From Alphaproteobacteria bacterium (GTDB taxonomy: Bacteria > Pseudomonadota > Alphaproteobacteria > UBA6615), in NCBI GenBank assembly GCA_965205535.1, contig CBDBHH010000005.1, forward strand, positions 266,712 through 330,711: a stretch of 64,000 bases of DNA. The letters run 5' to 3'. The notes beneath the pieces are model-generated. The model was not told where the DNA came from. It worked only from the letters and a program-made list of their open reading frames with translations, and did not search any database. Of this stretch, positions 1 to 64,000 are shown piece by piece. Every line of letters starts with the position of its first letter. Within the stretch, counting starts at the first letter, position 1. The position numbers were made by a program, and so were the translations under genes.

Positions 1-539
1 TGTATCGCGACAAGACACTCATCCCGACCGAGGCGCTGCGCCTGTGCATGCTCGGCACGCTGGCGATCCAGCCGCATACCTATGGCGAGCTGGCCCGTGA
101 AGTGCGGGTGTTCGCCAGCCGCATCGTCGGCCCGTCACTCGATGTGATGGGGTTGTCGATTGAAGTCCTGCGCGCCGAAGGGCTGGTGCGACCCACAACA
201 GCACTGCCCGATCCGGCCGATGAAATTCTCGAACTCACCGACGCGGGCCGCGATGAACTGCGCACGCTGATGATCTCGAACCTGCGCAGCCCCGTGGACG
301 GCAACTCACAGCTCGTCTTTGCGCTGAAGCTGCGCTTCCTGCACCTGCTGTCGGACAGCGACGCGCAGGACCAGGTCGAACGGATGCGTGAAATCAGCGA
401 AACCGAGCATGCGCGTCTGGTGGACCTCAAACAGCGCTACGGCGCCGAACCGGGCCAGTTCGATGCCTGGCTCGACCTCGAGCTGACCCAGGTCGAGGAT
501 CGCCTGCGCTGGCTGGAGAGCGTCGGCCCGTCCGACTAA
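1..539 (+). CDS. PadR-family transcriptional regulator. The 5' end may lie before the window; the first in-window ATG is at 48.
   Basis: ORF 48..539 is in frame with open codons from nt 3 (YRDKTLIPTEALRLC before MLGTLAIQPHTYGEL). The N-terminal winged-helix-like segment and a C-terminal coiled-coil region are typical of PadR-type regulators. Confidence 0.5.
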   Translation, partial: YRDKTLIPTEALRLCMLGTLAIQPHTYGELAREVRVFASRIVGPSLDVMGLSIEVLRAEGLVRPTTALPDPADEILELTDAGRDELRTLMISNLRSPVDGNSQLVFALKLRFLHLLSDSDAQDQVERMREISETEHARLVDLKQRYGAEPGQFDAWLDLELTQVEDRLRWLESVGPSD

Positions 540-545
540 CAGCCC

Positions 546-1097
546 CTATTCGGCCGCTTCCGGCCAGGTACCGGCCGCCTTCATGCGATCGACCGATTCC
601 GGCGAAAACTCCGCGCCCGGCGTATCCCCGCCGATGACCCCGAGGATCATGCCCTCGTCCTGGCCGGCACGCGCCGTCTGGCACTCGAAGCGGCGTTGTA
701 TCCCCGGCGGAAACGACACGATGTCCTGCTCTTCAAGGATCACATGGTCGTCACCCTGATCTCCTTCCCACTCGAACATCCACGTCCCCTCCATCACGAC
801 GAAGGTCTCATTGGTGTCATGGGTATGCATCATCACGCCTTGCCCCGGGCGCGCGGAGACGTAGGCCATACCAAACCCGGCCTTCAGATGGCCGATATGA
901 GGCTTGGCGTCGTCGCCAATCGGTGAATAGGTCTCGCTGCCTTCGGGTTGCTGAAAGCCCAGCACATTCCGGAAATCACGGTGATAGCCCTCGACCGGTT
1001 GGTCGGGCAGACCCTTGTCGGTCGGCGACAATTCCTCAAAGCGCGCAACGCATTTCAGAACATCCTCTTTCTTGGGACGATAAACCTCGATCGACAT
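546..1097 (-). CDS. cupin-domain protein
   Basis: 183 aa ORF with a His-rich cupin-like core (GVMMHTHDTNETFVVMEG...). Confidence 0.55.
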   Translation of the reverse strand: MSIEVYRPKKEDVLKCVARFEELSPTDKGLPDQPVEGYHRDFRNVLGFQQPEGSETYSPIGDDAKPHIGHLKAGFGMAYVSARPGQGVMMHTHDTNETFVVMEGTWMFEWEGDQGDDHVILEEQDIVSFPPGIQRRFECQTARAGQDEGMILGVIGGDTPGAEFSPESVDRMKAAGTWPEAAE

Positions 1098-1125
1098 GGT
1101 CTGAATCTCCTTCGCTTGTTCTCAC

Positions 1126-1914
1126 TCAATATAGATGTTGGCCGCCGGTGATAAAAACCTCCGTGCCGGTCACATAGGAAAAGTCCGGATTGCAGAGCTG
1201 AAATACCGCGGACGCAACCTCGCCGGCCGTCCCCATCCGGTGCATGGGAATACGGTTGACCAGCGGCTCATACTCATCGCCAACCATCTCGGTCTCGATC
1301 TCGCCGGGTGCGACGGCATTCACCCGCACCCCCAGCGCGGCAAACTCGACGGCCATTTCACGGGTCAGCGCCGACAGCGCCGCCTTCGATGTCGAGTAGG
1401 CCGAGCCGGCGAACGGGTGAATCGTATGTCCTGCGATCGAGGTAATGTTGACGATCGACGCACCGCCCTCCGATGCCGTCGCCTCAGCGGCGGCGACTTC
1501 GTCACCTTTGCCCGCCTTGGCCAGCGCCGGCGCGAACCCGCGCGCAAGGACCAGCGGCGTGAAAAAATTCAGCTGAAACACTTCACGCCAATCATCAAGA
1601 GGGCCGTTCAGGCAACCGAGCCGTTCCTGAAAATCCGTCTTCGGCGAGACGGCGGCATTGTTCACCAGCGCGTTGAGCGGCGTGTCACCCAGCAGCTCGA
1701 GCGCCTCTCCGATGAACCGTTCGACATCGGCCGGGTCGCTCAGGTCGGTCGGGATATGCGACGTCCAGTTGGGGTCGCGCTCACAATGGGCGGGAACCGG
1801 ATCGCGCGAACAGGTAATGATCTGCCACCCCTCATCGGAGAAGCGCTTCACGGTGGCGTGGCCGATGCCACGACTGGCACCGGTCAGGATCAGGCTGCGT
1901 CGGCTGTCGGTCAT
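1126..1914 (-). CDS. SDR-family short-chain dehydrogenase/reductase
   Basis: TGASRGIG cofactor motif and YSTSK catalytic YxxxK motif; 262 aa. Confidence 0.8.
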   Translation of the reverse strand: MTDSRRSLILTGASRGIGHATVKRFSDEGWQIITCSRDPVPAHCERDPNWTSHIPTDLSDPADVERFIGEALELLGDTPLNALVNNAAVSPKTDFQERLGCLNGPLDDWREVFQLNFFTPLVLARGFAPALAKAGKGDEVAAAEATASEGGASIVNITSIAGHTIHPFAGSAYSTSKAALSALTREMAVEFAALGVRVNAVAPGEIETEMVGDEYEPLVNRIPMHRMGTAGEVASAVFQLCNPDFSYVTGTEVFITGGQHLY

Positions 1915-2501
1915 GGCTGCAACCGTAACGCGTGCCAGCCATCGCCGTCCCGTTCAAATAGCTGGCGGTCATGCAGGCGGTCGGGTCGATCCGTCCAGAA
2001 TTCGATCCGCGACGGCATGAGCCGGAAGCCCGACCAGTGGGGCGGGCGCGGCACATCGCGGCCGTCATACTCTTCTTCGAGGTCACGCACCCGGTCTTCG
2101 AGAATCGCGCGGCTTTCGACCGGCGCCGACTGTTCCGATGCCCAGGCACCGATCTGGCTGCCACGCGCCCGGCTGGCGAAATAGAGATCCGCTTCTTCGT
2201 CACTCACCGCCAGCGTTGGTCCGTCGATGCGCACCTGGCGGCGCAATGACTTCCAGTGGAAACAGAGCGACGCGTTGGGATTACCGAGCAGCTCAACGCC
2301 CTTGGCGCTGTTGAAGTTCGTGTAGAAAACAAAACCATCCGGGCCATGGTCTTTCAGCAAGACCATCCGCGTGGACGGTCGCCCGTCGGCAGATACGCTG
2401 GCCAGGGTCATCGCCTCGGGAAGGGCCGGTTCGGCCGCAACAGCCTCCTGGAACCAGGCGGCAAACTGGGCGAAAGGATCAGTCGTGGACATAACGAACA
2501 C
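1911..2501 (-). CDS. pdxH: pyridoxamine 5'-phosphate oxidase
   Basis: 196 aa with a conserved PNPOx fold sequence (RMVLLKDHGPDGFVFYTNFNSAKG...RIEFW); overlaps the SDR gene by 4 nt. Confidence 0.8.
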   Translation of the reverse strand: MFVMSTTDPFAQFAAWFQEAVAAEPALPEAMTLASVSADGRPSTRMVLLKDHGPDGFVFYTNFNSAKGVELLGNPNASLCFHWKSLRRQVRIDGPTLAVSDEEADLYFASRARGSQIGAWASEQSAPVESRAILEDRVRDLEEEYDGRDVPRPPHWSGFRLMPSRIEFWTDRPDRLHDRQLFERDGDGWHALRLQP

Positions 2502-2549
2502 AGGCCTCTGTGCGGATTGCGGTTTCGGGTCGCATCATATCGATGCCGC

Positions 2550-3335
2550 TCACTTTTCGAAAACCGCCTGAACGGCCGCGAGCCGCCCCGCTTCGAAATT
2601 TTCACGCAAGTTGGCGATCATCTGCGGAAAGTCCGAACCCATAACATCGCGCAAAGTTGGCCCGTCAACGCCCTTCGGCGGCCGCGCCGCCGCAAGCCAG
2701 TCGAGCGCCGCAGCGCTCTCATCGTGGAAATGCCGCGCTGTCCAGCCCACATCATTCACGATGCGTCGCAGCGTACCAGCCTCGACGAGGTGGCTGCGGG
2801 ATGGCTCACGGGCCCAAGGCACCGGATACACGAGCGTCTCGACCTCCCGGCCCGCCACGACATCATATAAGGCCAGCACCCCGCCGGGACGGGTCACCCG
2901 CAACAGCTCGCGATAGAGCGTGTCCCGATCGCCGATATTCATGGCCACATGCTCCGTCCAGATCGCATCGAAACTGTTGTCGGCGAATGGCAGCGCGAGT
3001 GCGTCCGCCGCGCAAAATCGCGTGGTCTCGCTGTGTCCGGCATGGATAGAAAGCTGCTGCGCGATCCGGCAGAAACCGGGCGTTAGATCGATCCCCGTGA
3101 CGTCGGCACCGAACTCTCCCGCCAGCAGACGCGCCGGCCCGCCCAATCCGGAACCCAGATCGAGAACGGTCAGCCCCTCGCGGATACCCGCGCGCCCCGC
3201 CAGCCTTCTGGACGCCGCAGCACCGCCGACATGAAACTGATCAAGCGCCGCGAGCCGGTCGATATTCTCCGGATCGAGGCCTGAAAGCACACGGTCGGCG
3301 ACATCCGCGCCGCCGTAATGATCGTCGCCGGTCAA
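2550..3335 (-). CDS. class I SAM-dependent methyltransferase
   Basis: Motif I VLDLGSGLGGPA; 261 aa. Confidence 0.7.
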   Translation of the reverse strand: MTGDDHYGGADVADRVLSGLDPENIDRLAALDQFHVGGAAASRRLAGRAGIREGLTVLDLGSGLGGPARLLAGEFGADVTGIDLTPGFCRIAQQLSIHAGHSETTRFCAADALALPFADNSFDAIWTEHVAMNIGDRDTLYRELLRVTRPGGVLALYDVVAGREVETLVYPVPWAREPSRSHLVEAGTLRRIVNDVGWTARHFHDESAAALDWLAAARPPKGVDGPTLRDVMGSDFPQMIANLRENFEAGRLAAVQAVFEK

Positions 3336-4624
3336 CTGCGGTCGCTGACGACCCGCGGGCCGCCGTCCCCCGCCATGGCGTCGTTGATCAGATCCTTGAT
3401 CAGGGTGCCCATCGTCGCATCCCGCGCGGTGTTGTAGGCCGCGACAAGGTCGGCCAGCGGCGCGGTCCAGCGCGGATCCTCATCGTCATCGAGATAGGGC
3501 GCGCCTGGCCCGTAACCGAGCGCGATATACAAATCCGCCACCGTGACACCTTCGAGATCACGGACCAGCACCGGCTGGTCTTCATCCGTACGCGCCAGAT
3601 ATCCGGAATCCTGCAGTCGTGCCAAAACCAGTCCGAGACCGGCACCGTCGCCGCCGGTCGCATCGAGCAGCCGGTCTTCATCGACCGCCAGATTGTCACG
3701 CGAGGCGGCCAGCAGGCAGCCAATCGTCTGCAGCGCGCGCAGCAGCGCGCGCGCGGGGGTCAGCGGCCCGAAATCCTCGGCCCGGCGCGTCGCCAGCCAT
3801 TCGGGCCGGGTCGCCGCGACAATGGCACCGAACAGCACCACCGCCCAGACCAGATACATCCAGATCAGGAAGACGGGCAGCGCGGCAAGGGAGCCATAGA
3901 CACTCTCGAAGGTGCCGGCATTCTGCAGGTACAAGCCGAACACCGCCTTCAGCACTTCGAACATGATTCCGGCGACCAGCGCACCCAACAAGGCGTAGCG
4001 GACACCGACCCGACGGTTGGGAAGGGCCAGATACAGGATCGCGAAACCGCCGACCGCAAACAGAAAGGGCAGCATGCGCAGGAAGAAATTCCGGATCACG
4101 CCGAAATCGAGCCCCAGCGGCATGAAGTTGTTCATCGCGAAGGCCGTGCTGACGGACAGGCCCGCACCGAGCAGCAACGGACCGAGTGTCAGGGTCGTCC
4201 AGTAGGCGATCAGCCGCATCGCCAAGGGCCGGGATTTCTCGATCCGCCAGATGGCATTGAACGCGGTCTCGATCGTCGACAACAGCATGACCGCCGTCAC
4301 CGCCAGCCAGACGACCCCCAGCGTCGTCAGCTCGCTCGTGTTTGACACGAAGCGATCGACATAGGTTTCCAGCTCGCCGCCAATATGCGGCGCGGTGTAA
4401 CTGAGCACGATCGAGAGCAGCTGCTGGGTCATGCCGTCGAAGACGGGAAACGCCATCATCACCGAAAACGCAATCGCGAAGAGCGGCACAATCGCCAGCA
4501 GCGAGGTGTAGCTCAGGGACGCCGCGGCCACGAGGACGCGGTCCTGCGAAAAGCGCCTGACCACCGTCCGGGCGAACTGAAGCTCGTCCGCCAGCCCGTT
4601 GAGTCGTTTTCCGTCCATATTCAC
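3332..4624 (-). CDS. YihY/BrkB-family inner-membrane protein with a C-terminal extension
   Basis: 430 aa with multiple hydrophobic helices and a YihY-like N-terminal region (LSYTSLLAIVPLFAIAFSV...). Confidence 0.65.
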   Translation of the reverse strand: MNMDGKRLNGLADELQFARTVVRRFSQDRVLVAAASLSYTSLLAIVPLFAIAFSVMMAFPVFDGMTQQLLSIVLSYTAPHIGGELETYVDRFVSNTSELTTLGVVWLAVTAVMLLSTIETAFNAIWRIEKSRPLAMRLIAYWTTLTLGPLLLGAGLSVSTAFAMNNFMPLGLDFGVIRNFFLRMLPFLFAVGGFAILYLALPNRRVGVRYALLGALVAGIMFEVLKAVFGLYLQNAGTFESVYGSLAALPVFLIWMYLVWAVVLFGAIVAATRPEWLATRRAEDFGPLTPARALLRALQTIGCLLAASRDNLAVDEDRLLDATGGDGAGLGLVLARLQDSGYLARTDEDQPVLVRDLEGVTVADLYIALGYGPGAPYLDDDEDPRWTAPLADLVAAYNTARDATMGTLIKDLINDAMAGDGGPRVVSDRS

Positions 4625-4763
4625 CTTCGCTCGATCCTGTTAAGCCTATCAGAACAAAAGAAAAACGCCATCCACTCCGACGCGCCGCCATGGCCTTGCC
4701 GCACCACCCCTTTGGTGTAGGATGCCGCACACACGGGGCACGGGTTCGATTAACGGGGATTTC

Positions 4764-5606
4764 ATGAGTGCTGCAACGCAACTAATGGCCGGCAAACGCG
4801 GCCTCATCATGGGGGTCGCGAACGACCGGTCCATCGCCTGGGGTATCGCCAAGATGGCGGCCGACCACGGCGCGGAACTGGCGTTCACCTTTCAGGGCGA
4901 AGCGCTGGAGAAGCGCGTGCGCCCGCTTGCCGAGTCCGTCGGCGGATCGATCGTGCTGCCGTGCGACGTCACCGACGAGGCGAGCATGGATGCGGTCTTC
5001 GCCGAGATCGAGGCGACATGGGGCAAGCTGGACTTTGTCGTCCACGCAATCGCCTATTCCGACAAGGAAGAACTCAAGGGCAAATATGTCGAGACCAGCC
5101 GCGCGAATTTCCAGCGCTCGCTCGACATCTCCTGCTTCTCCTTCACCGACGTGTGCAAGCGCGCCGCCGCGATCATGCCCGATGGCGGCAGCCTGCTGAC
5201 GCTGACCTATTACGGTGCGGAACGGGTGATGCCTCATTACAACGTCATGGGTGTCGCCAAGGCGGCGCTTGAGGCGAGCGTGCGCTACCTGGCAGTCGAC
5301 CTTGGGGGCCAAGGCATTCGGGTCAACGCGATTTCGGCCGGCCCGATCAAGACCCTGGCCGCGAGCGGTATCGGTGACTTCCGCTACATCCTGAAATGGA
5401 ACGAGCTGAACGCGCCGCTCAAGCAGAACGTCACCATCGACCAGGTGGGTGGTGCGGGATTGTATCTGCTGAGCGATCTCGGTTCCGGCGTGACCGGCGA
5501 GACCCATCATGTCGACAGCGGGTATAACGTGGTCGGCATGGTCGCGGTGGATGAAGCCGCCGGGGTCGCCGAACTTCTGTCGAGCCTCAAACCCGACGAC
5601 GCATAG
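4764..5606 (+). CDS. fabI: enoyl-[acyl-carrier-protein] reductase (NADH)
   Basis: Strong FabI signature ([21 protein letters not shown] ... [19 protein letters not shown]). The start was chosen at the ATG of [13 protein letters not shown], which sits after a GGGGA ribosome-binding site. Confidence 0.85.
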
Positions 5607-5638
5607 ACCAACTTCCAGAAGACGAAGGAGTCAACGCC

Positions 5639-6751
5639 ATGGCCGGCAACAGCTTCGGCCAGATTTTCCGGTTCACCACCTGGGGCGAGAGCCACGGGCC
5701 CGCCATCGGCGTCGTCGTCGACGGCGTGCCGCCACGTGTGCCGTTTGACGAGACCGACATCCAGGGCTGGCTTGACCGCCGCCGCCCCGGCCAATCGCGC
5801 TTCACGACCCAGCGCAAGGAACCGGATGCGGTGAAAATCCTGTCCGGCGTGTTCGAGGGCCAGACGACCGGCGCGCCGGTCTCGATGATGATCGAGAATG
5901 TGGATGCGCGCTCGAAGGACTATTCAGAGATCGCCAGCAAGTACCGGCCGGGCCATGCCGACTACACCTATGACGCCAAATACGGCATCCGCGACTATCG
6001 CGGCGGCGGACGATCGTCGGCGCGCGAGACCGCGAGCCGTGTGGCCGCAGGCGCGTTGGCCCGAAAAGTCATCGAACATCTCGTGCCCGGCGGCATTACG
6101 CTGCGCGGCGCGCTGGTGCAGGTCGGCACCATGGCCATCGACCGGGCCAACTGGGACTGGGGCGTGATCGGCGACAACCCGTTCTGGTGCCCCGACCCCG
6201 CGATGGCGGGCCAGTGGGAAGCCTATCTGGACGATATCCGCAAGGCGGGCTCCTCCGTCGGCGCGGTGATCGAGGTCGTCGCCGAAGGCATCCCTGTGGG
6301 TCTGGGCGAGCCGATCTACGGCAAGATCGATTCCGACCTGGCCGCGGCCATGCTGACAATCAACGCCGTGAAGGGCGTCGAGATCGGTGCCGGTATAGGG
6401 GCTGCCGCACTCACCGGCGAGGAAAACGCCGACGAGATGCGCATGGACGGCGACAAGGTCACGTTCGGCTCCAACCATGCCGGCGGCGTGCTCGGCGGCA
6501 TCACCACCGGGCAGGACCTGGTGGTGCGCGTCGCCGTGAAGCCCACCAGCTCGATCCTCACCCCGCGCGACACGGTCAGCCGCGACGGCGACGACACGGA
6601 CATTTCGACGAAGGGCCGTCACGACCCGTGCGTGGGTATCCGTGCGGTACCCGTGGGCGAGGCCATGATGGCCTGCGTCATCGCCGACCATCTGCTGCGC
6701 CACCGCGCCCAGATCGGCGCCTTCGGGTCCCACGCCCCCCACGCGCAGTAG
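5639..6751 (+). CDS. aroC: chorismate synthase
   Basis: 370 aa, [29 protein letters not shown]... is the canonical AroC N-terminus; the gene directly follows fabI. Confidence 0.9.
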
Positions 6752-6772
6752 GGCCCGGCCTGCTCGATCGTC

Positions 6773-6854
6773 GTTCCCGCGAAGGCGGGAACCCATAAAC
6801 GCAGGCGGTCACCATGGAGAACCCGGTGGTTATGGATGCCCGCCTGCGCGGGCA
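6773..6854. repeat. pair of short GC-rich palindromic elements (gttcccgc-gaag-gcgggaac at 6773-6792 and tgcccgc-ctgc-gcgggca at 6837-6854) downstream of aroC
   Basis: Perfect inverted repeats were read directly from the sequence; they resemble small intergenic palindromic (REP-like) elements or an intrinsic terminator. The spurious ORFs encoding RLRGNDD/RLRGHDD peptides arise from them. Confidence 0.5.
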
Positions 6855-6916
6855 TGACGATGCGTTGCGTGGCGCCTATAATCGCCAAAACAAGAGACAC
6901 CCTCCGGAGACACCCC

Positions 6917-7543
6917 ATGGCCAAGAAGAAGCGCGAAACCCCCGACCAGCTGCAGCATGTCTCGAAGCTGCCGATCCCCGACCCCGACGGCCTGCCGGAG
7001 GATCTGCAGAAATACATGCGCATCTGCCAGGAAAAGCTCGGCCTGATCCCCAACGTGATCCGCGCCTTCTCCCTCCGGCCCGAGAAGCTTCGTACCTTCA
7101 TCGCCAAGTACAACGAGCTGATGCTCGGCGAGGATGCCCGCCTGTCGCGGCTGGAACGCGAGATGATCGCGGTGGTCGTCTCGTCCCACAATCACTGTGT
7201 CTACTGCATCACGTCCCACAGCCAGGCCGTGCGCGAGCTGTCCGACGACCCGGTGCTGGGCGATATCCTGATGGTGAACTATCGCGAGGCCAACCTGAAC
7301 GCACGCCAACGCGCGATGCTCGACTATGCCTGGAAGCTGACATCCAACCCGGCCGAGACCGGCGACGGCGACCGCCAGCTGCTGGTCGATGCGGGTTTTA
7401 CCCCCGAAGACATCTTCGAGATCACCGACACGACGGCCTACTTCAACTACACGAACCGCATGACCCACGGGCTGGGGATGCTGCCGAACGAGGAATATTT
7501 CGGCATGAACCGCCTGCCCGACCCGGGCCTGCACGACAAGTAG
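6917..7543 (+). CDS. carboxymuconolactone decarboxylase-family / AhpD-like peroxidase-related enzyme
   Basis: CxxC-x3-H motif (HCVYCITSH) typical of the AhpD/CMD fold; the ATG at 6917 is preceded by GGAG. Confidence 0.7.
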   Translation: MAKKKRETPDQLQHVSKLPIPDPDGLPEDLQKYMRICQEKLGLIPNVIRAFSLRPEKLRTFIAKYNELMLGEDARLSRLEREMIAVVVSSHNHCVYCITSHSQAVRELSDDPVLGDILMVNYREANLNARQRAMLDYAWKLTSNPAETGDGDRQLLVDAGFTPEDIFEITDTTAYFNYTNRMTHGLGMLPNEEYFGMNRLPDPGLHDK

Positions 7544-7602
7544 GAAAAGGGGTCTTTCGCCTCGCGTGAAGTTGTTCCGCCGCTGCGGAGACCCCATGTA
7601 GG

Positions 7603-8280
7603 ATGCTGGAGCCGATAACCCAGCGGAGATGTCGGGTGCGAATTTTGTCGAGATTTCTGGGCGTCCTGGCGCTTGTGTCCGGACTTTTCCTGTCCGGCGG
7701 ACATGTCGTCGCGCATCCCCATGTCTGGATCGAGCTCGAAACCCGCCCGGTGATGGATTCCGACGGCCGGGTCGAGGGCCTTGAGGTGTATTGGCAGTTC
7801 GACCCTTTCTATACCGTCTTCGCCGTCGACGACATGCGCACCGACGATGGCGGCATCGACGAGGAGAAGCTCCTCGCGCTCGGGCGTTCGAACCTCGAAA
7901 ATCTGCGGCCGTTCGACTATTTCACCGACCTTCGCTTCAATGGCGGCAAACTCGAGATCGCCACCGTCGACCGGTTCGAGACCGGGTTCGAGGCGGGCAA
8001 GCTGTGGATGCGCTTCATCATCCCGCTGGCCACGCCGATCGATCCGCGGGCCGGAAGCTTCTCTTATGCGGTCTTCGACCCGACCTATTACATCGACATT
8101 TCCTATGCCGAGCCGGACCATGCCCGCCTCGACAACGCGAACGGCTGCCGCGCCGACGTCGAAGAGGCCGCGCCGACATTCGAGGCCATCAGCCTGGCCC
8201 AGGCGCTCGACCAGAACACAACCGGCCCGGACACCCTGGGTGAGATGTTCGCCCAGCGCGTTCGCCTGGAATGCAGCTAG
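7603..8280 (+). CDS. DUF1007-family periplasmic protein (partner of the nickel/cobalt transporter)
   Basis: 225 aa with an N-terminal signal/anchor and HPHVWIE motif; it overlaps the downstream transporter gene by 10 nt, the usual DUF1007-NicO pairing. Confidence 0.6.
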   Translation: MLEPITQRRCRVRILSRFLGVLALVSGLFLSGGHVVAHPHVWIELETRPVMDSDGRVEGLEVYWQFDPFYTVFAVDDMRTDDGGIDEEKLLALGRSNLENLRPFDYFTDLRFNGGKLEIATVDRFETGFEAGKLWMRFIIPLATPIDPRAGSFSYAVFDPTYYIDISYAEPDHARLDNANGCRADVEEAAPTFEAISLAQALDQNTTGPDTLGEMFAQRVRLECS

Positions 8281-9227
8281 CCCCCACCCGCGCCGGTTTG
8301 CGTGCCTTCGCGGTGCCGATCCTGCTCGGCATCGTGATCGTCGCCCTCTGGCTGCTCGCCGTCTTCCTGTTCAATGACACCTGGCGCCTGATCCTCGTCG
8401 ATATCCAGGGCATGCAGCGCGAGTTGCAGGGCCGCCTGGCCGAGGCGACCCGGCTCGTCTCCCAGCACGGCGCCGGGGCCGCCTGGGGCCTGATCGTGCT
8501 GAGCTTCGCCTATGGCGCAGTACACGCGGCGGGGCCGGGCCACGGCAAGCTGGTGATCTCCACCTATCTGATGACCCATGAGGGCGAGGTCCGACGCTCG
8601 CTCATCCTCTCGGTTCTCGCGGCAATTATGCAGGGCGTCACGGCCATCGTGATCATAGAGGTCATCCTCGCCGTGATCGGCGCCGGGGTGCGTGAGGCGA
8701 CCGGCATCGCGGGCCGCCTCGAGATGACGAGCTACGCGCTGGTGATCCTGCTCGGGTTGATCCTCGCCGCCGTGACGGCACGGCGCCTCATACGCCGAGC
8801 CCGTGATCCGCACGGCGCCGACGCCTGTGCTTCCTGCGGCCACAGCCATGCACCCGATGCGGAACATATCCGCAGCCGGAGCTCCCTGGGGGCCCTCGCG
8901 GCGATGGTATTCTCGATTGGCCTGCGACCGTGCACCGGCGCGATCCTGGTGCTCATCCTGGCCAATGTGCTGGGCCTGCGGTTCACCGCCTGGGCGGCCG
9001 TGTTCGCCATGTCGGTCGGGACGGCCCTCACGGTCTCGGCAATCGCCATCGCCTCGGTCTATGCCCGCAGGGCGACCATGCGCGCGGCGGAACGCTGGCC
9101 CGAGCGGACCGGCAACCTGCCAATGATGCTCGACGCCATCGCCTTCTGCGGTGGAATCCTGATCGTGGCGCTGGGCGTGTCTCTGCTGCAAAGCGCCGCG
9201 GCCGTCGCAAATCATCCGCTTCTCTAG
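8271..9227 (+). CDS. nickel/cobalt transporter, NicO/RcnA-like
   Basis: Multi-pass membrane protein with an HAAGPGHGK metal-binding motif and a His-rich loop (CASCGHSHAPDAEH). Confidence 0.7.
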   Translation: MQLAPTRAGLRAFAVPILLGIVIVALWLLAVFLFNDTWRLILVDIQGMQRELQGRLAEATRLVSQHGAGAAWGLIVLSFAYGAVHAAGPGHGKLVISTYLMTHEGEVRRSLILSVLAAIMQGVTAIVIIEVILAVIGAGVREATGIAGRLEMTSYALVILLGLILAAVTARRLIRRARDPHGADACASCGHSHAPDAEHIRSRSSLGALAAMVFSIGLRPCTGAILVLILANVLGLRFTAWAAVFAMSVGTALTVSAIAIASVYARRATMRAAERWPERTGNLPMMLDAIAFCGGILIVALGVSLLQSAAAVANHPLL

Positions 9228-10519
9228 CGCGAAAACGCCGCCACCAGTTCCACATGCCCCGACCAGACGAACTGGTCGACCGGCGTGACCCGCTCCAGGG
9301 AAAAGCCACCCTCGGCCAGGGTCAGCGCGTCGCGGGCGAAGGTCGTGGGATTGCACGACACGGCGACGACCCGTGACGCATCGCTCTGGGCGATTTCCCC
9401 GGCCTGGGCCGCCGCCCCGGCGCGAGGCGGGTCAAACACAATCGTCTCGATACGCCTGAAGTCCGCCGCCGCCATCGGCTGGCGTACCAGGTCACGCGTC
9501 TCGGCCGTCACCTGGCCACCGAACCCCGCAGTCCCGGCAGCACGGGCCAACGCCGCGATGGCAGCACTGTCCCCATCCACGGCCATGACCGACGCCCCTG
9601 CCGCGGCCAGCGGCAGGGCAAAGGTCCCCACCCCGCAATAGAGATCGGCCACCCGCGCGCCTTCAGTCGACTCAACCACCAGCCCCGCCAGCACCCGTTC
9701 GGCCTCCGCGCTGGCCTGCAGGAATACCCCCGGCGGGATTTCGACGGGGATGCCGGAGAGTTCCAGCACCGGTGTGCGATGCAACGCGACCGGTTCGATT
9801 TCGTCCCGGCCGCTGCCTTCCAGCTGCCAGGCGACCCGGGCCAGCCCCTTCGCGTCGGCGAACATGGCCAGCGCCATGCTCGCGTCCGGTCCCGGTTCGT
9901 GGGCGGCCACGATCAGCACGTCGAAGCCGTTGTCGGCGCGTGTCACCGAGACATCCCAACGCGCGCCCGGCGGCACGATATCGGCCAGCACCTCGCGCAG
10001 CTTCGGCACCAGCGCCATCAGTTCAGGATGCACGATCAGGCATTCTTCCAGCTCCACCACATGACGGCTCGCGCGGGTGTGGAACCCGAAGAAGGTCTTC
10101 GAATTTTTCGCACGTGGCCGGAACGCGGCGAAGGTCGCGCGGCGGCGCCCGGCGCTCTCGGTCGGGATCAGAGGCGCGACCAGTTCGGGGTCGAGCCCCA
10201 CCCGCTGTATGGCATTGGTCACCAGTTCGCGCTTCCAGGCGTGATAAGCGTCCATCCCGAGATGCTGGACACTGCAACCACCGCAGGTCGCAAAGTGCCG
10301 GCACGGCGGTGCGGTTCTGTCGTCTGACGGCGCCACGATCTCCAGCAGCTTTGCCTCGAGCCCGTCGCCGCGCTTGTTGATGGCGCGCACCCGCACCTGC
10401 TCACCCGGCAGCGCGCCGGCGATATACAGGCGCCCCCGCTCCCGGCCGCCCGGGTTCTTCGCGATCCCGTCGCCGCGCGGACCGAGGGCCTCGACTTCGA
10501 CCGTCACCTCATCCGTCAT
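9224..10519 (-). CDS. rlmD: 23S rRNA (uracil-C5)-methyltransferase, RumA/RlmD family
   Basis: N-terminal TRAM-like region, Cys cluster (CRHFATCGGCSVQH), C-terminal SAM-MTase motifs (DLYCGVGTF, DPPRAG, SCNP). Confidence 0.75.
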   Translation of the reverse strand: MTDEVTVEVEALGPRGDGIAKNPGGRERGRLYIAGALPGEQVRVRAINKRGDGLEAKLLEIVAPSDDRTAPPCRHFATCGGCSVQHLGMDAYHAWKRELVTNAIQRVGLDPELVAPLIPTESAGRRRATFAAFRPRAKNSKTFFGFHTRASRHVVELEECLIVHPELMALVPKLREVLADIVPPGARWDVSVTRADNGFDVLIVAAHEPGPDASMALAMFADAKGLARVAWQLEGSGRDEIEPVALHRTPVLELSGIPVEIPPGVFLQASAEAERVLAGLVVESTEGARVADLYCGVGTFALPLAAAGASVMAVDGDSAAIAALARAAGTAGFGGQVTAETRDLVRQPMAAADFRRIETIVFDPPRAGAAAQAGEIAQSDASRVVAVSCNPTTFARDALTLAEGGFSLERVTPVDQFVWSGHVELVAAFSR

Positions 10520-11291
10520 AAACCGCCCCAATCAGAAATTCCTTGTTGCCCTCGGGCCCCGTAATCGGGCTCTCGGCCAGCCCGATCACCCGCCAGCCGG
10601 GCCGGCCGTCGATCCAGCGCCGGATACGTGTGCAGACCACCTCGTGCAACACCGGGTCGCGCACCACGCCCTTCTTGCCGACATCGGCCTTGCCGACCTC
10701 GAACTGGGGCTTGATCAGGGCCACCAAGCGCGCACCCGGTGCCGCCAGCGCCATGGCGGCCGGCAGCACGACCTCCAGCCCGATGAAGCTCGCATCACAG
10801 ACGATCGCGTCCACCGGTTCGGGGATGTGCTCCGCTGTCAGGTGCCGGGCGTTGGTCTTCTCCAGCACGACCACCCGTTCGTCGTTGCGCAGTTTCCAGG
10901 CGAATTGACCATGCCCCACGTCGACGGCGTAGACCCGCGCCGCGCCGCGCGCCAGCAGCACGTCCGTGAACCCGCCCGTGGATGCCCCCACATCGATCGC
11001 CACCGCACCGGTCATGTCGATGCCCAGTTCGTCCAGCGCCTGATCCAGCTTCAGCCCGCCCCGGCTGACCCAGGGATGATCCTGGCCGCGCAGCTCCAGC
11101 GGCGCATCGTCGGCGATGCTCTCGCCCGCCTTCTCGACCCGGCGCTCACCGGAGAAGATCTTCCCCGCCAGTATAAGCGCCTGGGCGCGCGAGCGCGTTT
11201 CCACGAGCCCGCGGTCGACCAGCGCCACATCGGCGCGGGTCCTGGCGGGTTTCTTCGGCGGTGATGTTTTTTCCTGTGCCACGGGGATCAC
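10509..11291 (-). CDS. tlyA: TlyA-family rRNA (cytidine-2'-O)-methyltransferase
   Basis: S4-like N-terminus (RADVALVDRGLVETRSRAQALI) plus FtsJ-like MTase motifs (DVGASTGGFTDVLL, DASFI). Confidence 0.75.
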   Translation of the reverse strand: MIPVAQEKTSPPKKPARTRADVALVDRGLVETRSRAQALILAGKIFSGERRVEKAGESIADDAPLELRGQDHPWVSRGGLKLDQALDELGIDMTGAVAIDVGASTGGFTDVLLARGAARVYAVDVGHGQFAWKLRNDERVVVLEKTNARHLTAEHIPEPVDAIVCDASFIGLEVVLPAAMALAAPGARLVALIKPQFEVGKADVGKKGVVRDPVLHEVVCTRIRRWIDGRPGWRVIGLAESPITGPEGNKEFLIGAVYDG

Positions 11292-11307
11292 GTAGCACGA
11301 GTGGGCG

Positions 11308-13121
11308 TTACCCGCGCAATCGCTTCGTTTCGGCCTCGTCGATCTCCATCTCGTCTGTCAGCGCCACGCCGTAGCGTTCCCGCGCGGCCTCGCGGGAGAC
11401 ATAACCGTCGATGACGTCATCGCGGACCCGTTCCGGCTCACGCTCGAACGCGGGGCCATACCCGCCGCCGCCATCGGCCCTGAACAGAATCTCGTCGCCC
11501 GGCCCGAACTCCCCGCGATACATGCCGACATGTTTGCGCAAGGGATCGGAGTTGCCCCAGACCTCGTCATTGTCGGAATAGACGACGATGTCGCGGGCCC
11601 AGCGCGCCTCCCAGTCGGGGTCTTCGGGGTTGGGCTTGAGGATACCGAGGTTCATCGGCCCGGCCTCGCCGCCCTCCATGCCCCAGCCGGGGTCTTGGAT
11701 TTCTTCACGATGCTCAACGCGCCAAACCCGTCGAGGAACCGGAAGTTGCGCACGGTCCCCAGCCCGCCCCGGTTACGGCCCGGCCCACCGGAATCCTGGT
11801 TCAGGCCCGATTCCGTGACCATCACCGGCAAACGCGATTCGATCACCTCGACCGGCACGTTCTTGAGCGTGCACATGGAGATGTGGTGGACCGCGTTCAT
11901 GCCATCCATGTCGGCGCGCGCACCCCATCCCATGCCGGCGTTGGTCTGATGCCAGACCTGGCGGCCGGTATGGGGTTCAATCCCGTAGAAACCGGGGTCG
12001 CCCAGATCGCCGCCCGAGCCCGCCGGCATTGCTTCCGGCATGGCTGCGGCCAGCGCCTTGTAGATGGTCTCGATCGCGACCACGCTCGCCCAGATGGTGA
12101 ACACCGGCGCGGGGTAGACCGCATGAAACAGATTGCCCTCGGGCGCGATCACTTCGATTGGCCGGAACTGGCCGCCATTGGACGGCTCGTCCGGGGTGGT
12201 CAGGGACTTGAAGACGATCCGGCACACCGCATGGGTCATGCCGATAGCCAGGTTGATCGGCCCCCGCACCCGGTCGCTGGACCCTGAGAAATCGACCGTC
12301 ATGCCGTTGTCGTCGAGGGTGACCTTCACATGGACGCGCACCAGCCGGTCCCGGTCCACGCCGTCATTGTCCATCCAGTTTTCAGCCTCCCAGGTGCCTT
12401 TCGGGAGTTCCGAGAGGGCTGCGCGGGCCTGCGCCTCGCCCACGTCCAGGAACCGGTCGATCGCCGCCTCGACGGTGGCCTCGCCATATTTGGCGTAGAG
12501 CTCTTCCATCCGTTCACAGCCGACCCGCAGGGAGGCGATCTCGGCATTCATGTCGCCCATGATGGTGACCGGCGCGCGGGAGTTGGCGCGCATGATCTGC
12601 AGGGCGGTCTCGTTCGGCACCCCGCCCTCGACGATCTTGATCCCGGGCATCATCAGGCCTTCCTGATGGATCGAGGTGGAATCGAGGATATATCCCGGAT
12701 CCTTGCCGCCGATATCGGTCCAGTGGGCGCGCACGCAGGTATAGGCGACCAGTTCTCCCTCGTGGAATGCGCCCTGCACCAGGATCGCGTCGTTGGTGTG
12801 GGTGCCGGTCACATAGGGGATGCTCATCATCAGCACATCGCCGGGGGCGAGATCGTCGAACAGACCCATGTCCCGGCACTTCAGGACCGCATATTCGTTG
12901 GCGCCGAGGAACACCGACAGGCCGGTGGAATCGCCGAGCAACCGAAGCTTCCGGTCAAAGATCGACAGCCCGAAATCGTTGATCTCGTAGATGATCGTCG
13001 AATAGGCGGTGCGCACGAGGGTGCGTTCCATCTCGCGCGCCGCCGACACGATGTAATGGCGGATCACCTCGATGGTCGCGGCATCCACGGCGTCGGCCTT
13101 CTGCTTGGTCGCGGTGCTCAT
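11308..13121 (-). pseudogene. hyuB: N-methylhydantoinase B / 5-oxoprolinase subunit (HyuB family) with an apparent 1-nt deletion frameshift near 11686
   Basis: The 489 aa ORF (13121..11652) matches HyuB up to ...SIVKKSKTP, then loses frame. The conserved continuation WGMEGGEAGPMNLG...YGPAFER is in the overlapping 123 aa ORF 11679..11308. Restoring one C in ccggc(c)tgggg gives KTPAWGMEGGEAG. Confidence 0.6.
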
Positions 13122-15711
13122 GCATCTGTCTCCGGTGTGATGACAATCTGGCCGAACGGGTCGATCGTGGCCGTCTGGTCGCTGAAATAGACGACCGTGG
13201 TCGTCGCCTCCTCAATCACCGCCGGGCCGGGCAGCACGTCGCCGGCGAGCAGGCTCTCGCGGTCATAGATCGCAAACTCCGCTGTATCTCCCGTGGCGAA
13301 ACAATAGGCCGCGCGGGTCGCGCGCGGCGCGGGCGCATCCCCCGCACCCCGTTCGTCGATCCGGGGCAGTTCCGGCTTGGGCTCGCGACCGATGCCACGC
13401 ACCCGCAGATTGACGAGCTGCACGGGGTCTTCCATGGCGTGGCCGTAGCGGCGGAGATGGGCTTCGTCACAGCGTTTGCGGATTTCGTCCAGGCTGTCGG
13501 CGCCATCGATCGACACTTCCAGGGTGTGTTCCTGGCCGAAATAGCGCAGCTCGGCGGCATGCTCGACCAGTTGGGCACTCTCGGGAAAACCGGCATCGAC
13601 GAGGTCGGCCCGGGCGCTGTCGGCGAGATCTCCGACCGCCTTGGTCAGGTCTGCCATCTCGATATCGTCGAGCAGCAGCAGCACTGTCCGCGCGTATTCC
13701 TGGACGATATCGGTCATCAGCATGCCCCAGGCAGAGAACACCGACGAGGCCTGGGGGATGATCACCTCCCGCACCCCCATCTCGCGGCCCACGAGCGGCA
13801 CGAACATGCCCCCGCCGCCGCCGAAGCCCAGCATCGAGAATTCCCGGGGGTCGAGCCCCGCCTCGACGGTGATCTCGCGCACCGCGCTGACGGTCTTGGC
13901 CAGCAGCACCTCGTAGATGCCGCGACAGGCCGCCACGAGATCGATCTCCAGGGGATCGGCCACATGGGTCCGCACCGCGGCCTCGGCCCCGGCGACATCA
14001 AGGGTCATCTCGCCGCCAAGGAAGCGCGCGGGGTCGATATAGCCCATGGCCAGCACCGCATCGGTAAACGCCGGTTCCGTGCCGCCCTTGCCGTAGCAGA
14101 CCGGCCCGGGTACCGCGCCCGCCGATTGCGGGCCGACCCGCAGCAAACCGTTCTCGGCCCGGGCCAGGGAGCCGCCGCCCGCGCCGATGGTCGAGATGTC
14201 GTAGGTCGGGATCATCAGGGGCAGGTTTTCCAGCGCGGCCTCGTATTTCAGCGCCGGCTGACCGTTGTGCACCACACAGGCGTCCGTCGAGGTGCCGCCC
14301 ATATCGACCGCGATCATGTTCGGGCGATCGGTCAGTTCCGACAGGGCCACCGTGCCGATCAGCCCGCCCGCCGGGCCGGAGAAGATGGTGTGAACCGGCA
14401 CGTCGGCCGACACCCGGGCCTGCAGCGCACCGCCGCCCGACCGCGTGATGTAGAAGGCACCGTCGAACCCGGCCGCACCGAGATTAGACTCAAGCCCGGC
14501 GACATAGGTCTGGAAGATCGGCTTTACATAGGCGTTCACGACCGTGGTCGAGGTGCGTTCATATTCGCGATACTCGCGCACGATATCTGCCGAGACGGAC
14601 ACCGCCACATCGGGATACATCTCCTCGATAATTGCCTTGGCGCGCAATTCATGGTCGGGATTGCGATAGGCGTGGAGGAAGCACACGGCGATCGACGTGC
14701 GGCCCTGTTCTTCGACAAGCCGCGTGGCAGCGGCGCGCAGTGCGGCCTCATCCAGGGGCTCGATCTCCTCGCCCTGGGCGTTCAGGCGCCCGGGCACACC
14801 GTGCCGGTAGCGCTTGGCGATAAGCACCGGCGGGTCGTCATAGGTGAGCATGTACATCTTCTCGCGCGGCCGGTGATAACGGCCGGTCTCGAAGACATCC
14901 TCGAAGCCTTCGTTCGTGATGATGCCCGTGGCTGCCCCTTTGCGCTCCAGCACCGTGTTGAGGCCGAGCGTCGTGCCATGCACGAAGGTCTCTACATCGG
15001 CCAGGGACAGATCGAGCCGGCCGATGGCGCTCAGCAGCGCGGTGGCGGCCTGGGGGCGTTCGAGGGGCGGCATGTGGCCGCAATCCTCGACGATGGAAAG
15101 GCGCCCGCGGGGCGCCAGGTCGGCGATTTCCTGATGTTCCTCGACACTCGTCAGCGCATCCGACCGGCCGACAATGGCGCGCACGGGGATGTCGGTGCCT
15201 TGCAGCAGCTCGCGGGAATCTTCGCGGGTCTGCATCGCCCGGTGGCGGTCGGCGAACAGATCCGGCCCGACGCGATGACCCATGGCACGAACCCGCGCGG
15301 CCAGTGGGTCTTCGTGGCGATCCGGATGCAGCAACAGCAGCAGGTACCGGTCGATCAGATCATCGAAACGGTCACCCTCGCAATCGGCAATGGCCGCGTC
15401 CCGGCTCGCCGCCTTCTCCGGCGTGTCGCTACGCCCGAGGTGTCCAGTAGGGCGATTCGTTCGACCCGATGGGGCGCCTGGCGCAGCACCTCGAGCGCCA
15501 CATAGCCGCCCATGGAGAAACCGGCGATGGCGAACGTCTTGGGCGCCAGATCGAGGACCGCCTCGGCGAGCCCCTGCATGGTGTCGGTCTCGTCGGCGGG
15601 TGCGATGGTAATGTCTGCGACATCGGACAGATAGGCGCGCCCATGGGCCCACACCTCCTGATCGCAGATCAGGCCCGGCACCAGGACCAGGTTCCGGTCA
15701 GCGCTTGGCAT
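13118..15711 (-). pseudogene. hyuA: alpha/beta-hydrolase (frameshifted near 15437) fused in frame to N-terminally truncated N-methylhydantoinase A (HyuA)
   Basis: ORF 15711..15355 is the hydrolase N-terminus (GFSMGG nucleophile elbow). Its C-terminus (DTPEKAA...VEDCGHMPPLERPQAATALLSAIGRL) continues in the 844 aa frame and runs without a stop into HyuA sequence starting at ...ADVETFVHGTTLGLNTVLERKGA. No GIDVGGTFTD N-terminus is found in any frame. The 3' end overlaps the hyuB start (ATGA). Confidence 0.5.
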
Positions 15712-15861
15712 ATCGTTTCCCCGAAAATTTGTTTCTTCTTGATTGAGCGAAGCTTAGGCCTCCCCACCATCATGTGAAAGACCGGGCATGACAGTGTTTG
15801 TCTCGCTCATCTCGCGCTAAGATCACCCCAACGACAAGATCATACGACCGGGGGAATTTTC

Positions 15862-16785
15862 ATGACGCAACGTATCGGACTGGTGGGCATGGGCCTGATG
15901 GGCCAGGCCTTCATCAAAAACATGCGCGAACGCCAGTTCATCGTGCAGGGCTTCGACACCGACCCGGCCCGGATGGACCAGCTCGCCGAGGCCGGCGGCC
16001 ACCCGGCAGCCACACCGGCCGAGGCGGCCAAAGGCGTGGACCGGGTCATCGTGTCCCTGCCCACCAGCGACATCGCCCGCGCCGTCATCTTCGAAGACGG
16101 CAACGGGCTTGCGGCCGGCGCGGAAGACAACCTCATCATCATGGACACGACGACCGCGCGCCCCGAAGACGCCGAGCGCACGGCCGCGGAGCTCAAGGAG
16201 ATGGGCATCAGCTATCTCGACAGCACCGTCAGCGGCACTTCGACCATGGCCCAGGCTGGCGATCTGGTGGTCATCGTTGGCGGCGAGGAGGCCGACTTCG
16301 AGGCCTGCCGCGAGGCCTTCGCCGGCTTCTCGCGGGCGGCCTATTACATGGGCCCGTCGGGTTCGGGCGCCCGCACCAAGCTGATCATCAACCTGATCCT
16401 GGCCGGCAACCGCCTCGCCATGGCCGAGGGGATGTTGCTCGGTGAGAAGGCGGGCCTCGACGCCAACAACCTCCTGTCGGTGATCCAGGACGGGGCGTGC
16501 AGCTCCAAGACCATGATCGACAAGGGCCCGAAGATGATCGACGCCGACTTCTCCCAACAGGGTAAGGTCGCGATCAGCCTGAAGGACTCGCGCCTGATGA
16601 TGGACATGGGCCGGAGCCTCGGGGCGCCGACCATGATGATCCAGGTCTACTCCCAGATCATGCAGGCTGCGCTTGAGAAGGGTTACGGCCAGAAGGACAC
16701 GGTCGCCTTCTACGAGATCATGCGCGGCATGGCCGGGCTCGAGGAACGCGAAGGTATCGACGACGTGCCGATGGAAAAGGGATAG
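15862..16785 (+). CDS. NAD-binding 3-hydroxyisobutyrate/6-phosphogluconate dehydrogenase-family oxidoreductase
   Basis: N-terminal Rossmann motif IGLVGMGLMGQAF; 307 aa HIBADH-like. Confidence 0.75.
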   Translation: MTQRIGLVGMGLMGQAFIKNMRERQFIVQGFDTDPARMDQLAEAGGHPAATPAEAAKGVDRVIVSLPTSDIARAVIFEDGNGLAAGAEDNLIIMDTTTARPEDAERTAAELKEMGISYLDSTVSGTSTMAQAGDLVVIVGGEEADFEACREAFAGFSRAAYYMGPSGSGARTKLIINLILAGNRLAMAEGMLLGEKAGLDANNLLSVIQDGACSSKTMIDKGPKMIDADFSQQGKVAISLKDSRLMMDMGRSLGAPTMMIQVYSQIMQAALEKGYGQKDTVAFYEIMRGMAGLEEREGIDDVPMEKG

Positions 16786-16792
16786 CGTCCCC

Positions 16793-17965
16793 ATGCCCTC
16801 CATCTCCTCTGCCCTCAACATCGAAGACCTGCGCCTGCTCGCGAAGAAGCGCCTGACCAAGGGGCTGTTCGAATTCTGCGACCGGGGCTCGGAAGACGAC
16901 GTGGCGCTGCGCCACAACCGGGGGGCGCTGGAGCGGATAAAACTCAGATCACGCGTGCTCAACGACACGTCCCAACGCCACACGAAATCCGAGATCTTCG
17001 GCAAGCCCGTCGACATGCCCGTGGTCATCGGCCCGACGGGGCCGGCGGGCTTCGTCTGGTACCGGGGCGAGACCGCGCTGGCCCAGGCGGCCGCCAAGGC
17101 GGGGATTCCCTTCACGGTTGCCAGCACGTCGAACACGCCCATGGAGCAGATCGTCGAGAATGGCGGCGGCGGGCGGCTCTGGTATCACCTGTATGTCTGG
17201 GATGACATGGAGGCGTCCCTGAAGGCCGTCCCGCGCGCCGAGGCGGCGGGCTTCGAGGCGCTGGTGCTGACCGTCGATTCGACGATCCCCTATAATCGCG
17301 AGTTCGACTATCGCAACGGCACCACGATGCCGGTGCGGCTGAACCCCAAAACCATTAAGGATCTGGCGACCCACCCGCGCTGGCTGTTCGGCACCGTGGG
17401 GCGCTATCTGATGGCCGACGGGCACCTGCCCCGCTACGTCAACATCGACATGCCCGAGGGGCTGTCGTCCACCGGCGTGCGCGACTTCCTGTTCAAGAAC
17501 GACACCCTGGACTGGGAGTTTTTGAAGCGGATACGCGACATGTGGCCCCGCAAGCTGGTGGTCAAGGGCATCCTCCATGCCGACGACGCCGCGAAATGCG
17601 CCGAATACGGCGTGGACGCGGTGGTGATCTCCAACCATGGCGGGATAGCGTCGGACGCCGCCCTGGCGCCCATCGACGTGTTGCCCTCGGTGGTCCGCGA
17701 AGTGGGAGACAAGATGACCGTGATCGTCGATTCCGGTTTCCGGCGCGGATCCGACATCCTCAAGGGACTGGCCCTGGGCGCCGACGCGGTGATCATCGGC
17801 CGGGCGACGTTGTATGGGGTTTCGGCGGCCGGTGAACCCGGCGCCACCCGGGCCCTGGAGATCCTCCAGACCGAGCTGCGCCGGACCATGGGCGTGCTCG
17901 CCCTCACCGACCTGGCGGACATCACTCGTGATTATGTCGTCCTGCCCCACGAGCTGCCGCTCTAG
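16793..17965 (+). CDS. FMN-dependent alpha-hydroxy-acid dehydrogenase (L-lactate dehydrogenase/glycolate oxidase family)
   Basis: Conserved segments (VVKGILHADDA, VISNHGG, DSGFRRGSDILKGLALGADAV); the start was chosen at ATG 16793 (MPSISSALNIEDLR). Confidence 0.8.
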   Translation: MPSISSALNIEDLRLLAKKRLTKGLFEFCDRGSEDDVALRHNRGALERIKLRSRVLNDTSQRHTKSEIFGKPVDMPVVIGPTGPAGFVWYRGETALAQAAAKAGIPFTVASTSNTPMEQIVENGGGGRLWYHLYVWDDMEASLKAVPRAEAAGFEALVLTVDSTIPYNREFDYRNGTTMPVRLNPKTIKDLATHPRWLFGTVGRYLMADGHLPRYVNIDMPEGLSSTGVRDFLFKNDTLDWEFLKRIRDMWPRKLVVKGILHADDAAKCAEYGVDAVVISNHGGIASDAALAPIDVLPSVVREVGDKMTVIVDSGFRRGSDILKGLALGADAVIIGRATLYGVSAAGEPGATRALEILQTELRRTMGVLALTDLADITRDYVVLPHELPL

Positions 17966-18031
17966 GCAGCTCATAAACATAGGTGCTGCCGCTCTAGGCA
18001 GCTCATAAACATAGGTGCTGCCGCTCTAGGC
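17953..18031. repeat. 2.5 tandem copies of a 32-bp unit (gctgccgctctaggcagctcataaacataggt), each containing a 6-bp-stem hairpin
   Basis: Direct reading: unit 1 at 17953-17984 includes the stop codon of the upstream CDS, unit 2 at 17985-18016, partial unit 3 at 18017-18031; gctgcc...ggcagc are inverted repeats. Confidence 0.8.
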
Positions 18032-18299
18032 CCGGCAGAACAGTCTGAATATTGAGTTCGCACCGCGCAAATGGGTCATATTTGATCCAATTGATGACCG
18101 GGAATCACATTGTCACGGTATCATGGCATTCAATTCGTTGAACGCGCTTGGAGTTCGCCTGATGCCCCCGGTCCTGACACTCGCCATCGCCGCAACCGCG
18201 GCCATCGTGATCGGCGTCGCGCTCCCCGCGCTGGCTGCCAGCCGGCGCGAAGACAAGTCTCCGCGCAAATAGCAACCGGCGGCGCGCCTTAAACGCAGA

Positions 18300-19499
18300 C
18301 TAATCCTTGTACAGGTAGTCCGCCGCCTTCAGGAACAGGGTCCGGTTGACGCCATCCGAATGCAGGAACGCGGCGGCATCGCGGACGCGCTTCTCCAGCC
18401 CGATCTCCTTCATGAAACCGCTCCCACCATGGATCTCCATGGCCCAGGTCGCGATCTGCCAGCCGATCTGCGAGGCATAGATCTTGGGCAGCGCACCGAG
18501 TGCCGGGTCCCAGGGGACCGTCTCACGGTTGTCGGCAGCCCAGGTGGCTTTCCGGATATAGGTCCGGGCGACATCGAGCATCATATGCATCTCGGCGAGC
18601 TGGGTGCGGATGCCGTCATGCTCGATGAGCGGCTTGCCACCCTGAATACGGTTCTTCGCCCACTCGAGCGTCATCTCGTAGGTCGCAACGGCGTTGCCCA
18701 GCACGGACGCACCGGCATAGGCGTTACTGGCCGGGAAGAAGTCGGCCAGAATCTGGAACCCGTTGCCGACCTCGCCGACCACATCGGCGTCGGGCACGAA
18801 ACAATCCTGGAAAATCATCTCGGCATTGTTGGCGAGCCGCTCACCCATCTTGTTGTGGACCTGGCCGAGGGAGAAGCCCGGGGTTTCGTTCGACAGGATG
18901 AAGCAGGTGCTGCCGCTGAACAGGTCCTTGTCCTTCTCGGTCTGGACGAACAACAGGAACACGTTGGCGCGGTTCGAATTCGACACGAAATGCTTCATGC
19001 CGTTGATCTTCCAGCCGCCATCGACCTTCTCGGCCCGCGTGTTGAACGACCAGTCGCCATGGACGAAATAGTTCGAGCCGTTCTCCGGCTCGGTGATGCC
19101 GATCGCGAGCAGGCCGCGCGGGTCGTCGCGGAAGCGCGGGATGAAACGCTGCTGCTGATCCTCCGACAGCGCCTCCATCATGATCTGCGCGATCTTCAGG
19201 GTTTGGGCCATGACGACCGAGATGCCGATGTCACCTTTGGCCAGCTCCTCAACGACCATGCCGGTGGTGAGATAGTCTGCACCGATCCCGCCCCATTCTT
19301 CCGGCAGGGTCATCGTCCGGATGCCGGCTTCGTCGGACTTCTCCACGATTTCCCAGGAGAAGCTTTCCTCTGGGTCGGCGTTGGCATCGAGATCCCCCGC
19401 CACCGGCAGAATCTCGTCGGTGACGAAGCGCCGGACCGAATCCAGAATCGCTTCCTGCATTTCTGTGATGACGAAGGGTTCACTCATGGTGCTCTCCAA
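18300..19499 (-). CDS. acyl-CoA dehydrogenase family protein
   Basis: 399 aa with ACAD N-, middle- and C-terminal domain signatures (GITEPENGSN..., catalytic region ...YEMTLEWAKNRIQGGKPL...); alternative start at MSEPF (19487). Confidence 0.8.
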   Translation of the reverse strand: MESTMSEPFVITEMQEAILDSVRRFVTDEILPVAGDLDANADPEESFSWEIVEKSDEAGIRTMTLPEEWGGIGADYLTTGMVVEELAKGDIGISVVMAQTLKIAQIMMEALSEDQQQRFIPRFRDDPRGLLAIGITEPENGSNYFVHGDWSFNTRAEKVDGGWKINGMKHFVSNSNRANVFLLFVQTEKDKDLFSGSTCFILSNETPGFSLGQVHNKMGERLANNAEMIFQDCFVPDADVVGEVGNGFQILADFFPASNAYAGASVLGNAVATYEMTLEWAKNRIQGGKPLIEHDGIRTQLAEMHMMLDVARTYIRKATWAADNRETVPWDPALGALPKIYASQIGWQIATWAMEIHGGSGFMKEIGLEKRVRDAAAFLHSDGVNRTLFLKAADYLYKD

Positions 19500-19593
19500 A
19501 GCAGCTGCGCCGCTGGCGGGCGCATGTTCAATCTGTTGTTGGCGGAATTGATACCCACGGCAGGCCTACAGGTCCAGCACCGCAGAACGACGG

Positions 19594-21516
19594 TTAGGCG
19601 CGCACGCCGGTCGCCTCTTCCTCCCGGCCCAGCGCGCACAGCACCGTTCCGACGATCCCCGCGGCGGTAAGGCCCGCCTGTTCGTATTGCACTTCCGGTT
19701 TCTCGTGGTCGATGAAGATATCCGGCAATGTCATCGGCCGGAACTTGAGGCCACCGTCGAGCAGGCCCGAGTTGGCGAGGTCGGTCATCACCTGGGTGGC
19801 GAACCCGCCGATCGATCCCTCTTCCACAGTCACGAGCACTTCATGATCGCGCGCCAGCCGGCGAACCAGATCCGTGTCCAGCGGCTTGGCGAAGCGCGCA
19901 TCGGCAACCGTCGCGCTCAACCCGTGGCTGGCCAGATCCTCGGCTGCGCGCAGGCATTCCTGCAAGCGCCCCCCATAGGAAAGCAGCGCCACACTCGTGC
20001 CCTCCCGCAGAACACGGCCCTTGCCGATTTCGAGCGGTTTGCCCCTTTCGGGCATATCGACGCCGACACCCTCGCCGCGCGGATAGCGGAACGCCGAGGG
20101 ACGATCATCGATGGTTGCTGCTGTCGCGACCATGTTGACCAGCTCGGCCTCATCGGCCGCGGCCATCAGGACAAAGCCGGGCAGGCAACCGAGATAGGCG
20201 ACATCAAATGAACCGTGATGGGTGGCACCATCGGCACCGACCAGGCCGGCACGGTCGATCGCGAAACGCACCGGCAGCTGCTGGATGGCCACGTCATGGA
20301 CGACCTGGTCGTAACCGCGCTGGAGGAACGTCGAATAGATGGCGACAAAGGGTTTGAAGCCTTCCGAGGCCAGGCCGGCGGCGAATGTCACGCCGTGTTG
20401 TTCGGCAATCGCCACGTCGAAGCAACGGTCGGGGAACACCTTGCCGAAGATATCCAGACCCGTGCCCGACGGCATCGCCGCGGTCACGGCGACGATCTTG
20501 TCGTCTTCTTCGGCTTCCTTGACGAGACTTTCGGCGAACACCTTGGTGTAGCTCGGCGCGTTCGACTTCGCCTTCACCTGGGCGCCGGTGACCACGTCGA
20601 ACTTGGATACGGCGTGATATTTCTCATCGCCGCCCTTGTCGGATTCGAAGCCGCGGCCTTTCTGGGTCACGACATGGACGAGCACCGGCGCGTCCTGCTT
20701 GCTGTCGCGCACATTCTTCAGCACCGGCAGCAGATGGTCGATGTTATGCCCGTCGATCAGACCGATATAGTAGAAGCCCATCTCCTCGAACAACGTCCCG
20801 CCGGTCACGAACCCGCGGGCATATTCCTCGGCCCGCCGCGCCGCCTCCTCGAAGCTCTTCGGGAACCGGTGCGCCATGTCCTTGGCGACCCGGCGCAGGG
20901 AGCGGTAGCTCTTGGACGAGATCAGGCGGGAGAGATAGGCGCTCATGGCGCCGACCGCCGGGGCGATCGACATATCATTGTCGTTCAGCACCACGACGAG
21001 ACGTGAATCCATCGAGCCTGCATTGTTCATGGCCTCATAGGCCATGCCCGCACTCATCGAACCGTCGCCGATAACGGCGACGACATTATTGTCGTCTCCG
21101 GCGAGATCCCGCGCGACGGCCATGCCCAGCCCGGCCGAGATCGAGGTCGAACTATGCGCCGCACCGAACGGGTCGTACTGGCTCTCGACGCGGCGCGTGA
21201 AACCGGACAGCCCGCCCCCCTGGCGCAGGGTACGGATGCGGTCGCGGCGATCGGTCAGAATCTTGTGGGGATAGCATTGGTGGCTGACATCCCAGATCAA
21301 CCGGTCGCGGGGTGTATCGAATACATGGTGAAGCGCGACCGTCAGCTCGACGACACCCAGCCCCGCCCCCAGATGGCCGCCGGTGATCGACACGGCGTCG
21401 ATCGTTTCCTGACGAAGCTCATCGGCCAGCTGCTTGAGCTGGTCGGGCGTAAAATCAGCCATATCCGCCGGAATCCGGACGGTATCGAGGAGTGGGGTTT
21501 TGCTGTTTTCGCTCAA
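19594..21516 (-). CDS. dxs: 1-deoxy-D-xylulose-5-phosphate synthase
   Basis: 640 aa; ThDP motif [18 protein letters not shown] and transketolase-like domains; classic position downstream of ispA. Confidence 0.9.
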
Positions 21517-21547
21517 CGGACGGGTCCAATCGTGGCCCTGAATACAA

Positions 21548-22456
21548 TCATACGCGCCGATCGATCAAGCGTTCGGCGGCGGCCCGCAATAAATCTGCCT
21601 TTTCCCCAAAGAAATCAAGGTTCTCGACCGCCATTTGGACATGTCTTTCTGCGATCGCCCGCGCGCCGTCCAGCCCGTGGCGCGAGACAAAGGTCGCCTT
21701 GCCGCGTGCGGTGTCCTTGCCGACGGCCTTTCCGGTCTCGGTCGTATCACCGATCTCATCGAGAATATCGTCAGTAATCTGGAAGGCCAATCCGAAGTCG
21801 GCACCGAAATCCCGCAAGTGCAGGCGCGACTTGTCGTCCGCCCCTGCCGCCACCGCACCCGCCTCGCAAGACCACGCAAACAGGGCGCCAGTCTTCATCG
21901 CTTCGAGCTGCATGATACCGGCATCATCCTCGACGGGTTGGCGTTCGGCCTGAAGATCGAGCATTTGTCCCCCGGCCATCCCCTCCAGCCCGCCGGCGCG
22001 GGCCAGCCCGAGCACAAGCTCGGCGCGGATGGCGGGGTCGGCGTGGGTTTTCGGGTCTGCCAGCACCTCAAACGCCAGGGTCAGCAGCGCGTCACCCGAA
22101 AGGATCGCGGTCGCTTCATCGAATTGCTTGTGCAGGGTCGGCTGCCCGCGGCGCAAATCGTCGTCGTCCATCGCCGGCAGATCGTCATGCACCAGAGAAT
22201 AGGTGTGCATCATCTCAACGGCCGCCGCCACGCGCAGCGCCACCTGACGATCTCCTTCGCAGATCTCCGCCGATGACAAAACCAGAAACGGCCGCAATCG
22301 CTTGCCGCCGGCGAGCGCCGCATAGCGCATCGCCTCCCAAAGATTGGCGATCTCGGGGGCCTGACCGGACGGGTAATCAAGCAGAGAGGCTATCGTCGCG
22401 TCGACATCGACCGCGACCGCAGCCAGCGCGTCGGCATAGCTACTGGACACGATCAA
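21548..22456 (-). CDS. ispA: polyprenyl synthetase (farnesyl/geranyl diphosphate synthase)
   Basis: First aspartate-rich motif [17 protein letters not shown] and second DDILD motif. Confidence 0.85.
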
Positions 22457-22716
22457 TCCGAGGCGACCGGTTCGGTGTCCGGTGTACCGTCTGCGCCGAG
22501 CGATATTTTCTCGACCCGCGCCTGCGCTTGCCGGAGTTTCGATTCACAGTGGCTCTTCAGTGCCGCACCGCGTTCGTAAGCGGCGATTGCATCATCGAGC
22601 GCGCTGTCGCCACCTTCGAGGTTCCGCACGATCTCCTCGAGCTGCGCCAGCGCATCCTCGAACGACAGCTTCGCAATGTCGACCGGAATTTCGACCTTTG
22701 TTTCTTCCTTAGCCAT
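22453..22716 (-). CDS. xseB: exodeoxyribonuclease VII small subunit
   Basis: Short helical protein (LSFEDALAQLEEIVRNLEGGDSALDDAIAAYERG); the ATG at 22716 is preceded by GAGGA; in the conserved xseB-ispA-dxs operon. Confidence 0.8.
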   Translation of the reverse strand: MAKEETKVEIPVDIAKLSFEDALAQLEEIVRNLEGGDSALDDAIAAYERGAALKSHCESKLRQAQARVEKISLGADGTPDTEPVASD

Positions 22717-22758
22717 ATTCAATCCTCTACCCGCAGCAATGCGCGCCGTCAAATCGGT

Positions 22759-23685
22759 TCAGCCCATCAGGGCGCCCACATGGGCAGCCGCAGATTCGCC
22801 CAAGGCCGTCAGATCGTAACCCCCTTCGAGAGTCGACACGACCCGGCCATCGCACACCGCATCAGCCAGGCGGCGCAGCTCGTCGGTCGCCCAGACAAAA
22901 TCCTCCGTCTCGAGAGATAGTTGCGCCAGCGGATCACGGCGGTGGGCATCGAAACCGGCCGAGATCAATATCAGATCCGGTGCGAAATTCCGCATGGCGG
23001 GCAAGACCACGTCGCGCATCGCGGCGCGGAAATCATCCGACCCCGCGCCCGGCCAGAGTGGTGCATTGGCGATGTTGCCATGCGCCCCGGTTTCATTCTT
23101 GTCGCCCGTGCCCGGATAAAGCGGCCATTGATGGGTCGAGGCGTAGAACAGGCCCGGTTCGTTCCAGAACATGGCCTGGGTGCCGTTGCCGTGATGGACG
23201 TCGAAATCCATCACCGCGACACGTTCAGCGCCATGCGCCGTGCGCGCATGCTCAGCCCCGATGGCCACGCTGTTGAACAGGCAGAATCCCATACCCTGGG
23301 TTGGCTCGGCGTGATGGCCCGGCGGCCGCATGGCGCAGAAGGCATTGTCGGCCGCCCCTGTCATCACTGCATCGACTGCATCCACCATGGCACCTGCAGC
23401 GCGCAACGCCGCCTCACCGGATTTCGGCGACATGAGCGTGTCGGCATCGATCCGGCTATATCCCTGTGCAGGCACCAGTTCGAACACCTTGGCCACATAG
23501 TCTTCCGGGTGCACCAGGGTCAGATGTTCGCGCCTGGCTTCTGGTGGCGTGTGGCGCTCGAGACCATCGAACGCCGGGGCAGCCAGGACCTCGGCAATCG
23601 TGCGCAGCCGGTCTGGAGATTCCGGATGTCCCGGTGCGGGTTCATGTTCGATACAGACCGGGTGGAAATAGAAACGGGTCGTCAT
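22759..23685 (-). CDS. histone deacetylase-family (acetoin utilisation/AcuC-like) protein
   Basis: Start reassigned to MTTRFYFHPVCIEH (ATG 23685); HDAC motifs (PPGHHA, DFDVHHGNGTQ, GGY). Confidence 0.75.
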   Translation of the reverse strand: MTTRFYFHPVCIEHEPAPGHPESPDRLRTIAEVLAAPAFDGLERHTPPEARREHLTLVHPEDYVAKVFELVPAQGYSRIDADTLMSPKSGEAALRAAGAMVDAVDAVMTGAADNAFCAMRPPGHHAEPTQGMGFCLFNSVAIGAEHARTAHGAERVAVMDFDVHHGNGTQAMFWNEPGLFYASTHQWPLYPGTGDKNETGAHGNIANAPLWPGAGSDDFRAAMRDVVLPAMRNFAPDLILISAGFDAHRRDPLAQLSLETEDFVWATDELRRLADAVCDGRVVSTLEGGYDLTALGESAAAHVGALMG

Positions 23686-23902
23686 GCGCCGACTCCGGAT
23701 TGATGGGGTGTGGCGCCATTGTAACCTCCGGAACGCCACCACGACAGAGAGGGAGATTTGCGTCGTGCCTGATGGCGAAATTGTGACAGACAGAGGCGCT
23801 ATATCGGAGTTAGCCAATTGACATATATTGGCGCGCGGCGTGTTCTCCTCGCCAACAGCACAACCGACGTGTACAGCACCGTTTCGTTCCTGGAGATGAT
23901 AC

Positions 23903-25492
23903 GTGATGAACGCTCGAAAAATTCGAACCGCAACCCTGCCCGGCACGGTCATATTCGTTGCTGGCGTGTTGTTCGCCGCACCCGGACTGGCTCAGACACC
24001 CGAGCTTTCGGGACCCGCGCAAGCGCTCGACGGTAACGCCAATGGTGTCATCGAGCGCGCGGAAGCGCTCGGCCCTGCAGCCGCCAACTTCGACACGATC
24101 GATCTCGATAAAAGCGACACCCTCGACGGCGACGAATTGCGCCACTTTTTCGCCGGCGGCCCGCGTCCGGAGCCCAAGGCAGCCGCCAGCAGCCCCGCCG
24201 AGCCGCTCGCCGGCCCCGCTGTGGCCATGGATGCCAACAGCAACGGCATGATCGAAAAGGACGAGGCCCAGGGCCCGGCTGCGTCCAATTTCGATACGAT
24301 TGATCTCGACAAGAGCGGCACCCTCGACGGGTCGGAACTGCGCTACTTCTTCCGGGGTGGCGAACGCCCCGGCGGCCCGGCGAAGGCCGCAAGTGCGGAT
24401 GCGAAGCCATCTGGTGGCGCGCCCGGTGGACCGCCGCCTGCGCGCGTGGTTCTCGACAAGGTTGTCGAAGAGCGTATCGGCCAGACCACCCCCGTCGTAG
24501 GCCGCATCGTGGCGCAACAGTCCGGACCGGTCGCAGCGCGCATCAGCGGTCCCGTGGTGGAGATGCGTGTAGATGTCGGAGACCGTGTCGCGACCGGCGA
24601 TGTGCTCGCGCAGATCGACCGGGAACGCATGCAGCTCGAACGCGATCGTTATGCCGCCATCGTATCGCAGCAGCGTGCCAACCTGACGGCAGAACGCGCG
24701 GACCTCGAGCAGACCCAGAACGAACTGGACCGCCTGGAAGGCATTCGCAAATCGGCCGCCTTCTCGCAAGCCCGGTTCGAAGACGCGGTCCAGGCCGTCG
24801 CATCCCAGACCGGATCGGTCGCCGAAACCCGAGCCCAGCTGGCGCAGGCGCAAGCCCAGTTCAAGCGCGCCGATCGGGATCTGACGGACACCGAGATTCG
24901 CGCGCCCTATCCCGGCGTCGTCAGCGAAACCCATACCGAGATCGGCGCCTATCTGTCGATCGGCAACCCGGTCGCAACCATCATCAACGATAGCAATCTG
25001 GAAATTGAGGCCGACGTTCCGACCGCCCGGATCGCGAATCTGAGCGACGGGGATGCGGTAAGCATCCGGATCAGCGAAGGGTTGGTCATTCCCGCCACCC
25101 TGCGTGCGGTGGTGCCGGTCGAAAACCCCCGGACCCGGACACGGCCTGTGCGTTTCACACCCGATTTCGTCGGCATGGACGCACCACTGGCCGACAATCA
25201 GAGCGTGACGGTGTTGCTCCCGGTCGGCGGGTCGCGTGACGCTGTGACGGTTTCCAAGGACGCGGTCACCCAACGCAATGGCCAGAGCATGGTGTTTGTC
25301 GCGAACAACGGGCGCGCACAGCCACGCCCCGTGACGACCGGCGAGGCAACTGGCAGCCGACTCGTCGTGATTTCGGGCCTGAAGGCCGGTGATCTGGTCG
25401 TGGTGCGCGGCAACGAGCGGTTGCGCCCGGGCCAGCGCCTCCAGGATGTGGGCAGTGGCGAAGGCAAAACAAACGGCAGCGGCGGAGGCTGA
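23903..25492 (+). CDS. RND efflux periplasmic adaptor (membrane fusion protein) with an N-terminal tandem-duplicated EF-hand-like extension
   Basis: C-terminal about 370 aa is a typical HlyD/MFP (biotin-lipoyl-like and beta-barrel segments, ...DVLAQIDRERMQLERD...APYPGVVSE...). Residues about 40-150 contain four 12-residue loops fitting D-x-[DN]-x-[DNS]-G-x-[IL]-x3-E; the gene lies directly upstream of the RND pump. Confidence 0.8.
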   Translation: MMNARKIRTATLPGTVIFVAGVLFAAPGLAQTPELSGPAQALDGNANGVIERAEALGPAAANFDTIDLDKSDTLDGDELRHFFAGGPRPEPKAAASSPAEPLAGPAVAMDANSNGMIEKDEAQGPAASNFDTIDLDKSGTLDGSELRYFFRGGERPGGPAKAASADAKPSGGAPGGPPPARVVLDKVVEERIGQTTPVVGRIVAQQSGPVAARISGPVVEMRVDVGDRVATGDVLAQIDRERMQLERDRYAAIVSQQRANLTAERADLEQTQNELDRLEGIRKSAAFSQARFEDAVQAVASQTGSVAETRAQLAQAQAQFKRADRDLTDTEIRAPYPGVVSETHTEIGAYLSIGNPVATIINDSNLEIEADVPTARIANLSDGDAVSIRISEGLVIPATLRAVVPVENPRTRTRPVRFTPDFVGMDAPLADNQSVTVLLPVGGSRDAVTVSKDAVTQRNGQSMVFVANNGRAQPRPVTTGEATGSRLVVISGLKAGDLVVVRGNERLRPGQRLQDVGSGEGKTNGSGGG

Positions 25493-25497
25493 TCGCG

Positions 25498-28400
25498 ATG
25501 AACCTGATCTCCGCGTCAATTCACCGTCCGATCGCGGTCATCGCGGTCGTCATTATGATCATCATGTTCGGCTGGGTGGCGCTGCAGCGCATCCCCATCC
25601 AGCTGGCACCGGACGTGCGACAGCCGGTGATCATCGTCGACACCTTCTGGCCAGGTGCGTCGCCGCTCGAGGTCGAGCGCGAGATCGTCAACCGCCAGGA
25701 AGAAGTCCTCAAGGGAATCGAGGGCGTGCGCAAGATCGAGAGCCGCGCGCGCACCGGCCGCTCGGATATCACACTTGAATTCGCGCCGAGCCAGAACATG
25801 GACCGTGCGCTTTTGCTGGTGGCAAATCGGCTCGACCGGGTCAGCGGATATCCCGAGGAAACCGACGAACCGACCCTGCGCACGTCGGGCACCGACGACA
25901 ATCCGATCGCCTGGTTCGTTTTGCGCCGACAGGCCGAGAACGACCGGGATCTGCTCACATACGGCGATTTCCTCGAGGACGTGGTCCAGGAGAGGATCGA
26001 GCGCATCCCGGGAATCTCCGGCGTCAACATATTCGGTGAGACCGAACGCGAGATGCGGATCATCATCGATCCCGAACAACTCGCCCAGTTCCGCCTGACC
26101 ATCGGCGACGTCGTCGAGCGGCTGCGCGCCGAGAACGCGTCGATCTCCGGCGGTGACGTCGAGGAAGGCAAGCGCGCCTACGTGGTGCGTACCGAAGGCG
26201 ATTTCACCACGCCCGATCAGGTCCTCGATGTTGTTCTGCGCTCGGATGCCGGCCGCGCGGACGGTCAGATCGGCCGCATCACGCTGCGCGACATCGCCCA
26301 GGTCGAACTCGGCTACAAGGAAGCGCGCGCGCTGCCCCACAGGTTCGATGAGCGCGCCATGGCGTTCAACATGACCCGCGAGCAGGGCGCCAACGTCCTG
26401 GCGGTGATGGACCAGGTGCATCGTGTTGTCGGAGACCTCGCGGAAGGGCCACTCAACCGGGTTGGCCTGATCGTCGAGAACGTGTTCGACGAGACCCTGT
26501 ATGTGAATTCGGCCATCTCTTTGGTGCAGCAGAATATCATCGTCGGCGGCATCCTCGCCGCCCTCATCCTGATGCTGTTCCTGCGATCATGGCGCCCGAC
26601 CCTCGTCGTTTCCCTGGCGATCCCGGTCTCGGTGATCGGTTCCTTCGTGGCCATGGCAGCACTCGGTCGTTCTCTCAATGTCATCAGCCTGGCGGGGATC
26701 GCCTTCGCGGTCGGTATGGTTGTCGACGCCGCCATCGTCGTGCTCGAGAATATCTTTCGGCTTCGCCAGGAGGGTCATTCTCGTGCGGAAGCCGCACGAA
26801 TGGGCGCATCGCAAGTCTGGCCGGCCGTGCTCGTATCGTCCCTGACCACCGTGATGGTGTTCATCCCGATCCTGGTCATGGAGCTTGAAGCCGGGCAGTT
26901 GTTCCGGGATATCGCTGTCGCGATCTCGGTCTCCGTCCTCCTGTCGTTGCTGGTCTCCGTGACGGTAATCCCGGCCCTCGCCAACCGTCTGCTGGTGAAC
27001 AGCGTGGCGGAAGGCAAAAAGACAAAACGCATACCCGTCGTCGATGACTTCGCCCACGCTTTCGTGAACTTCTGGCAGGATTTCACCCGAATGGTCGTGC
27101 GATCGAAATTGCGTGCGCTCGTCGTTGTCGGCGCCATCACGCTCGCATCGGGCGCGTTTACCCTGGCCTTCGCCCCCAAACTCGATTACCTGCCGACCGG
27201 TAACCGCAACTTCGTGTTCGGTTTCGTGAACGTACCGCCGGGATACAATCTCGACACCGTCACCGAGATCACCGAGCGGATCGCGAACCGAACCCGCAAC
27301 TTGTGGGCGTCGGAGACCGGACCGGAGTCCGAGGCCGGTGAACCGCCCAAGTTCCAGCGCTTCATCCGCGTGCCGTTCGCCGGCCGCGCCTTTATTGGCG
27401 GCACGTCGGTCGATCCGAGCCGTGCCGCCGAGTTGATCCCGGTCCTGCAGAACGCAGGGCGACAGGACCCCGGCGTTCTCACCTTCCCGAGCCAGCCATC
27501 GCTGTTCGGCCGTTCACTGGGCAGCGGCCGCACCATCGACGTCGATATCCGCGGATCGGACCTCGAACAGATCTACCAGGTCGCCTTCGATGTCTTTATC
27601 CGTCTCGCACCACGCTTCCCCTTCAGCGAAGGAAACCAGGTCCGGCCCATCCCGAGCCTGACCTTGTCGGCACCCGAAGTCCGGGTCGAGCCCAACCGCC
27701 TGCAACTCGCAGACAACGGCTTGTCGGCCCGCGCGCTCGGCCAGGCCGTCGACGCTTTCAACGACGGCCTGCGGGTCGCCGAAATAACAGTCGATGGCAA
27801 ACGGATCGACCTGACGCTAACCGGACCACCGAACATCATCGATCAAACCCAGGGGATCGGCTCTCTGCCGGTCGTGACCCGCGATGGGCGCATCGTGCCG
27901 GTCGAGGGGCTTGCAGATGTGAAAATCACCTCCGGCCCGACCGAGGTCAGGCGCGCCGACCGCGCCCGCACCGTGCGGCTACAGGTTCGTCCGAACGCAG
28001 ATACACCGTTGCAGAGCGCGTTCGAGCTGATTCAGGACGAAATCGTCAAACCCGTCGAAGAAGCGGGCCTGCCCGAGGGTGTCAGCATCCGGCTGACCGG
28101 GACCGCCGACAAGCTGCTGGAAACCTGGAACGAGCTGGTCATCGATCTGATTCTGGCGATCGTGATCGTCTATCTGGTGATGGCCGTTCTGTTCGAGAGC
28201 TTCATCTACCCGCTGATCATCATGCTCACCGTCCCCGTCGCCGCGGCGGGCGGCATTGCCGGGTTGGCGCTTTTGAACATCTGGGTCCTGCAGCCGCTCG
28301 ATATGCTGACCATGCTCGGATTTGTCATCCTGACCGGCATCGTCGTGAACAACGCGATTCTTCTGGTCCACCAGACCCTCTATCACATCCGCGAAGATGG

Positions 28401-28680
28401 CATGAGTGCGGATGATGCGATCATGCTGGCGACCCAGAACCGTGTCCGGCCGATCTTCATGTCGACCCTTACATCGGTGTTCGGCATGCTGCCGCTTGTC
28501 GTATTCCCCGGCGCAGGTTCGGAGCTCTATCGCGGCCTGGGGTCCGTCGTGCTGGGTGGCCTGTCATTGTCGGCCGTCCTTACCCTGGCGATCGTGCCGC
28601 CGATGATGTCGATTACCGTTGGCTGGCGCGAACGCCATCGAAACGATCAGGCGGACGCGAGCCCGACACCCGCATCATAG
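25498..28680 (+). CDS. RND multidrug efflux transporter permease (AcrB/HAE1 family)
   Basis: 1060 aa with 12 TM helices and two large periplasmic loops; the N-terminus MNLISASIHRPIAVIAVV... is typical of AcrB-like pumps. Confidence 0.9.
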   Translation: MNLISASIHRPIAVIAVVIMIIMFGWVALQRIPIQLAPDVRQPVIIVDTFWPGASPLEVEREIVNRQEEVLKGIEGVRKIESRARTGRSDITLEFAPSQNMDRALLLVANRLDRVSGYPEETDEPTLRTSGTDDNPIAWFVLRRQAENDRDLLTYGDFLEDVVQERIERIPGISGVNIFGETEREMRIIIDPEQLAQFRLTIGDVVERLRAENASISGGDVEEGKRAYVVRTEGDFTTPDQVLDVVLRSDAGRADGQIGRITLRDIAQVELGYKEARALPHRFDERAMAFNMTREQGANVLAVMDQVHRVVGDLAEGPLNRVGLIVENVFDETLYVNSAISLVQQNIIVGGILAALILMLFLRSWRPTLVVSLAIPVSVIGSFVAMAALGRSLNVISLAGIAFAVGMVVDAAIVVLENIFRLRQEGHSRAEAARMGASQVWPAVLVSSLTTVMVFIPILVMELEAGQLFRDIAVAISVSVLLSLLVSVTVIPALANRLLVNSVAEGKKTKRIPVVDDFAHAFVNFWQDFTRMVVRSKLRALVVVGAITLASGAFTLAFAPKLDYLPTGNRNFVFGFVNVPPGYNLDTVTEITERIANRTRNLWASETGPESEAGEPPKFQRFIRVPFAGRAFIGGTSVDPSRAAELIPVLQNAGRQDPGVLTFPSQPSLFGRSLGSGRTIDVDIRGSDLEQIYQVAFDVFIRLAPRFPFSEGNQVRPIPSLTLSAPEVRVEPNRLQLADNGLSARALGQAVDAFNDGLRVAEITVDGKRIDLTLTGPPNIIDQTQGIGSLPVVTRDGRIVPVEGLADVKITSGPTEVRRADRARTVRLQVRPNADTPLQSAFELIQDEIVKPVEEAGLPEGVSIRLTGTADKLLETWNELVIDLILAIVIVYLVMAVLFESFIYPLIIMLTVPVAAAGGIAGLALLNIWVLQPLDMLTMLGFVILTGIVVNNAILLVHQTLYHIREDGMSADDAIMLATQNRVRPIFMSTLTSVFGMLPLVVFPGAGSELYRGLGSVVLGGLSLSAVLTLAIVPPMMSITVGWRERHRNDQADASPTPAS

Positions 28681-28725
28681 CTCTACCTCGCCTTTGATCG
28701 GCGACGACGCTACGATATCGACATC

Positions 28726-29424
28726 ATGACCGGATCCGGAAACAGCCTCGCAGACATCCCGTTCCTCGAACCGCTGAACGAGTCTTCGCGCACCGCACTT
28801 GAACAACGTGCGCGCTGGGTCCGCTATACGTCCAACGACACGATCATCGACCGCGAGAGCGAATCCCGGGACGTGTTTTTCGTCGTGGAAGGCCGGGTAA
28901 GGGTCGTGAATTTTTCGATTTCAGGACGTGAGATCAGCTTCGACGAAATGGAGCCCGGCGGCGTGTTCGGCGAGCTCGCCGCGCTTGATGGCATGCCCCG
29001 CTCGGCCGCCGTCGTCGCCCTGACCGACACCCTTGTCGCGTCAATTTCACCGGACACGTTCCTGAATTTGCTGCGCGATCATCCCGACCTGGCCATTGGT
29101 GTGATGCAGGAACTGGCCAAGATCGTGCGTACGTCGACAGAGCGCATCATGGGTCTGTCCACGCTTGGCGCTCTCAACCGGGTGCACTCGGAAATCCTGC
29201 GGGAAGCGCGCGCCCATGCCGAGGACGGCGCCAACACGGCGCGCATATCACCGATCCCGGTCCACGCCGATATCGCTGCACGGGTCAGTACGACGCGTGA
29301 AACGGTCGCACGGGTCTTGAGCGATCTCACCAAGCAGGGCCTGGTCAAACGGGAAAAAGACGCCCTTGCCATTCTCGACCTCGAGCGGCTCGAGGACCTT
29401 GTTGAGGAAGTGCGGGACTTCTAA
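28726..29424 (+). CDS. Crp/Fnr-family transcriptional regulator (cNMP-binding domain plus C-terminal HTH; no FNR cysteine cluster)
   Basis: cNMP-binding segment FFVVEGRVRV...GGVFGELAALDGMPRSA and HTH RETVARVLSDLTKQGLV; sits 45 bp after the RND gene. Confidence 0.8.
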   Translation: MTGSGNSLADIPFLEPLNESSRTALEQRARWVRYTSNDTIIDRESESRDVFFVVEGRVRVVNFSISGREISFDEMEPGGVFGELAALDGMPRSAAVVALTDTLVASISPDTFLNLLRDHPDLAIGVMQELAKIVRTSTERIMGLSTLGALNRVHSEILREARAHAEDGANTARISPIPVHADIAARVSTTRETVARVLSDLTKQGLVKREKDALAILDLERLEDLVEEVRDF

Positions 29425-29464
29425 GTCTCTGTTCCAACTAAAGTTCTTATTTTTCTGGCCACCC

Positions 29465-29480
29465 TGTGATGCCCGTCACT
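29465..29480. promoter_or_regulatory. CRP-like box TGTGA-tgcccg-TCACT
   Basis: Seen directly 40 bp after the Crp gene stop, overlapping the start of small ORF 29466..29648; same consensus as the tandem boxes at 33826-33856. Confidence 0.4.
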
Positions 29481-29698
29481 GGGGAATACACAGGGGCGCA
29501 TTACATTGGTGTCATCGGCGACGGATCATCGCCGCACACCAACGGTACGGAGCTGAACATGTCACGACAAACCCGCATCAACGTCGCCGCTTTCTTTCTG
29601 GCAGCCCCGATGGTGATCGTCGGGGTTTCGATGACACCAGGCTTTTAGTTTCCACAGGTGTGATCTTTTCGCACTGATCCAACCTCCTCCTGGACTTG

Positions 29699-29737
29699 CG
29701 GCCGGCTCTCTTGAGACCGGCCGCCTTTCTTTTCCAA
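29699..29737 (+). terminator. putative intrinsic terminator (gcggccgg-ctctcttgaga-ccggccgc followed by a T-rich run)
   Basis: 8-bp perfect GC stem followed by ctttcttttcc on the plus strand. Confidence 0.5.
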
Positions 29738-29767
29738 CCTTGTTCCGTGATCAGCAGATGTTGGTAT

Positions 29768-31226
29768 TCAGAACGTCCAGCGTCGGTTGAGCCCGATCGA
29801 AAGCCTGTAGTTGTTGTAGGTGTAGTTACGACACCTGCCGATACGCTTCGCCGCCGAATGTGAATGTAAACGGTGTCCAGAACTCCCCGGCATTGGTGAA
29901 AATGCCCGACCAGGGGATGCCATAAGTCATCCGGACACGTCCGCCCCAGTCATGGCGGGTTTGGGCGCTGATCGATGGATCCCGGTCGTCGTAGCGATCA
30001 TTGTTGACGGTCAATGATGTCAGCAAAAAATCGCCGCCGCCGAACAACAGCGTGTGGCTTAAGCCGATCTCCATTCCATCGTAAGAATTGTAGCTGCGAG
30101 ACGCGATATTGCGGGTCTGGGTATATGTGACACGCAGGCGCTGACGTGGGGTCAGAATCTGCGAGGTTCCAACTTCGATCTCATACTCACGCCCGCTACG
30201 TTCCGTGGCCGTCAGGCTGCTCGTGATGTTGTTGTAGGACTGATATTTCATTGTCCCGCCGGCAAAAACCGACCAGGTGTTGGAAAGCGCATAGACCCAA
30301 TCAACAGTGGCACCCGCTGCCGTGAGATACTTCTCGCGCGACAAGTCGATGCGCTCATAGAGAAGACGCGGCGTTATTGTCGACGGTGCAAAATCAAGCT
30401 CGTACCCGAAATCGGCGGTGATGGCACGCAGGTCCAGGTCATCCTGCTGGATCTGTTCTCCCTGGTAGAAAACCAGCCCACCAAGCATCTTGTGCTGTTT
30501 CTGCAGTCCGAGGTCATGCTCAAAGGAAATCTGAGCCAAACCATTCAAGGCCATATCATCCTGGCGCGCGGAACTGCCGGTCGTTCGTGTCGGCAAATCA
30601 GCGGCGAGGCGGAGCTCGGACTTCGGTGACGCGTTGCGGTTCCAGTCATACTGGGTGGCGAAATTCATCGCGAAAGTGAAGATCGTCCGCTTGCGACGTG
30701 ACGCAATTTGGTCGAGATACTGGTCGATCTGGCGCCGCAGCTCAGGTGCCAGGTCCAGTTCCTGCAAGGAAACCAGTTCACGCTCGGCCTCATCGAGGTT
30801 GTCGAGACGGAAAAGGACGATTGCGAATAAAACCCGCACCACGGCCAGGTCGGGACGGATCAGGAGAATACGTTCCAGCGTCGCGCCCGCGCCACGCACA
30901 TTGCCATCACGAATTTGGGTCAGCGCATATCGAACGTTGAGTTCAATATTGTCGGGGTCTTCAAGCACCTGTTCGAATGTTACGGGCGGCCCCTTGCTGA
31001 AGGCCTCCAGGTCAAGTGCGTCCTGGGCTGTTCGCTCAACATCACGCTGAGTCTCGATCGATTCACGTACATCGGTTTCACGGGATTCCGTGTCCGACTG
31101 CTGGGCATGCGCAGGCACCGCGATTACGATCGCTCCGGCGATCACCAACCCATAGCGAAAACCGCACCGCACACGCCCATGCGCGCGCAATAGAGAACTC
31201 GGCACTCGAACCAACGAAACCCCCAA
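29768..31226 (-). pseudogene. outer-membrane protein with N-terminal TPR-like region and C-terminal beta-barrel (DUF560/Slam-like architecture); apparent frameshift near 29826-29832
   Basis: 466 aa ORF 31226..29826 has a signal peptide (AIVIAVPAHA) and a TPR-like helical region, then a strand-like sequence. The last beta-strand with terminal aromatic residue (...NYTYNNYRLSIGLNRRWTF*) is in the +1 frame immediately after the annotated stop. Confidence 0.5.
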
Positions 31227-31297
31227 AGTATCGGGGTATTAAGCATGATGTGCCAAATGGGGGCAAGCGTGAGGCACCGCTCTAACCCTTTGAGAAA

Positions 31298-33559
31298 TCA
31301 TTTCATTTCCTCAACGTGGATGCCTTTCCAGTCCTCCGGCGGCGGATCGAAGGAATAGTGGAAAATGCGCTCGGCGTAGAGCTCGTAGAACGCCTCGATG
31401 GCACCAGGCATTTCGACACAGAGGTTGAGTGCATCCTGGGCGCTGTCCCAGTCGCGAGCGCGATAAGCCTCCAGCATCCGCGCATGCTCACGCCGCAGGG
31501 CCTGGAAATCCTCGCTCACCGCCATAGGCGCATCACCCAACAATGCGTAAATACGAACCGCCTCTCGCTTGCCTTTCACGGCAATCCTGTCGAGCTCAAG
31601 GAAAGCGAAGTCGTCAGCCACCTGACTTTGCGTCGATTCACCCACAATGATGGGCACCCCATATGGCCGCGACTGGCCTTCGAGCCGGGCGGCGAGATTG
31701 ACCGCGTCACCCAACACCGAATAGTCAAACCGCTGGTCCGATCCCATGTTCCCGACGACACACTCGCCTGTGTTGAGACCAACCCCGACGGCTATGGCGA
31801 CTGCGTCCGGGTTCTCCGCCAGGCGCGAATCATTGACCTGCTCGAGCGCGCGCAGCATGGCCAGTGCGGCGTCACAGGCATGGGCAGCATGGGCCGGATC
31901 ATCGATCGGGGCGTTCCAGAACGCCATGATGCAATCGCCCATATACTTGTCGATGGTTCCGTCACGCTCCAGAATTTCAGCGGTCAGCGGCGTCAACAGG
32001 CGATTGATCAAGGTGGTCAGCGCCTGCGGATCATCGCGATGTTCTTCGGAAATGGATGTGAACCCGCGAATGTCGCAAAACAGCAGGGTCATCTCCCGCG
32101 TCTCGCCACCCAGCCTGAGCCGCTCGGGCTGGTCGGCAAGCTGTTCAACCAGTGCCGGCGACAGATATTGCCCGAAGGCCGTACGAATCTGGCGACGCTG
32201 GGTTTCCGATTGCAGATACGTGATCAGCGAGCTCGATAAATAGACCACCAGCACGACCAGCGCCGGGAAGACCGGGTCGATCAGAACGCCCACGCTCGTG
32301 AATGCAAACCACCCTGCTGCCACACCCGCTGTAATGGCGATCAGGCACACGATGGCGCTCGCGGTAACACCAAGTCGCGGCAGCAAAAGCACCAGAAAAA
32401 TTCCCAGCAGCGCGAACGCCGCGAGTTCCGCCCCCAATGTCCAGTCCGGGCGCGTCAGAAAACTTCCATTGAGAATCTGCTCCACGAGTTCGGCATGCAC
32501 TTCGACCCCGGGAATGATCGAGTTCAGCGGGGTCGCGCGAAGATCGAACAACCCCGGCGCGCTTGTCCCGACAAGTATGATCGCTCCCTCGATACCGTCA
32601 TCGGCCTTGATGGGTTCGGTGTCAGACCAGAGGCGCCATGCCGGTACATATCGTGCAGCTTCATGGCCGGTATAGCGCAACCACACATGGCCATCGCCGC
32701 TTGTCGGCACCCGCAAATTTCCGATCCGGATATCGGCGATACCCGAACTGTCGTCGACACCACCCTCACCGCTCGCGTCTGACATACGGATATTAAATCC
32801 CTGCGCGCCCTGTGCCACACGAAGCGCCTCGGCCCCGAGCGTCGGGTATAGGGGTGGCAGCTTGAACGGATCGTCATAGGCAGGCGTCGTTCCCGGCGCC
32901 ACATACTGTGTGAACAGTGGCACCCTGCGTATTAGCCCGTCCGCGTCGGCCTCGAAATTTATGTTGCCAACGCCCGAAGCTGCGGCCCCAAGCGCCGGCA
33001 AATTCGCGATCGCAGCGCCGTAGGCCGGCAAAAATGGATGCGGCGGGGATCCGCCGAGCCCGACACCGGCCTTCGGTGCGGGCGGCGGGGCGGTCTCGCG
33101 TGAGCGCGTAAACGCGAACCCGGCGACCACCCGCCCGCGCGCGAAGGCTTCTGCCAGGAGTTGGTCATGGTCGGGCAGTGCGGAGATCCGGGCGCGCAGG
33201 TCTGCATCATCCGGCCCGTCGGGCCAATCCGCGATGACGTTGGACGGCGATGTCCGGTCCGGCTCGGCAAACAACACATCGAATACGACCACCGCAGCCC
33301 CCTGCTCGTGCAGCCTGTCCACCAGCTCGGCGATCCGGGAGCGCGGCCAGGGCCATTGCCCGATTCGTGCCAGGCTTTCATCGTCGATATCCAGGATACG
33401 TACCGGCAGGCCGCTGTCATAAACCCGTGGCTCAATCCGCTGGTAGGTGTCGAAGGTCCACAATCTGGCCAGCTCAACAGGCTGCGGGTCCTCGACGCGC
33501 AGCAACAGCGCGAAGACGAGGATCAGGAGAGGAATGATACGGGCTTTCCAAGTGGTCAT
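31298..33559 (-). CDS. class III adenylate/guanylate cyclase with N-terminal CHASE2 extracytoplasmic sensor domain
   Basis: 753 aa with an N-terminal TM segment, a large periplasmic region and three further TM segments. C-terminal cyclase homology domain (LLFCDIRGFTSISE ... YMGDCIMAFWNAP ... GDAVNLAARLEG). Confidence 0.85.
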   Translation of the reverse strand: MTTWKARIIPLLILVFALLLRVEDPQPVELARLWTFDTYQRIEPRVYDSGLPVRILDIDDESLARIGQWPWPRSRIAELVDRLHEQGAAVVVFDVLFAEPDRTSPSNVIADWPDGPDDADLRARISALPDHDQLLAEAFARGRVVAGFAFTRSRETAPPPAPKAGVGLGGSPPHPFLPAYGAAIANLPALGAAASGVGNINFEADADGLIRRVPLFTQYVAPGTTPAYDDPFKLPPLYPTLGAEALRVAQGAQGFNIRMSDASGEGGVDDSSGIADIRIGNLRVPTSGDGHVWLRYTGHEAARYVPAWRLWSDTEPIKADDGIEGAIILVGTSAPGLFDLRATPLNSIIPGVEVHAELVEQILNGSFLTRPDWTLGAELAAFALLGIFLVLLLPRLGVTASAIVCLIAITAGVAAGWFAFTSVGVLIDPVFPALVVLVVYLSSSLITYLQSETQRRQIRTAFGQYLSPALVEQLADQPERLRLGGETREMTLLFCDIRGFTSISEEHRDDPQALTTLINRLLTPLTAEILERDGTIDKYMGDCIMAFWNAPIDDPAHAAHACDAALAMLRALEQVNDSRLAENPDAVAIAVGVGLNTGECVVGNMGSDQRFDYSVLGDAVNLAARLEGQSRPYGVPIIVGESTQSQVADDFAFLELDRIAVKGKREAVRIYALLGDAPMAVSEDFQALRREHARMLEAYRARDWDSAQDALNLCVEMPGAIEAFYELYAERIFHYSFDPPPEDWKGIHVEEMK

Positions 33560-33825
33560 CCCTGCAATCTAGCCCAGTGCGCGATTCCGGAGAACGCCGG
33601 CGCGCTTGCATCTAAAGCGCGACGGACGCGAAGGAGATCACCCCGAGCGCGAGAAAGGATGCCGCGCCCCACCGCAGATACATGCGCAAGACAGTGCGGC
33701 TTGCATAGTTTCCGAAAATTCCGTTGCTCGCCAGATGGCGCATATGCGCGGGTCGCCGGGTCATGAGGTCGGTCCGGTTGCTGTTGAAATCCACGCACAA
33801 AGTGCCGTGCGATCGGCTTCGTGTC

Positions 33826-33856
33826 TGTGACGCCCGTCACTGTGACCCCCGTCACT
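33826..33856. promoter_or_regulatory. two tandem CRP-like boxes (TGTGA-cgcccg-TCACT / TGTGA-cccccg-TCACT) sharing one T
   Basis: Seen directly in the 528-bp divergent intergenic region between the CHASE2 cyclase (minus) and the FecR-domain gene (plus); each is a perfect GTGAC...GTCAC palindrome. Confidence 0.45.
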
Positions 33857-34086
33857 TCCCAGGCCGGCAATCATCGCTAGGTTTGGCTCACAACAACGAA
33901 TGGGAAACATGATGATGATCGCGCAACACAACTCACTGAAGCTGATCGGGCACGGCACCCTGATTGTGACCGGCATGCTGACAGGCGGTGTTGGCGCCGC
34001 CGTAATTGTCCTCTTTGCCGCCGCCACGGGAATTTAGGTGCGAGAACGCCTTTTCGACGCTATCTGAACAACTTAGGATATCCGCC

Positions 34087-35721
34087 ATGTTCAATCGCTC
34101 TGCCACTCTCTTCACCGTCGTCACGATCGCCATGACATCTGCCCCGGTTGCACATGGCCAGGGGACCGCCGCACGCGCCGGCGTGGCCGCCGCCGTGCGG
34201 GGCGATGTGGTTTTGATTGCCGCCGCACCACGCCAGGACATCCGGGCGGTCGGCGAGAACGTGCAGAGCGGCGATCCTGTTTTTCTCGGAGATACCATCG
34301 AGACAGGTCCGGATTCAGGCCTCCAGATCATGCTGATGGACGAAACAATTTTCACGATCGGCCCGGACGCGGCCTTGATCATCGACGAGTTTGTCTATGA
34401 TCCCGAAACCAGCGCCGGGAAAGTCACCGCATCGGTTCTGAAGGGCGCCTTCCGTTTTGTCTCCGGTCGCGTCGCCAAGGAAGAGCCGCGCAACATGAAC
34501 GTGAAGACCCCCGTTGGGACGATCGGCATTCGCGGCACATCGACCGCGGGACGCGTCATTCCGGCGAACCCGAACGACCCCAACAGCGAAATCTCGGCCG
34601 ATATCGTGCTGCTCGGGCCGGGCGCCGATAACAATGCAAATGAGCGCGCCGGTCGAATCATCGTCTCCAATGCAGACACGTCGGTTGAAATTTCACGTTC
34701 GGGCTTCGGCACGAACATCGCCGGGATCGATGCAGCACCGACCATTCCCGTGCGGTTTGAGCCATCTGTTGTGTCCGGTCTGACTGGTGACCTCGGTACG
34801 GATGGCGGTGCACGTCCGGCATCCCGACCCGCGGCCGGCCCCGACGCGCAGAACGGCAATGATCAATCAGGCGGCAGCGACGGCAATCCACCCAACAGCG
34901 ACACAGGCGCAAACAACGGCGACGGTTCGACGGCGGCCCGCCCCGCAGGACCTGCAGCACCCGCGGGACAAAACTCCAACGATGCAGGCGTGTCCGGGCC
35001 TGCCGGCGGCGCGGCAAGCAGCCCCGTCATCCCCCGCGGCCCGGCTCCCGGAAGCGCCGTAGCCGCGGGTCCGGTAGCGGGAGGCGGCATCAACCTCGGA
35101 CAGGTGAACGCATTGTCGGGTCAGACGATTGGCGCCAGCGTCGTCAATGCCGGGGTCCTGAACCAGCTTGGCGCCAATCAGAATCAGGCCCAGCAGTTGC
35201 TGCTGGCTGCGGTCGAAGAGGGTGCCGGGTCGTTCAATAATGCGGTCACGACATTCTCACAGCTGCAGTCCATAGAGACGGGTAAAGCGAGCTATGATTT
35301 CGGCACGATCAATCTCAGCTATGTCAGCGGGGCGCACCAAAACAGCGGTGGCAGCTACAACGCATCTGCCTTGATCGATTTCGGTGCGCGCACGATTGAC
35401 CTCACGGTGGCGAATGTCAGCTACTTCTTCAACGGCGGTACAGGGCGGCTGTTCGTGTTCAAGGACGACGGTGGCAGCGGCCCAACCGACGGAACATTTG
35501 ACGGTGACAACGGCCCGGTAAAGAACACCTGGGACTCATCCGTCGACACGACCAACTTCCCGACGGCGCCCACAGACGGGGCCACCGCAAAGGTGACCGC
35601 AACGATCCTGAACAACACCGAGACGGGCGTGATCGCCGGCGCCGGACGGATCAATGTGCGGATCGAGGAAAATGGCGGCAACACCGTGAGCGCCGGCGGA
35701 AAAACGGTCGCGAGGCAATAA
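34087..35721 (+). CDS. secreted FecR-domain protein with Gly/Pro/Ala-rich low-complexity linker and a C-terminal domain of unknown function
   Basis: The start was chosen at MFNRSATLFTVVTIAMTSAPVAHG (signal peptide, AGGA ribosome-binding site). FecR-like region DVVLIAAAPRQDIRAVGENVQSGDPVFLGDTIETGPDSGLQIMLMDETIFTIGPDAALIIDEF. FecR-domain genes commonly neighbour CHASE2 sensor genes. Confidence 0.65.
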   Translation: MFNRSATLFTVVTIAMTSAPVAHGQGTAARAGVAAAVRGDVVLIAAAPRQDIRAVGENVQSGDPVFLGDTIETGPDSGLQIMLMDETIFTIGPDAALIIDEFVYDPETSAGKVTASVLKGAFRFVSGRVAKEEPRNMNVKTPVGTIGIRGTSTAGRVIPANPNDPNSEISADIVLLGPGADNNANERAGRIIVSNADTSVEISRSGFGTNIAGIDAAPTIPVRFEPSVVSGLTGDLGTDGGARPASRPAAGPDAQNGNDQSGGSDGNPPNSDTGANNGDGSTAARPAGPAAPAGQNSNDAGVSGPAGGAASSPVIPRGPAPGSAVAAGPVAGGGINLGQVNALSGQTIGASVVNAGVLNQLGANQNQAQQLLLAAVEEGAGSFNNAVTTFSQLQSIETGKASYDFGTINLSYVSGAHQNSGGSYNASALIDFGARTIDLTVANVSYFFNGGTGRLFVFKDDGGSGPTDGTFDGDNGPVKNTWDSSVDTTNFPTAPTDGATAKVTATILNNTETGVIAGAGRINVRIEENGGNTVSAGGKTVARQ

Positions 35722-35743
35722 GCCTGGCGCCACGGCACAGAAC

Positions 35744-36505
35744 TCAATCGGGCTTCAAAACCCCCAAGACCTCGGGGGCCGCCCCGGTCAGCATCCGCAG
35801 ATCCGATGTCGGCGTCACCAGGTCGAACCCGTCCGCGATCATTTGTGCCGAATAGTCGGTTCGGGTGGCGTGGACACCGGCGCGTATACCTGCCGCGTGG
35901 GCACCCTCTCTGATCTGTGCGATCAGATCCGCCACAGGTCCTTCGAAATTGTCATGCTTGGGCGGATGCCCGTGAGAAAACGCCAGATCCGTCGGCCCGA
36001 TATAAACCGCGTCGAGCCCGGGCGTTTCGGCGATTTCCGCAAGGTTCGCCACGCCCTCACGGGTCTCGATCATCGCGAAGGTCAGGATCTCCTCGTTCGC
36101 ATGCTCCAGGTAATCCGCCCCGCCATAGATCGAGCCACGGTACGCACCGTTCGAGCGATAGCCGTCCGGCGGATACCGGCATGCGCCGACAAAGCGCTCC
36201 GCGTCATCCCGGTTGTTGATCATCGGGCAGATGATGCCGTAGGCACCCGCGTCCAGACACCGCATGATGACCGAGGGTTCGTTCCAGGGGACCCGGATGA
36301 TGGGAACCGCATTGCCGGCCGACATGGCCTGAAGCATCGGGATCGCGTCCGGGACATCAATCGGTCCATGCTGCAGATCGATGGTCAGCCCGTCCCAGCC
36401 CTGATGGGACATCACTTCCGCCACATAGGGGCTCGGCACCGAGATCCAGCCATTCACGGCAGGACGACCGGTGGTCCATAGTTCACGTAGACGATTTTTG
36501 CGCAT
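35744..36505 (-). CDS. HpcH/HpaI-family aldolase
   Basis: 253 aa with class II aldolase motifs (IDLQHGPID, MIETREGVANLAEIAETPGLDAVYIGPTDL). Confidence 0.75.
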   Translation of the reverse strand: MRKNRLRELWTTGRPAVNGWISVPSPYVAEVMSHQGWDGLTIDLQHGPIDVPDAIPMLQAMSAGNAVPIIRVPWNEPSVIMRCLDAGAYGIICPMINNRDDAERFVGACRYPPDGYRSNGAYRGSIYGGADYLEHANEEILTFAMIETREGVANLAEIAETPGLDAVYIGPTDLAFSHGHPPKHDNFEGPVADLIAQIREGAHAAGIRAGVHATRTDYSAQMIADGFDLVTPTSDLRMLTGAAPEVLGVLKPD

Positions 36506-36583
36506 GGATCCCCTGCCCTGACGATTTTCGAGTCACCAGTCTGGCATGGGGGCAAACGGTGCACCACCGCCCGGGTGCAGGCC

Positions 36584-37960
36584 TTAGGCGGACTGGCGTT
36601 CAAGGATCTCCGCGCGCAGCTGGGCCTGGCGTTCAGCCGTCAGCGGATAGCGCCAAACAATCCCTAGTGCCAAAAGTTTGAAGACGATGGGGCAAACGCC
36701 GAACAGAATCGCGAGCACCAGCAAGGCACTGTCGCCGTTATACATATCGGGCACAAACCCGGCCCGCGCGAGAATAAGGAGCGATAATCCACCGACGAGC
36801 GCCGCGGCAGCCTTGGCCGCCATTGCCCAGACGGCGAAGAAAATCCCGGTACGTTGCTGGCCTGTTCTGAGAATATCCTGATCCACAACATCGGCGAGCA
36901 TTGAAGCGGGCATAGCGAGATCGGCACCCAATGTAAGCCCTGCCACCATCGCAACGAACAAAAACGGAATGGCGTCGCCGGAGCCCAAGAACGGAACCGT
37001 CGAGAAAGTCGCGATCGCAAGAATGAGCGCGAAACGCCACGCCACATGTTTGCCAAGCCAGCCTGCGAGCAACATCCAGAGCGGTGTTCCGAGGATCGCA
37101 GCGCCGAAATAGACTGCGAGATAGATGGGCTCCCAATCAGGGCGCTCTATGACCTGCTTAATGTAGAAAAAGAACAACGCCACCGGAAACGCGTTGGCTA
37201 TCCCGTTCGCGAAATAGCAGGCCAATATTCGCAGATACGGCTTGTTGTCGAGCATTTGACGCATGCCATCACGCCAGTTTACCGACGGTCCGGTGAAACT
37301 GGGAACCGGTCGTTCGCGCACAAAGAAGACCGTCGCCACGATCGGGATCGGCAATATCATCATGCCAACGATGCCAATCAAATTCAGCGCGTCCCGTTCA
37401 GGGAAGAAGGCAATGCCCCCTTTGTTCGCGATAAGAAACAAGCCCGACGCAATCAGCGTACCGACGACCGAGAAAAGATGACGATAGAGAAATATCCGGC
37501 TGCGCTGATGATATGAGGTGCTGAGTTCCGCTCCCATCGCGGTGTAGGGCATGAACAATGCTGTGCCCGACGTGAACAACACAAAACTCCACACTGCCAG
37601 GTAAACGACATCCGCATCTGGCGGCGGCAGGAAGACTTTGTAGATTGCCAATGTGAGTGGCGCCCATGCCAACACCATCCAGGGAATGCGCCGCCCAAAC
37701 CGACTGCGTGTCTTGTCGCTCAACCATCCGATCAGCGGGTCGGTCACGAAATCCCATACGCGCGTGGCCAAAATCACAAACCCCGCGTCGACCATGGATA
37801 TTCCGCCGAGCGACGAATAGACCTTCGGCAAAAACATGAAAACACCGATCGCGAGCAACGAAACAGGCATGGAGATCGACCCGAACACGATCAGCGTCGT
37901 CAGGCTCAAACGATCCGTGGCATGATCTGGCTGCGCGGTCGTATCATCCTCCGCGGTCAT
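36584..37960 (-). CDS. MFS transporter (GPH/MelB-like sugar:cation symporter family)
   Basis: 458 aa, 12 predicted TM helices, GPH-type motif DKTRSRFGRRIPWM. Confidence 0.75.
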   Translation of the reverse strand: MTAEDDTTAQPDHATDRLSLTTLIVFGSISMPVSLLAIGVFMFLPKVYSSLGGISMVDAGFVILATRVWDFVTDPLIGWLSDKTRSRFGRRIPWMVLAWAPLTLAIYKVFLPPPDADVVYLAVWSFVLFTSGTALFMPYTAMGAELSTSYHQRSRIFLYRHLFSVVGTLIASGLFLIANKGGIAFFPERDALNLIGIVGMMILPIPIVATVFFVRERPVPSFTGPSVNWRDGMRQMLDNKPYLRILACYFANGIANAFPVALFFFYIKQVIERPDWEPIYLAVYFGAAILGTPLWMLLAGWLGKHVAWRFALILAIATFSTVPFLGSGDAIPFLFVAMVAGLTLGADLAMPASMLADVVDQDILRTGQQRTGIFFAVWAMAAKAAAALVGGLSLLILARAGFVPDMYNGDSALLVLAILFGVCPIVFKLLALGIVWRYPLTAERQAQLRAEILERQSA

Positions 37961-38161
37961 ATGTTCGCGTTTCGGGACAAAACCCGTTCCCCATCACCTG
38001 TCAACTCGGCACCCCCGCCGAATTCTAGATATAACCCTTGGGAAGGCATGTGGCTGTAACGTAATTGTCAACGTGGTCGCCGCGCCAACGTCGCGTTGGC
38101 CCCGGTGACAACCGGTAAAAATACCGTGCCCAGACCCAATGAGATCACATATACCCGCCCA

Positions 38162-39634
38162 ATGACCGCCGACGCCGTCCTCGCAGAATCACTCGATGCG
38201 CTCGAAGCGCGCGTCCGCCATGAGTTGGCGCTTCTCGACCACCCCAAGGCCGAGTGGGTCCCGCCGCGCACGGACAAGTCCGGACGTCACGTCTATGACG
38301 TGCTGATGGTGGGTGCCGGCCAGAGCGGTCTCGGCGCCCTCTTCGCGCTGGGTCGCGAGAAAGTGACGAACATTCTGGCGGTCGACCGCAGCCCGGCCGG
38401 GCGAGAAGGCCCCTGGATCACCTATGCGCGCATGCAACAGCTGCGCACACACAAGGACATCACCGGCCCCGCGCAGGGCATTCCGTCCCTCACACCACGC
38501 GCCTGGTATACCGCCAAATATGGGGCGGACGCCTGGGACGCACTGGTCCGCATTCCACGCACTGACTGGCAGGAATATCTGAACTGGTACCGGGATATCC
38601 TCGATCTGCCGGTTTGGAACGAGACCGAGGTGGGGCCGCTCGCGGCCGACGATCTCGATAATCCCGACAGTCTGATCCGGGTGCCCCTGGCCGCCACCGG
38701 CGCGAGCGGGCGAACCGAAACCGTGCTCGCGCGCGAGGTTGTCCTCGCCAACGGCCTGGAGGGTTGTGGCGAGTGGCATATCCCCGAGATCCTGACCGAC
38801 AATCTGCCCGCCGATCGCTACACTCAGGCCAACACGGAATTCGACGTGACGGCACTACGCGGCAAGCGCGTCATCGTGATCGGTGCGAATGCCGGCGGCT
38901 TCGATTCCGCCGCGGCGGTCCTCGAAGCCGGTGCGGCCTCGGCCGATCTCCTGGTGCGGCGCGACGAAATCACCCGGGTGAATGCCCACAAGCCGATCGA
39001 CAGCATCGCGTGGCTCAAGCATTTTGCCGACCTCGACGACGCCACGCGCTGGCGCCTGATGGTGCATGTCATGCGCAACAACCAGCCGCCGCCCCAGGAC
39101 ACATTCGACCGGGCGGCCAACATGCCGGGCTTCCGGATGCGCGAGGGTGCGGGGATAACGGCGGCCTTCATGGCGGACGACGAGGTGATCATCGAGACGA
39201 CCGCAGGCGACACCCTGCACGCGGATTTCGTTATTGCCGCGACAGGTTTTATCAACGATTTCAGCCTGCGTATCGAAACCTCGGAGATCGCCGACAAGAT
39301 CGCGCTCTGGCGCGACCGCTACACGCCGCCGGAAGGCGAGGACAGGGCGCCGATGGGCACATACCCCTATCTGGGGAAATCTTTCGAGTTCATGGAGAAG
39401 ACGCCCGGGACCGCCCCCTGGATGCACCACATTCACTGTTTTTCGCTGGGCACCAAGCCGAGCCTCGGGCTATCGGCCGCCTCGGCGACCGCCATGCGCT
39501 ACGGCGTACCCCGGCTCGTCCAGGCGATCACGCGGCAACTGTTTCTCGATGACGCCACATATCACGCCAACGCCATGCTGACCTTCGACGAGGAAGATTT
39601 GGTCGTTGACCGCAAAGAGTCCGACGAAACCTAG
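38162..39634 (+). CDS. FAD/NAD(P)-binding oxidoreductase (flavin monooxygenase-like)
   Basis: Dinucleotide motif VLMVGAGQSG near the N-terminus and a second Rossmann motif VIVIGANAGG. The ORF track begins at TTG 38096; the ATG at 38162 was chosen. Confidence 0.6.
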   Translation: MTADAVLAESLDALEARVRHELALLDHPKAEWVPPRTDKSGRHVYDVLMVGAGQSGLGALFALGREKVTNILAVDRSPAGREGPWITYARMQQLRTHKDITGPAQGIPSLTPRAWYTAKYGADAWDALVRIPRTDWQEYLNWYRDILDLPVWNETEVGPLAADDLDNPDSLIRVPLAATGASGRTETVLAREVVLANGLEGCGEWHIPEILTDNLPADRYTQANTEFDVTALRGKRVIVIGANAGGFDSAAAVLEAGAASADLLVRRDEITRVNAHKPIDSIAWLKHFADLDDATRWRLMVHVMRNNQPPPQDTFDRAANMPGFRMREGAGITAAFMADDEVIIETTAGDTLHADFVIAATGFINDFSLRIETSEIADKIALWRDRYTPPEGEDRAPMGTYPYLGKSFEFMEKTPGTAPWMHHIHCFSLGTKPSLGLSAASATAMRYGVPRLVQAITRQLFLDDATYHANAMLTFDEEDLVVDRKESDET

Positions 39635-40254
39635 TTCTGCGGTACTTCGCCCGGAATATGCGCAAAAGCCTCTTCCGGCACGAAATCGAGTTGCCCCGAG
39701 CCCCCGGGCTTCAGCCAGTAGAGCTCCAACGTCGAAGTGACGCGTTTCTCGAAATAGAGCAGATGCAACGGGTACCAGCCCGGCGTCTTGATTTCGACGG
39801 GCGTGAGTTCCGAAAACCGGTCGCTGTGGACATCGGGATCATGGACAATCCGGACCCCGCCGATCTTCAGATCGACCCCGTCGTTGGACCGCATGGCAAC
39901 GGTATAGGTGCCGGCTGCAGGAAAATTGATGTAGCCACGAATATCTGCACCGACCTCGTCCACGCGACCGCTGGTCAGCACATCACCGTCGCCCACGAAA
40001 TAGTCGAGAATCAGGATCGGCTCACCCTTTTCACCGTCCTTGTATTTCGCCCAGTCCGGAATTTCGTCGGTGTGGTTGAACTCATTGTAATAATACGTCA
40101 CGGCCAACCCGGGCTGGAGCGCGCCGGTCGACGGCTGCGGTGCGGCTGGCTGAAGCCCGGTCACGAGGTCGGCGGCCGACCCTTCCGTTGCGCCGAAAGT
40201 CAGGCTGCCGGCCAGCAACGCCGCGGCGATCACCGTGTCGAACCTGAACCGCAT
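39631..40254 (-). CDS. secreted PA14-like domain protein
   Basis: Signal peptide (AAALLAGSLTFGATEGSAA), then PA14/GLEYA-like segment YINFPAAGTYTVAMRSNDGVDLKIGG. Confidence 0.5.
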   Translation of the reverse strand: MRFRFDTVIAAALLAGSLTFGATEGSAADLVTGLQPAAPQPSTGALQPGLAVTYYYNEFNHTDEIPDWAKYKDGEKGEPILILDYFVGDGDVLTSGRVDEVGADIRGYINFPAAGTYTVAMRSNDGVDLKIGGVRIVHDPDVHSDRFSELTPVEIKTPGWYPLHLLYFEKRVTSTLELYWLKPGGSGQLDFVPEEAFAHIPGEVPQN

Positions 40255-40556
40255 CAGTGCCCCCCGTCGGGGTTACCAAACGTCCAGTTCCAGGGACGAA
40301 TTTCGACTTTGGTGAAGAGCCCGGCCAGTGAATAGGGATCGTCGGCCGCGAAATCATGCACCTTCTCGATATCATCTGCCTCGACCACGATGAGTGAACC
40401 CGTGACACGCGATCCGTCCTCGCTCGGGGTCGGCCCGGCCAGATGCAGCTTTACGTCCTTGCCGTGTGCACGCAGATAATCGAGATGAACCTCGCGCGTC
40501 TCGTTGCGTAATTCGATACCGTCTTCCTTGTCGGTATTGACGATGATGAAATGCAT
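40254..40556 (-). CDS. YciI-family protein
   Basis: 100 aa Dabb/YciI-like; stop/start overlap (TGATG) with the downstream PA14 gene. Confidence 0.7.
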   Translation of the reverse strand: MHFIIVNTDKEDGIELRNETREVHLDYLRAHGKDVKLHLAGPTPSEDGSRVTGSLIVVEADDIEKVHDFAADDPYSLAGLFTKVEIRPWNWTFGNPDGGH

Positions 40557-40595
40557 GAAAGCCTCCCTGTCCCGGTTTGTCTTGTATGCGCCAGA

Positions 40596-41801
40596 CTACT
40601 TCACGCGCTCGAGTACGGTCGCGATGCCCTGACCGACACCGATGCACATGGTGCAGAGCGCGTACCTGGCATCGCGATCCTTGAGCTCGTAGGCCGCCGT
40701 GGTCGCCAGACGCGCACCGCTCGCCCCGAGCGGATGGCCGATCGAAATGGCACCGCCATTGGGATTCACATGCTCGGCATCATCGGCGAGCCCAAGATCG
40801 CGGGTCACCGCGAGCGCCTGCGCGGCGAAGGCCTCGTTCAGCTCGATCACATCGATATCGCCAATCTTTAGACCGAGGCGCTCCAGCAGCTTGTGGGTGG
40901 CCGGTGCCGGCCCAAATCCCATGATCCGCGGCGGAACACCTGCGGTCGCCGTTCCCACAACGCGCGCGATGGGCGTGAGGCCGTATTTTTCAACGGCTTC
41001 TTCCGACGCGATGATCATGGCGCAAGCACCATCATTCACACCCGACGCGTTGCCCGCCGTGACGGTCCCGCCTTCGCGGAACGGCGTCGGCAGCTTTTCC
41101 AGGCCCGCCATATCCGTGCCGGGTCGCGGGTGTTCATCCGTATCGACCACCACCGGGTCGCCGCGGCGCTGCGGCACCTCGACGGACACGATCTCCTGCG
41201 CGAAGCGTCCGCGCTCCTGGGCCGCTTTCGTGCGCTGCTGCGAGCGGAAGGCCAGCGCATCCTGGTCGGCGCGCGACACCTGGAATTCCTCGGCCACGTT
41301 CTCCGCCGTCTCGGGCATCGCATCGATGCCGTACTCGGCCTTCATCTTCGGATTAACGAAACGCCAGCCGATGGTCGTGTCTTCGACCTGACTGGCGCGT
41401 GAGAATGCACTGGTCGCCTTCGGCATCACGAAAGGCGCGCGCGACATGCTCTCCACGCCGCCGGCGACAATCAGATCGGCCTCGCCGGTGCGAATTGCGC
41501 GGGACGCGGCCGTCAGCGCCTCGAGGCCGGAGCCGCAAAGCCGGTTCACGGTCGCGCCCGGAACGTCGGATGAATATCCCGCCAGCAACAGGGACATCCG
41601 CGCGACATTGCGGTTGTCCTCGCCCGCCTGGTTGACGTTGCCGTAATAAACCTCGTCGACCTTGTCCCAGTCGACGCCGGGGTTTCGGTCCACCAGCGCC
41701 TTCATGGGAATCGCGCCCAGATCATCCGTCCTTACGCTCGACAAGGAACCGCCATAGCATCCGAATGGTGTGCGAACCGCGTCACAGATATAGGCTTCGG
41801 G
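40596..41801 (-). CDS. acetyl-CoA C-acyltransferase / beta-ketothiolase
   Basis: Thiolase active-site regions (NRLCGSGLEA, GAISIGHPLGASGAR, CIGVGQG). The start was set at MPEAYICDAVRTPFG (ATG 41801), preceded by AGGAGAGAAATA. Confidence 0.85.
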   Translation of the reverse strand, partial: PEAYICDAVRTPFGCYGGSLSSVRTDDLGAIPMKALVDRNPGVDWDKVDEVYYGNVNQAGEDNRNVARMSLLLAGYSSDVPGATVNRLCGSGLEALTAASRAIRTGEADLIVAGGVESMSRAPFVMPKATSAFSRASQVEDTTIGWRFVNPKMKAEYGIDAMPETAENVAEEFQVSRADQDALAFRSQQRTKAAQERGRFAQEIVSVEVPQRRGDPVVVDTDEHPRPGTDMAGLEKLPTPFREGGTVTAGNASGVNDGACAMIIASEEAVEKYGLTPIARVVGTATAGVPPRIMGFGPAPATHKLLERLGLKIGDIDVIELNEAFAAQALAVTRDLGLADDAEHVNPNGGAISIGHPLGASGARLATTAAYELKDRDARYALCTMCIGVGQGIATVLERVK

Positions 41802-41971
41802 CATTATTTCTCTCCTGCTTTTAGGCTGCGAAACTATTGCATACGAAAATGCCCGCACATAGACCGGCTAAGCAGCCGGGGCCGCTCGGGGTTCGCCATG
41901 CGAACCTTTGCCGTCGCGCACCCAAGAGAATGTGATTACGCCCGGCCCGCGGGCCAACCTATGTTGAGATC

Positions 41972-43399
41972 ATGCTGGACCTGCCTCAGTCGATACGAAC
42001 GGCCTTGCTCACCGGGGCGCTGCTCGTCGCGGTTGGCGCGTTTATCGCGAACCCCGCCACCGCCCAGAATCAGTCCGGCAGCCCCGCACCGTCCGTCCCG
42101 GGCGCCGAGCTCAGCAATCAGGAAGTTCGCGCGCTGGCGCGCCAAATCCTCCAGGTCGGCACGCTCGAACGTAACGGCCTGATGGCACGCCTCGTGGACC
42201 GGGGAAATACCGACGTGGTGCCGGCACTGATCCAGTCTCTCAGATTTCTCAGGCACGACCCGTGGACCATCACGGGAGCGCTGGACTCGCTCACCGGAAC
42301 GTCGAACGGCACCAGCTGGAACAAGTGGATGCTGTGGCAGGAGGGCCGTCCGGATATCGTGCCCTTTGACGGTTTCGATGAGTTCAAGTCCTGGGTCTAT
42401 TCCAACATCGACCCCAATCTCGGCGCGTTCTTCTATGCCGGCATACCGCACACAATCCGGCTCGAGGAGATCACCTGGGGCGGCGTCGTCAAGGACGGCA
42501 TTCCGGCACTGGTCAATCCGAAGCTGATCGCGCCCGCCGAGGCCGACTACATCACCCCCGGCGAGCTTGTGTTCGGTGTCGAGATCACCGGCGATGCGCG
42601 TGCCTATCCGCTGCGGATGATGGACTGGCACGAAATGTTCAACGACGTGATCGGCGGCGTGCCGGTGGCGCTCGCCTATTGCACCCTTTGCGGCTCGGGC
42701 ATCCTGTTCGAGACCGCCGTCGCCGGGCGCGACGCGCCGTTCGAGTTCGGTTCATCCGGTTTCCTGTATCGATCCAACAAGCTCATGTTCGACCGGGAAA
42801 CGGACACCCTCTGGAACCAGTTCACAGGCAAGCCCGTCGCAGGAAAGCTGGTGGGATCCGACATCGAGCTGAATATCCGCCCGGTGGCGATCACGAGCTG
42901 GGCAAAATGGGTCGCACGCCATCCGGACACGAGGGTGCTGTCCCTGGACACCGGCTATGAGCGGGACTACACGCCTGGCAAGCCCTACGCCGCCTATTTC
43001 GAAAGCCCCGATCTGATGTTCCCGGCCCGGGTCCACGACACCCGCCTGGCGGCCAAGGACTACGTCTTCGCCCTGCGCACGGGCGACGCCGAGAAGGCCT
43101 GGGCACTCGACATTTTCGAGGACCAGCCGGTCCTGAACGACACGATCGATGGCCGCGCGGTTGTCCTGATCGGTGACCCCGGCTCTCGCACCGTCCGCGC
43201 CTACGAGGCCGGCGGCAAGGAATTCACGGCGCACACGGAAGATCCTGAAATCCTGACCTCCGCCGGCGGCGACTGGCGGGTGACCGAAGATGCGCTGGTC
43301 TCTGCCGACGGCGCGACACTGGCCCGAATGCCGGGGCACATTGCCTACTGGTTCGCCTGGCAGAATTTCCGTCCGGGTGCGGAAACCCGCTTCGAGTAA
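41972..43399 (+). CDS. secreted DUF3179-family protein
   Basis: 475 aa with a signal peptide; the conserved DUF3179 core was recognised from memory around GIPALVNPKLI...VFGVEITGDARAYPL...DVIGGVPVALAYCTLCGSG. Confidence 0.5.
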   Translation: MLDLPQSIRTALLTGALLVAVGAFIANPATAQNQSGSPAPSVPGAELSNQEVRALARQILQVGTLERNGLMARLVDRGNTDVVPALIQSLRFLRHDPWTITGALDSLTGTSNGTSWNKWMLWQEGRPDIVPFDGFDEFKSWVYSNIDPNLGAFFYAGIPHTIRLEEITWGGVVKDGIPALVNPKLIAPAEADYITPGELVFGVEITGDARAYPLRMMDWHEMFNDVIGGVPVALAYCTLCGSGILFETAVAGRDAPFEFGSSGFLYRSNKLMFDRETDTLWNQFTGKPVAGKLVGSDIELNIRPVAITSWAKWVARHPDTRVLSLDTGYERDYTPGKPYAAYFESPDLMFPARVHDTRLAAKDYVFALRTGDAEKAWALDIFEDQPVLNDTIDGRAVVLIGDPGSRTVRAYEAGGKEFTAHTEDPEILTSAGGDWRVTEDALVSADGATLARMPGHIAYWFAWQNFRPGAETRFE

Positions 43400-43515
43400 G
43401 GGTTTCGGCCCCAGCGTCACGGCAACGCATGGCTGCGGCAACGAAATCGCGACTCCCGCCGTTCCGGGCTTTGGTCTAGGCTTTCGCAAACGCGATCAAG
43501 CCGAAGAGGAAGCCG

Positions 43516-44118
43516 ATGAAGACCACCAATTTCACGCCCGAGGAGATGGAGGCGCGGGTCGCGCGCTTCGACAAGATCAAACCCCAGTCCAGCAGCTACG
43601 ACGCCGAGGTGGGCATCCCGAAGGAAGTCTACGAGATGATGACCGCGCGCTCGCTCTACCTGCTGATGTCGCCGGAAAACCAGGGCGGGCCCATGGCCCA
43701 GAACCCGGCGGTGACGACCCAGGACATGATGAGCGTGATCATCGCCGAATGTCCGCCGGGCGACGGCCCCCTGCTCCACGCCCATCAGTTCACCCGCGAG
43801 ACCTTCTTCTGCCTCAACGGCCGGTTCAAGATTCAGTGGGGCGATGAGGGCGAGAACGAGCTGTTCCTCGACCCCCTCGACATGATCGCGGTGCCGCCCG
43901 GGGTGGTGCGCCGGTTCGAGAATGTCAGCGACGAGACCGCGCGCCTGCTGGTCTGGATCAACGGCGATTCCGAGGAAGCCTTCAACGATATCGACCACCC
44001 GCAGATCGAGGCGGACCGGCTCACCGAGAAGTTCGGCGACGAAACGCTGGAGAAATTGCGCGGCATCGGCGTCAGCTTCGAAGCCGGCGTCGAGGACGGC
44101 CGCGACGCGGCGGAGTAG
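43516..44118 (+). CDS. cupin-domain protein
   Basis: 200 aa; cupin motifs (PGDGPLLHAHQFTRETFFCLNGRFKIQWGDEG...AVPPGVVRRFEN). Confidence 0.6.
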   Translation: MKTTNFTPEEMEARVARFDKIKPQSSSYDAEVGIPKEVYEMMTARSLYLLMSPENQGGPMAQNPAVTTQDMMSVIIAECPPGDGPLLHAHQFTRETFFCLNGRFKIQWGDEGENELFLDPLDMIAVPPGVVRRFENVSDETARLLVWINGDSEEAFNDIDHPQIEADRLTEKFGDETLEKLRGIGVSFEAGVEDGRDAAE

Positions 44119-44133
44119 CCGCGCTCATCCCAC

Positions 44134-44163
44134 AAAAAAAGGGCGCCTCAAAGCGCCCTTTTT
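44134..44163. terminator. bidirectional intrinsic terminator (A-run, gggcgc-ctcaaa-gcgccc, T-run)
   Basis: aaaaaaagggcgcctcaaagcgcccttttt between convergent genes; the stop codon of the minus-strand OYE gene lies inside the stem. Confidence 0.65.
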
Positions 44164-45359
44164 CGTATCCGTATCCCGGGATACTCAGCTCTCGACACCG
44201 TCCCGGGCCTCGACCGGGCGGCGGGAATTCCCGTCGGGTTTTCGGCCCAGAAGGCATCATTGCAGTCGATCGTGGCGTACGGCATGACCATGGCCGGGTT
44301 GAACGCATAGGGTTCCTCGCCCGCCGCGATCTTCCGGGGCCATTCCGGATCGGCCAGCGCACCCTTGGCGATGGCGACGAAATCCCCCTCTTCCTCGACA
44401 ATCGCACGATCGGCCAGTGCCGGGTCGTGCAGCTTGCCGTTGGCGAACACCGGTAGGCCGGAATGGCGTCGCGCGAGACCCGACAGGGAATGGTCGGTGC
44501 CGAACACATGGTCGAGGCCCAGATGGGCGCTGCAGTCGAAGAAATCGATCCCGGTGGCGGCAATCGAGGAGAACACCACCTTGGCGTCGTCATCGCCGCC
44601 GGGCCAGACATAGGTCAGATCGTTGACCTTGGTCTGTGAAATGCGCACGCCCACGGGCACATCCGGGGCCGCGTCGCGCACCGACTGCATCACCTCGCAA
44701 TGGTATTTCACGCGGTTCTCGATCGGCCCGCCATATTCGTCCTCGCGCAGATTGGTGTGCACGGTCAGGAACTGGTCGGGCAGGTAGCCGTTGGCGCCAT
44801 GTACCTCGATGCCGTCGAAACCGACCTCCACGGCGCGCCGCGCGGCATGGCCGAAATCCTCGACAACCTGGGCCATCTCGTCCCGCGTGATCTCCCGCGG
44901 GGTCTGGAAGCCCGTACCCGCACTGCGATAGCGCGGAATCTGCTCCCCGATAGGCGTCACGGCGGAGGCCGAGATCGACCCCTCGACCCAGTTATTGCCC
45001 TGGTTGATGGCGCCGCAATGAAAGATCTGCATGAAGATCGGCACACCCTCGGCATGCACCGCATCGACGACCTTGCGCCAGCTTTCGGCCTGTTCGTCCG
45101 TCGCGATACCCGGCTGGTAGGTGTAGCCCTGACTGTATTTGAGGTCGATATAGACGCCCTCTGTCATCACCATGCCCCAGCCACCGCGCGCGAAACGGCC
45201 GTAATACTCGGCCATCTGGTCGGTGACGATACCGTCCTGGGTCGCGCTGGTGCGCGTCATCGGCGAGACAATGCAACGGTTCGCGAACTTGACGCCCTTA
45301 AGCTCTCCTGCCTCGAAAATATGCGGGTGCTTGTCTACGCCCGGTCCACTCAACGTCAT
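44148..45359 (-). CDS. NADH:flavin oxidoreductase, Old Yellow Enzyme family
   Basis: 403 aa; OYE TIM-barrel motifs (HGANGYLPDQFL, substrate-binding His/Asn region MQIFHCGAI). Confidence 0.8.
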   Translation of the reverse strand: MTLSGPGVDKHPHIFEAGELKGVKFANRCIVSPMTRTSATQDGIVTDQMAEYYGRFARGGWGMVMTEGVYIDLKYSQGYTYQPGIATDEQAESWRKVVDAVHAEGVPIFMQIFHCGAINQGNNWVEGSISASAVTPIGEQIPRYRSAGTGFQTPREITRDEMAQVVEDFGHAARRAVEVGFDGIEVHGANGYLPDQFLTVHTNLREDEYGGPIENRVKYHCEVMQSVRDAAPDVPVGVRISQTKVNDLTYVWPGGDDDAKVVFSSIAATGIDFFDCSAHLGLDHVFGTDHSLSGLARRHSGLPVFANGKLHDPALADRAIVEEEGDFVAIAKGALADPEWPRKIAAGEEPYAFNPAMVMPYATIDCNDAFWAENPTGIPAARSRPGTVSRAEYPGIRIRKRAL

Positions 45360-45400
45360 TGTTTGATCCCCTTCAGAGACTGCGGTTGCGGTCTTTCGTT

Positions 45401-46246
45401 CTATTTTTCAATCGGCACGCCGACCAGGCTGCCCCATTCGGTCCACGATCCGTCATAGCTGCGCACGCTGTCATAGCCGAGCAGCTGGGTCATGGTGAAA
45501 TAACAAAGGGTCGCGCGGTGGCTGAGCCGGCAATAGGAAATCACATCCTTGTCCGGCGTAGCACCCACGCCCTCAAGCAAGCTGCGAAGCTCGCCTTCCT
45601 CACGGAATGTCATGTCGTCATTCAGCAGTTCATCGAAGAACAGATGCTTCGACCCCGGAATGCGTCCGGCCCGCTCCGCGCCGACATCGGGCGCGCCGAT
45701 CATGTTGACCCGTTCGCCGTTATATTCCTCGGGCGAACGATGATCGATCAGGGCGGTCTTGCCACCGGCCTTCACGTCGTCGAGGCGTTCGAGAATATTG
45801 GTGAACCGTGCGCGCATATGATCATTGCGGCTCGTGCCCGGCGTATAGGTCGTGGGTGTCGGCGTGGGCACATCGGTCGTGGTCGGGCGCCCTTCCTTCT
45901 CCCACAACACGCGGGCACCATTCAGAAGGCGCACATCCTTGTGGCCCAGATAGGTAAACACCCACCAGCCGTAGGTGCCGAACTGTACCGGATCGCCATA
46001 GCAGACAACGGTCGTATCGTTGGAAATGCCGAGTTCACCGCAGCGTTTCGCAAACAGCTCCGGCGACGGGAAATCCCGGATGTCGTCGTCCCACAAAAAA
46101 TCCTTCCAGAAGAAGCCGTGGGCGCCGGGGATATGCCAGGCGTCGTAGGATTCCGTGCCGTTCCAGTTGAACTCCAGGATCACCACGTTCGGGTCGTCGA
46201 GATGCTCTTCGAGCCACGCGGGCTCCACCAACCTGTCCGATGCCAT
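45401..46246 (-). CDS. rhodanese-family sulfurtransferase (thiosulfate/3-mercaptopyruvate type, two rhodanese domains)
   Basis: 281 aa; tandem rhodanese domains with active-site Cys in ISYCRLSHRATL. Confidence 0.8.
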   Translation of the reverse strand: MASDRLVEPAWLEEHLDDPNVVILEFNWNGTESYDAWHIPGAHGFFWKDFLWDDDIRDFPSPELFAKRCGELGISNDTTVVCYGDPVQFGTYGWWVFTYLGHKDVRLLNGARVLWEKEGRPTTTDVPTPTPTTYTPGTSRNDHMRARFTNILERLDDVKAGGKTALIDHRSPEEYNGERVNMIGAPDVGAERAGRIPGSKHLFFDELLNDDMTFREEGELRSLLEGVGATPDKDVISYCRLSHRATLCYFTMTQLLGYDSVRSYDGSWTEWGSLVGVPIEK

Positions 46247-46348
46247 CTGTCTCTCCCCCGTATTTTTTGCGCAATGTTAGACTGGTCGCGATGTAACAGC
46301 GCCGGACGACGAAAATCAATCGCGGCGGCCCCATTGCTTTGAAGGAAC

Positions 46349-47251
46349 TTGAACATGTCGATCCAGACCATCGGAGTTGTCAGCACCGGCGACATGGGCC
46401 ACGCGGTCGGCCGCACCCTGCGCGAAGGCGGGTTCACGGTCCTCACAGCACTGGAAGGCCGCAGCGAACGGTCCCGCGGACTGGCCGCGCAGGCCGGGAT
46501 CGAGGATGCCGGTGATCTTGCCTCTCTGGTCGAACGGGTCGACCTCCTGATGTCGGTGATGCCGCCCGCCGTCGCGATCAATTTCGCGCAGAAGGCTGCC
46601 GAAATATTGTCACGAGCGGACGCCGCACCCCTGTTCATCGACTGCAACGCCATTGCGCCCGCAACCAGCCAGGCCATCGCCGGCATCATTCAGGGTGCGG
46701 GAGCCGAATATCTCGACGGCGGTATTATCGGCGCACCGCCCGGACGCAGTGCGGCGACACGGCTTTACGTCAGCGGTGATCACCCTGAACGCCTCGATGC
46801 ACTGGCCAGACCGGATCTGATCATTCGTACGCTGGACGGCGGCTTGGGCGCCGCGTCGGCCATCAAGATGTGCTACGCGGCCCTGAACAAGGGCGCCATG
46901 ACCCTCGAAGCACTCGTTCTTACGGGTGCACAACAGCTCGGACTGTCGGCCGAACTGCATCAGGAACTTTCGGAAAGTCAGAGCCAGGTGCTGGCGCGCA
47001 TGGAACGCCGGGTGCCATGGCTGGCGGCGGACGCCGAACGCTGGTCGGGCGAAATGCTGGAGATCGCAAAGACGTTCGCTGATGTGGGGCTCACGCCGCT
47101 GATTCATGAGGGGGCCGCGGATGTGTTTCAGCTGTTGGCCGAATCATCACTGGCATCAGAGACCCGCGAGACCGCCGACCGATCGCGAAACCTCGACGAG
47201 GCGATCGCCGCGTTTTCGGCTAGTCTTTCCGCCCGCGGCGCTGCGAACTAG
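46349..47251 (+). CDS. NAD(P)-binding oxidoreductase of the 6-phosphogluconate-dehydrogenase-like (DUF1932-type) family
   Basis: N-terminal Rossmann motif IGVVSTGDMGHAVG; 300 aa. Confidence 0.55.
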   Translation: MNMSIQTIGVVSTGDMGHAVGRTLREGGFTVLTALEGRSERSRGLAAQAGIEDAGDLASLVERVDLLMSVMPPAVAINFAQKAAEILSRADAAPLFIDCNAIAPATSQAIAGIIQGAGAEYLDGGIIGAPPGRSAATRLYVSGDHPERLDALARPDLIIRTLDGGLGAASAIKMCYAALNKGAMTLEALVLTGAQQLGLSAELHQELSESQSQVLARMERRVPWLAADAERWSGEMLEIAKTFADVGLTPLIHEGAADVFQLLAESSLASETRETADRSRNLDEAIAAFSASLSARGAAN

Positions 47252-47738
47252 AACCTTTCGACGCATTCCCGCCGCGCCCACCAGCAGCGCGTGACGCGGT
47301 CGCCCGCGCTGCGGCGCCACCACGACCCGTTTTGCGCAAATATTTAAGCAGGGCGTTCATCTCACGCCGCTCGAAGCGAAGCTCCTCTTCCGCCTTGGCC
47401 TCGCCCCGCACCGCGCGGATCTGCTGATCGAGCTGGTTGATCACATTCTCGATCGCCCGCGTCACTTCGTTGACCTGGCTCTTGTCGCGACAGCGGAGCA
47501 CAACCTCCTGATTCATCATCAGATCGGAGAACGCATCGGCATCACTATCCGCGAGCCGCGTCAGGGTGCGGTCGACCTCGGTCCAGGCGGAACGCCAGTC
47601 GGCATAGACTGTCGGCGCTTTCGCACGGCCGCGCGCGCGGGCCACGGTCTCCAGCTGAACCATGATCCTGACAAACTGCCAAACGATGATGCGTAATTCG
47701 CTCGACGCAGCACCGCCTTCCGCGTTGGGTTTGTTCAT
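47220..47738 (-). CDS. hypothetical protein with basic Gly/Arg-rich C-terminal tail
   Basis: The start was chosen at MNKPNAEGG (ATG 47738); no recognisable motif; overlaps neighbours by a few nt. Confidence 0.35.
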   Translation of the reverse strand: MNKPNAEGGAASSELRIIVWQFVRIMVQLETVARARGRAKAPTVYADWRSAWTEVDRTLTRLADSDADAFSDLMMNQEVVLRCRDKSQVNEVTRAIENVINQLDQQIRAVRGEAKAEEELRFERREMNALLKYLRKTGRGGAAARATASRAAGGRGGNASKGSSSQRRGRKD

Positions 47739-48367
47739 TCGGGTGTTTCCTCGCGCAGGCGGCCCCGGACGGGTCCGCAGTCGGCGCAGTAGCAATCCTT
47801 GAGGCGTCGCCGGGGGCGGCGAACATAGTGATAGGCCTGCGCACAACCGGTGCAGCGCCAGATGATCTTCGCGTTGGCCTCGCGCGACAGGTACGGAATG
47901 CGATGGCGCACGTTCGGGACTTCGCCGAGAAGACGCATCATCTCGCGCCAGGGCGCGCCATGGCGGCACGGCCGTTCATGGAACAGATCCGCCAGCACAT
48001 GGGCACATTCATGCAGAAAGGTCGCATCGCGGTCTTCCTCGCAACCATTCTCCAGCAGGCGGGCGTTCAACACGATACGCCGGTCTGCCGCATAGGCAGC
48101 GCCGGCCAATGTCCGGGCGCGACGGCTGACCACGACGACGCAATCAAGCATCTCTCGAAATGCCGGTCCCTTGTCGGCGGCCTGCGAGAGACGCCCGGCC
48201 AGGCCCCAGCGCTCAGCGATCTCTCGCACCGTGCCAATCTGGCGATGGCCTGTTACGCGCGCGTTGACGGACGCCTCGAGCGCGGCATTCGCGGATGCGT
48301 TAGCGGACAATGGAAATAACCCTCCCGGCCTGCTCCGGATGCGGCAGTTTATCATGGGCGCCCGCAA
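47735..48367 (-). CDS. SprT-like zinc-metallopeptidase-domain protein (start uncertain)
   Basis: HExxH motif FLHECAHVLADLFHE plus C-terminal Cys-rich zinc ribbon (CTGCAQ...CYCADCG). Confidence 0.55.
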   Translation of the reverse strand: MRAPMINCRIRSRPGGLFPLSANASANAALEASVNARVTGHRQIGTVREIAERWGLAGRLSQAADKGPAFREMLDCVVVVSRRARTLAGAAYAADRRIVLNARLLENGCEEDRDATFLHECAHVLADLFHERPCRHGAPWREMMRLLGEVPNVRHRIPYLSREANAKIIWRCTGCAQAYHYVRRPRRRLKDCYCADCGPVRGRLREETPE

Positions 48368-48806
48368 CCGCGTCGAGCCGCGCCAGGACTGCGTCGGGCA
48401 TGGGCGCAGAGCGCCGTTCTGTCATGTCCACATGCAGGCTGATGAGCTCATTGGTCGAAGCGAGGTAGCCCTCATCGGCGTGATACATGAAATGAATGTA
48501 ATGCAGGCGCTTGGCATCATGGGCCAGGAGCTGGGTCTCGAACCGCATGGGAGAGCCGGCCATCAGCTCGCGGTCATACGTGATATGCCCTTCCAGCGTG
48601 AAGGTCGAGGCGTTGCTGGCTTTCAGATAGGCCTCGCCGAGCCCCACAAAGTCGAAAAACGCGTCCGTCGCATGGTCGAAAGCCAGCATGTAGTAGGCCA
48701 AATTCATGTGGCCGTTATAGTCGATCCAGTCCGGCTGCACGCTTTCCCGGTGCAGGGCCAGCGGCGCGGGCATGTTCGCCAGTTCTTCGGGGGTTTGCGC
48801 GGTCAT
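48300..48806 (-). CDS. hotdog-fold acyl-CoA thioesterase (4HBT/YbgC-like)
   Basis: Probable start at MTAQTPEEL; hotdog-like sequence with DYNGHMNLAYYM. Confidence 0.55.
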   Translation of the reverse strand: MTAQTPEELANMPAPLALHRESVQPDWIDYNGHMNLAYYMLAFDHATDAFFDFVGLGEAYLKASNASTFTLEGHITYDRELMAGSPMRFETQLLAHDAKRLHYIHFMYHADEGYLASTNELISLHVDMTERRSAPMPDAVLARLDAVAGAHDKLPHPEQAGRVISIVR

Positions 48807-48869
48807 CCGCGGAGCATAATAGGTTGCTCGTGCTTCGCAAATGCCCGCCGTCATTGGGCAGGTTGACGA

Positions 48870-50213
48870 TCAGGGGTGCAGGCGCAGCCGCCGTCCCATA
48901 TCCGACTGAAACCGCCCGTCCGGGTCAATCCGGGCAAGGACATCGCGGAATTCATCGAGACGCGGGAACATCGCCGCATATGTCTCGGCCGTCATCAGCG
49001 CATCCTTGGCGATATACAATCGCCCGCCATGTTCGAGCGTGATTCGCTCGATCTCCCTGTGCAGGGCCTCGACCCCCGCGCGCCGCGGCAGATCGATGGC
49101 GTAGGCCATGCCCTCCATCGGAAAAGACAGCAGACCCTCACCCGGCCCCCGCATGGGTTTCATGACGGCGGCGAATGAGCCTGCACGCGCGGCGGCAATC
49201 GCCTCCATCACGGCGACGATCCCCTCGCGCTGGGTCTCGCGCGGGAACCCGGTATGCACCGAATAGAAACCGCGCCGCCCATAGACGCGATTGAAGCCCT
49301 CGATATGGTCGAGCGGAAACAGGTAGGGGCGCAGGTGGAGACGCACCGAGCGCCCATCCGGTGGCATCCTGCGATACCGCCGGTCGGTGAACCGGCGCAG
49401 GATCGCAGGGTGGAGAAGGACCGAAGGCGGCTGGATGCGGACTTTTTTGTGGATGGGCGCGGCTGCCACCCCATCGTCGGTCTCGGCCAGATTTCCCAAC
49501 TCCAGGATGCCCCGCCCGAGATGCTTTCCGGTCGCCATCGCATCCACCCATCCAAACAGGAACTCATGGGTCTCGCGCGATGCCTCGATCGTGTCGATCA
49601 TCGCATCCACGTCCGCCAGCGGCCGGAATTGCGCATCGGCCGAATGTGATGGCACCCGCATCAGCCGGAAACAGACACGCAGGATGGTTCCGGTCAGACC
49701 CGCCCCGCCCAGGCTGGCGTGAAAGATATCTGCATTCTCTTCACGTGAGGCGCGAACGAGCTCGCCGCTTGCCAGCATGATATCGATCCAAAGAGCATGA
49801 TCGCCGAAACTGCCGACCCGATGATGGTTCTTGGAATGGATATCATTGGCAAAGGCGCCGCCAACCGTGACGCTGGCGGTCGCCGCGGACACGGGAAAAC
49901 AGAAGCCGGCGGACAAAACCTCATCGAGAAGCATCGAGAAACTGACCCCGGCCTCACAAATGATCTCGCCGGTATCGCGATCGAAGGCGACAACGCGATC
50001 GAGCGCCGCCGTCAGGATCGTCTGACCACCATCGTCCAGTGCTGCGTCGCCGTAACAGCGCCCGCCGCCATAGGTGATCACCCCCCGCGCATGATCGGCG
50101 GTGACGGCGTCGCGCAGGGATTTCTCATCGGCCGGCGCAATGGTCGAGGCGCGCGCAAAGCGTGACCGCCCCCAGGTCGTCAATGTCGTGTCGGTCCAGC
50201 TCAAACCGGTCAC
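48870..50213 (-). CDS. FAD-binding oxidase (FAD_binding_4; D-arabinono-1,4-lactone oxidase / DprE1-like)
   Basis: GGGRCYGDAALDDGG motif and ...HSKNHHRVGSFGD...; the long ORF has a nonsensical N-terminus, so a GTG start at 50213 is proposed. Confidence 0.6.
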   Translation of the reverse strand: MTGLSWTDTTLTTWGRSRFARASTIAPADEKSLRDAVTADHARGVITYGGGRCYGDAALDDGGQTILTAALDRVVAFDRDTGEIICEAGVSFSMLLDEVLSAGFCFPVSAATASVTVGGAFANDIHSKNHHRVGSFGDHALWIDIMLASGELVRASREENADIFHASLGGAGLTGTILRVCFRLMRVPSHSADAQFRPLADVDAMIDTIEASRETHEFLFGWVDAMATGKHLGRGILELGNLAETDDGVAAAPIHKKVRIQPPSVLLHPAILRRFTDRRYRRMPPDGRSVRLHLRPYLFPLDHIEGFNRVYGRRGFYSVHTGFPRETQREGIVAVMEAIAAARAGSFAAVMKPMRGPGEGLLSFPMEGMAYAIDLPRRAGVEALHREIERITLEHGGRLYIAKDALMTAETYAAMFPRLDEFRDVLARIDPDGRFQSDMGRRLRLHP

Positions 50214-50230
50214 CCAGGTTTTTCCAGCGT

Positions 50231-51334
50231 CTAGTCGCGACGCGCAATCACCGGGCAGTTTACCAGAATTCCGTCCGACCCGATCGCAGCACCACCCGGC
50301 CCGTGCACCCGCCCGGCCGCGGCCAGCGTCCGCACCATCTCCTCGCCCGTAATCAGGCGGCGCGTATCGAGGCTCGCATCGGCCCAAAACACCGGGTGGG
50401 ACGCCCAGAGCGGACTGTACCCGTCGCCGAGGGACGGAATATCCCCCGTGACATTGAGCGGCTGCAACCCGTCGGCCAGCGCGCTGGTTAATCCCTGCCG
50501 GGCGGGTTCGGACGCGCCGGTCTTACCATTGATCACCACATAGATCGGCTCGACCGCGCTCCACACGGCATCACCCTGATCGGCCGGTACATCCGACAAA
50601 CGCGGCGTATAGGTCGCGCCCTCAAGCGCGGCCACCAGGGCGACATTGGCCTCGCTGGAGATGTATTCGATGCGTTTGCCGCTCGAAAATCCACTCGTCA
50701 GCTGGAGCGTGACCGTCCCGTCACGCGGACAGATACGCACCACCTTGTCGTGCACAAGTGCATGATCGGGCGCGCCGCCGCAAAATTCATTGAGCGTCTC
50801 CGCCGCGACATCGAACGCCACCACCGGCGCGTTGAATATGTGACCGCCACCGTTCGTCACCCGCGTGAGCGGCGTGTAATCGTCATCCCCCACGGAGCCC
50901 GGCCTCGCCAGAGACGGCGGGAAAGGCGCAGCCCCTGATCCCGGTTCGACCTGGCGTTCCGGCGCGAAGTCGACAGTCCCGGCATCAAAAACAAGCTGTC
51001 CGTCGGGGGCAATTTCGGCGTCGCGAACCGCGCGTCCGACCCCGGCATTGGCAAGCTTACCCGACCAGTTGATACCAAGTCGTTCGGCCGTTTCGCGATC
51101 ACTCACATCGAGCAGCACATGCCAGACATTCTCGCCGCTCGCCATATGGCCCTGCTGAAGTGGCAGGGTGACCGTTCCCCCAGCAAGGTCGACCTCGCCG
51201 GACGCAACCAAATTGGTGGCCTGCGCCTTGGCGTTCACGCTCGCAAGCGAGAGCCCGACCGCAAGCACAACCGCGGGCAAGGCGCCCGGTAGCGAATAAC
51301 TGACCCGTAGGTTGGATCGCGGAAATATGCTCAT
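50231..51334 (-). CDS. secreted hypothetical protein
   Basis: 367 aa, signal peptide (AVVLAVGLSLASVNAKA); no recognisable motif. Confidence 0.45.
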   Translation of the reverse strand: MSIFPRSNLRVSYSLPGALPAVVLAVGLSLASVNAKAQATNLVASGEVDLAGGTVTLPLQQGHMASGENVWHVLLDVSDRETAERLGINWSGKLANAGVGRAVRDAEIAPDGQLVFDAGTVDFAPERQVEPGSGAAPFPPSLARPGSVGDDDYTPLTRVTNGGGHIFNAPVVAFDVAAETLNEFCGGAPDHALVHDKVVRICPRDGTVTLQLTSGFSSGKRIEYISSEANVALVAALEGATYTPRLSDVPADQGDAVWSAVEPIYVVINGKTGASEPARQGLTSALADGLQPLNVTGDIPSLGDGYSPLWASHPVFWADASLDTRRLITGEEMVRTLAAAGRVHGPGGAAIGSDGILVNCPVIARRD

Positions 51335-51438
51335 CGGAAGTTCCGTCCCTCAATATCTCGCCTGTATCGGCGCGGTCACATCATCAACACCGGGCGGGTG
51401 GAATTGCTTCCCGATATTCGTCACCTCGCGCAGACGTG

Positions 51439-51909
51439 TTACGCCAGCTCGAAGACCGCCTCGACCTCTGTTGCCACATCAAACGGCATCACAGCGACCC
51501 CGAGCGCCGTCCGCGTATGCTGGCCAGCCTCACCAAACACATCGATCATCAGTTCCGAGGCACCGTTGACCACCGCAGATATCGCCGTGAAATCCGGCAT
51601 CGCGTTCACATAGCCCTTCAGATTGACCACGCGCGTGATGCGATCAAGGTCACCGTCCAGCGCGTCGGCCGCCTGAGCCAGGACGTTGAGGGTCGACAAA
51701 CGCGCGGCCTCCTGGCCCTCTTCAAGCGAGAACTCCCGGCCCACCTTGCCGATAAAGCGCAACTCCCCGTTCCACTGCGGCACCATGCCGGACACGTAAA
51801 GAAGACGGTCGACGATCATCGTCGGAAGAATCTTCGCCACGCGGGTTTTCTGCGGGACCGGCAATTCCACACCGAGGTCTGCCAGACGGGATTCAATGGT
51901 TCCGGGCAC
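51439..51909 (-). CDS. RidA/YjgF-family protein
   Basis: 156 aa with a YjgF-like core (ARTALGVAVMPFDVATEVEAVFEL). Confidence 0.7.
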   Translation of the reverse strand: MPGTIESRLADLGVELPVPQKTRVAKILPTMIVDRLLYVSGMVPQWNGELRFIGKVGREFSLEEGQEAARLSTLNVLAQAADALDGDLDRITRVVNLKGYVNAMPDFTAISAVVNGASELMIDVFGEAGQHTRTALGVAVMPFDVATEVEAVFELA

Positions 51910-51943
51910 GGGACACCTTCTATCGATTGAGGTGTCACGTTAG

Positions 51944-52351
51944 TCAGGCGCCGCTGGCCGAACAAGCCAATTCAAGCCGCGTCTCTTCGGCCAGCAGAAG
52001 CGCCCACGTGTCGGCCGGCATGAAACGCGGTGCCAGATACTTGTAAAGGTCGCGCAAAAGGGGCGTCACGGCATAGGGGTCAGAAATATTGCCCGGCAGG
52101 CGGTCCCATGATTCCGCGATCTCGTCCCAGGGGTTCAGGCGGGCGAACATCTCATCGCGAATATCGCGGATTGCGCTGCGGTGGAATTCAAAATTTTCGA
52201 ACAGGGAAACGATATTCGAAAGGCGCGCATCGATCTCGGCCAGGCTAAGTCCCAACGCGTGAACGGGGACTGAAATAAGCCGGGCGACCGGATCTACATC
52301 GCTGAGAATGCTCGCATGGTGGGCAAAGTCGCGGCGCACTATTTTTCGCAA
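51944..52351 (-). CDS. hypothetical protein (possible gene remnant) abutting the island's left direct repeat
   Basis: 135 aa ORF whose first codons overlap repeat copy 1; no motif recognised. Confidence 0.3.
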   Translation of the reverse strand: MRKIVRRDFAHHASILSDVDPVARLISVPVHALGLSLAEIDARLSNIVSLFENFEFHRSAIRDIRDEMFARLNPWDEIAESWDRLPGNISDPYAVTPLLRDLYKYLAPRFMPADTWALLLAEETRLELACSASGA

Positions 52352-52912
52352 TCAGTAGTTAGGGGCTTCAGTCCAGTGCCATGGGCAGGACCGGCTGTTC
52401 CGGCCGCCCCGCCACCGCGCCGGGAACCGTGAACCGCCTGCCGCCGAATATATCGGCGACGGTCAGCATCTGCTGCATTCGGGTTCCCCAACTTCACACC
52501 CCGCGCCTTGGCGGCCTGCAAGGCTGCCTTCGTGCGGATGGAAATGGATTCCCGCTCATGCTCGGCCACAGCGGCCAGAATGTGCATGGTCAGGCGATTT
52601 GCCTCCGGCATATCGACGGCCACAAAGTCCGCACCGCTCTCCATCAGATTTGAAATGAAGGCGACACTCCGTGCCAACCTGTCCAGTCTGGCAATGAGCA
52701 AGGGTGCCTTCTTCTGGCGGCAAAGGGTTAGGGCTTCAGCTTAGGGCAGGGCGGTCATTCTTCCTGCCGCTCTCGATCTCCGTGAATTCAACCAGCAATT
52801 CACCACGACCGGCAATGAAGCGGGTCACTGCTTCGCGCTGCGCTTCCAGGCCAAGGCCGGAACGGCCTTGCCTATCAGTCGATACCCGGAAATAGCCCAC
52901 AAAATCAGTCAT
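52339..52912 (-). pseudogene. serine recombinase (resolvase/invertase family) with a +1 frameshift near 52731-52733; its 3' end lies inside the direct repeat
   Basis: N-terminal fragment MTDFVGYFRVSTDRQGRSGLGLEAQREAV... (catalytic Ser context) ends at NDRPALS*. Removing one A from cctaagct restores ...NDRPALAEALTLCRQKKAPLLIARLDRLARSVAFISNLMESGADFVAVDM...KARGVKLGNPN. Confidence 0.6.
52347..52473. repeat. 127-bp direct repeat, copy 1 (left boundary of the island)
   Basis: Identical to 62675..62801 except for 2 mismatches (G/A at 52370 and C/T at 52427 in copy-1 coordinates). Confidence 0.8.
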
Positions 52913-53010
52913 GTGAGACAGTCTAGCGGCCTTCCGTATAAAAATCAAACGTGGGTTTGATTTTTATACAACTTAAACCAATGCCCTTTAAAAGGGCGCA
53001 AACAGCCCCA

Positions 53011-55323
53011 CTATCCCTTCTTTGTGAAAGCGATAGTTCTGGTGCAATGATTGACGAGTTCCTGATCGTTGATGATCTCTATAGCATATGCGGGGTTTGT
53101 TTCATGGTGAAACTTGTTGGCATAGTCGAGCAGTTTACGGAGCTCGTCAGCATCCGCCTGATTCAAAATCGGTGTTCCTGCTGTCAATGCCTGCACACAT
53201 TCACTGTGGAATGGCCCCAACATTTTACCCGGCGGAAAATGGGCGGGGTAGGCAACACGCAAAAAGGCTTCCAGAACATAGCGCAGGGCAGTAGCAACCT
53301 CTCGCGCTTTGCTTTGATCAGACTGGTTAAGATACTGCTGAATCAGGGCATGTCGCTTATCATGCTCCGTGATGCAATCCTGCGTTACGTCCCAAGTATC
53401 AATAGTTGATGATTGACCGCTTCGGATGATGTGCAGCGCAGCGCGGGCTGTCTTATCAGCGCCTTCCCAAACCTGACAAAGGAACGGTTTTGAGTGTGAA
53501 AGAAGGATAACCTGCTGAACACGCTGTGCCAGCCCCCGAACCTCTTGAATCGTTGCGAGTGATCTATGCTCATCCAGACTGGTCATCGGATCATCAATGA
53601 CAATGACCTTTTGTGCTAGCCCTGCATCCTGATCAAGAGACGCAAGAAAGAAAGCAAGAGCCAGGGTGTTTCTATCTCCGGCGCTCATCGTATTCCTGAA
53701 TGAAGGGCCATTATTACTGGCAAGCGGCACAGAAACATTGTTGATCAACACATTGTATGTGCATGATGATCCGCCTCTGTTATTTTGAGCGGAAACGCTA
53801 TCCAGCCGGAAACCTGCATTGAACTTACCCAGGTAATCGTTGATCGCCTGCTGATATGTGGCGAAGATACTGGCGCAATATTGTTCAAGGTCAGTCTTTG
53901 CCTTGTCACGCTTCTCCTCTGTTTTCTTCTTTTCCCCTTTCTCTGCCAGATAAGCATCGCAATGCTTTGCCACATCTGATTCAAATCGTGCCTTGATCGT
54001 TTTCAATCTGTTCAAGTCATCCGTTAGCGTTGCCACATTAGCTGTGGCCGCTTTTTCTTTCACGGCCTGGATCGGATCATTGCATTCGATCAGGCTTGAA
54101 GAGAGCCCTGTAATGGCCTCACGATGCCCGTCATAGGATTTTACAGCCTCAAGAATATCTTCGGAAAGAGTCATCTTCTCAAGAGGTGAGGCCAGCTTTG
54201 CTCTCAAGATTTCAAGGATAGGCTCACGCGCTGCTTTCCAGGCGCGGGCAATCTCTGCTGTATCGACCTGAATAGCAAGAATATCCGTGAATTTCCGCCA
54301 GAATTCACCGTTCTGAATTGCTTCACTGACAGCACGTTCAAAGGCAGATTGGATTTCTCCCTTGTGAGCATCAGCAATCGACTTTCCAATGTCAGTGATA
54401 GCCTGCTTCAGGGAAGTGTAAACATCACTGAAATAGGTCTCATAGTGAGCAATAATATCTGAATCTTTCAGCTCTTGGTCACAGAACGGGCATCGCTGTT
54501 CATCATCAGAAGAGTCGGCGATCTTCTGCATCCCCTCACCAATCCAGGACTCCGCACCTTTACCCAATTTTTCAAGATGCTGCTTCACTCTGGTTGTTGC
54601 TTCGACCTGCAATCCAGGCAAGTCACGTTGAAGGATTGCTTCAATCGCAGCGGTATCGAATTCAGGCAGTGATAGGGGCTTGAACTCGCCTTGCTTATTG
54701 ATTGGATCAGCGTCTTTCGCAGCGGCCAGATTTCGTTCAGCCTGCTGAATCTCATCATCTATATCTATTTTGGGATTCTTCTGCAACGCGCAGAAGTCCT
54801 CAACATTAATTGTGCCTCGCGCCTTGACAGGAATAGCCGCTTCCTTGGTTTTCAGGGTGCGATTATGCTCTTCGATTTTGCTGATATGCCCTTTCAGGGA
54901 TTCATTCAGCGCAATCCCCTGCGCCCCTAGAATAAGCTCATGCAGCTTCTGTTTATGGCCAGAATCAACTACAACTCCCGAACAAACATTCTCGACCACA
55001 AAGTGATCGTCGAAAATAGCGATTTCCGGGAGATGGGTCTGCCATGCACCATTTTGAAAAATGAACGATTGCTGGCCATTTGCCTGCACAACGATATGTG
55101 GATCGGCATTTGCATGAGGGGCGGTGCCGGATTGCAAGCGTTTCCGTTCTTCGATCAATGTTGGATTATTGGTGCTCAAAGAGCGTAGCAAATTGGCAAG
55201 GGTTGTCTTCCCTCGTCCATTCTCGGCATATATCAGCGTCATGCCGGAAAATCTCGTTTGCTGCCCTGGGGAGACGCTATCGAATTGCCCAACATTTCTG
55301 ATCAGTTGAATCTGCTCAATCAT
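53011..55323 (-). CDS. AAA_13-family ABC-type ATPase with coiled-coil/CxxC insertion and a C-terminal about 130-aa domain (RloC/PrrC-like putative anticodon nuclease)
   Basis: Walker A YAENGRGKTTL, central CPFCDQ in a predicted coiled coil (zinc-hook-like), ABC signature MSAGDRNTLALAF, Walker B VIVIDDPMTSLD, H-loop LLSHS. Confidence 0.65.
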   Translation of the reverse strand: MIEQIQLIRNVGQFDSVSPGQQTRFSGMTLIYAENGRGKTTLANLLRSLSTNNPTLIEERKRLQSGTAPHANADPHIVVQANGQQSFIFQNGAWQTHLPEIAIFDDHFVVENVCSGVVVDSGHKQKLHELILGAQGIALNESLKGHISKIEEHNRTLKTKEAAIPVKARGTINVEDFCALQKNPKIDIDDEIQQAERNLAAAKDADPINKQGEFKPLSLPEFDTAAIEAILQRDLPGLQVEATTRVKQHLEKLGKGAESWIGEGMQKIADSSDDEQRCPFCDQELKDSDIIAHYETYFSDVYTSLKQAITDIGKSIADAHKGEIQSAFERAVSEAIQNGEFWRKFTDILAIQVDTAEIARAWKAAREPILEILRAKLASPLEKMTLSEDILEAVKSYDGHREAITGLSSSLIECNDPIQAVKEKAATANVATLTDDLNRLKTIKARFESDVAKHCDAYLAEKGEKKKTEEKRDKAKTDLEQYCASIFATYQQAINDYLGKFNAGFRLDSVSAQNNRGGSSCTYNVLINNVSVPLASNNGPSFRNTMSAGDRNTLALAFFLASLDQDAGLAQKVIVIDDPMTSLDEHRSLATIQEVRGLAQRVQQVILLSHSKPFLCQVWEGADKTARAALHIIRSGQSSTIDTWDVTQDCITEHDKRHALIQQYLNQSDQSKAREVATALRYVLEAFLRVAYPAHFPPGKMLGPFHSECVQALTAGTPILNQADADELRKLLDYANKFHHETNPAYAIEIINDQELVNHCTRTIAFTKKG

Positions 55324-56525
55324 CCGGCCACCTCATTTTTCTTCAAACAAGCTCCGCCTGGATCATAGACGTATCCTGAAATTGTGCCGTCCTTGATGCG
55401 CTCGACGGCTTCCTTGATGACAAAAAGCGGGACAAGGAACCATTCACGCGGGATCACTGGCCGTCCAAACCTGTCCTTGATCTCAACCTCAAGGCGGGCA
55501 GGCTCGAAAATGCGGTGAATGAGGTTTTCCAGCTTGGTGCGGTTGATGTTGTAAAGCTCGTAGGTCGCCACGATCTCCACATTCGCCATGAGGAATGTTG
55601 GCTGAAGGTGCGCCCCTGCAATCCGCTTCTCAACGCTCATATTGGTGACGCCAATCTTGTGAACCAGCTCCCGGTTTTCTTCGACAAGCGGGTGTTCTGA
55701 CTTGCTGCGCAGCACATAAATGATGCCACTTGCTTCATCCCCGTCGATCGTCTGATCAGAAAATAGCGGGCCTGCGGTTGGCTCTGTGATCCTACGGCCT
55801 GCTTCGTCCTTGTTCAGGGCTCGCTGTAGCGAGCGCATCAGCATGTTGCTCTTGGTGCCGTTGTCAAAAATCACGCGAAGGCGGGCGTCTGTGCGCCCCT
55901 GATCGGTGATTGTCGTTTCGCCTTTCTCGGCCACATATGCCTTCTGGCCTCCGACAATGAAGAACCGGCCTTTCTCGATCTCGGCCTTCATCTCGAAGGG
56001 ACGTGTCTCACGCAAGCCAGAATTCAGCTCTGCCTGCACCTGCTCAAACAGGGGCTTGAAGGTCTCAAAATCCTCGCAGCGGGTGCGACTGGCCACTTCA
56101 TCAGCAGCGGCTCTTTTCTCGGCGGTCGATCGGACGTGCTTCAGCTCGGTGATCGGCGGCGCATCGAGCTCGACGCCAAGCTCGGCCAGCAGCGCGTCAT
56201 CATCCAGCTCGGCTGGGTCTGCATCTGCGGTGATTGCAGCCATGTCACCAAGCAAGCCTTGATGATCCATTGGCTCGACCAATTCCCGGCAATCCTTCAG
56301 CTTGCGGATACGATCCAACCGAACGGCATAGAGCCGTTCAAAAATATCCCGGTCTTCACCATGCAGGGGAGGGCGGCCATGCTCTTCAGCAAAGCGTTGC
56401 ACTTCCTCAAAGCCTGCAATGACACGCTGTTCGCGGGGGGTGTATGTTGCAGCCTTCTTGGTCTGCACCTCGACGCCAAGCTCGGCCAGCAGCGCGTCAT
56501 CATCTTGTGTGAATTCCTTAGCCAT
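55320..56525 (-). CDS. T5orf172/GIY-YIG-like nuclease-domain protein with duplicated N-terminal DDDALLAELGVE motif
   Basis: GIIYVLRS ... HKIGVTNMSVEKRIAGA matches the T5orf172/MUG113 pattern (YV...KIG.T.....R). A 37-bp perfect DNA repeat (56168-56203 and 56469-56505) encodes the duplicated peptide; overlaps the helicase gene by 8 nt. Confidence 0.55.
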   Translation of the reverse strand: MAKEFTQDDDALLAELGVEVQTKKAATYTPREQRVIAGFEEVQRFAEEHGRPPLHGEDRDIFERLYAVRLDRIRKLKDCRELVEPMDHQGLLGDMAAITADADPAELDDDALLAELGVELDAPPITELKHVRSTAEKRAAADEVASRTRCEDFETFKPLFEQVQAELNSGLRETRPFEMKAEIEKGRFFIVGGQKAYVAEKGETTITDQGRTDARLRVIFDNGTKSNMLMRSLQRALNKDEAGRRITEPTAGPLFSDQTIDGDEASGIIYVLRSKSEHPLVEENRELVHKIGVTNMSVEKRIAGAHLQPTFLMANVEIVATYELYNINRTKLENLIHRIFEPARLEVEIKDRFGRPVIPREWFLVPLFVIKEAVERIKDGTISGYVYDPGGACLKKNEVAG

Positions 56526-58575
56526 TGGCGGCCTCCTGCTTCATTCGCGCAAGATAGGCAACGCCTTCTGCCATTTTCTTTTCCCAGGCATCAGACGATG
56601 TGAGGGACGGCAACCGGCCACGATCCTGCTTGAATTTCAGGGCGCGTTGCGCAAGGTCTCGCGCCTCTTCAGGGGTGAGTTTGATCTTCTTGGCTGAAAT
56701 GATCGCCGCAATCCTCTTCAGGCTCTCTTCGCTCATGGTCTTTGCCAGGATCGCGTATGCCTCACCGAATGGATTGATCCGGTCGATCAAGTCAATGTCC
56801 AGTTCCCGCACGTCCATTGCGAATTTCCGCACCCCGTCGATCAGGGCGGTATTGCCGCCGGGATTGTCATCATCATCGCCGCCGGACAGGGCGATTTCCT
56901 TTGCCTTCTGTGTCAGGTTAAGGGCGGCAATCGCATGTTGCCGCACGGCTTCCTGATCCTCTGCATCCAGCTCCGGGAATTTGTCTCCGACGATCTTGCC
57001 CATGCGCACCTGTGTCAGCTCTTCTGGCACAAGCTCTTCATCAAACAGGCCGCGCTCGATCGCGGTCTTGTCTTGCACAAAGGCGGTGATCACTTCGTTC
57101 AAATCCTCACGGCAAATCCGTTCGGCTTCCTTGCTCTTCGGCTCAGCAAGTCCCTTGATTTCGATCTGAAAGCTGCCCTGTTCCTCATTGAAGCCGATAT
57201 TCGCCTTGTTCGGATCATAGCCGCCTTCGCCATAATCAAAGCCCTCTACAGGGCCGCTATTGGCGTTCTTGGGCGTGAAATTGAAGCGGGGCGCTAGCAC
57301 CTGCTCCATCAACAGGCTGGCGGCAATGGCCTTCAGCGTGTCATTGATGGCTTCGGTCACTGCCTCTTCAGACGCATCCGGCGCGGCAATCAGGTTTGTG
57401 AAGCGGGCGCGTGATTTGCCCTTCGCATCACGGGTTGCCCGTCCAATGATCTGCACGATCTCGGTGAGACTGGCACGATAACCAACAGTCAGGGCGTGTT
57501 CGCACCAAATCCAGTCAAAGCCTTCCTTGGCCATTCCCAGGGCAATGATGATGTCCACATGATCCCGGTTGTCCTTGTGCGCCGGGTTTTTCAGCGCAGC
57601 GGAAACACGGTCACGCTTGGCGGGTTCATCATCCACCAGGTCAGCGATTTTCAGCACACGGCCTTCAGATGTTTTGACAAGCTGGAAACCTGTTTGTGGA
57701 TCAGGCCCTTGCCATTCACCTAACTCTTCCATGATGTGCTCGACTTCGCGGTGCTTGTCCTTGGTGCTCTCACGGGAATTGACGTTTGGGATATGCAGGA
57801 TCGTCTTCTCGTTCGGATCGAGCACCTTCAGGATGTCATCGGCATAGGAGCCGGAATAGAAGAAATAGCCGATGTCGAGCGTCTTCAGGTATTGGTAGCC
57901 GTTCAACTGCTCATAGTAGGTGTAGGTGACGCTATCGAATTTCGCTTCATCCTCCGGCGACAGGACGGCTTCTGCATCGCCCCGGAAATACGATCCCGTC
58001 ATGGCGACAAGATGCACCTTGTCGCGGGAAATGAAGTCTCCCAGGTGCTGCCCCAGCTTGTTGTCCGGGTTGGCGGAAACATGGTGGAATTCGTCAACCG
58101 CAATCAGCCGGTTGTCGAAGGCTTCCACGCCGAATTTGTCCACGGCAAAGCGGAACGTGGCATGGGTGCAGACAAGCACCTGATCGTCACTGTCCAGGAA
58201 GGCACCAACTGAATTGACCTTGCCGCCGTCCGTGCCGGGGGCGTTGCACAGATTCCATTTTGGCTGCACTGTCCAGTCAGCCCAAAAGCCGAATTTTGAC
58301 AGCGGCTCATCATTGAAGCTGGAGCCGATAGACTTCTCCGGCACCACGACGATTGCTTGCTTCAGCCCCTGATTTTGCAGCTTGTCGAGCGCAATGAACA
58401 TCAGCGCACGGCTTTTCCCGGATGCAGGCGGCGACTTGATCAGAAGATATTGCTCGCCCCGTTTCTCAAAGGCGCGTTCCTGCATTGTCCGCATTCCAAG
58501 CTCGTTGGACTTGGTTGAATTGCCGGTCTGGGCGTAGGTCACGGAAACGGAGGGGACGGATTTCTGAACGGTCAT
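56518..58575 (-). CDS. DEAD/DEAH-box (SF2) helicase with a C-terminal about 250-aa extension
   Basis: Walker A LLIKSPPASGKS, DEAH-like VDEFHH, motif VI QIIGRATRD. Confidence 0.75.
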   Translation of the reverse strand: MTVQKSVPSVSVTYAQTGNSTKSNELGMRTMQERAFEKRGEQYLLIKSPPASGKSRALMFIALDKLQNQGLKQAIVVVPEKSIGSSFNDEPLSKFGFWADWTVQPKWNLCNAPGTDGGKVNSVGAFLDSDDQVLVCTHATFRFAVDKFGVEAFDNRLIAVDEFHHVSANPDNKLGQHLGDFISRDKVHLVAMTGSYFRGDAEAVLSPEDEAKFDSVTYTYYEQLNGYQYLKTLDIGYFFYSGSYADDILKVLDPNEKTILHIPNVNSRESTKDKHREVEHIMEELGEWQGPDPQTGFQLVKTSEGRVLKIADLVDDEPAKRDRVSAALKNPAHKDNRDHVDIIIALGMAKEGFDWIWCEHALTVGYRASLTEIVQIIGRATRDAKGKSRARFTNLIAAPDASEEAVTEAINDTLKAIAASLLMEQVLAPRFNFTPKNANSGPVEGFDYGEGGYDPNKANIGFNEEQGSFQIEIKGLAEPKSKEAERICREDLNEVITAFVQDKTAIERGLFDEELVPEELTQVRMGKIVGDKFPELDAEDQEAVRQHAIAALNLTQKAKEIALSGGDDDDNPGGNTALIDGVRKFAMDVRELDIDLIDRINPFGEAYAILAKTMSEESLKRIAAIISAKKIKLTPEEARDLAQRALKFKQDRGRLPSLTSSDAWEKKMAEGVAYLARMKQEAANG

Positions 58576-58578
58576 GGT

Positions 58579-61350
58579 CTATGCTTTTCTCTTTTGTCTG
58601 GTTGTTTTGGCCTCTGCGGTCATTTTGGTGTAAAGCTCGAACAGCTTTTCCAGCCGTTCGGTGTCATTGCGAAATCGTCTGCCGATATAGATGCGTTCAA
58701 GCACTTCGTCGTTGCGCTCATGCGCAGCGCGCAGGTTTTCGGGCATGGCGTCGGGTTTGTAGAGGTCCGCGATGGTGGCGGGGAAATGCGCCTCACGGGC
58801 CAAGAGGATGTCCTCTGCGCAGCGGGTCAGATCGGCGCGGTTTTTCTCGGTCAGTCTGGGGACGGGAAAGGTGTTCCAGCCGAGGGTGTTGGAATAGCGA
58901 TATCGGGTTTCCAACTTGCCACAGACCGTGGCGATCCAGACCAGATGAATGCGCGATGCGATCAGCGCCATGTTCCACAGTGGCGCGTCGTAGAGGGCGA
59001 AGGCGAGGTTTGAGACAATGGTCCCTCTTTCAGAATACCCACACGGCAAGAACTGACGTGTTTCAGAAGAAACACTCGGCACAATCATAACGGTTTCCGA
59101 GCCGCTCTGCCGCAGTTCTCCAAACTTGTGAGGTCGTTTTGCTGCATCTCTTGTTGCTTGCTTGGTACTGGCCAGACGCATTTGCTTCACAGCTTCAATT
59201 CTAGAAGCCAATTGAGGGGATTGCCCAACCCATTCGGCATCATCATCACCAATCCACAGACAGAAGCGTTCATTGCCTCTGATAAACTCCGATGATCCAT
59301 ATATTTTACGAACGATCTTCTTATACTGTTCATCAGTAAGTGCCAGCGCTGTGATCTCAGCCGGCTCAAGAAGGAGATTTCCTCCATCTGTGGGCTGATT
59401 GCCTTTTGTCATTTCAGAAATTATCGAAATTGGCTTCGAACACTTTAGGACTTCAACATTCGGCGCGCCCACCAAATAGGCGTTGATGTTCTCGACCTCT
59501 TTCATCACCGCCTCATTTTCGACATTCAGGCTATAGAGCCTGCGCGTCTGGTTCGTCATGTTCGACACCGCAATAATCGCCACGGTGACGCCCGCATTGT
59601 GGCTGGCAAGGTTGGCCCATTTAAACGATGTATGGGCAAAGCTGATATGGTGGCCGGTGGCAAAGATCGCGGGCCAGAGGATCGGCACCTGCTGTCCCTG
59701 ACAGATCGAATTGGTGGACACAAAGGCCGCGCTTGAATTGGTGTGCAGCCCAAAATCAGCAGCCTTCATGAACCAGCCCGCGACATAATCCAGTGTCTTC
59801 CAGTTCTTGACCCGCCCATCAAAGATCGCCTTCAGGTCTTCCTTCTGTTCCGTGCTTTGCCATTGGCTGCCAAGATACGGTGGATTACCGCAAATATAGG
59901 TCTCACCCCCTTCATTCTCAAAGTCGATCTCGGCTTGATCAACAGGTGTCATGAAAAGATCATCGCCATGCACCTTCACACCCGTTCCCGTGGGTGGGCA
60001 GATGCTCAACCAATCTACCCGCAAGGCATTACCACAGGTGATCCAGTTCATCGCATCCAGTGGCAAGAATTCGGCCAAGGCTTCCTTCTGGCCGCGATAG
60101 GTCACGTCACACTGATACTCGGCAATAATCAAAGCCAGCCGGGCAATTTCAGCGGGGAAGTCGCGCAGATCAATTCCCCGAAAATTAGTCAGTGGAATCT
60201 CGGTGTGCCGGTCGCCTTCACCGCGCCTTTTGTTGATTTCGGCCTCGATCTCCCGCATTTCCTTGTAGGCAATGACAAGGAAATTTCCTGATCCGCAGGC
60301 GGGATCAAATACCCTGATCTTGGCCATGCGGTTGCGCAGGTTCAGCAGCTTGCGGAGATTATCTTCTGCCTCTTCCAGCTTCTCGCGCAGGTCATCAAGA
60401 AACAGGGGATTGAGCACCTTCAGAATGTTCGGAACGCTCGTGTAGTGCATCCCCAAAGCCCCGCGCTCATCCTCATCGGCCACGGCCTGGATCATCGAGC
60501 CAAAAATATCGGGGTTGATTTTTGTCCAGTCCAGATTGCCGATATGCAGCAGGTAGGATCAGGCAATCTTGCTGAAGCGCGGCACGTCTGTTCCGTCTGA
60601 AAACAGGCCGCCATTCACATAGGGGAAGTCCTTTGCCCAACGAGCAATTCCGGCGGTGTCAAAGTCTTCAGCCCGCGTGTTCATCGAGCGGAAAATCTCG
60701 CTGATCACTTCATGGGTGTTCGAGCTATCCGGGGCGCTCATCTTCTCGATGGTGCATGTGAACAGGTCGGCCTTGCCGAAAATGTCGGTGTCTTCGGCAA
60801 AGAAACAGAAAATCAGCCGCGCCATGAAGTGGTTCATGTCGTGGCGGCGTTCTGCCTGCCCCCATTCGGGATTGTCTTTCAGCAGCTCCACATAGAGCCG
60901 GTTCAGGTGTCCGGTTGCCTTGATGTCGAAGGCATTGTCGCGGATTTGCTTGACGGTCGAGATTCCGGCCAGGGGCAGGAAAAAACCAAAGTGATCGGGG
61001 AAGTCGGGAAAATCACAGACAATGACTTCACCGCTATTCAGGTCTTCAGCCGAAAAATCGCTGCCGTCCGTTGCCAGCACAAATTTGGCCTTGGCCTTTG
61101 TGGTGGCGGGGCTTGCCTTCAGCTCGGCAAGGGTCTCGGCAACCTTGCCAGCAGGCGCGGCCTTGATATGGATATTGTTGGTCTGCAACACGCCTCCCAC
61201 ATCGGAGCGGTTGGACGTGCCTTTGCGCAGGCGCTTCAGGGTCGTCGGCTTGTTGCCGAATGCCTGAAGGAAGGCAAAGGCGAATTCTTTCGGCGCGAAT
61301 GGCTCGGCGGCAAGATTTGAGATTGCTTCTTCGATCTCGACGGCGTTCAT
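58579..61350 (-). pseudogene. MmeI-family type IIG restriction-modification enzyme (N-terminal endonuclease, then gamma-class N6-adenine MTase, then TRD) interrupted by an in-frame TGA at 60559..60561
   Basis: ORF 61350..60559 carries the MmeI-like nuclease/helical region (RLIFCFFAEDTDIFGK, FPYVNGGLF) and ends at ...PRFSKIA*. The same frame continues as SYLLHIGNLDWTKINPDIFGSMIQAV- into ORF 60495..58579, which carries MTase motifs I (FDPACGSGNFL) and IV (NPPY). Confidence 0.75.
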
Positions 61351-62432
61351 GTGCGCCCCTCGTCATTCGTCTCGCGTGTTCCCATTGGCAGGCCATACCA
61401 GATGGCTCGGCCTGCGCCATGCCGGACAAGCATTCCCTTGTCCATCAGGCTGCGGAATGTGGCTTTCAGGGTGTTCGGGCTGGCTCCGTGCTCCCGCACC
61501 ATGTCGCGGTTTGTAACGCGGCCATGCTGGCGGGCATAGTCCAGGATCATGACGGCCAGCTCTGGCAATTCAGCAAGGGCGCGTTCCTCGCGCTCTATCT
61601 TGTCGGCCAGGCGGCGCTTCTGGTGCTGCAAGGATCGCATGAAAAACAGCAGCCAGGGCTGCCAGTCCGGGGCATCGCTGCGGATGGTTGCCTGTGTCTG
61701 GCGCAAGGCCAGATAGTAGCCTTCCTTGCTGTGCTCGATCACGCTCTCAAGGGATGAATAGGGGACATAGGCATAGCCTGCCTGCAACAGCAGCAGGGTT
61801 GTGAGGACACGGCTCAAGCGTCCGTTTCCATCCTGAAAGGGATGGATTTCAAGGAATACCACGGTGAAGACAGCGACGATCAGCAGGGGGTGCAGGCGCT
61901 TCAGCTCTCGCGCCTCATTCAGCCATTGCAGCAGCTCCGTCATGCGCTGCGGCGTATCGAAGGGGGTGGCGGTTTCAAAGACGATCCCGACCATTTTGCC
62001 GGATGCGTCGAAGGCTCCCACGTCATTGCGCCCGGTCTTGTATTCGCCCCGGTGGCGTTCGTCTTTGGCGCCGTAACGCAGCAAGTCGCGGTGAAGCTGT
62101 TTGATGTGGTTTTCCGTGATGGGAATGTCCTGCCATGCCTGAAACACGGTCTCCATGACCTCGGCATAGCCTGCAACTTCCTGCTCGTCACGGCTATCGA
62201 ATTTCTTGATGTCCAGCTTGCCCAGCAGCTCTTCCACCTCACGATCAGACAGCTTGCTGCCCTCGATGCGGGTGGATGATCCGATGCTCTCGATCATCGC
62301 CACACGGCGAAGGGCTTGCAGCCGTTCCGGCGCAAGCGTTCCAAGAGCCCGCCATGCGCCCTTAAACTCGTCTATTTCGGAGAGAAGGGACAGTAATCCG
62401 GGTGTGATCTGAATCGTTTCGGTCTGAATCAT
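61347..62432 (-). CDS. Fic-family protein (AMPylation-type catalytic motif) with C-terminal winged-helix region
   Basis: Canonical HPFQDGNGRLSR motif; 361 aa; overlaps the MmeI-like gene start by 4 nt. Confidence 0.85.
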   Translation of the reverse strand: MIQTETIQITPGLLSLLSEIDEFKGAWRALGTLAPERLQALRRVAMIESIGSSTRIEGSKLSDREVEELLGKLDIKKFDSRDEQEVAGYAEVMETVFQAWQDIPITENHIKQLHRDLLRYGAKDERHRGEYKTGRNDVGAFDASGKMVGIVFETATPFDTPQRMTELLQWLNEARELKRLHPLLIVAVFTVVFLEIHPFQDGNGRLSRVLTTLLLLQAGYAYVPYSSLESVIEHSKEGYYLALRQTQATIRSDAPDWQPWLLFFMRSLQHQKRRLADKIEREERALAELPELAVMILDYARQHGRVTNRDMVREHGASPNTLKATFRSLMDKGMLVRHGAGRAIWYGLPMGTRETNDEGRT

Positions 62433-62435
62433 ACC

Positions 62436-62495
62436 CGTAAATATACCGGATTATGCCGGATTGTAAACCGGAATAATTGCCGGATTATACCCGAT
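62436..62495. promoter_or_regulatory. array of 4-5 direct repeats of [T/C]ATAATCCGG-like sequence upstream of the Fic gene (candidate operator/promoter)
   Basis: Minus-strand reading: cataatcggg tataatccgg caattattccgg tttacaatccgg cataatccgg; spacing about 10-12 bp. Confidence 0.4.
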
Positions 62496-62674
62496 TATGC
62501 AGCCTCGGCGCTTTCCAGTGGTTTTTCACAGTCGCCGCAAAGCAATCTTGCGGATGGTTTTGCCCAGGCATTGAGGCCGCAACCGGCGCACTGAAACTTG
62601 ATCCGGCCCTTCGGCTTCACCGGGGCAGGGGTGGTCTCGCCTTCGGCTTCGCCCTGATCGGCGTTTTTATTATT

Positions 62675-62801
62675 CGCAATCAGTAGTTAGGGGCTTCAAT
62701 CCAGTGCCATGGGCAGGACCGGCTGTTCCGGCCGCCCCGCCACCGCGCCGGGAATCGTGAACCGCCTGCCGCCGAATATATCGGCGACGGTCAGCATCTG
62801 C
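62675..62801. repeat. 127-bp direct repeat, copy 2 (right boundary of the island)
   Basis: See copy 1. Confidence 0.8.
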
Positions 62802-62960
62802 ATCCGCGCATATTGCACGCCGCCCACATCGAGGTCTCCCGCCGCCGCCATCTCGCGCCGGAAGTTGGCCGCCTTCCGCGCCCCGAGCTCCTCCATCACG
62901 ATCAGCCCGGCCATGGGTGCGTCCTCACGTTCCAGCACCCCGCGCAGGTCCCGCACCACG

Positions 62961-64000
62961 CCGATGATCATCACCGCCGGCCAGCAGGAGACGGGCCACG
63001 GCCTGACCGAGCCGCTGCTCTATGACCCGCTCGCCCCCATCGCAACACCGGTGGTGAAGTGGGCGACGGAGGTGACCCGGCTGGAAGATTTGCCGCGCAT
63101 CATGCGACGTGCCGGCAAGGTGGCGATGACCGCCCCGACGGGGCCGGTGTTCATCTCGCTGCCCGGTGACGTGCTGAACGACCGCAAGGGCATCGATCTG
63201 GGATCGCGCACCCGCGTCGACACCGCCATGCGACCGTCCGATGCGGGTCTGGAAGCGCTGGCCGACCGTCTGCTCGCCGCGAAACGACCCGCGATCCTGG
63301 CCGGCAACGAGGTGGTGACGTCCGACGCATTGGCAGAGGTTGCGCGGTTTGCGGAAGTCCTGGGCGCGCCAGCGTTTCAGCAAACCACGGCCTATGGTTC
63401 GTTTTTCCCGTCCGAACATCCGGCCTTCATGGGCGCCCTGTCGCGAAACCAGAAGGAGGTTCGCGGGATTCTCGAAGACTATGACCTGCTGGTCGTGGTC
63501 GGGGCGGATGTCTTGCGCATGTCGGTGATGAGCGAGACCGAACCTCTGCCCGACGGCATGCCGATCGTCCAGATCGGCCTGTTCGATTGGGATATGGGCA
63601 AGAATTATCCCGCCGACACGGCCGTGCGCGGCGACGTGCGCGAGACCCTCGCAGTGCTGAACCCGGTGATCGAGGGGCGGACCGACCATGCGGACACGGC
63701 CAAAGCCCGCCTCGCGGCGGTGGCCGACAGCAACTGGTCGGCGAAGCGCGCGCGACGCGCCGTCGAGCTGGCCGCTGATGCCGAGGTAACGCCGATCCGG
63801 TCGGACTGGTTGATGATGACCATCGCCGACACGCTTCCCGACGGTGCGATCACGGTCAACGAAGGCCTGACCACGACCTGGAACCTGCTCCAGTATCTGC
63901 CGTTGCGCGATCGCTACGACTTCCATTCCTTCGCCAGCGGCGGCATCGGCTGGGCCCTGCCCGCGGCCGTGGGCGTACAGATCGCCCAGCCCGACCGCCC
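62961..64000 (+). pseudogene. thiamine-diphosphate-dependent enzyme of the benzoylformate decarboxylase / acetolactate synthase family, 5'-truncated (N-terminal Pyr domain absent), running off the window end
   Basis: In-frame translation from 62961 gives PMIITAGQQETGHGLTEPLLYDPL...VKWATEVTRLEDLP...GPVFISLPGDVL ... GGIGWALPAAVGVQIAQPDR, matching BFD-like central and ThDP-binding domains. None of the three plus frames upstream encodes the expected N-terminal about 170 aa. Confidence 0.6.

Follow-up and report, generated by a model that had tools for sequence, protein, structure and literature searches.

An RND periplasmic adaptor that carries two predicted EF-hand pair domains between its signal peptide and its core

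The window analyzed here is a 64-kb stretch of alphaproteobacterial DNA, and the genes considered lie on its + strand in the following order:

23906 (ATG) to 25492, + strand: adaptor gene, 528 aa, supported by the ORF list, profile matches and an identical database protein
25498 to 28680, + strand: RND permease, the operon partner (ACR_tran, 674 bits), starting 5 nt after the adaptor stop codon
28726 to 29424, + strand: Crp-family cNMP-binding regulator (cNMP_binding and HTH_Crp_2), 45 nt downstream of the permease

In the ORF list an alternative in-frame GTG start at 23903 would extend the adaptor to 529 aa; the database protein P0001, which is 100% identical to the adaptor of the window, starts at the ATG, and amino acids are counted from this ATG throughout. 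Given that the TIGR01730 (RND_mfp) model scored the protein at 194.1 bits against a cut-off of 94.9, that the Pfam models HlyD_3 and HlyD_D23 matched it, and that a permease gene follows directly, the product of ORF 23906-25492 (+) is an RND periplasmic adaptor, or membrane fusion protein (MFP), as a sequence-only reading of the stretch had proposed. When 80 of at least 554 related loci were compared, MFP-RND was the sole gene pairing conserved across all 80 and across all contexts examined. The Crp-family regulator follows the permease only in closer relatives (loci L001, L002, L009-L013 and L023); no terminator-like site was seen on the + strand, and the regulator may be co-transcribed with the pump genes. 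A sigma-70 promoter scan upstream of the adaptor gene, an Rfam scan of the 64-kb window and a tblastn search against plasmids each gave no match. Among large ORFs, scanned both in the window and around homologs with the N-terminal fusion, none was recognized as an outer-membrane factor gene; the outer-membrane channel of the pump would have to come from elsewhere in the genome.

The adaptor itself, read from its N terminus, is laid out as follows:

23906 to 23995 (aa 1-30, MNARKIRTATLPGTVIFVAGVLFAAPGLAQ), + strand: Sec-type signal peptide, read directly from the sequence, with inferred cleavage
24005 to 24154 (aa 34-83), + strand: predicted EF-hand pair unit 1, containing loops 1 and 2 (AF2 pLDDT 85-90)
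24029 to 24064 (aa 42-53), + strand: loop 1, DGNANGVIERAE, a 12-residue EF loop
24101 to 24136 (aa 66-77), + strand: loop 2, DLDKSDTLDGDE, a 12-residue EF loop with Asp, not Gly, at position 6
24155 to 24205 (aa 84-100), + strand: linker 1, Pro/Ala/Gly-rich, predicted disordered (pLDDT <50 at aa 91-96)
24206 to 24355 (aa 101-150), + strand: predicted EF-hand pair unit 2, containing loops 3 and 4 (AF2 pLDDT 85-88)
24230 to 24265 (aa 109-120), + strand: loop 3, DANSNGMIEKDE, a 12-residue EF loop
24302 to 24337 (aa 133-144), + strand: loop 4, DLDKSGTLDGSE, a 12-residue EF loop
24356 to 24439 (aa 151-178), + strand: linker 2, Gly/Pro/Ala-rich, predicted disordered (pLDDT <50 at aa 158-174)
24440 to 25450, + strand: adaptor core with membrane-proximal, beta-barrel and lipoyl domains and alpha-hairpin (AF2 pLDDT 85-98)
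24620 to 24886 (aa 239-327), + strand: alpha-hairpin (AF2 helices 239-279 and 288-327)

The signal peptide contains no Cys, and therefore the adaptor is not a lipoprotein; its ‘...A-x-A-Q’ ending is common to orthologs with and without EF units. The insertion between signal peptide and core spans 148 aa (aa 31-178), where about 110 aa had first been estimated. The full-length AF2 model and the PDB matches together indicated that the alpha-hairpin, lipoyl, beta-barrel and membrane-proximal domains are all present. These matches were to TriAB, MexJ, ZneB, MacA and AcrA, with TriAB (6vej) closest at E 1e-34 and MexJ next at 2e-23. TriAB and MexJ of Pseudomonas aeruginosa (PDB 6vej, 20yy) are the closest solved relatives of the core and have the same four-domain layout, but the match to them covers the adaptor core only.

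A search of all six frames of the window (127,996 codons) with the pattern D.[DN].[DNS][GD].[ILV]...E returned four matches, which are exactly loops 1-4. All four carry D1, D/N3, N/S5, a hydrophobic residue at position 8, an acidic residue at position 9 and E12, with N3 and N5 in loops 1 and 3 and S5 in loops 2 and 4. The earlier description of four canonical EF loops was thus borne out for the ligand pattern of every loop, but loop 2, through its position 6, misses the strict consensus. Each unit runs in the order helix, 12-residue loop, 12-residue connector with an invariant Gly-Pro...Asn-Phe, 12-residue loop, helix; the loops are therefore 12 residues apart within a unit (24 start to start), and a disordered gap of 31 residues separates the units. 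In a Pfam scan, which the sequence-only reading had suggested together with a structure prediction and a search for orthologs, the whole protein exceeded the gathering cut-offs of EF-hand_6 (32.1 vs 25), EF-hand_1 (31.3 vs 25.4) and EF-hand_7 (30.9 vs 30). Unit 2 scanned alone reached the cut-offs of EF-hand_1, _5 and _6 (29.2-29.4 bits), and of the single loops, loops 2 and 4 scored 19-23 bits, loop 3 scored 13.5 bits and loop 1 had no match. That loops 1 and 3 are weak on their own, and that Foldseek returned E-values of 7.7e-3 or worse, would speak for a degenerate acidic low-complexity linker that mimics the EF pattern and binds no metal, an explanation that we consider very improbable. 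In the AlphaFold (AF2) models, each unit forms two helix-loop-helix elements with a short beta bridge between the loops, at pLDDT 85-92. Each unit is accordingly modeled, and here predicted, as an EF-hand pair domain with paired helix-loop-helix geometry, and most likely binds two Ca2+ ions.

The two units had been described as near-identical, about 60 aa long and duplicated visibly at the DNA level. Two units are indeed present and share 72% amino acid identity, but each is about 50 aa long with a period of 67 aa, and in the DNA the duplication can barely be discerned. In-register identity is 66.7% over 150 nt and only 40% at third codon positions, 21 of the 36 residues identical between the units are encoded by different codons, and the best local match in the DNA reaches about 80% over 82 nt. 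Neither TRF nor the repeat finder reported a unit-length DNA repeat, which rules out a recent DNA duplication. Because DNA identity is so low, especially at third positions, against 72% identity in the protein, the duplication is old and its copies have been kept similar by selection on the protein.

The distribution of the fusion was then compared among relatives. Dozens of related genomes, which are marine MAGs (Rhodospirillaceae), carry a fusion of EF units to the adaptor, and all of the 120 best homologs contain one to three units (2, 4 or 6 loops), with loops always 24 residues apart from start to start. Across 33-64 homologs with identities as low as 45%, the ligand columns of the loops and the G-P/N-F connector do not change. 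The linkers do vary, and linker 1 does so in composition as well as in length, with 30-47 aa separating loops 2 and 3. Similarity between units is higher within one protein (mean 0.81) than at the same position in different proteins (0.66), and close relatives retain either unit 1 or unit 2; copy number therefore turns over, yet at least one unit is always kept. This holds for every member of two EF-bearing clades, across a divergence of the adaptor core down to about 35-45% identity. Orthologs with the same type of signal peptide but entirely without the EF module occur in the same dxs-ispA-xseB-HDAC / MFP-RND neighborhood; therefore, the pump does not need the module, and their presence there fits a single gain of the module. 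Permease features that co-vary with the EF units and might mark a docking site were sought as well; no indels or specific insertion were found and only 3 columns discriminated, a comparison that is confounded by the single gain, and thus no docking site is evident on the permease.

The same kind of unit also occurs elsewhere. An unrelated RND adaptor, encoded in an OEP-MFP-RND operon, bears three units at its C terminus. This fusion is known from one protein, whose relatives bear only Gly/Pro-rich tails, and it is a second, independent fusion to an RND adaptor. The C terminus of this adaptor is likewise part of the membrane-proximal end. The same units are also found in front of an MBL-fold enzyme, and an arylsulfotransferase domain is preceded by EF arrays from the same family. 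At E<=1e-3 the module matched 5,938 cluster representatives; among 174 module relatives retrieved, 18 were adaptors and most were stand-alone poly-EF proteins, although ‘stand-alone’ matches on short contigs were mostly truncated or frameshifted adaptor genes. Stand-alone bacterial poly-EF-hand proteins (EF-hand_5/_7 arrays) share the module family and the 24-residue period, which is the commonest spacing in hundreds of them, but are not fused to an efflux component. EfhP of P. aeruginosa is a membrane-anchored poly-EF-hand protein. The units on the MBL-fold enzyme, the predominance of stand-alone relatives, the EF-less orthologs at the same locus and the lack of permease co-adaptation would all suit a generic periplasmic add-on with no pump-specific role that happened to become fixed in this adaptor lineage, such as a calcium-stabilized spacer, an aid to solubility or folding, or a local buffer of cations. 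Such an add-on seems rather unlikely to us, given that at least one unit is kept throughout two clades with invariant ligand residues and that a fusion to another RND adaptor arose independently.

Whether the architecture is non-standard for RND adaptors, as had been suggested, depends on what it is compared with. To our knowledge, an RND adaptor is usually pictured as a connector of four domains, Cu/Ag pumps are the only ones known to have appendages dedicated to metal binding, and neither TriAB nor MexJ carries an EF-hand module. No paper describing an EF-hand/RND adaptor fusion was found in the literature searched (EF-hand with membrane fusion protein, HlyD, periplasmic adaptor or RND). For characterized adaptors and for this literature the suggestion stands, but in sequence space the EF-bearing adaptors form a conserved family.

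Among known EF-hand proteins, the likeness to calmodulin that had been drawn for the four loops did not hold up. A calmodulin-like four-EF-hand protein was rejected, since the connectors have 12 residues vs about 24, the linker is disordered and orthologs occur with 1 or 3 units; the extension is instead predicted to consist of two independent EF-pair domains. A type I dockerin was likewise rejected, as the adaptor had no Dockerin_1 match at E<=1 and only some of its poly-EF relatives match that model. In a comparison of the module profile with the PDB, the lanmodulin (LanM) structures 8fns and 6mi5 ranked first (E about 2e-9), and each unit aligned without gaps over 40 residues to EF1-EF2 or EF3-EF4 of LanM. 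Like LanM of Methylorubrum extorquens, the adaptor has periplasmic EF-hands with about 12 residues between adjacent loops and an acidic position 9; this 12-residue gap is not specific to LanM, being the commonest in bacterial poly-EF proteins. The lanmodulin loop motif is D1-P2-D3-x-D5-x3-D9-x2-E12 (PMC11576760). In contrast, no Pro at loop position 2 is found in the four loops or in the 120 homologs, and N3/N5 in loops 1 and 3 leave fewer carboxylates than in LanM. The NCBIfam LanM model NF053806 matched the adaptor at E 7e-14 but with 52 bits against a cut-off of 135. Moreover, LanM is exported as a protein of its own, 100-160 aa long, whose four EF hands form one compact unit of about 12 kDa, whereas the pairs here are predicted to be separate beads strung along a disordered linker and belong to a protein with a 350-aa adaptor core. 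With 1-3 units, fusion to the adaptor, the low model score and the lack of Pro2, membership in the lanmodulins was rejected.

The lanmodulin likeness bears on the possibility that the module serves in tethered metal capture, in which a hard cation (Ca2+, a rare-earth ion or Cd2+/Pb2+), the substrate or activator of the pump, would be taken up by the EF pairs and passed on to the permease. A module that is tethered flexibly, varies in copy number and sits at the membrane-proximal end would suit this role, as would the fact that the nearest solved relatives of the units are lanmodulins, and an RND pump of Methylobacillus flagellatus is reported to be induced by lanthanum (PMC9988556). The window has no lut or xoxF context. 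The permease offers arguments on both sides. Its TM4 has a single Asp, as in CusA, and its TM10 is atypical, with Asn at the relay position; on the other hand, HAE1-type models outscored the CusA/CzcA models, TIGR00914 gave 329 bits, below its cut-off of 701, and the Met triad of CusA (M573, M623 and M672) is not conserved, on which grounds an HME-type (CusA/CzcA) metal pump was rejected. In addition, the departures from LanM listed above and the wide occurrence of the 24-residue period weaken the link to rare-earth binding, and there would presumably be no point in exporting Ca2+ when the periplasm is open to sea water. We therefore regard metal capture as improbable, and see a similarly small chance that capture beads feed or gate the atypical permease.

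The Cu/Ag pumps provide a model for such a system, either through the Met-rich tail at the N terminus of CusB or through a fused domain resembling CusF. The N-terminal tail of CusB, Met-rich as read from its sequence, acts in metal transfer and activation, and SilB carries a CusF-like C-terminal domain. As in CusB, the extension predicted here to bind metal is flexibly tethered to an RND adaptor at its membrane-proximal end. CusB, however, binds Cu(I)/Ag(I) through soft Met ligands and works with the HME-type CusA and its Met triad, whereas the adaptor here would offer hard oxygen donors in folded EF domains. If metal capture were true, the pump would represent a new class of RND metal efflux with a fused EF-hand metallochaperone, a hard-cation counterpart of CusF/CusB.

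The sequence-only reading had raised calcium responsiveness, that is, a sensor switch in which binding and release of Ca2+ alter the conformation of the adaptor and toggle assembly or efflux with periplasmic Ca2+. Sensing is a classical role of EF pairs, the canonical loops are strongly conserved here, and both the AF2 model and established adaptor architecture place the module at the adaptor end that contacts the permease. A copy number of 1-3 and disordered, length-variable linkers are nevertheless hard to reconcile with a fixed allosteric geometry, and in none of the contexts examined did a Ca-related gene accompany the pump. Sea water contains about 10 mM Ca2+, and in marine organisms such as the related genomes represent, ordinary EF sites would be saturated. 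Taken together, we think a sensor switch unlikely.

The explanation we favor, tentatively and at slightly less than an even chance, is that the EF units are calcium-stabilized, tethered binding modules at the pump base which aid in recruiting or holding the adaptor. The adaptor would be the Sec-exported, non-lipidated periplasmic part of a two-gene RND pump, with two EF-pair domains strung on disordered Pro/Ala/Gly linkers between signal peptide and core. Because the N terminus of an adaptor lies at the membrane-proximal end, about 12 EF-pair domains (about 24 sites) would surround the pump base if the adaptor forms a hexameric ring, and there they could act by avidity, recruiting or holding the adaptor at the pump or envelope, and pump assembly would thereby depend on periplasmic divalent cations. 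We infer this role in assembly from the copy number of 1-3, the linkers that are free to vary and the occurrence of the module on unrelated periplasmic enzymes. Since the related genomes are marine and sea water is calcium-rich, the units would be loaded constantly; a constitutively loaded module seems more likely to us than a fast switch of the calmodulin type.

Periplasmic divalent cations have been found to tune the behavior of an RND adaptor in the Mg2+-dependent dynamics of AcrA (bioRxiv 10.1101/2024.06.10.597921), although there the cation acts on core domains and no dedicated metal-binding domain is involved. As to control of pump assembly by divalent cations, Mg2+ and AcrA are the one case touched on so far. 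The unit described here, a compact EF pair with lanmodulin spacing but without the lanmodulin prolines, may serve as a useful comparison for selectivity between Ca2+ and rare-earth ions. The understanding of efflux would change only if a functional effect of the units were shown, and the EF-bearing adaptor family would be a natural system for studying a possible control of tripartite pump assembly by divalent cations of the periplasm.

The adaptor gene of the RND operon encodes a protein in which two EF-hand units, each of about 50 residues and holding two 12-residue loops, sit on linkers N-terminal to the adaptor core in a tethered-bead layout.

Layout of the adaptor gene, its product (aa counted from the ATG of the 528-aa form) and the genes downstream
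23903 or 23906 to 25492, + strand: RND adaptor ORF, 529 or 528 aa
aa 1-30: signal peptide, Cys-free
aa 34-83: EF unit 1
aa 84-100: Pro/Ala-rich linker
aa 101-150: EF unit 2
aa 151-178: Gly/Pro-rich linker, with the adaptor core C-terminal to it
nt 24029-24064: loop 1
nt 24101-24136: loop 2
nt 24230-24265: loop 3
nt 24302-24337: loop 4
25498-28680, + strand: RND permease, starting 5 nt past the adaptor stop codon, 1060 aa, ACR_tran 674 bits
28726, + strand: start of a Crp-family cNMP-binding regulator, directly after the pump, 45 nt past the permease end

The adaptor matched TIGR01730 with 194 bits (cut-off 94.9), and HlyD_3 and HlyD_D23 also matched. Since its signal peptide lacks Cys, the protein is not a lipoprotein, and the peptide is presumably cleaved. 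A relaxed EF-loop pattern run in six frames over the 64-kb window matched only these four loops. The two units share 72% identity as protein, 66.7% as DNA and 40% at third codon positions, and they were absent from the output of TRF and the repeat finder; thus, the duplication is old and has been kept by protein-level selection. The divergent histone-deacetylase-family (HDAC) ORF at 22759-23952 (- strand) is listed with 397 aa, its Pfam domain begins only at residue 109 and its orthologues have about 308 aa. The true start is probably some 90 codons further into this ORF, in which case about 200 nt of intergenic DNA would precede the adaptor gene.

The whole protein matched Pfam EF-hand_6, EF-hand_1 and EF-hand_7 above the gathering cut-offs, and separate scans showed that the second loop of each unit supplies most of the EF-hand score, the first loops being weak or undetected. 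With a module profile derived from the N-terminal regions of 33 homologues, two lanmodulin structures ranked at the top of the PDB (E ~2e-9), each unit aligning without gaps to a lanmodulin EF pair over 40 residues, followed by calbindin and other EF proteins. The EF-hands proposed by the sequence-only reading are therefore upheld by the HMM matches together with a predicted fold of helix-loop-helix geometry, and we infer that each unit binds two Ca2+ ions. The EF ligand columns are invariant among homologues, and linker length and composition drift; that the units are a non-functional mimic of EF-hands is very improbable.

That reading had also called the module calmodulin-like, a comparison which has to be given up: between the two loops of each unit lies a 12-residue connector with invariant Gly-Pro and Asn-Phe, and this is the spacing of lanmodulin, unlike that of calmodulin (PMC11576760). 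Lanmodulin identity was likewise rejected, as the lanmodulin model gave only 52 bits vs a cut-off of 135; in contrast to lanmodulin, the adaptor loops lack Pro at position 2, and loops 1 and 3 carry Asn at positions 3 and 5. The loops start 24 residues apart in every homologue. Among 50%-identity representatives the module matched 5,938 clusters at E<=1e-3 and 676 at E<=1e-10, and a 24-residue period is the commonest spacing in the bacterial poly-EF proteins matching it, so that the spacing by itself is uninformative on lanthanides. That the units serve, like the CusB tail, as a metal-capture chaperone is improbable; a distant precedent for such a role is a La-induced RND pump in M. flagellatus (PMC9988556). 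In distant homologues (P0088-P0120, e.g. P0098 and P0116, including one protein labelled Paracoccaceae), a Cys occupies position 2 of each unit's second loop (DCNKSG) and another lies past the exit helix (FFTGEECPK), which suggests, from sequence, a periplasmic disulfide stapling each unit. This Cys pair is missing from the window protein.

The best 120 homologues (identity down to 45%) all carried 2, 4 or 6 loops, i.e., one to three units, and their source annotation named RND adaptor subunits and nothing more. Related loci were sampled at one genome per species, and 80 of at least 554 were compared. They come mostly from marine metagenome-assembled Alphaproteobacteria, among them Rhodospirillaceae and other Rhodospirillales, Hyphomicrobiaceae, Kiloniellaceae, Magnetovibrio and Thalassospiraceae. 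A dxs-ispA-xseB-HDAC neighbourhood, followed by adaptor and permease, is common to EF-bearing and EF-less loci, and in EF-less orthologues the adaptor core begins directly after the signal peptide. In a rough adaptor-core tree (neighbour-joining, midpoint-rooted) the EF-bearing proteins formed two adjacent clades and the EF-less proteins a third, a topology that fits one gain, or one loss, of the units. Among the EF-bearing proteins of the tree only that of L011 (JAYPUG010000104.1) seems to lack the units, but this locus has an assembly N-run exactly at the EF-unit site, and its EF count is therefore an assembly artefact. Similarity is higher between the units of a given protein (mean 0.81, max 0.98) than between same-position units across proteins (0.66), and in close relatives with a single unit this is unit 1 in some and unit 2 in others; duplication, loss or gene conversion thus keeps changing the copy number, with at least one unit retained throughout.

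The adaptor core is nearest to TriAB and MexJ, and its hairpin of two ~40-residue helices suggests a pump of the tripartite kind. For the N-terminal fusion family, the large ORFs scanned in the window and in three other contexts included no linked gene for an outer-membrane factor. Identity of the permease to AcrB and to CusA is about 25% in each case. HAE1-type models outscored CusA/CzcA models, and the CusA Met triad is absent. TM4, GMVVDAAIVVLEN (VDAAIV), holds a single Asp, like D405 of CusA and unlike the D407/D408 pair of AcrB, and TM10 (GIVVNNAILLV) has Asn at the position of AcrB K940 and CusA E939, giving an unusual proton-relay signature. Both motifs were identical in all readable related loci (73/80 and 65/80, respectively), EF-bearing or EF-less, and no EF-linked adaptation was seen in the permease. 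The latter result and the EF-less orthologues in the same neighbourhood argue against an essential role of the units and count in favour of a generic add-on that does nothing specific for the pump, an alternative we nevertheless regard as unlikely.

Genes following the Crp-family regulator
29826-31226, - strand: TPR and Slam-like outer-membrane protein
31298-33559, - strand: CHASE2 adenylate/guanylate cyclase
34006-35721, + strand: FecR-domain protein

The genes at 28726-35721 may form a cyclic-nucleotide signalling cluster; L001, L002 and L023, the closest relatives, are the only ones in which it stays intact. Further downstream, a low-GC stretch at 52000-62500 (GC 0.50-0.57 vs 0.62-0.65 elsewhere) carries a series of genes on the minus strand and has the look of an acquired defence island. 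Its MmeI-like gene is divided between two ORFs.

Genes of the low-GC island
53011-55323, - strand: AAA_13 ATPase
55320-56525, - strand: T5orf172/MUG113 protein
56518-58575, - strand: DEAD-box helicase
58579-60495, - strand: MmeI-like type IIL restriction-modification gene, methyltransferase, TRD and C-terminal domains
60559-61350, - strand: MmeI-like type IIL restriction-modification gene, N-terminal and helicase-spacer domains
61347-62432, - strand: Fic protein

Adaptors made up 18 of the 174 module relatives retrieved, and 17 of these 18 were N-terminal fusions with core identity down to ~35%. P0182 (L081, 8001-9854), an RND adaptor that is not related to these and is encoded in an OEP-MFP-ACR_tran operon, has three same-type EF-pair units at its C terminus and thus represents an independent fusion; it is a single case, its nearest relatives having only Gly/Pro-rich tails at that end. 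P0172 carries two same-type units N-terminal to a metallo-beta-lactamase-fold domain and P0252 has EF-hand arrays matching the module profile N-terminal to an arylsulfotransferase domain, which suggests that the module is a building block moving among periplasmic proteins.

In established adaptor structures both termini are part of the membrane-proximal domain; the EF units would hence sit at that end, and with two units per adaptor some 12 EF domains would surround a pump with six adaptors. The number of units varies, the linkers are free and the module recurs on unrelated enzymes of the periplasm; these features fit action through avidity or capacity better than a fixed allosteric switch, and a true Ca2+ switch is doubtful. 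Sea-water calcium should keep ordinary EF sites occupied. This and the avidity-type layout lead us to favour, tentatively and at somewhat less than even chances, a tethered binding module, stabilised by calcium, that would help to bring the adaptor to the pump or envelope or to keep it there. Full-text literature searches turned up no account of an RND or HlyD-type adaptor bearing an EF-hand module, and databases list the EF and adaptor domain matches without remark on the fusion. As judged from the homologues, an RND adaptor with a fused, predicted metal-binding EF-hand module is conserved and widespread in marine Alphaproteobacteria.

Follow-up and report, generated by a model that had tools for sequence, protein, structure and literature searches.

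What might a Crp-family regulator be doing beside a CHASE2 sensor cyclase, an outer-membrane barrel protein and a secreted FecR-domain protein? In the window analysed here, a stretch of 64,000 nucleotides from a free-living marine member of the Rhodospirillaceae whose only record is a metagenome-assembled genome, these genes lie within 7 kb together with three CRP-like palindromes. The first-pass annotation had read these five elements as a self-contained cAMP or cGMP circuit; all five are present where it had placed them, and its four domain calls proved correct. The sequence is best read as a cAMP circuit that would activate the FecR gene, and by analogy the locus appears to represent another version of a signalling chain that has been elucidated in Sinorhizobium meliloti, a symbiont of legumes.

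Domain architectures of the encoded proteins

The crp gene (28726..29424, plus strand) codes for a 232-aa Crp-family cAMP receptor and transcription activator (Pfam cNMP_binding, E 9.5e-21, and HTH_Crp_2). As had been noted earlier, it directly follows RND pump genes, namely those for a HlyD-type periplasmic adaptor with EF-hand motifs (23903..25492, plus; Pfam HlyD_3, HlyD_D23 and EF-hand), probably the first gene of an hlyD-acrB-crp unit, and for an AcrB-type transporter (25498..28680, plus; Pfam ACR_tran, E 3.6e-202). No terminator-like site was found in the 45-nt acrB-crp gap. Alignment with E. coli CRP shows G71, E72, R82, S83, T127, S128, R180, E181 and R185 all retained, and judged by these residues the protein has what is required for TGTGA recognition and cAMP binding. 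Its nearest solved structures are GlxR, Clr (7PZA) and M. tuberculosis Crp, and the family is broad, with 2905 matches at E<=1e-20.

On the minus strand lies the gene for a 753-aa CHASE2-sensor class IIIb adenylate cyclase (31298..33559; Pfam CHASE2, E 8e-61, and Guanylate_cyc, E 1e-23), whose nearest solved relative is the catalytic domain of P. aeruginosa CyaB. The catalytic set is complete, comprising the metal-binding Asp pair, the Lys of IDKYMGD, the Thr of NTG, Asn and Arg. The protein is accordingly predicted to be active, and specific for ATP because the Lys/Thr pair is present; of the two nucleotides left open by the first-pass annotation, these specificity residues and the cAMP contacts of the Crp protein favour cAMP.

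The cyclase gene probably shares a single operon with that of the outer-membrane protein, or OMP (454 aa, 29826 to about 31190-31226, minus), of which an identical 454-aa copy is already on record. It combines a signal or anchor helix, a periplasmic TPR region and a 14-strand beta-barrel; in the AF2 model (pLDDT 87) the TPR region spans residues 61-166 and the barrel 169-453. This TPR plus barrel layout agrees with the definition of Slam proteins (PMC5449769). Pfam recognizes TPR_19 and, marginally, SlipAM/DUF560 (22.1 bits, threshold 22), and within the family PF04575 SlipAM is found in 33 of 61 members and PF24575 TPR_Slam in 29 of the 61. The top PDB fold matches are BcsC, PelB and OmpG; the missing Slam fold match is uninformative, since these matches included no solved Slam structure. 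Sequence family and model together suggest membership of the DUF560/Slam (T11SS) family.

Divergently from the cyclase, the plus strand encodes a 544-aa secreted FecR-domain protein (34087..35721; Pfam FecR, E 3.8e-10; SPI signal peptide), likely starting at the ATG at 34087 rather than the TTG at 34006. It consists of a FecR domain (30-235), a disordered Gly/Pro/Ala-rich linker (241-383) and a C-terminal eight-strand beta-barrel (385-544). A signal peptide, then an effector domain and a disordered linker, with an eight-strand barrel closing the chain, is also the layout of T11SS cargo (PMC12282271). The barrel falls below the Pfam TbpBBD and FHBP_C thresholds, and the protein gives a weak NCBIfam match to the Leptospira surface adhesin Lsa33, itself a FecR-domain protein. 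The barrel was found in 13 FecR ORFs from loci with the OMP versus 0 of 10 from loci lacking it, and persists in locus L001 though the OMP gene is deleted there. HMM searches did not detect it in 23 OMP-adjacent FecR ORFs; hhalign recovers it in the Thalassospira-type partners among them (probability 94%, E 1.4e-7).

CRP-type boxes and two small genes

The palindrome TGTGANNNNNNTCACT has three exact occurrences in the 64 kb (starts 29465, 33826 and 33841) against a chance expectation of 0.04, just as first annotated at 29465-29480 and 33826-33856, and 0 of 100 shuffles of the sequence gave three boxes. With a weight matrix derived from ten sites the three boxes score 28.7-33.5 bits and the runner-up position anywhere in the window 8.7. 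In 1.09 Mb of unrelated loci, boxes agreeing with the consensus at 9 or more of its 10 positions have a density of about 0.1 per 10 kb.

Box 1 (TGTGATGCCCGTCACT, 29465..29480, plus) starts 40 nt beyond the crp stop codon and is centred at about -41.5 of a promoter whose -10 hexamer, TACATT (29502..29507, plus), follows after 21 nt. A GGAG ribosome-binding site and sORF1 come next, the latter coding for a 29-aa hydrophobic peptide (MSRQTRINVAAFFLAAPMVIVGVSMTPGF, 29559..29648, plus), and 3' of it lies an intrinsic terminator made of a GC-rich hairpin and a T run (29698..29733, plus; fold energy -24.1 kcal/mol, z -5.95). Box 3 (TGTGACCCCCGTCACT, 33841..33856, plus) has the same geometry, with its centre at about -41.5 and the hexamer TAGGTT (33878..33883, plus) 21 nt downstream, ahead of sORF2 (33909..34037, plus), a 42-aa hydrophobic peptide gene that would be the first of a putative Crp-dependent operon continuing into the FecR gene. 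Both small ORFs had been overlooked. Box 2 (TGTGACGCCCGTCACT, 33826..33841, plus) is the upstream tandem copy, whose centre falls at -56.5 relative to the sORF2 promoter; boxes 2 and 3 represent a 15-bp duplication with a one-base overlap, present in tandem only in the window and L001. On the minus strand a -10-like CACTTT stands at the mirror-image 21-nt distance from box 2, which may instead belong to a divergent promoter towards the cyclase.

Across genomes with 58-97% Crp identity the half-sites are unchanging while the spacer drifts (GCCCG, CCCCG, GTCCG, GCCTG, GCGGG, GCCGG, GCACG, CGGTG), and the 21-nt gap to a TAnnTT or CAnnnT hexamer is constant in all relatives; each -10 hexamer is followed by a ribosome-binding site and then a small hydrophobic ORF. 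By this conservation the boxes are real promoter elements of class II CRP-like architecture, and they also agree with the core GTNNCNNNNGNNAC established by experiment for Clr (PMC10127613). The earlier view of them as regulatory sites holds to that extent, but their predicted targets are sORF1 and sORF2 with the FecR gene: more distant relatives carry a single box at the tandem position, orthologous to box 3 in L083 and L086, where the cyclase-divergent intergenic region has no box and none faces the cyclase-OMP operon. A distant OMP-FecR-cyclase operon, L050, has two CRP-type boxes before its FecR gene, with the same 21-nt spacing and TATGGT.

Conservation of gene neighborhoods

The earlier reading had named FecR-domain genes as recurrent neighbours of CHASE2 sensors. 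Linkage of OMP, FecR and CHASE2 cyclase genes was recovered in 29 of the 83 homologous loci, and the three genes often form a single operon read in one direction, as in Thalassospira-type loci. The order of pump genes and crp, together with an HDAC-like gene, is kept in L083, L084, L086, L087, L088 and L090; no pump adjoins this Crp family in L089 and L091. A counterpart of box 1 stands 10-74 nt 3' of the crp stop in all ten genomes examined. Homologues of sORF1 with conservative substitutions occur in L019, L083, L084, L086, L087 and L088, analogous ORFs of 29-32 aa in L089-L091, and independent gene callers predict the gene in L084, L086, L087, L090 and L091; its terminator is kept in L019, L083 and L088. 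Likewise, sORF2 is kept in L001, L083 and L086, where gene callers give a 42-aa gene.

The cyclase/OMP/FecR cassette is dispensable, since several close relatives have it deleted or disrupted or lack it altogether; L084 retains the cyclase and OMP genes but has no FecR gene, and L088, L089, L090 and L091 have crp, box and sORF1 without the cassette. Because this unit persists where the cassette is absent and the Crp family is very broad, Crp does not serve the cassette alone, and the circuit is not the self-contained one that had been suggested. Since Crp serves beyond the cassette, other cyclases may feed it as well.

Relation to known signalling and secretion systems

The first-pass annotation regarded the signal and output of such modules as uncharacterised, overlooking the S. 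meliloti precedent. There, the CHASE2 cyclases CyaD1, CyaD2 and CyaK, the outer-membrane protein NsrA and the Crp-like Clr with its box form a cascade for the autoregulation of infection in which smc02177, a FecR-domain gene beside cyaD1, is a direct Clr target (PMC5498481, PMC7529298, PMC10127613, PMC13001267). As in the window, the Crp-family gene clr (SMc02175) adjoins a CHASE2 cyclase gene, cyaD1 (SMc02176), and each of the three cyclases is encoded beside a FecR-domain protein. NsrA, encoded directly upstream of cyaK and required for perception, unites FecR, TPR and barrel in one 1190-aa chain, whereas the window has two proteins, with a 14-strand DUF560/Slam-type barrel in one and a cargo-type eight-strand barrel in the FecR protein; pairwise comparison with NsrA gives no significant sequence similarity. 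Further differences are the strict CRP consensus TGTGAC-N4-GTCAC in place of Clr's HGTYHC-N4-GRWACA, the main-cluster RETVAR helix of Crp, and the small peptide genes as first cistrons. Moreover, the host is a free-living marine bacterium and the signal therefore cannot be the legume one.

The promoters resemble E. coli class II CRP promoters in carrying a 16-bp TGTGA-N6-TCACA-type site that is centred at -41.5, takes the place of the -35 and is separated from the -10 by 21 nt, and the cAMP- and DNA-contact residues are conserved; but the window Crp is only 27% identical to E. coli CRP and shows no evident tie to catabolite control, and the target that is conserved, directly downstream of crp, is a very small membrane peptide. 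With Slam/T11SS systems (Neisseria Slam1/2 with TbpB, LbpB, fHbp and HpuA, and the hemophilin secretors) the locus shares an OMP of N-terminal TPR and 14-strand DUF560 barrel, and an adjoining cargo gene whose product has a signal peptide and a variable N-terminal domain, contains disordered stretches and ends in an eight-strand barrel. However, the cargo N-terminus is a FecR domain rather than a nutrient- or host-binding handle, the cargo barrel has diverged beyond the Pfam thresholds, and the partner is a signalling enzyme instead of a TonB-dependent receptor; the T11SS literature searched does not mention FecR, CHASE2 or cyclases. Unlike the FecR proteins of FecA-FecR-FecI and PupB-PupR, that of the window has neither an N-terminal anti-sigma domain nor a membrane anchor but a cleavable signal peptide; a nucleotide cyclase forms the output, and a Pfam scan of neighbouring genes found neither an ECF sigma factor nor a TonB-dependent transducer. 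Campylobacterota CHASE2 adenylate cyclase clusters, reported as gene co-occurrence only, differ in including a phosphodiesterase, and Crp boxes are not described there.

A proposed cAMP circuit and its alternatives

We propose, with slightly better than even confidence, a cAMP circuit of two units. The older would be the crp gene followed by its own target, the -41.5 box driving the ~30-aa membrane peptide of sORF1. The other would be a cassette that one subclade of marine Rhodospirillales carries between crp/sORF1 and hpcH, comprising the cyclase-OMP operon and the divergent, putatively Crp-dependent sORF2-FecR operon. Periplasmic stimulation of CHASE2 would lead the cyclase, to go by its enzyme type and specificity residues, to turn ATP into cAMP; cAMP-Crp would then bind TGTGAC-N4-GTCACT and activate the sORF1 and sORF2-fecR promoters in class II fashion, the promoter architecture being evident from conservation and the binding by Crp predicted from it. 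From fold, family and gene linkage, the OMP may take the FecR protein by its C-terminal barrel and hold or display it at the outer membrane. By analogy, the OMP/FecR pair may be a two-protein equivalent of NsrA that couples an envelope or surface cue to CHASE2, in which case induction of the FecR protein by Crp would create positive feedback.

That the boxes are instead bound by another Crp/Fnr paralogue, or are structural elements (hairpin, terminator or REP-like repeat) coincidentally near crp, we consider very unlikely. GTGAC-N4-GTCAC could fold into a short hairpin, box 1 lies just past the crp stop, and the genome probably encodes other Crp/Fnr proteins; yet no T run follows the boxes, their fold z values are only -2.3 and -1.0 versus that of the true terminator, and with loop bases free the T and CT outside the stem of TGTGAC/GTCACT are invariant. 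The distance to the -10 hexamer is fixed, crp and box occur together in 10 of 10 genomes, and the motif has the TGTGA of CRP sites and not the TTGAT of FNR sites, beside a protein with an R-E-x-x-x-R reading head. The suggestion that the circuit also controls the adjacent efflux pump fares little better and appears improbable: the short acrB-crp gap and conserved order speak for it, but upstream of the pump genes no site matches 8 or more of the 10 consensus positions or exceeds 8.7 bits, the gene order suggests that the pump operon reads into crp rather than Crp acting on the pump, and in two loci this Crp has no pump beside it.

The role of the envelope proteins admits two further readings. 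It is possible, though we favour it less, that the cyclase senses alone and the FecR protein is a cAMP-Crp-induced product, surface-displayed or released in an adhesin-like manner and exported by a constitutive T11SS-like OMP. As smc02177 is dispensable for perception in S. meliloti, the FecR protein may be output and not part of the sensor, and the Clr targets smc02177 and smc02178 serve the downstream phenotype. A box controls the FecR gene and in L083 and L086 none is directed at the cyclase-OMP operon, cargo of known T11SS goes to the surface or medium, and the weak Lsa33 match points the same way. Against this, NsrA, of the same domain content, works upstream of CyaK, the single operon of Thalassospira-type loci suits a complex better than a regulator-target relation, and L084 keeps cyclase and OMP without a FecR gene. 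We regard it as unlikely that the OMP is an NsrA-like receptor or porin, or exports another substrate in the manner of the BcsC/PelB-type polysaccharide channels, with the FecR barrel a periplasmic domain. BcsC and PelB are its best fold matches, its SlipAM score is marginal, the evidence for a TbpB/fHbp-type barrel stays below threshold, and no FecR, CHASE2 or cyclase partners appear in T11SS surveys. However, half of the OMP family matches both Slam-specific Pfam models, the model has 14 strands as in Slam rather than the 16 of the BcsC barrel, the missing Slam fold match carries no weight, and a Pfam scan of neighbouring genes found no polysaccharide synthesis genes.

Thus, relative to the S. 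meliloti precedent, the proposed cAMP circuit adds an OMP that appears to belong to the DUF560/Slam (T11SS) family and a FecR protein with a T11SS-cargo-like eight-stranded barrel. Also new is the crp/box/sORF1 unit, kept across Rhodospirillales even without the cyclase cassette.

Gene organization of the locus

The genes of the locus occur in the order HDAC-like gene (-), genes for an HlyD-type adaptor with EF-hand motifs, AcrB and Crp (all +), genes for a TPR/barrel outer-membrane protein (OMP) and a CHASE2 cyclase (both -), the FecR-domain gene (+), and genes for an HpcH aldolase and an MFS transporter (both -), and the domain calls of the first-pass annotation were all upheld by Pfam. We use the term cassette for the OMP, the cyclase, a small hydrophobic ORF (sORF2) and the FecR gene, which together lie between crp with another such ORF (sORF1) on one side and hpcH on the other. 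The nearest public relatives of the window are marine Rhodospirillaceae metagenome-assembled genomes (MAGs), and a 3.6-Mb contig in the public record encodes proteins identical to the window's. The RND periplasmic adaptor (23903-25492) has its EF-hand calcium-binding motifs at about residues 130-151, and these were flagged likewise in the adaptor orthologues of L083, L084, L086 and L088 (L numbers denote comparison loci from other genomes). The region 52000-62500 has a low G+C content of 50-57%, compared to about 63% for the window, and encodes an AAA_13 ATPase, a T5orf172/MUG113 protein, a DEAD/ResIII helicase, a Fic protein and an MmeI-type restriction-modification enzyme split over two ORFs. 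This region is probably a defence island; the window has no tRNA gene.

A predicted ATP-type cyclase and a Crp-family regulator

The catalytic domain of the CHASE2 cyclase (31298-33559, minus strand, 753 aa) is closest to that of P. aeruginosa CyaB (3R5G; E 5e-32), and in the alignment to this structure both metal-binding Asp residues and the transition-state Asn and Arg are present (in FCDIRGF, MGDCIM and VNLAARLE). By the criterion that we applied, Lys with Asp or Thr at the substrate-specifying positions indicates ATP, and Glu with Cys or Gly indicates GTP. The window cyclase has the Lys of IDKYMGD and the Thr of LNTGE at these positions; where it has Lys, the guanylate cyclase Cya2 (2W01), aligned alongside, has Glu. 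The choice between cAMP and cGMP, which the first-pass annotation had deferred to this residue check, accordingly falls on the ATP type, and the predicted messenger is cAMP. By sequence and comparison, then, the enzyme looks active and specific for ATP.

The Crp protein (28726-29424, plus strand, 232 aa) combines a beta-roll (PF00027, 74 bits) with a Crp-type helix-turn-helix (PF13545, 48.5 bits) and is 27% identical to E. coli CRP, with PDB matches to CAP chains giving the same alignment register. The cAMP-contact residues G71, E72, R82, S83, T127 and S128 are all identical (FGEL...PRSA, RTSTE), and R180, E181 and R185, which read TGTGA, are retained (RETVAR versus RETVGR). Among solved structures the closest are those of GlxR, S. 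meliloti Clr and M. tuberculosis Crp, with Clr (7PZA; 70 bits) scoring no better than GlxR (73.6 bits). Going by the published description, the RE(T)V(A)R helix is of the main-cluster type, in contrast to Clr, which belongs to Crp cluster G (PMC10127613). We infer that this regulator binds the CRP-type boxes of the locus with cAMP.

Predicted class II promoters and two overlooked small ORFs

The motif TGTGANNNNNNTCACT occurs exactly three times in the 64 kb, against an expectation of 0.04, and all three copies are present where they had been reported, at 29465 behind crp (box 1) and, in tandem, at 33826 and 33841 between the cyclase and FecR genes (boxes 2 and 3). With a weight matrix made from ten orthologous sites these boxes score 28.7-33.5 bits, compared to 8.7 for the next best window position. 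The only other match to the CRP consensus at nine of ten positions in the window, TGCGAACCGCGTCACA at 41771-41786, scores poorly with this family matrix and lies within the 5' part of a minus-strand ORF.

For comparison we used relatives at graded distance, namely L001 and L019 (approximately 82-86% DNA identity), L083 and L086 (OMP about 62% identical), L084 (52%), L085 (45%) and L087-L091, the last being found via the Crp protein and encoding a Crp with 75-58% identity. A box matching the consensus at nine of ten positions is located 10-74 nt 3' of the crp stop in every genome examined that encodes a homologue of this Crp. Among the relatives the half-sites TGTGAC and GTCACT are constant and the four central bases are free to vary, while the intergenic DNA flanking the boxes is otherwise poorly conserved. 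A spacer of exactly 21 nt separates each box from a downstream -10-like hexamer (TACATT, TAAGTT, TACGTT, TACTTT, TATCTT and others), and this places the box centre at -41.5, the geometry of class II CRP-dependent promoters. The boxes are thus predicted to be promoter elements, and comparison of the relatives shows the predicted class II-type promoters of sORF1 and of sORF2-fecR to be conserved. A reading of the boxes as terminators or REP-like hairpins was rejected, since no T run follows them, their fold z-scores are weak and bases outside the stem are constant, and an Rfam search of 28.6-36 kb (E<=1) recovered no known RNA element around the boxes or the small ORFs.

Both small ORFs had been missed in the first-pass annotation. 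sORF1 (29559-29648) belongs to a class of hydrophobic ORFs of 29-33 aa with a GGAG-type ribosome-binding site upstream, and is closed by a strong intrinsic terminator (z -5.95). sORF2 (33909-34037, 42 aa) is preceded, in this order, by box 3, 21 nt, TAGGTT and a ribosome-binding site, and the FecR ATG lies 50 nt downstream of its stop codon. The two were predicted by independent gene callers in several relatives, and neither is assigned to a family by Pfam or NCBIfam at normal thresholds. The succession of crp stop, box, 21 nt, -10 element, ribosome-binding site and hydrophobic ORF of about 30 aa was found behind every Crp homologue examined, that is in 10 genomes with Crp identity down to 58%, irrespective of the presence of the cassette; these include Magnetospirillum, in which the unit of crp, box and small ORF occurs without pump or cyclase. 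The 5' leader of sORF1 contains a hairpin (29511-29545; z -2.2), and a hairpin of other sequence at the same position in L083 and L086 may mean that a leader structure is conserved. A third candidate, an ORF of 50 aa with a hydrophobic C-terminus, lies upstream of the cyclase (33612-33764, minus strand) and was considered doubtful because it is kept only in L001.

Only the window and L001 have the 15-bp duplication that gives rise to the tandem box. In L083 and L086 the box is single, and no box was found in the region divergent from the cyclase in these two loci. In the window the -10-like sequence CACTTT (33799-33804, minus strand) lies at the mirror-image distance of 21 nt from the upstream tandem box, which may drive a divergent promoter, and in L085 the single box faces a 60-aa small ORF and the cyclase. 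These two arrangements make Crp control of the cyclase operon possible in some genomes, rather than a conserved feature.

Linkage and instability of the cassette

When neighbours within 8 kb were recorded for 83 loci with a cyclase homologue, both an OMP and a FecR protein were found in 29, often in one co-directional operon, and a FecR protein without an OMP in a further 11; the remaining loci have other neighbours, such as a GAF-HD protein. Of the gene linkage proposed in the first-pass annotation, the association of OMP, FecR protein and cyclase thus recurs in part of the homologous loci, and that with Crp is limited to the subclade of the window, being kept in L083, L084 and L086. L050, a distantly related OMP-FecR-cyclase operon, has two CRP-type boxes, spaced by 23 bp, in the interval from the stop codon of the OMP gene to the start codon of the FecR gene (5650-5745). 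Downstream of the second box come 21 nt, TATGGT, GGGAGG and ATG, a geometry that points to recurrent Crp control of the FecR partner. Two cyclase homologues that have no OMP or FecR neighbours (L009 6709-7944 and L020 6612-7850) have upstream a protein with GAF and HD domains, possibly a cNMP-responsive phosphodiesterase. Another set of envelope partners occurs in Ensifer adhaerens (L075 3440-7835), where the genes divergent from the CHASE2 cyclase encode a small TPR protein, a short FecR protein, an HlyD adaptor and a C39-peptidase ABC exporter.

The cassette itself is unstable within the subclade. L001 lacks the segment corresponding to 29332-31723 of the window and L019 that corresponding to 32509-37866, which are two different deletions, the latter with a 16-nt overlap at its junction; such MAG-derived deletions may be assembly artefacts. 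L084 has lost the FecR gene, L087 has an IS element in the cyclase region, and the cassette is absent from L088 and L090, in both of which the order HDAC, adaptor, AcrB, crp, box and sORF1 persists. Thus crp, sORF1 and the pump stay where the cassette is deleted, truncated, interrupted or absent. This persistence of the crp/box/sORF1 unit without the cassette, the very large size of the Crp family and the instability of the cassette contradict the earlier view of a self-contained circuit, and point to Crp as a conserved regulator beside which the cassette sits. Crp probably has multiple inputs, with the cassette predicted to be wired to it via the sORF2-fecR promoter. The suggestion that the circuit also controls the adjacent efflux pump found nothing in its favour, there being no CRP site upstream of the RND pump genes.

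The OMP and FecR protein resemble a type 11 secretion pair

The AF2 model of the OMP (29826-31190, minus strand, 454 aa; pLDDT 87) comprises a TPR region (residues 61-166) and a barrel of about 14 strands (169-453). An N-terminal TPR region followed by a 14-strand DUF560 barrel is the defining architecture of Slam, the OMP of the type 11 secretion system (T11SS) (PMC5449769). The window OMP is at the threshold of PF04575 (22.1 bits, cut-off 22), and among 61 homologues 33 match PF04575 (SlipAM/DUF560; best E 4.9e-10) and 29 match PF24575 (TPR_Slam). A PDB fold search with the OMP yielded no Slam template among its matches, the best of which were BcsC, PelB and OmpG.

Of the domains of a FecR-type anti-sigma factor, the FecR protein (34087-35721, plus strand, 544 aa) has FecR alone (residues 69-153); it carries a cleavable signal peptide in place of the N-terminal anti-sigma domain and membrane anchor, and no sigma factor or TonB-dependent receptor was found among the ten genes scanned (22.7-39.6 kb). 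Its layout matches the published description of T11SS cargo, namely an N-terminal domain that varies between proteins, stretches of disorder and an eight-strand barrel at the C-terminus (PMC12282271). Comparison scores were 7.5 for fHbp, 6.7 for NHBA, 6.2 for TbpB, 5.0, 4.6 and 4.2 for the hemophilins, 5.0 for HpuA, and 4.8 each for LbpB and PmSLP, with generic eight-strand membrane barrels at 4.6-5.4 in the same comparison. At the sequence level FHBP_C matches the FecR barrel in 8 of 28 family members at sub-threshold values (best E 0.0085), and the match to TbpB is likewise sub-threshold (E 0.18-0.36); seven of the eight PDB profile matches of the barrel are TbpB barrels, via a shared Y..DFG.(K/R)..G motif, and hhalign against fHbp gave P 5e-4 over the first two strands. 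This weak sequence signal for a cargo-type barrel appears to point the same way as the cargo reading of the layout.

Pfam and NCBIfam at normal thresholds have no family for this C-terminal domain, and a search of 1.84 billion representatives uncovered no bridge from it to TbpBBD. The barrel was found in 229 representatives (E<=0.001), almost always fused to FecR; the short matches are gene fragments, and Pfam searches with ten matches gave FecR or nothing. Some proteins of 1400-3400 aa carry the barrel in 5-13 tandem copies (P0379, P0381, P0473 and P0483). The FecR partners of Thalassospira-type OMP-FecR-cyclase operons have the same C-terminal domain (hhalign probability 94%). By HMM the barrel was detected in 13 of 36 FecR ORFs in loci with an OMP and in 1 of 11 otherwise, the lone exception being L001, from which the OMP gene has been deleted (0 of 10 FecR ORFs in the loci without an OMP); as HMM detection of diverged barrels is incomplete, this association is suggestive only.

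By sequence and comparison, the OMP belongs to the DUF560 family and its gene is linked to that of a FecR protein ending in an eight-strand barrel; the OMP would handle this FecR protein as a T11SS handles its cargo. The T11SS literature that we searched makes no mention of FecR, CHASE2 or cyclases, and CHASE2 and a T11SS term never occurred in the same paper in our literature search.

Relationship to the S. meliloti cascade and functional implications

The first-pass annotation had treated this type of module as uncharacterised; in S. meliloti, a CHASE2/NsrA/Clr cascade has already been studied. Its cyclases CyaD1, CyaD2 and CyaK mediate a cAMP rise on a plant-derived protein signal, whose perception needs the outer-membrane protein NsrA (PMC5498481, PMC7529298, PMC10127613, PMC13001267). 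Clr, a Crp-family protein encoded beside cyaD1, activates its targets through a box with the core GTNNCNNNNGNNAC (PMC10127613); among them are smc02178 and the FecR-domain gene smc02177, which are neighbours of cyaD1. The window has in common with S. meliloti a CHASE2 cyclase with a Crp-like regulator gene nearby, and its boxes (GTGAC-N4-GTCAC; all three GTGAY-N4-GTCAC) fit the Clr core, with box 3 preceding sORF2-fecR. According to its pSymB record and Pfam, NsrA is a 1190-aa protein encoded directly upstream of cyaK, in which a FecR domain precedes TPR and a C-terminal barrel. The domain inventory of NsrA is thus present in the window, split over two genes; BLASTP of NsrA against the window OMP and FecR protein gave no significant similarity (E 0.1 and 1.3). 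[quoted passage not shown] The circuit is best seen as a variation on the Clr/CHASE2/NsrA paradigm, in which the envelope arm is Slam-like and made of two proteins and the promoters are of the canonical CRP class II type. The observation made in the first-pass annotation is confirmed and its interpretation partly supported.

Like NsrA, the OMP/FecR pair would function upstream of the CHASE2 domain, and Crp-dependent expression from the sORF2-fecR promoter would then constitute positive feedback. The main alternative is that the FecR protein is an output of the circuit, i.e. a surface or secreted product, and not part of the sensor, which fits the situation in S. meliloti, where smc02177 is not required for perception. 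Two separate generalizations go further, and we regard them as doubtful when taken jointly: that T11SS OMPs with FecR cargo are a general outer-membrane arm of many CHASE2 receptors, and that crp, the box and the peptide of about 30 aa are an unrecognised core output of alphaproteobacterial cAMP signalling. Under the former, the FecR protein would be docked in or displayed by the OMP via its C-terminal barrel, the disordered linker of about 140 residues would span the periplasm, and the FecR domain would touch the CHASE2 domain. Such docking, if true, would explain both the long-noted linkage of FecR and CHASE2 genes and the relay of a protein signal by NsrA, and a secretion-system family would have been recruited for a trans-envelope sensor, not nutrient acquisition.

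The promoter architecture is clean enough to define the Crp regulon in uncultured marine Rhodospirillaceae, and sORF1 represents a conserved crp-adjacent small peptide gene mostly missed by annotation pipelines. S. meliloti is the only worked CHASE2 case, and it requires an outer-membrane protein; in the window and about 30 related loci the NsrA-type protein is divided between two gene products, one a Slam-like OMP and the other a FecR protein whose barrel is of the cargo type. This split gives a concrete, testable model of the step linking CHASE2 receptors to the outer membrane, and related loci in cultured Thalassospira strains (L003, L016 and L017) make experiments feasible. For the T11SS, this would be a first role in signalling instead of nutrition, with a new class of cargo, beyond the host-associated cluster that has been well studied.

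Follow-up and report, generated by a model that had tools for sequence, protein, structure and literature searches.

Why would two CRP-type boxes lie so close together that they share a base, and which genes would each of them control? The question is raised by positions 33826-33856 of the 64,000-nucleotide stretch of alphaproteobacterial DNA that we analysed (the window), where an initial annotation had described two abutting, perfect GTGAC-N4-GTCAC palindromes with a 15-bp centre-to-centre distance and a shared base.

Sequence and conservation of the tandem boxes

Direct reading of the sequence confirmed this description. The segment reads TGTGACGCCCGTCAC-T-GTGACCCCCGTCACT, and both 14-mers (33827-33840 and 33842-33855) are perfect palindromes. 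As 16-mers, to which no strand was assigned, box 1 is TGTGACGCCCGTCACT (33826-33841, centre 33833.5) and box 2 is TGTGACCCCCGTCACT (33841-33856, centre 33848.5), with T33841 being the last base of the former and the first base of the latter. Tandem Repeats Finder reported the pair as 2.1 copies of a 15-bp unit with a 94% match, and the inner TCACTGTGA, which crosses the junction of the two boxes, is itself a palindrome. The distance from box 2 to the open reading frame (ORF) at 33909-34037 (52 nt) also agreed with the initial annotation. On the leftward side, the distance of about 270 bp to the cyclase was correct (267 bp to its ATG at 33559), but a nearer ORF, sm3, had been missed about 62 bp from box 1.

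Perfect GTGAC-N4-GTCAC sites occur only at boxes 1 and 2 in the 64 kb, where shuffled sequences gave an expectation of 0.02. Exact matches to TGTGA-N6-TCAC are limited to three in the window, namely box 1, box 2 and 29465-29479 (box 3), all of which are within the cAMP-signalling gene cluster. Each of the three boxes fits 9 of the 10 positions of the two-fold symmetric CRP core TGTGA-N6-TCACA. Because only 0.02 perfect sites are expected per window, boxes 1 and 2 are not products of chance; they are conserved control sites and predicted Crp-type binding sites. Matches to TGTGA-N6-TCAC with one mismatch were at chance level (14 observed and 10.2 expected in the window). A further candidate site was seen at 41771.

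Lack of motif conservation in the syntenic intergenic regions of relatives had been proposed as grounds for abandoning the CRP-type reading, and the comparison gave the opposite result. Among 8 distinct related lineages, the half-sites TGTGA and TCAC were 100% identical in pairwise comparisons, the N6 spacers 73% and the flanks 53-62%, indicating that the conserved unit is TGTGA-N6-TCAC rather than the perfect 5+5 palindrome. These lineages are few and related, and the counts are not independent events. The 5+5 palindrome holds in the window and not in the relatives, where position 6 is C or T and position 11 is G or A with both half-sites invariant; in three lineages (L081, L083 and L084), the two positions are C and A, an uncompensated change. 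The 15-bp offset and the shared base were strictly kept in the 8 lineages, the diverged spacers notwithstanding.

Two other descriptions of the boxes were rejected. The FNR consensus has the core TTGAT-N4-ATCAA, and the boxes do not fit an FNR/FixK box of this type because they read TGTGA...TCAC. A structured RNA or terminator at this position was rejected on an unremarkable fold score (z = -1.5), no Rfam match at E values up to 1 and the non-compensatory changes at positions 6 and 11.

Predicted promoters at the three boxes

In class II CRP promoters, the centre of the site is at -41.5 (model of Busby and Ebright, cited in the accessible text of PMC6050953 and PMC10127613). To the right of box 2, the hexamer YANNYT was found exactly 21 nt past the 16-mer in 9 of 9 lineages. 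The same spacing was found to the right of box 3 in 15 of 15 lineages and to the left of box 1 in 7 of 8, and YANNYT was near-absent at the other 49 offsets tested. The eighth lineage for box 1 (L090) has TATACT at 20 nt instead of 21. In the window, the -10-like hexamers are TAGGTT on the forward strand (33878-33883; predicted start at about 33890) and CACTTT on the reverse strand (33799-33804; predicted start at about 33792), which would place the centres of box 2 and box 1, respectively, at about -41.5. From the site centre to the hexamer's first base is 29.5 bp, which corresponds to -41.5 relative to starts that are themselves predicted. The rightward TAGGTT block is conserved in alignment A3, and the leftward CACTTT is a poorer match to the consensus than the rightward hexamer. 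A consensus scan found no sigma-70 promoter with a -35 hexamer in either promoter region. The missing -35 hexamers are consistent with activator dependence, although they are not evidence in themselves. Taken from this spacing, each box most likely occupies the class II position of its own predicted promoter.

Box 3, TGTGATGCCCGTCACT (29465-29480, no strand assigned), is a single site located 40 bp 3′ of the crp-like gene and 5′ of a 29-codon hydrophobic ORF, sm1 (29559-29648, forward strand; MSRQTRINVAAFFLAAPMVIVGVSMTPGF). A single box of this type was present 3′ of the crp orthologue in all 15 lineages, among them genomes without the cyclase cassette; it has no inner palindrome and was kept even in a different genomic context (L095). 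Its predicted promoter for sm1 has the -10-like hexamer TACATT (29502-29507, forward strand; predicted start near 29514), again with the box centre at about -41.5, and the 21 nt between box and hexamer are kept in length and not conserved in sequence. The sm1 ORF adjoins crp in all lineages examined and is an annotated gene in six of them (L090, L091 and L094-L097). A GC-rich hairpin with a T-rich tail after sm1 (29698-29735, forward strand), seen in the sequence, is a probable terminator and is also conserved in L019 and L090/L091. This hairpin was absent from the output of a consensus terminator scan, probably because of its bulged stem.

The regulator and the divergent operons

The presumed binder of the boxes is a Crp-family regulator of 232 aa (28726-29424, forward strand) with Pfam cNMP_binding and HTH_Crp_2 domains. 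Its recognition helix, VSTTRETVARV, aligns with CSRETVGRI of E. coli CRP (R180, E181 and R185), and within it RETVAR retains all three of the residues with which CRP reads TGTGA. Orthologues with 58-97% identity show no change in the helix, and the E/R/S residues that contact cAMP are likewise conserved. RE(T/M)VGR is described as a mark of the main Crp cluster in the accessible text of PMC10127613, and from the same text the solved chains that are the best relatives of the regulator can be named as the CRPs of C. glutamicum and M. tuberculosis. S. meliloti Clr (low identity, E = 1.8e-18) and E. coli CAP follow. The regulator scored 68.8 bits against the NCBIfam CRP model, for which the cut-off is 266, and is about 25% identical to E. 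coli CRP; at this identity, the alignment of the AR2 residues H19 and H21 to R and V (alignment A4) is uninformative. The helix, the conservation footprint and the linkage to crp support the proposal of the initial annotation, in which the Crp-like protein encoded nearby acts on CRP-type boxes between divergent promoters. The regulator is widespread in uncultured marine Rhodospirillaceae-like alphaproteobacteria, and for it we predict a well-supported motif, TGTGA-N6-TCAC(T), and three direct target promoters.

The leftward predicted operon comprises sm3, a CHASE2-domain class III nucleotidyl cyclase and a TPR/SlipAM-like gene. The first gene leftward of the boxes, sm3 (33612-33764, reverse strand), is a 50-codon membrane ORF (MTRRPAHMRHLASNGIFGNYASRTVLRMYLRWGAASFLALGVISFASVAL). 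Eight lineages preserve its start, its stop and a length of 46-50 aa, with 54-82% amino-acid identity and a distance of 61-63 bp to box 1, and a homologue is visible in L090. The cyclase (31298-33559, reverse strand; Pfam CHASE2 and Guanylate_cyc) has Lys in KYMGDCIM and Ser in YSVLGD. It is predicted to be an adenylate cyclase, a substrate call that presumes that what is generally known of class III cyclases applies here. The last gene (29826-31226, reverse strand; Pfam TPR_19 and SlipAM) probably encodes an outer-membrane protein and is syntenic in relatives. The rightward predicted operon comprises sm2 and a FecR-domain gene. The 42-codon membrane ORF sm2 (33909-34037, forward strand) is the first gene rightward of the boxes, has a conserved ribosome-binding site of the GGAG type and was also predicted by gene calling, at 42 aa, in L090 and L096. 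The FecR-domain protein (34087-35721, forward strand; Pfam FecR) starts at an ATG at 34087, 49 nt 3′ of sm2, and has an N-terminal signal-like sequence. It is syntenic in relatives at 49-60% identity, in contrast to 86-97% for the neighbouring genes, and was too diverged to be of use as a tblastn anchor for finding relatives.

CHASE2 cyclase, FecR-domain and TPR proteins thus form a cluster in which all three are identified by Pfam and which is syntenic in L082-L087, L090 and L096. No Pfam or NCBIfam match was found for sm1, sm2 or sm3. Small ORFs of this kind are often missed by gene callers, and those heading each predicted Crp-dependent transcript are candidate components of the system. One lineage (L096) lacks both box 1 and sm3 and retains a single box with sm2-fecR; this box is located 21 nt before TAGATT, the same spacing to the -10-like hexamer as in box 2, of which it is the counterpart. 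Another (L098) has the cyclase and the outer-membrane protein gene and is without fecR, sm2, sm3 and the tandem boxes. Genomes without the cyclase cassette still carry crp, box 3 and sm1.

On balance, we consider it probable that boxes 1-3 bind the regulator at 28726-29424 and that each overlaps the -35 region of its own class II promoter, for which only a -10-like hexamer can be recognised. The cyclic-nucleotide-bound dimer, with cAMP as its presumed ligand, would dock on the three boxes as an activator. From box 2, it would activate the rightward promoter that starts near 33890 and serves sm2 and the FecR-domain gene; from box 1, it would activate the leftward promoter that starts near 33792 and serves sm3, the cyclase and the TPR/outer-membrane gene, the genes of each operon presumably being cotranscribed; and from box 3, it would activate the promoter of sm1. 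The cAMP made by the cyclase could then switch on the cyclase's own operon and that of its FecR partner, forming a positive feedback loop. A TAGATT-N6-ATG sequence directly 5′ of the cyclase start is strongly conserved, which suggests that the cyclase also has its own promoter; such a promoter would weaken the feedback argument. The locus would hold a self-contained cAMP circuit consisting of the regulator, the CHASE2 cyclase, the FecR partner, the TPR/outer-membrane protein and three small membrane peptides, in which the cyclase operon appears to be under the control of its own product.

The simpler reason for the 15-bp spacing and the shared base pair, and the one we favour, is compact packing: two class II promoters that point away from each other adjoin at their boxes. 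At a class II CRP promoter in E. coli, the C-terminal domain of the RNA polymerase alpha subunit binds just upstream of the CRP site. Two Crp dimers 15 bp apart would have overlapping footprints, and the other box is located where the alpha C-terminal domain binds in E. coli; for both reasons, it is doubtful that the two promoters are active on one DNA molecule at the same time. The abutting boxes offer a compact setting for the question of whether 31 bp of activator-binding DNA can serve two class II promoters. A more speculative extension, to which we give a rather low likelihood, is that the shared base and an offset of 15 bp, about 154 degrees of helical turn, enforce a choice, such that Crp-cAMP and RNA polymerase occupy one side only of any given DNA molecule and a cAMP-driven toggle sets the ratio of cyclase/outer-membrane components to the FecR partner, and that sm1, sm2 and sm3 act in CHASE2 cyclase signalling as subunits or modulators not described before.

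Alternative readings and known systems

Both boxes might instead work as a unit on the same promoter or promoters, in a cooperative, mutually exclusive or concentration-dependent manner; for example, a cAMP response that depends on dose or works as a toggle could result if binding at one site turned transcription on and binding at the other turned it off or redirected it. CRP sites span 22 bp, so overlapping footprints are expected, and the strict conservation of offset and shared base in 8 lineages also fits joint action. The whiB1 promoter of M. tuberculosis, a possible precedent, is said to have two Crp sites about 21 bp apart, of which one activates and one represses. Another precedent is the SMc05008 promoter, at which three overlapping candidate Clr sites are reported and differential binding is speculated (accessible text of PMC10127613). 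We nevertheless think joint action unlikely, because the two boxes have a -10-like hexamer each, at the class II spacing and on opposite sides, L096 with its one box misses exactly the leftward unit, and box 3 stands as a single site in 15 lineages. Such action would be compatible with the reading of one box per promoter and could be an added layer on it.

The boxes could also be repression operators, at which the cyclic-nucleotide-bound regulator would block two constitutive divergent promoters and exert negative feedback on the cyclase. The E. coli adenylate cyclase gene, cyaA, is negatively controlled by cAMP-CRP, and here the boxes overlap the -35 region of both predicted promoters, so that a bound protein could exclude polymerase. 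Strong promoters that work without an activator are, however, unlikely where no -35 hexamer is recognisable; the exact -41.5 geometry, predicted for three promoters and kept across as many as 15 lineages, is a class II activation signature; and Clr, the analogue in S. meliloti, acts on its FecR-domain gene as an activator. Repression is therefore improbable in our view. We assign a still smaller chance to another binder, either a different Crp/Fnr paralogue or a regulator unrelated to that family whose target is the TGTGA/TCAC half-sites or the inner TCAC-T-GTGA palindrome. Alphaproteobacteria often carry several Crp/Fnr paralogues, the window covers 64 kb of the genome so that a second one could be encoded elsewhere, and the inner sequence is indeed palindromic. 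Against this, all 15 lineages have, linked to their crp orthologue, a single box of the same type without that palindrome, the recognition helix is as invariant as the half-sites, and the half-sites are those expected of an R-E-x-x-x-R helix. Least probable of all, to the point of being nearly negligible, is that the boxes have no regulatory function and represent a chance 15-bp tandem duplication or small DNA or RNA hairpins, such as a terminator or recombination site. The 15-bp repeat and a possible 5-bp stem in each box would suit this explanation, but it does not account for half-sites that are fully conserved between diverged flanks; furthermore, the stem-extending positions 6 and 11 change without compensation in three lineages, and the predicted starts leave the boxes untranscribed.

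The arrangement of one box per predicted class II promoter resembles that of E. coli class II CRP promoters. The 16-bp core TGTGA-N6-TCAC(A) is matched at 9 of 10 positions, the regulator combines cNMP-binding and HTH domains with an R-E-x-x-x-R helix, and the site centre is 29.5 bp 5′ of a -10-like hexamer with the -35 hexamer missing, a likeness that here is one of sequence. The differences are that the right half-site is TCACT here and TCACA in E. coli, and that here two sites abut, share a base pair and face opposite promoters. Divergent regions with at least two CRP sites are described for E. coli fucPIK/fucAO (PMC11011485) and V. cholerae rtxHCA/rtxBDE (PMC6050953). These regions and the whiB1 promoter resemble the present locus in having two or more CRP sites, lying between divergent genes or at a single promoter, with site-specific roles; unlike it, they involve co-regulators (FucR) or repression. 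A 15-bp CRP spacing with a shared base pair did not appear in the accessible text on the fuc and rtx regions and is not known from the whiB1 promoter. In the open-access literature, we found only looser arrangements than abutting CRP sites that serve divergent class II promoters. What is new here is the abutting-box arrangement as a further case of known CRP-type regulation; it leaves the current understanding of CRP unchanged and is tidy, fairly ordinary gene regulation.

The closest module is clr-cyaD1-smc02177-smc02178 of S. meliloti (Tian 2012; Zou 2017, PMC5498481; Werel 2023, PMC10127613; accessible parts), in which the FecR-domain gene smc02177 is activated via a Clr box by Clr, a Crp-like protein whose own gene adjoins that of the CHASE2 cyclase CyaD1 in the immediate neighbourhood of smc02177 (PMC5498481). 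In both systems, the Crp-like gene adjoins genes for a CHASE2 adenylate cyclase (predicted here) and a FecR-domain protein, a box of the regulator is located at the FecR-domain gene (with activation shown in S. meliloti), and the pathway includes both a TPR and an outer-membrane protein. Clr reads GTNNCNNNNGNNAC / TGTT-N8-AACA and is without an equivalent of E181, whereas the present regulator carries RETVAR and goes with a conserved TGTGA half-site. By the Clr-box definitions in the accessible text of PMC5498481 and PMC10127613, both window boxes (GTGAC-NNNN-GTCAC) fit the Clr core GTNNCNNNNGNNAC, and several relatives carry T in place of C6 and A in place of G11, so that these two are not among the conserved positions. 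The boxes do not match the extended consensus HGTYHCNNNNGRWACA / TGTT-N8-AACA, since position 4 is G rather than Y, the half-site is TGTGA and the regulator has Glu. The variation at C6 and G11 and the CRP-type Glu retained by the regulator led us to reject a Clr-type GTNNC-N4-GNNAC sequence as the unit that is conserved. Abutting sites and small membrane ORFs, present here, are not mentioned in the accessible text on the S. meliloti module. The host here belongs to a marine free-living lineage, and S. meliloti is a symbiont.

The same three-protein core of CHASE2 cyclase, FecR-domain and TPR proteins is found in Campylobacterota clusters (PMC9239204), which include a phosphodiesterase and for which the accessible text of that paper does not describe Crp sites. 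In comparison, the cluster here is inserted beside crp and split into two divergent operons under CRP-type boxes, each headed by a small membrane ORF. CHASE2-FecR-TPR modules are common, and that of S. meliloti responds to a plant signal. When 78 distant CHASE2 cyclase loci (L002-L080; 44-53% identity) were scanned, GTGA-N6-TCAC was found near the cyclase in hardly any of them, and most were without a neighbouring crp, indicating that the boxes, as predicted sites, belong to the crp-linked cassette of one lineage and not to CHASE2 cyclases generally. One of these loci (L050) has a pair of GTGAG..GTCAC sites 23 bp apart.

Tandem boxes and their conservation

The plus strand at 33826-33856 reads TGTGACGCCCGTCAC-T-GTGACCCCCGTCACT, in which box 1 (33826-33841) and box 2 (33841-33856) are both perfect GTGAC-N4-GTCAC palindromes with centres at 33833.5 and 33848.5, a spacing of 15 bp, and with T33841 common to both 16-mers. 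These are the only two GTGAC-N4-GTCAC sequences in the 64-kb window, compared with 0.02 from dinucleotide-preserving shuffles, and Tandem Repeats Finder reported the pair as a 15-bp unit present in 2.1 copies, confirming the initial annotation of two perfect palindromes that share a base. When TGTGA-N6-TCACA was searched with one mismatch allowed, a near-identical third site was recovered, box 3 (TGTGATGCCCGTCACT, 29465-29480). Exact TGTGA-N6-TCAC occurs in the window only at boxes 1, 2 and 3, and the 14 one-mismatch hits correspond to chance frequency (10.2 expected).

Relatives of this marine, Rhodospirillaceae-like lineage, which is represented by metagenome bins only, were collected by scanning genomes and metagenomes with the cyclase as query and by looking up homologues of Crp. 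The closest was JABJEK010000070 (Saanich Inlet), with a 96% identical cyclase. The tandem region was compared in eight distinct lineages (the window and loci L001, L081, L082/L087, L083, L084/L085, L088 and L090), one further lineage (L096) has a single box at this position, and the crp-proximal region was available from 15 lineages. The conserved gene order is acrB - crp - (box 3) - sm1, followed by omp <- cyclase <- sm3 <- (box 1, box 2) -> sm2 -> fecR, and then hpcH.

When the intergenic regions were aligned, TGTCTGTGA-N6-TCACTGTGA-N6-TCACTTCC was invariant, substitutions were confined to the two N6 spacers, and both flanks had diverged. Box-anchored pairwise identity, L090 included, was 100% in the half-sites and 73% in the spacers versus 53-62% in the flanks across the eight lineages, indicating that the motif is conserved in syntenic intergenic regions. 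The spacers of L090 are strongly different (TGACGG and CTCCCG). Positions 6 and 11, the bases behind the perfect palindromy in the window, change without compensation, box 1 having C..A in L081, L083 and L084 and T..A in L082. Because of this uncompensated variation, the conserved unit is a CRP-type TGTGA-N6-TCAC(T) and not GTGAC-N4-GTCAC. A hairpin function of the boxes is countered by the same changes at positions 6 and 11, by an ordinary fold (z = -1.5) and by the lack of an Rfam match.

Predicted promoters and small membrane ORFs

Pfam assigned the neighbouring genes to an AcrB-type pump (25498-28680, plus strand), a Crp-family regulator (crp; cNMP_binding and HTH_Crp_2; 28726-29424, plus), a TPR/SlipAM-like protein (omp; 29826-31226, minus), a CHASE2 plus class III cyclase (31298-33559, minus), a FecR-domain protein (34087-35721, plus) and an HpcH aldolase (35744-36505, minus). 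Three small hydrophobic ORFs without a match in Pfam or NCBIfam accompany them: sm1 (29 codons, 29559-29648, plus) downstream of box 3, sm2 (42 codons, 33909-34037, plus) downstream of box 2, and sm3 (50 codons, 33764-33612, minus), which separates the cyclase from box 1. The tandem boxes lie within the ~145-bp gap that separates the divergent sm3 and sm2. The initial annotation had placed sm2 about 55 bp from the boxes, in agreement with the 52 nt found here. Its figure of ~270 bp to the leftward cyclase does not describe the nearest leftward gene, since sm3, which it had missed, intervenes at 62 bp.

A YANNYT hexamer was found exactly 21 nt past the 16-mer and was nearly absent at the other 49 offsets examined. 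It was present rightward of box 3 in 15/15 lineages (TACATT, TAAGTT, TATCTT, CATCTT), rightward of box 2 in 9/9 (TAGGTT, TAGATT, TAAGTT) and leftward of box 1 in 7/8 (CACTTT, CAATTT, CAGGTT), L090 having TATACT at 20 nt instead. The sequence of the 21 nt between box 3 and its hexamer is not conserved. A distance of 21 nt from the box edge equals 29.5 bp from the box centre to the first -10 base and therefore places the site at -41.5; two earlier papers give -41.5 or -61.5 as the centres of sites for CRP activation (PMC6050953; PMC10127613). Scanning both regions with the sigma-70 promoter consensus found no promoter and no -35 hexamer. Because of this geometry and the missing -35 hexamer, each box has the anatomy of a predicted class II activator site. 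Rightward transcription from the box 2 promoter would start at ~33890, and the sm2 ATG, which is preceded by a conserved GGAG, would follow 19 nt later; leftward transcription from the box 1 promoter would start at ~33792, with the sm3 ATG 28 nt further on. Packing two class II promoters in opposite orientations without any surplus DNA between them would explain the 15-bp offset of the boxes.

All three predicted Crp-dependent transcripts start with a single-helix small membrane ORF (sm1, sm3 and sm2, of 29, 50 and 42 codons). A few bases past the predicted sm1 start, a hairpin (GGCGACGGATCATCGCC, 29517-29533) is conserved in L019, L082-L086, L090 and L091 and is possibly a 5′ stabilising stem-loop. 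The 49 nt from the sm2 stop to the fecR ATG (34040-34086; AACGYCTTTTC ... CYGAACAAYTTAGGAT) show higher conservation than the coding sequence on either side; their AGGA part is probably a ribosome-binding site, and the remainder could act as an internal promoter or belong to a regulatory RNA element. This gap is 212 bp in L090. Directly 5′ of the cyclase ATG (33559), CACTGGGCTAGATTGCAGG (33560-33579, minus strand) is almost invariant in all relatives and is kept even in L090 and L096, whose surroundings diverged. It contains TAGATT (33571-33566) in the form TAGATT-N6-ATG, like a -10 element placed such that the mRNA of the cyclase would be leaderless. There is no CRP box at the class II distance from this hexamer, which may represent a second, Crp-independent promoter.

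The Crp-family regulator and its predicted mode of action

Downstream of the crp orthologue, 15/15 lineages have a single CRP-type box, then a hydrophobic ORF of 29-32 codons and then a hairpin. The 4.3-Mb chromosome of L092 lacks the entire cyclase cassette between crp and hpcH, and in L094 and L095 the downstream context is entirely different; box 3 is kept in all three. Of all the evidence, this persistence of box 3 with crp across contexts argues most strongly for the inferred recognition of the boxes by the neighbouring Crp-family regulator. In genomes without the cassette, sm1 also still adjoins crp, down to 58% Crp identity (L095). In L093 (9700-10010), ~300 bp called as a 141-aa ORF without a Pfam match separate crp from the box, after which the box, a -10-like hexamer and an sm1-like ORF are intact.

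The closest solved structures to the regulator were 4byy/4cyd/3r6s and 3mzh/3d0s, followed by Sinorhizobium meliloti Clr (7pza) and Escherichia coli CAP (E-values of 1e-19 to 5e-14); 4CYD and 3MZH are identified in one paper as the CRPs of C. glutamicum and M. tuberculosis (PMC10127613). The recognition helix, VSTTRETVARV, aligns to CSRETVGRI of E. coli CRP, with equivalents of R180, E181 and R185 present, and is invariant among orthologues at 58-82% identity. The phosphate-binding cassette retains the cAMP-contacting Glu, Arg and Ser; cAMP is the presumed ligand. The NCBIfam score for CRP proper was 68.8 versus a cut-off of 266 bits, and the protein is a distinct Crp-family member rather than an E. 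coli CRP orthologue.

The closest functional analogue is the S. meliloti cluster clr - cyaD1 (CHASE2) - smc02177 (FecR domain) - smc02178, in which the FecR-domain gene and a TPR gene carry Clr boxes and are activated through them by Clr-cAMP (PMC5498481); CHASE2 cyclase, FecR and TPR clusters are also known in Campylobacterota (PMC9239204). Although the window boxes fit GTNNCNNNNGNNAC as the Clr box does, the conserved bases here are TGTGA/TCAC with G, not Y, at position 4, and the regulator retains the Glu that is absent from Clr. PMC10127613 describes RE(T/M)VGR as the mark of the main Crp cluster and Clr, which reads another motif, as being without this Glu. These three differences rule out the identity of the sites as Clr boxes. 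Half-site conservation, the linkage of box 3 to crp and the regulator helix indicate that the initial reading of CRP-type boxes in a divergent promoter region was essentially right: judged from sequence, they are canonical CRP-type predicted operators of an uncharacterised Crp-family regulator within a cAMP signalling cluster of known type. The two-promoter layout is unusually compact, and the predicted transcription units are headed by three small membrane ORFs that had not been annotated.

The Lys of KYMGDCIM and the Ser of YSVLGD in the cyclase are residues that in class III enzymes point to ATP, which is probably its substrate. It would make cAMP in response to an input sensed by the CHASE2, FecR and TPR/outer-membrane components, a dimer of the Crp-family regulator would bind boxes 1-3 and recruit RNA polymerase to the three -35-less promoters, and higher expression of sm1, sm2-fecR and sm3-cyclase-omp would constitute a positive feedback loop. 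With their centres separated by 15 bp, two bound dimers would be ~154 degrees apart, on nearly opposite helix faces, and their footprints would overlap. In class II activation the alpha C-terminal domain of the polymerase normally sits on DNA just upstream of the activator. Because the footprints overlap and this position is occupied by the other box, it may be impossible for both promoters to fire at once from one template, a more specific form of the mutually exclusive binding proposed initially. Divergent regions with several CRP sites are well known, for example fucPIK/fucAO (PMC11011485) and Vibrio cholerae rtx (PMC6050953), and no description of abutting, base-pair-sharing CRP sites serving opposite class II promoters was found in the open-access literature. 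If abutment enforces a choice between the two operons, the finding would be of higher interest.

Natural variants of the cassette

In L096, whose Crp is 82% identical, the cyclase, sm2 and fecR are kept, the intergenic region is ~150 bp shorter, and sm3 and box 1 are lost together; the one remaining box aligns with box 2 and has TAGATT 21 nt beyond. L098 contains omp and the cyclase but neither fecR nor sm2 nor sm3, and no box precedes its cyclase. L091 keeps box 3 but has an insertion sequence where the CHASE2 half of the cyclase and the intergenic region would be. The number of boxes tracks the number of transcription units led by small ORFs.

The region between the sm1 terminator and hpcH (29650-35730) is highly plastic among relatives. 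The cassette is absent from L092, L094 and L095; in L093 a different cyclase (Guanylate_cyc plus TPR) adjoins hpcH in its place; in L001 cyclase residue 616 is joined to crp residue 202 (deletion or misassembly); and in L019 unrelated DNA takes the place of fecR and of the cyclase's N-terminal half. This pattern is that of an accessory island beside a core crp gene. A distant CHASE2 locus (L050, 7651-7687) has the sites GTGAGCCCTGTCAC and GTGAGCCTGGTCAC at a spacing of 23 bp, flanked by an omp-like gene on one side and the cyclase upstream region on the other; the vicinity showed no crp gene, and the pair may be due to chance. The FecR-domain protein is 49-60% identical in L001 and L081-L087, versus 86-97% for the cyclase, omp, crp and hpcH, and L090 carries two FecR-domain genes in tandem, which indicates fast evolution or exchange of this presumed sensory partner.
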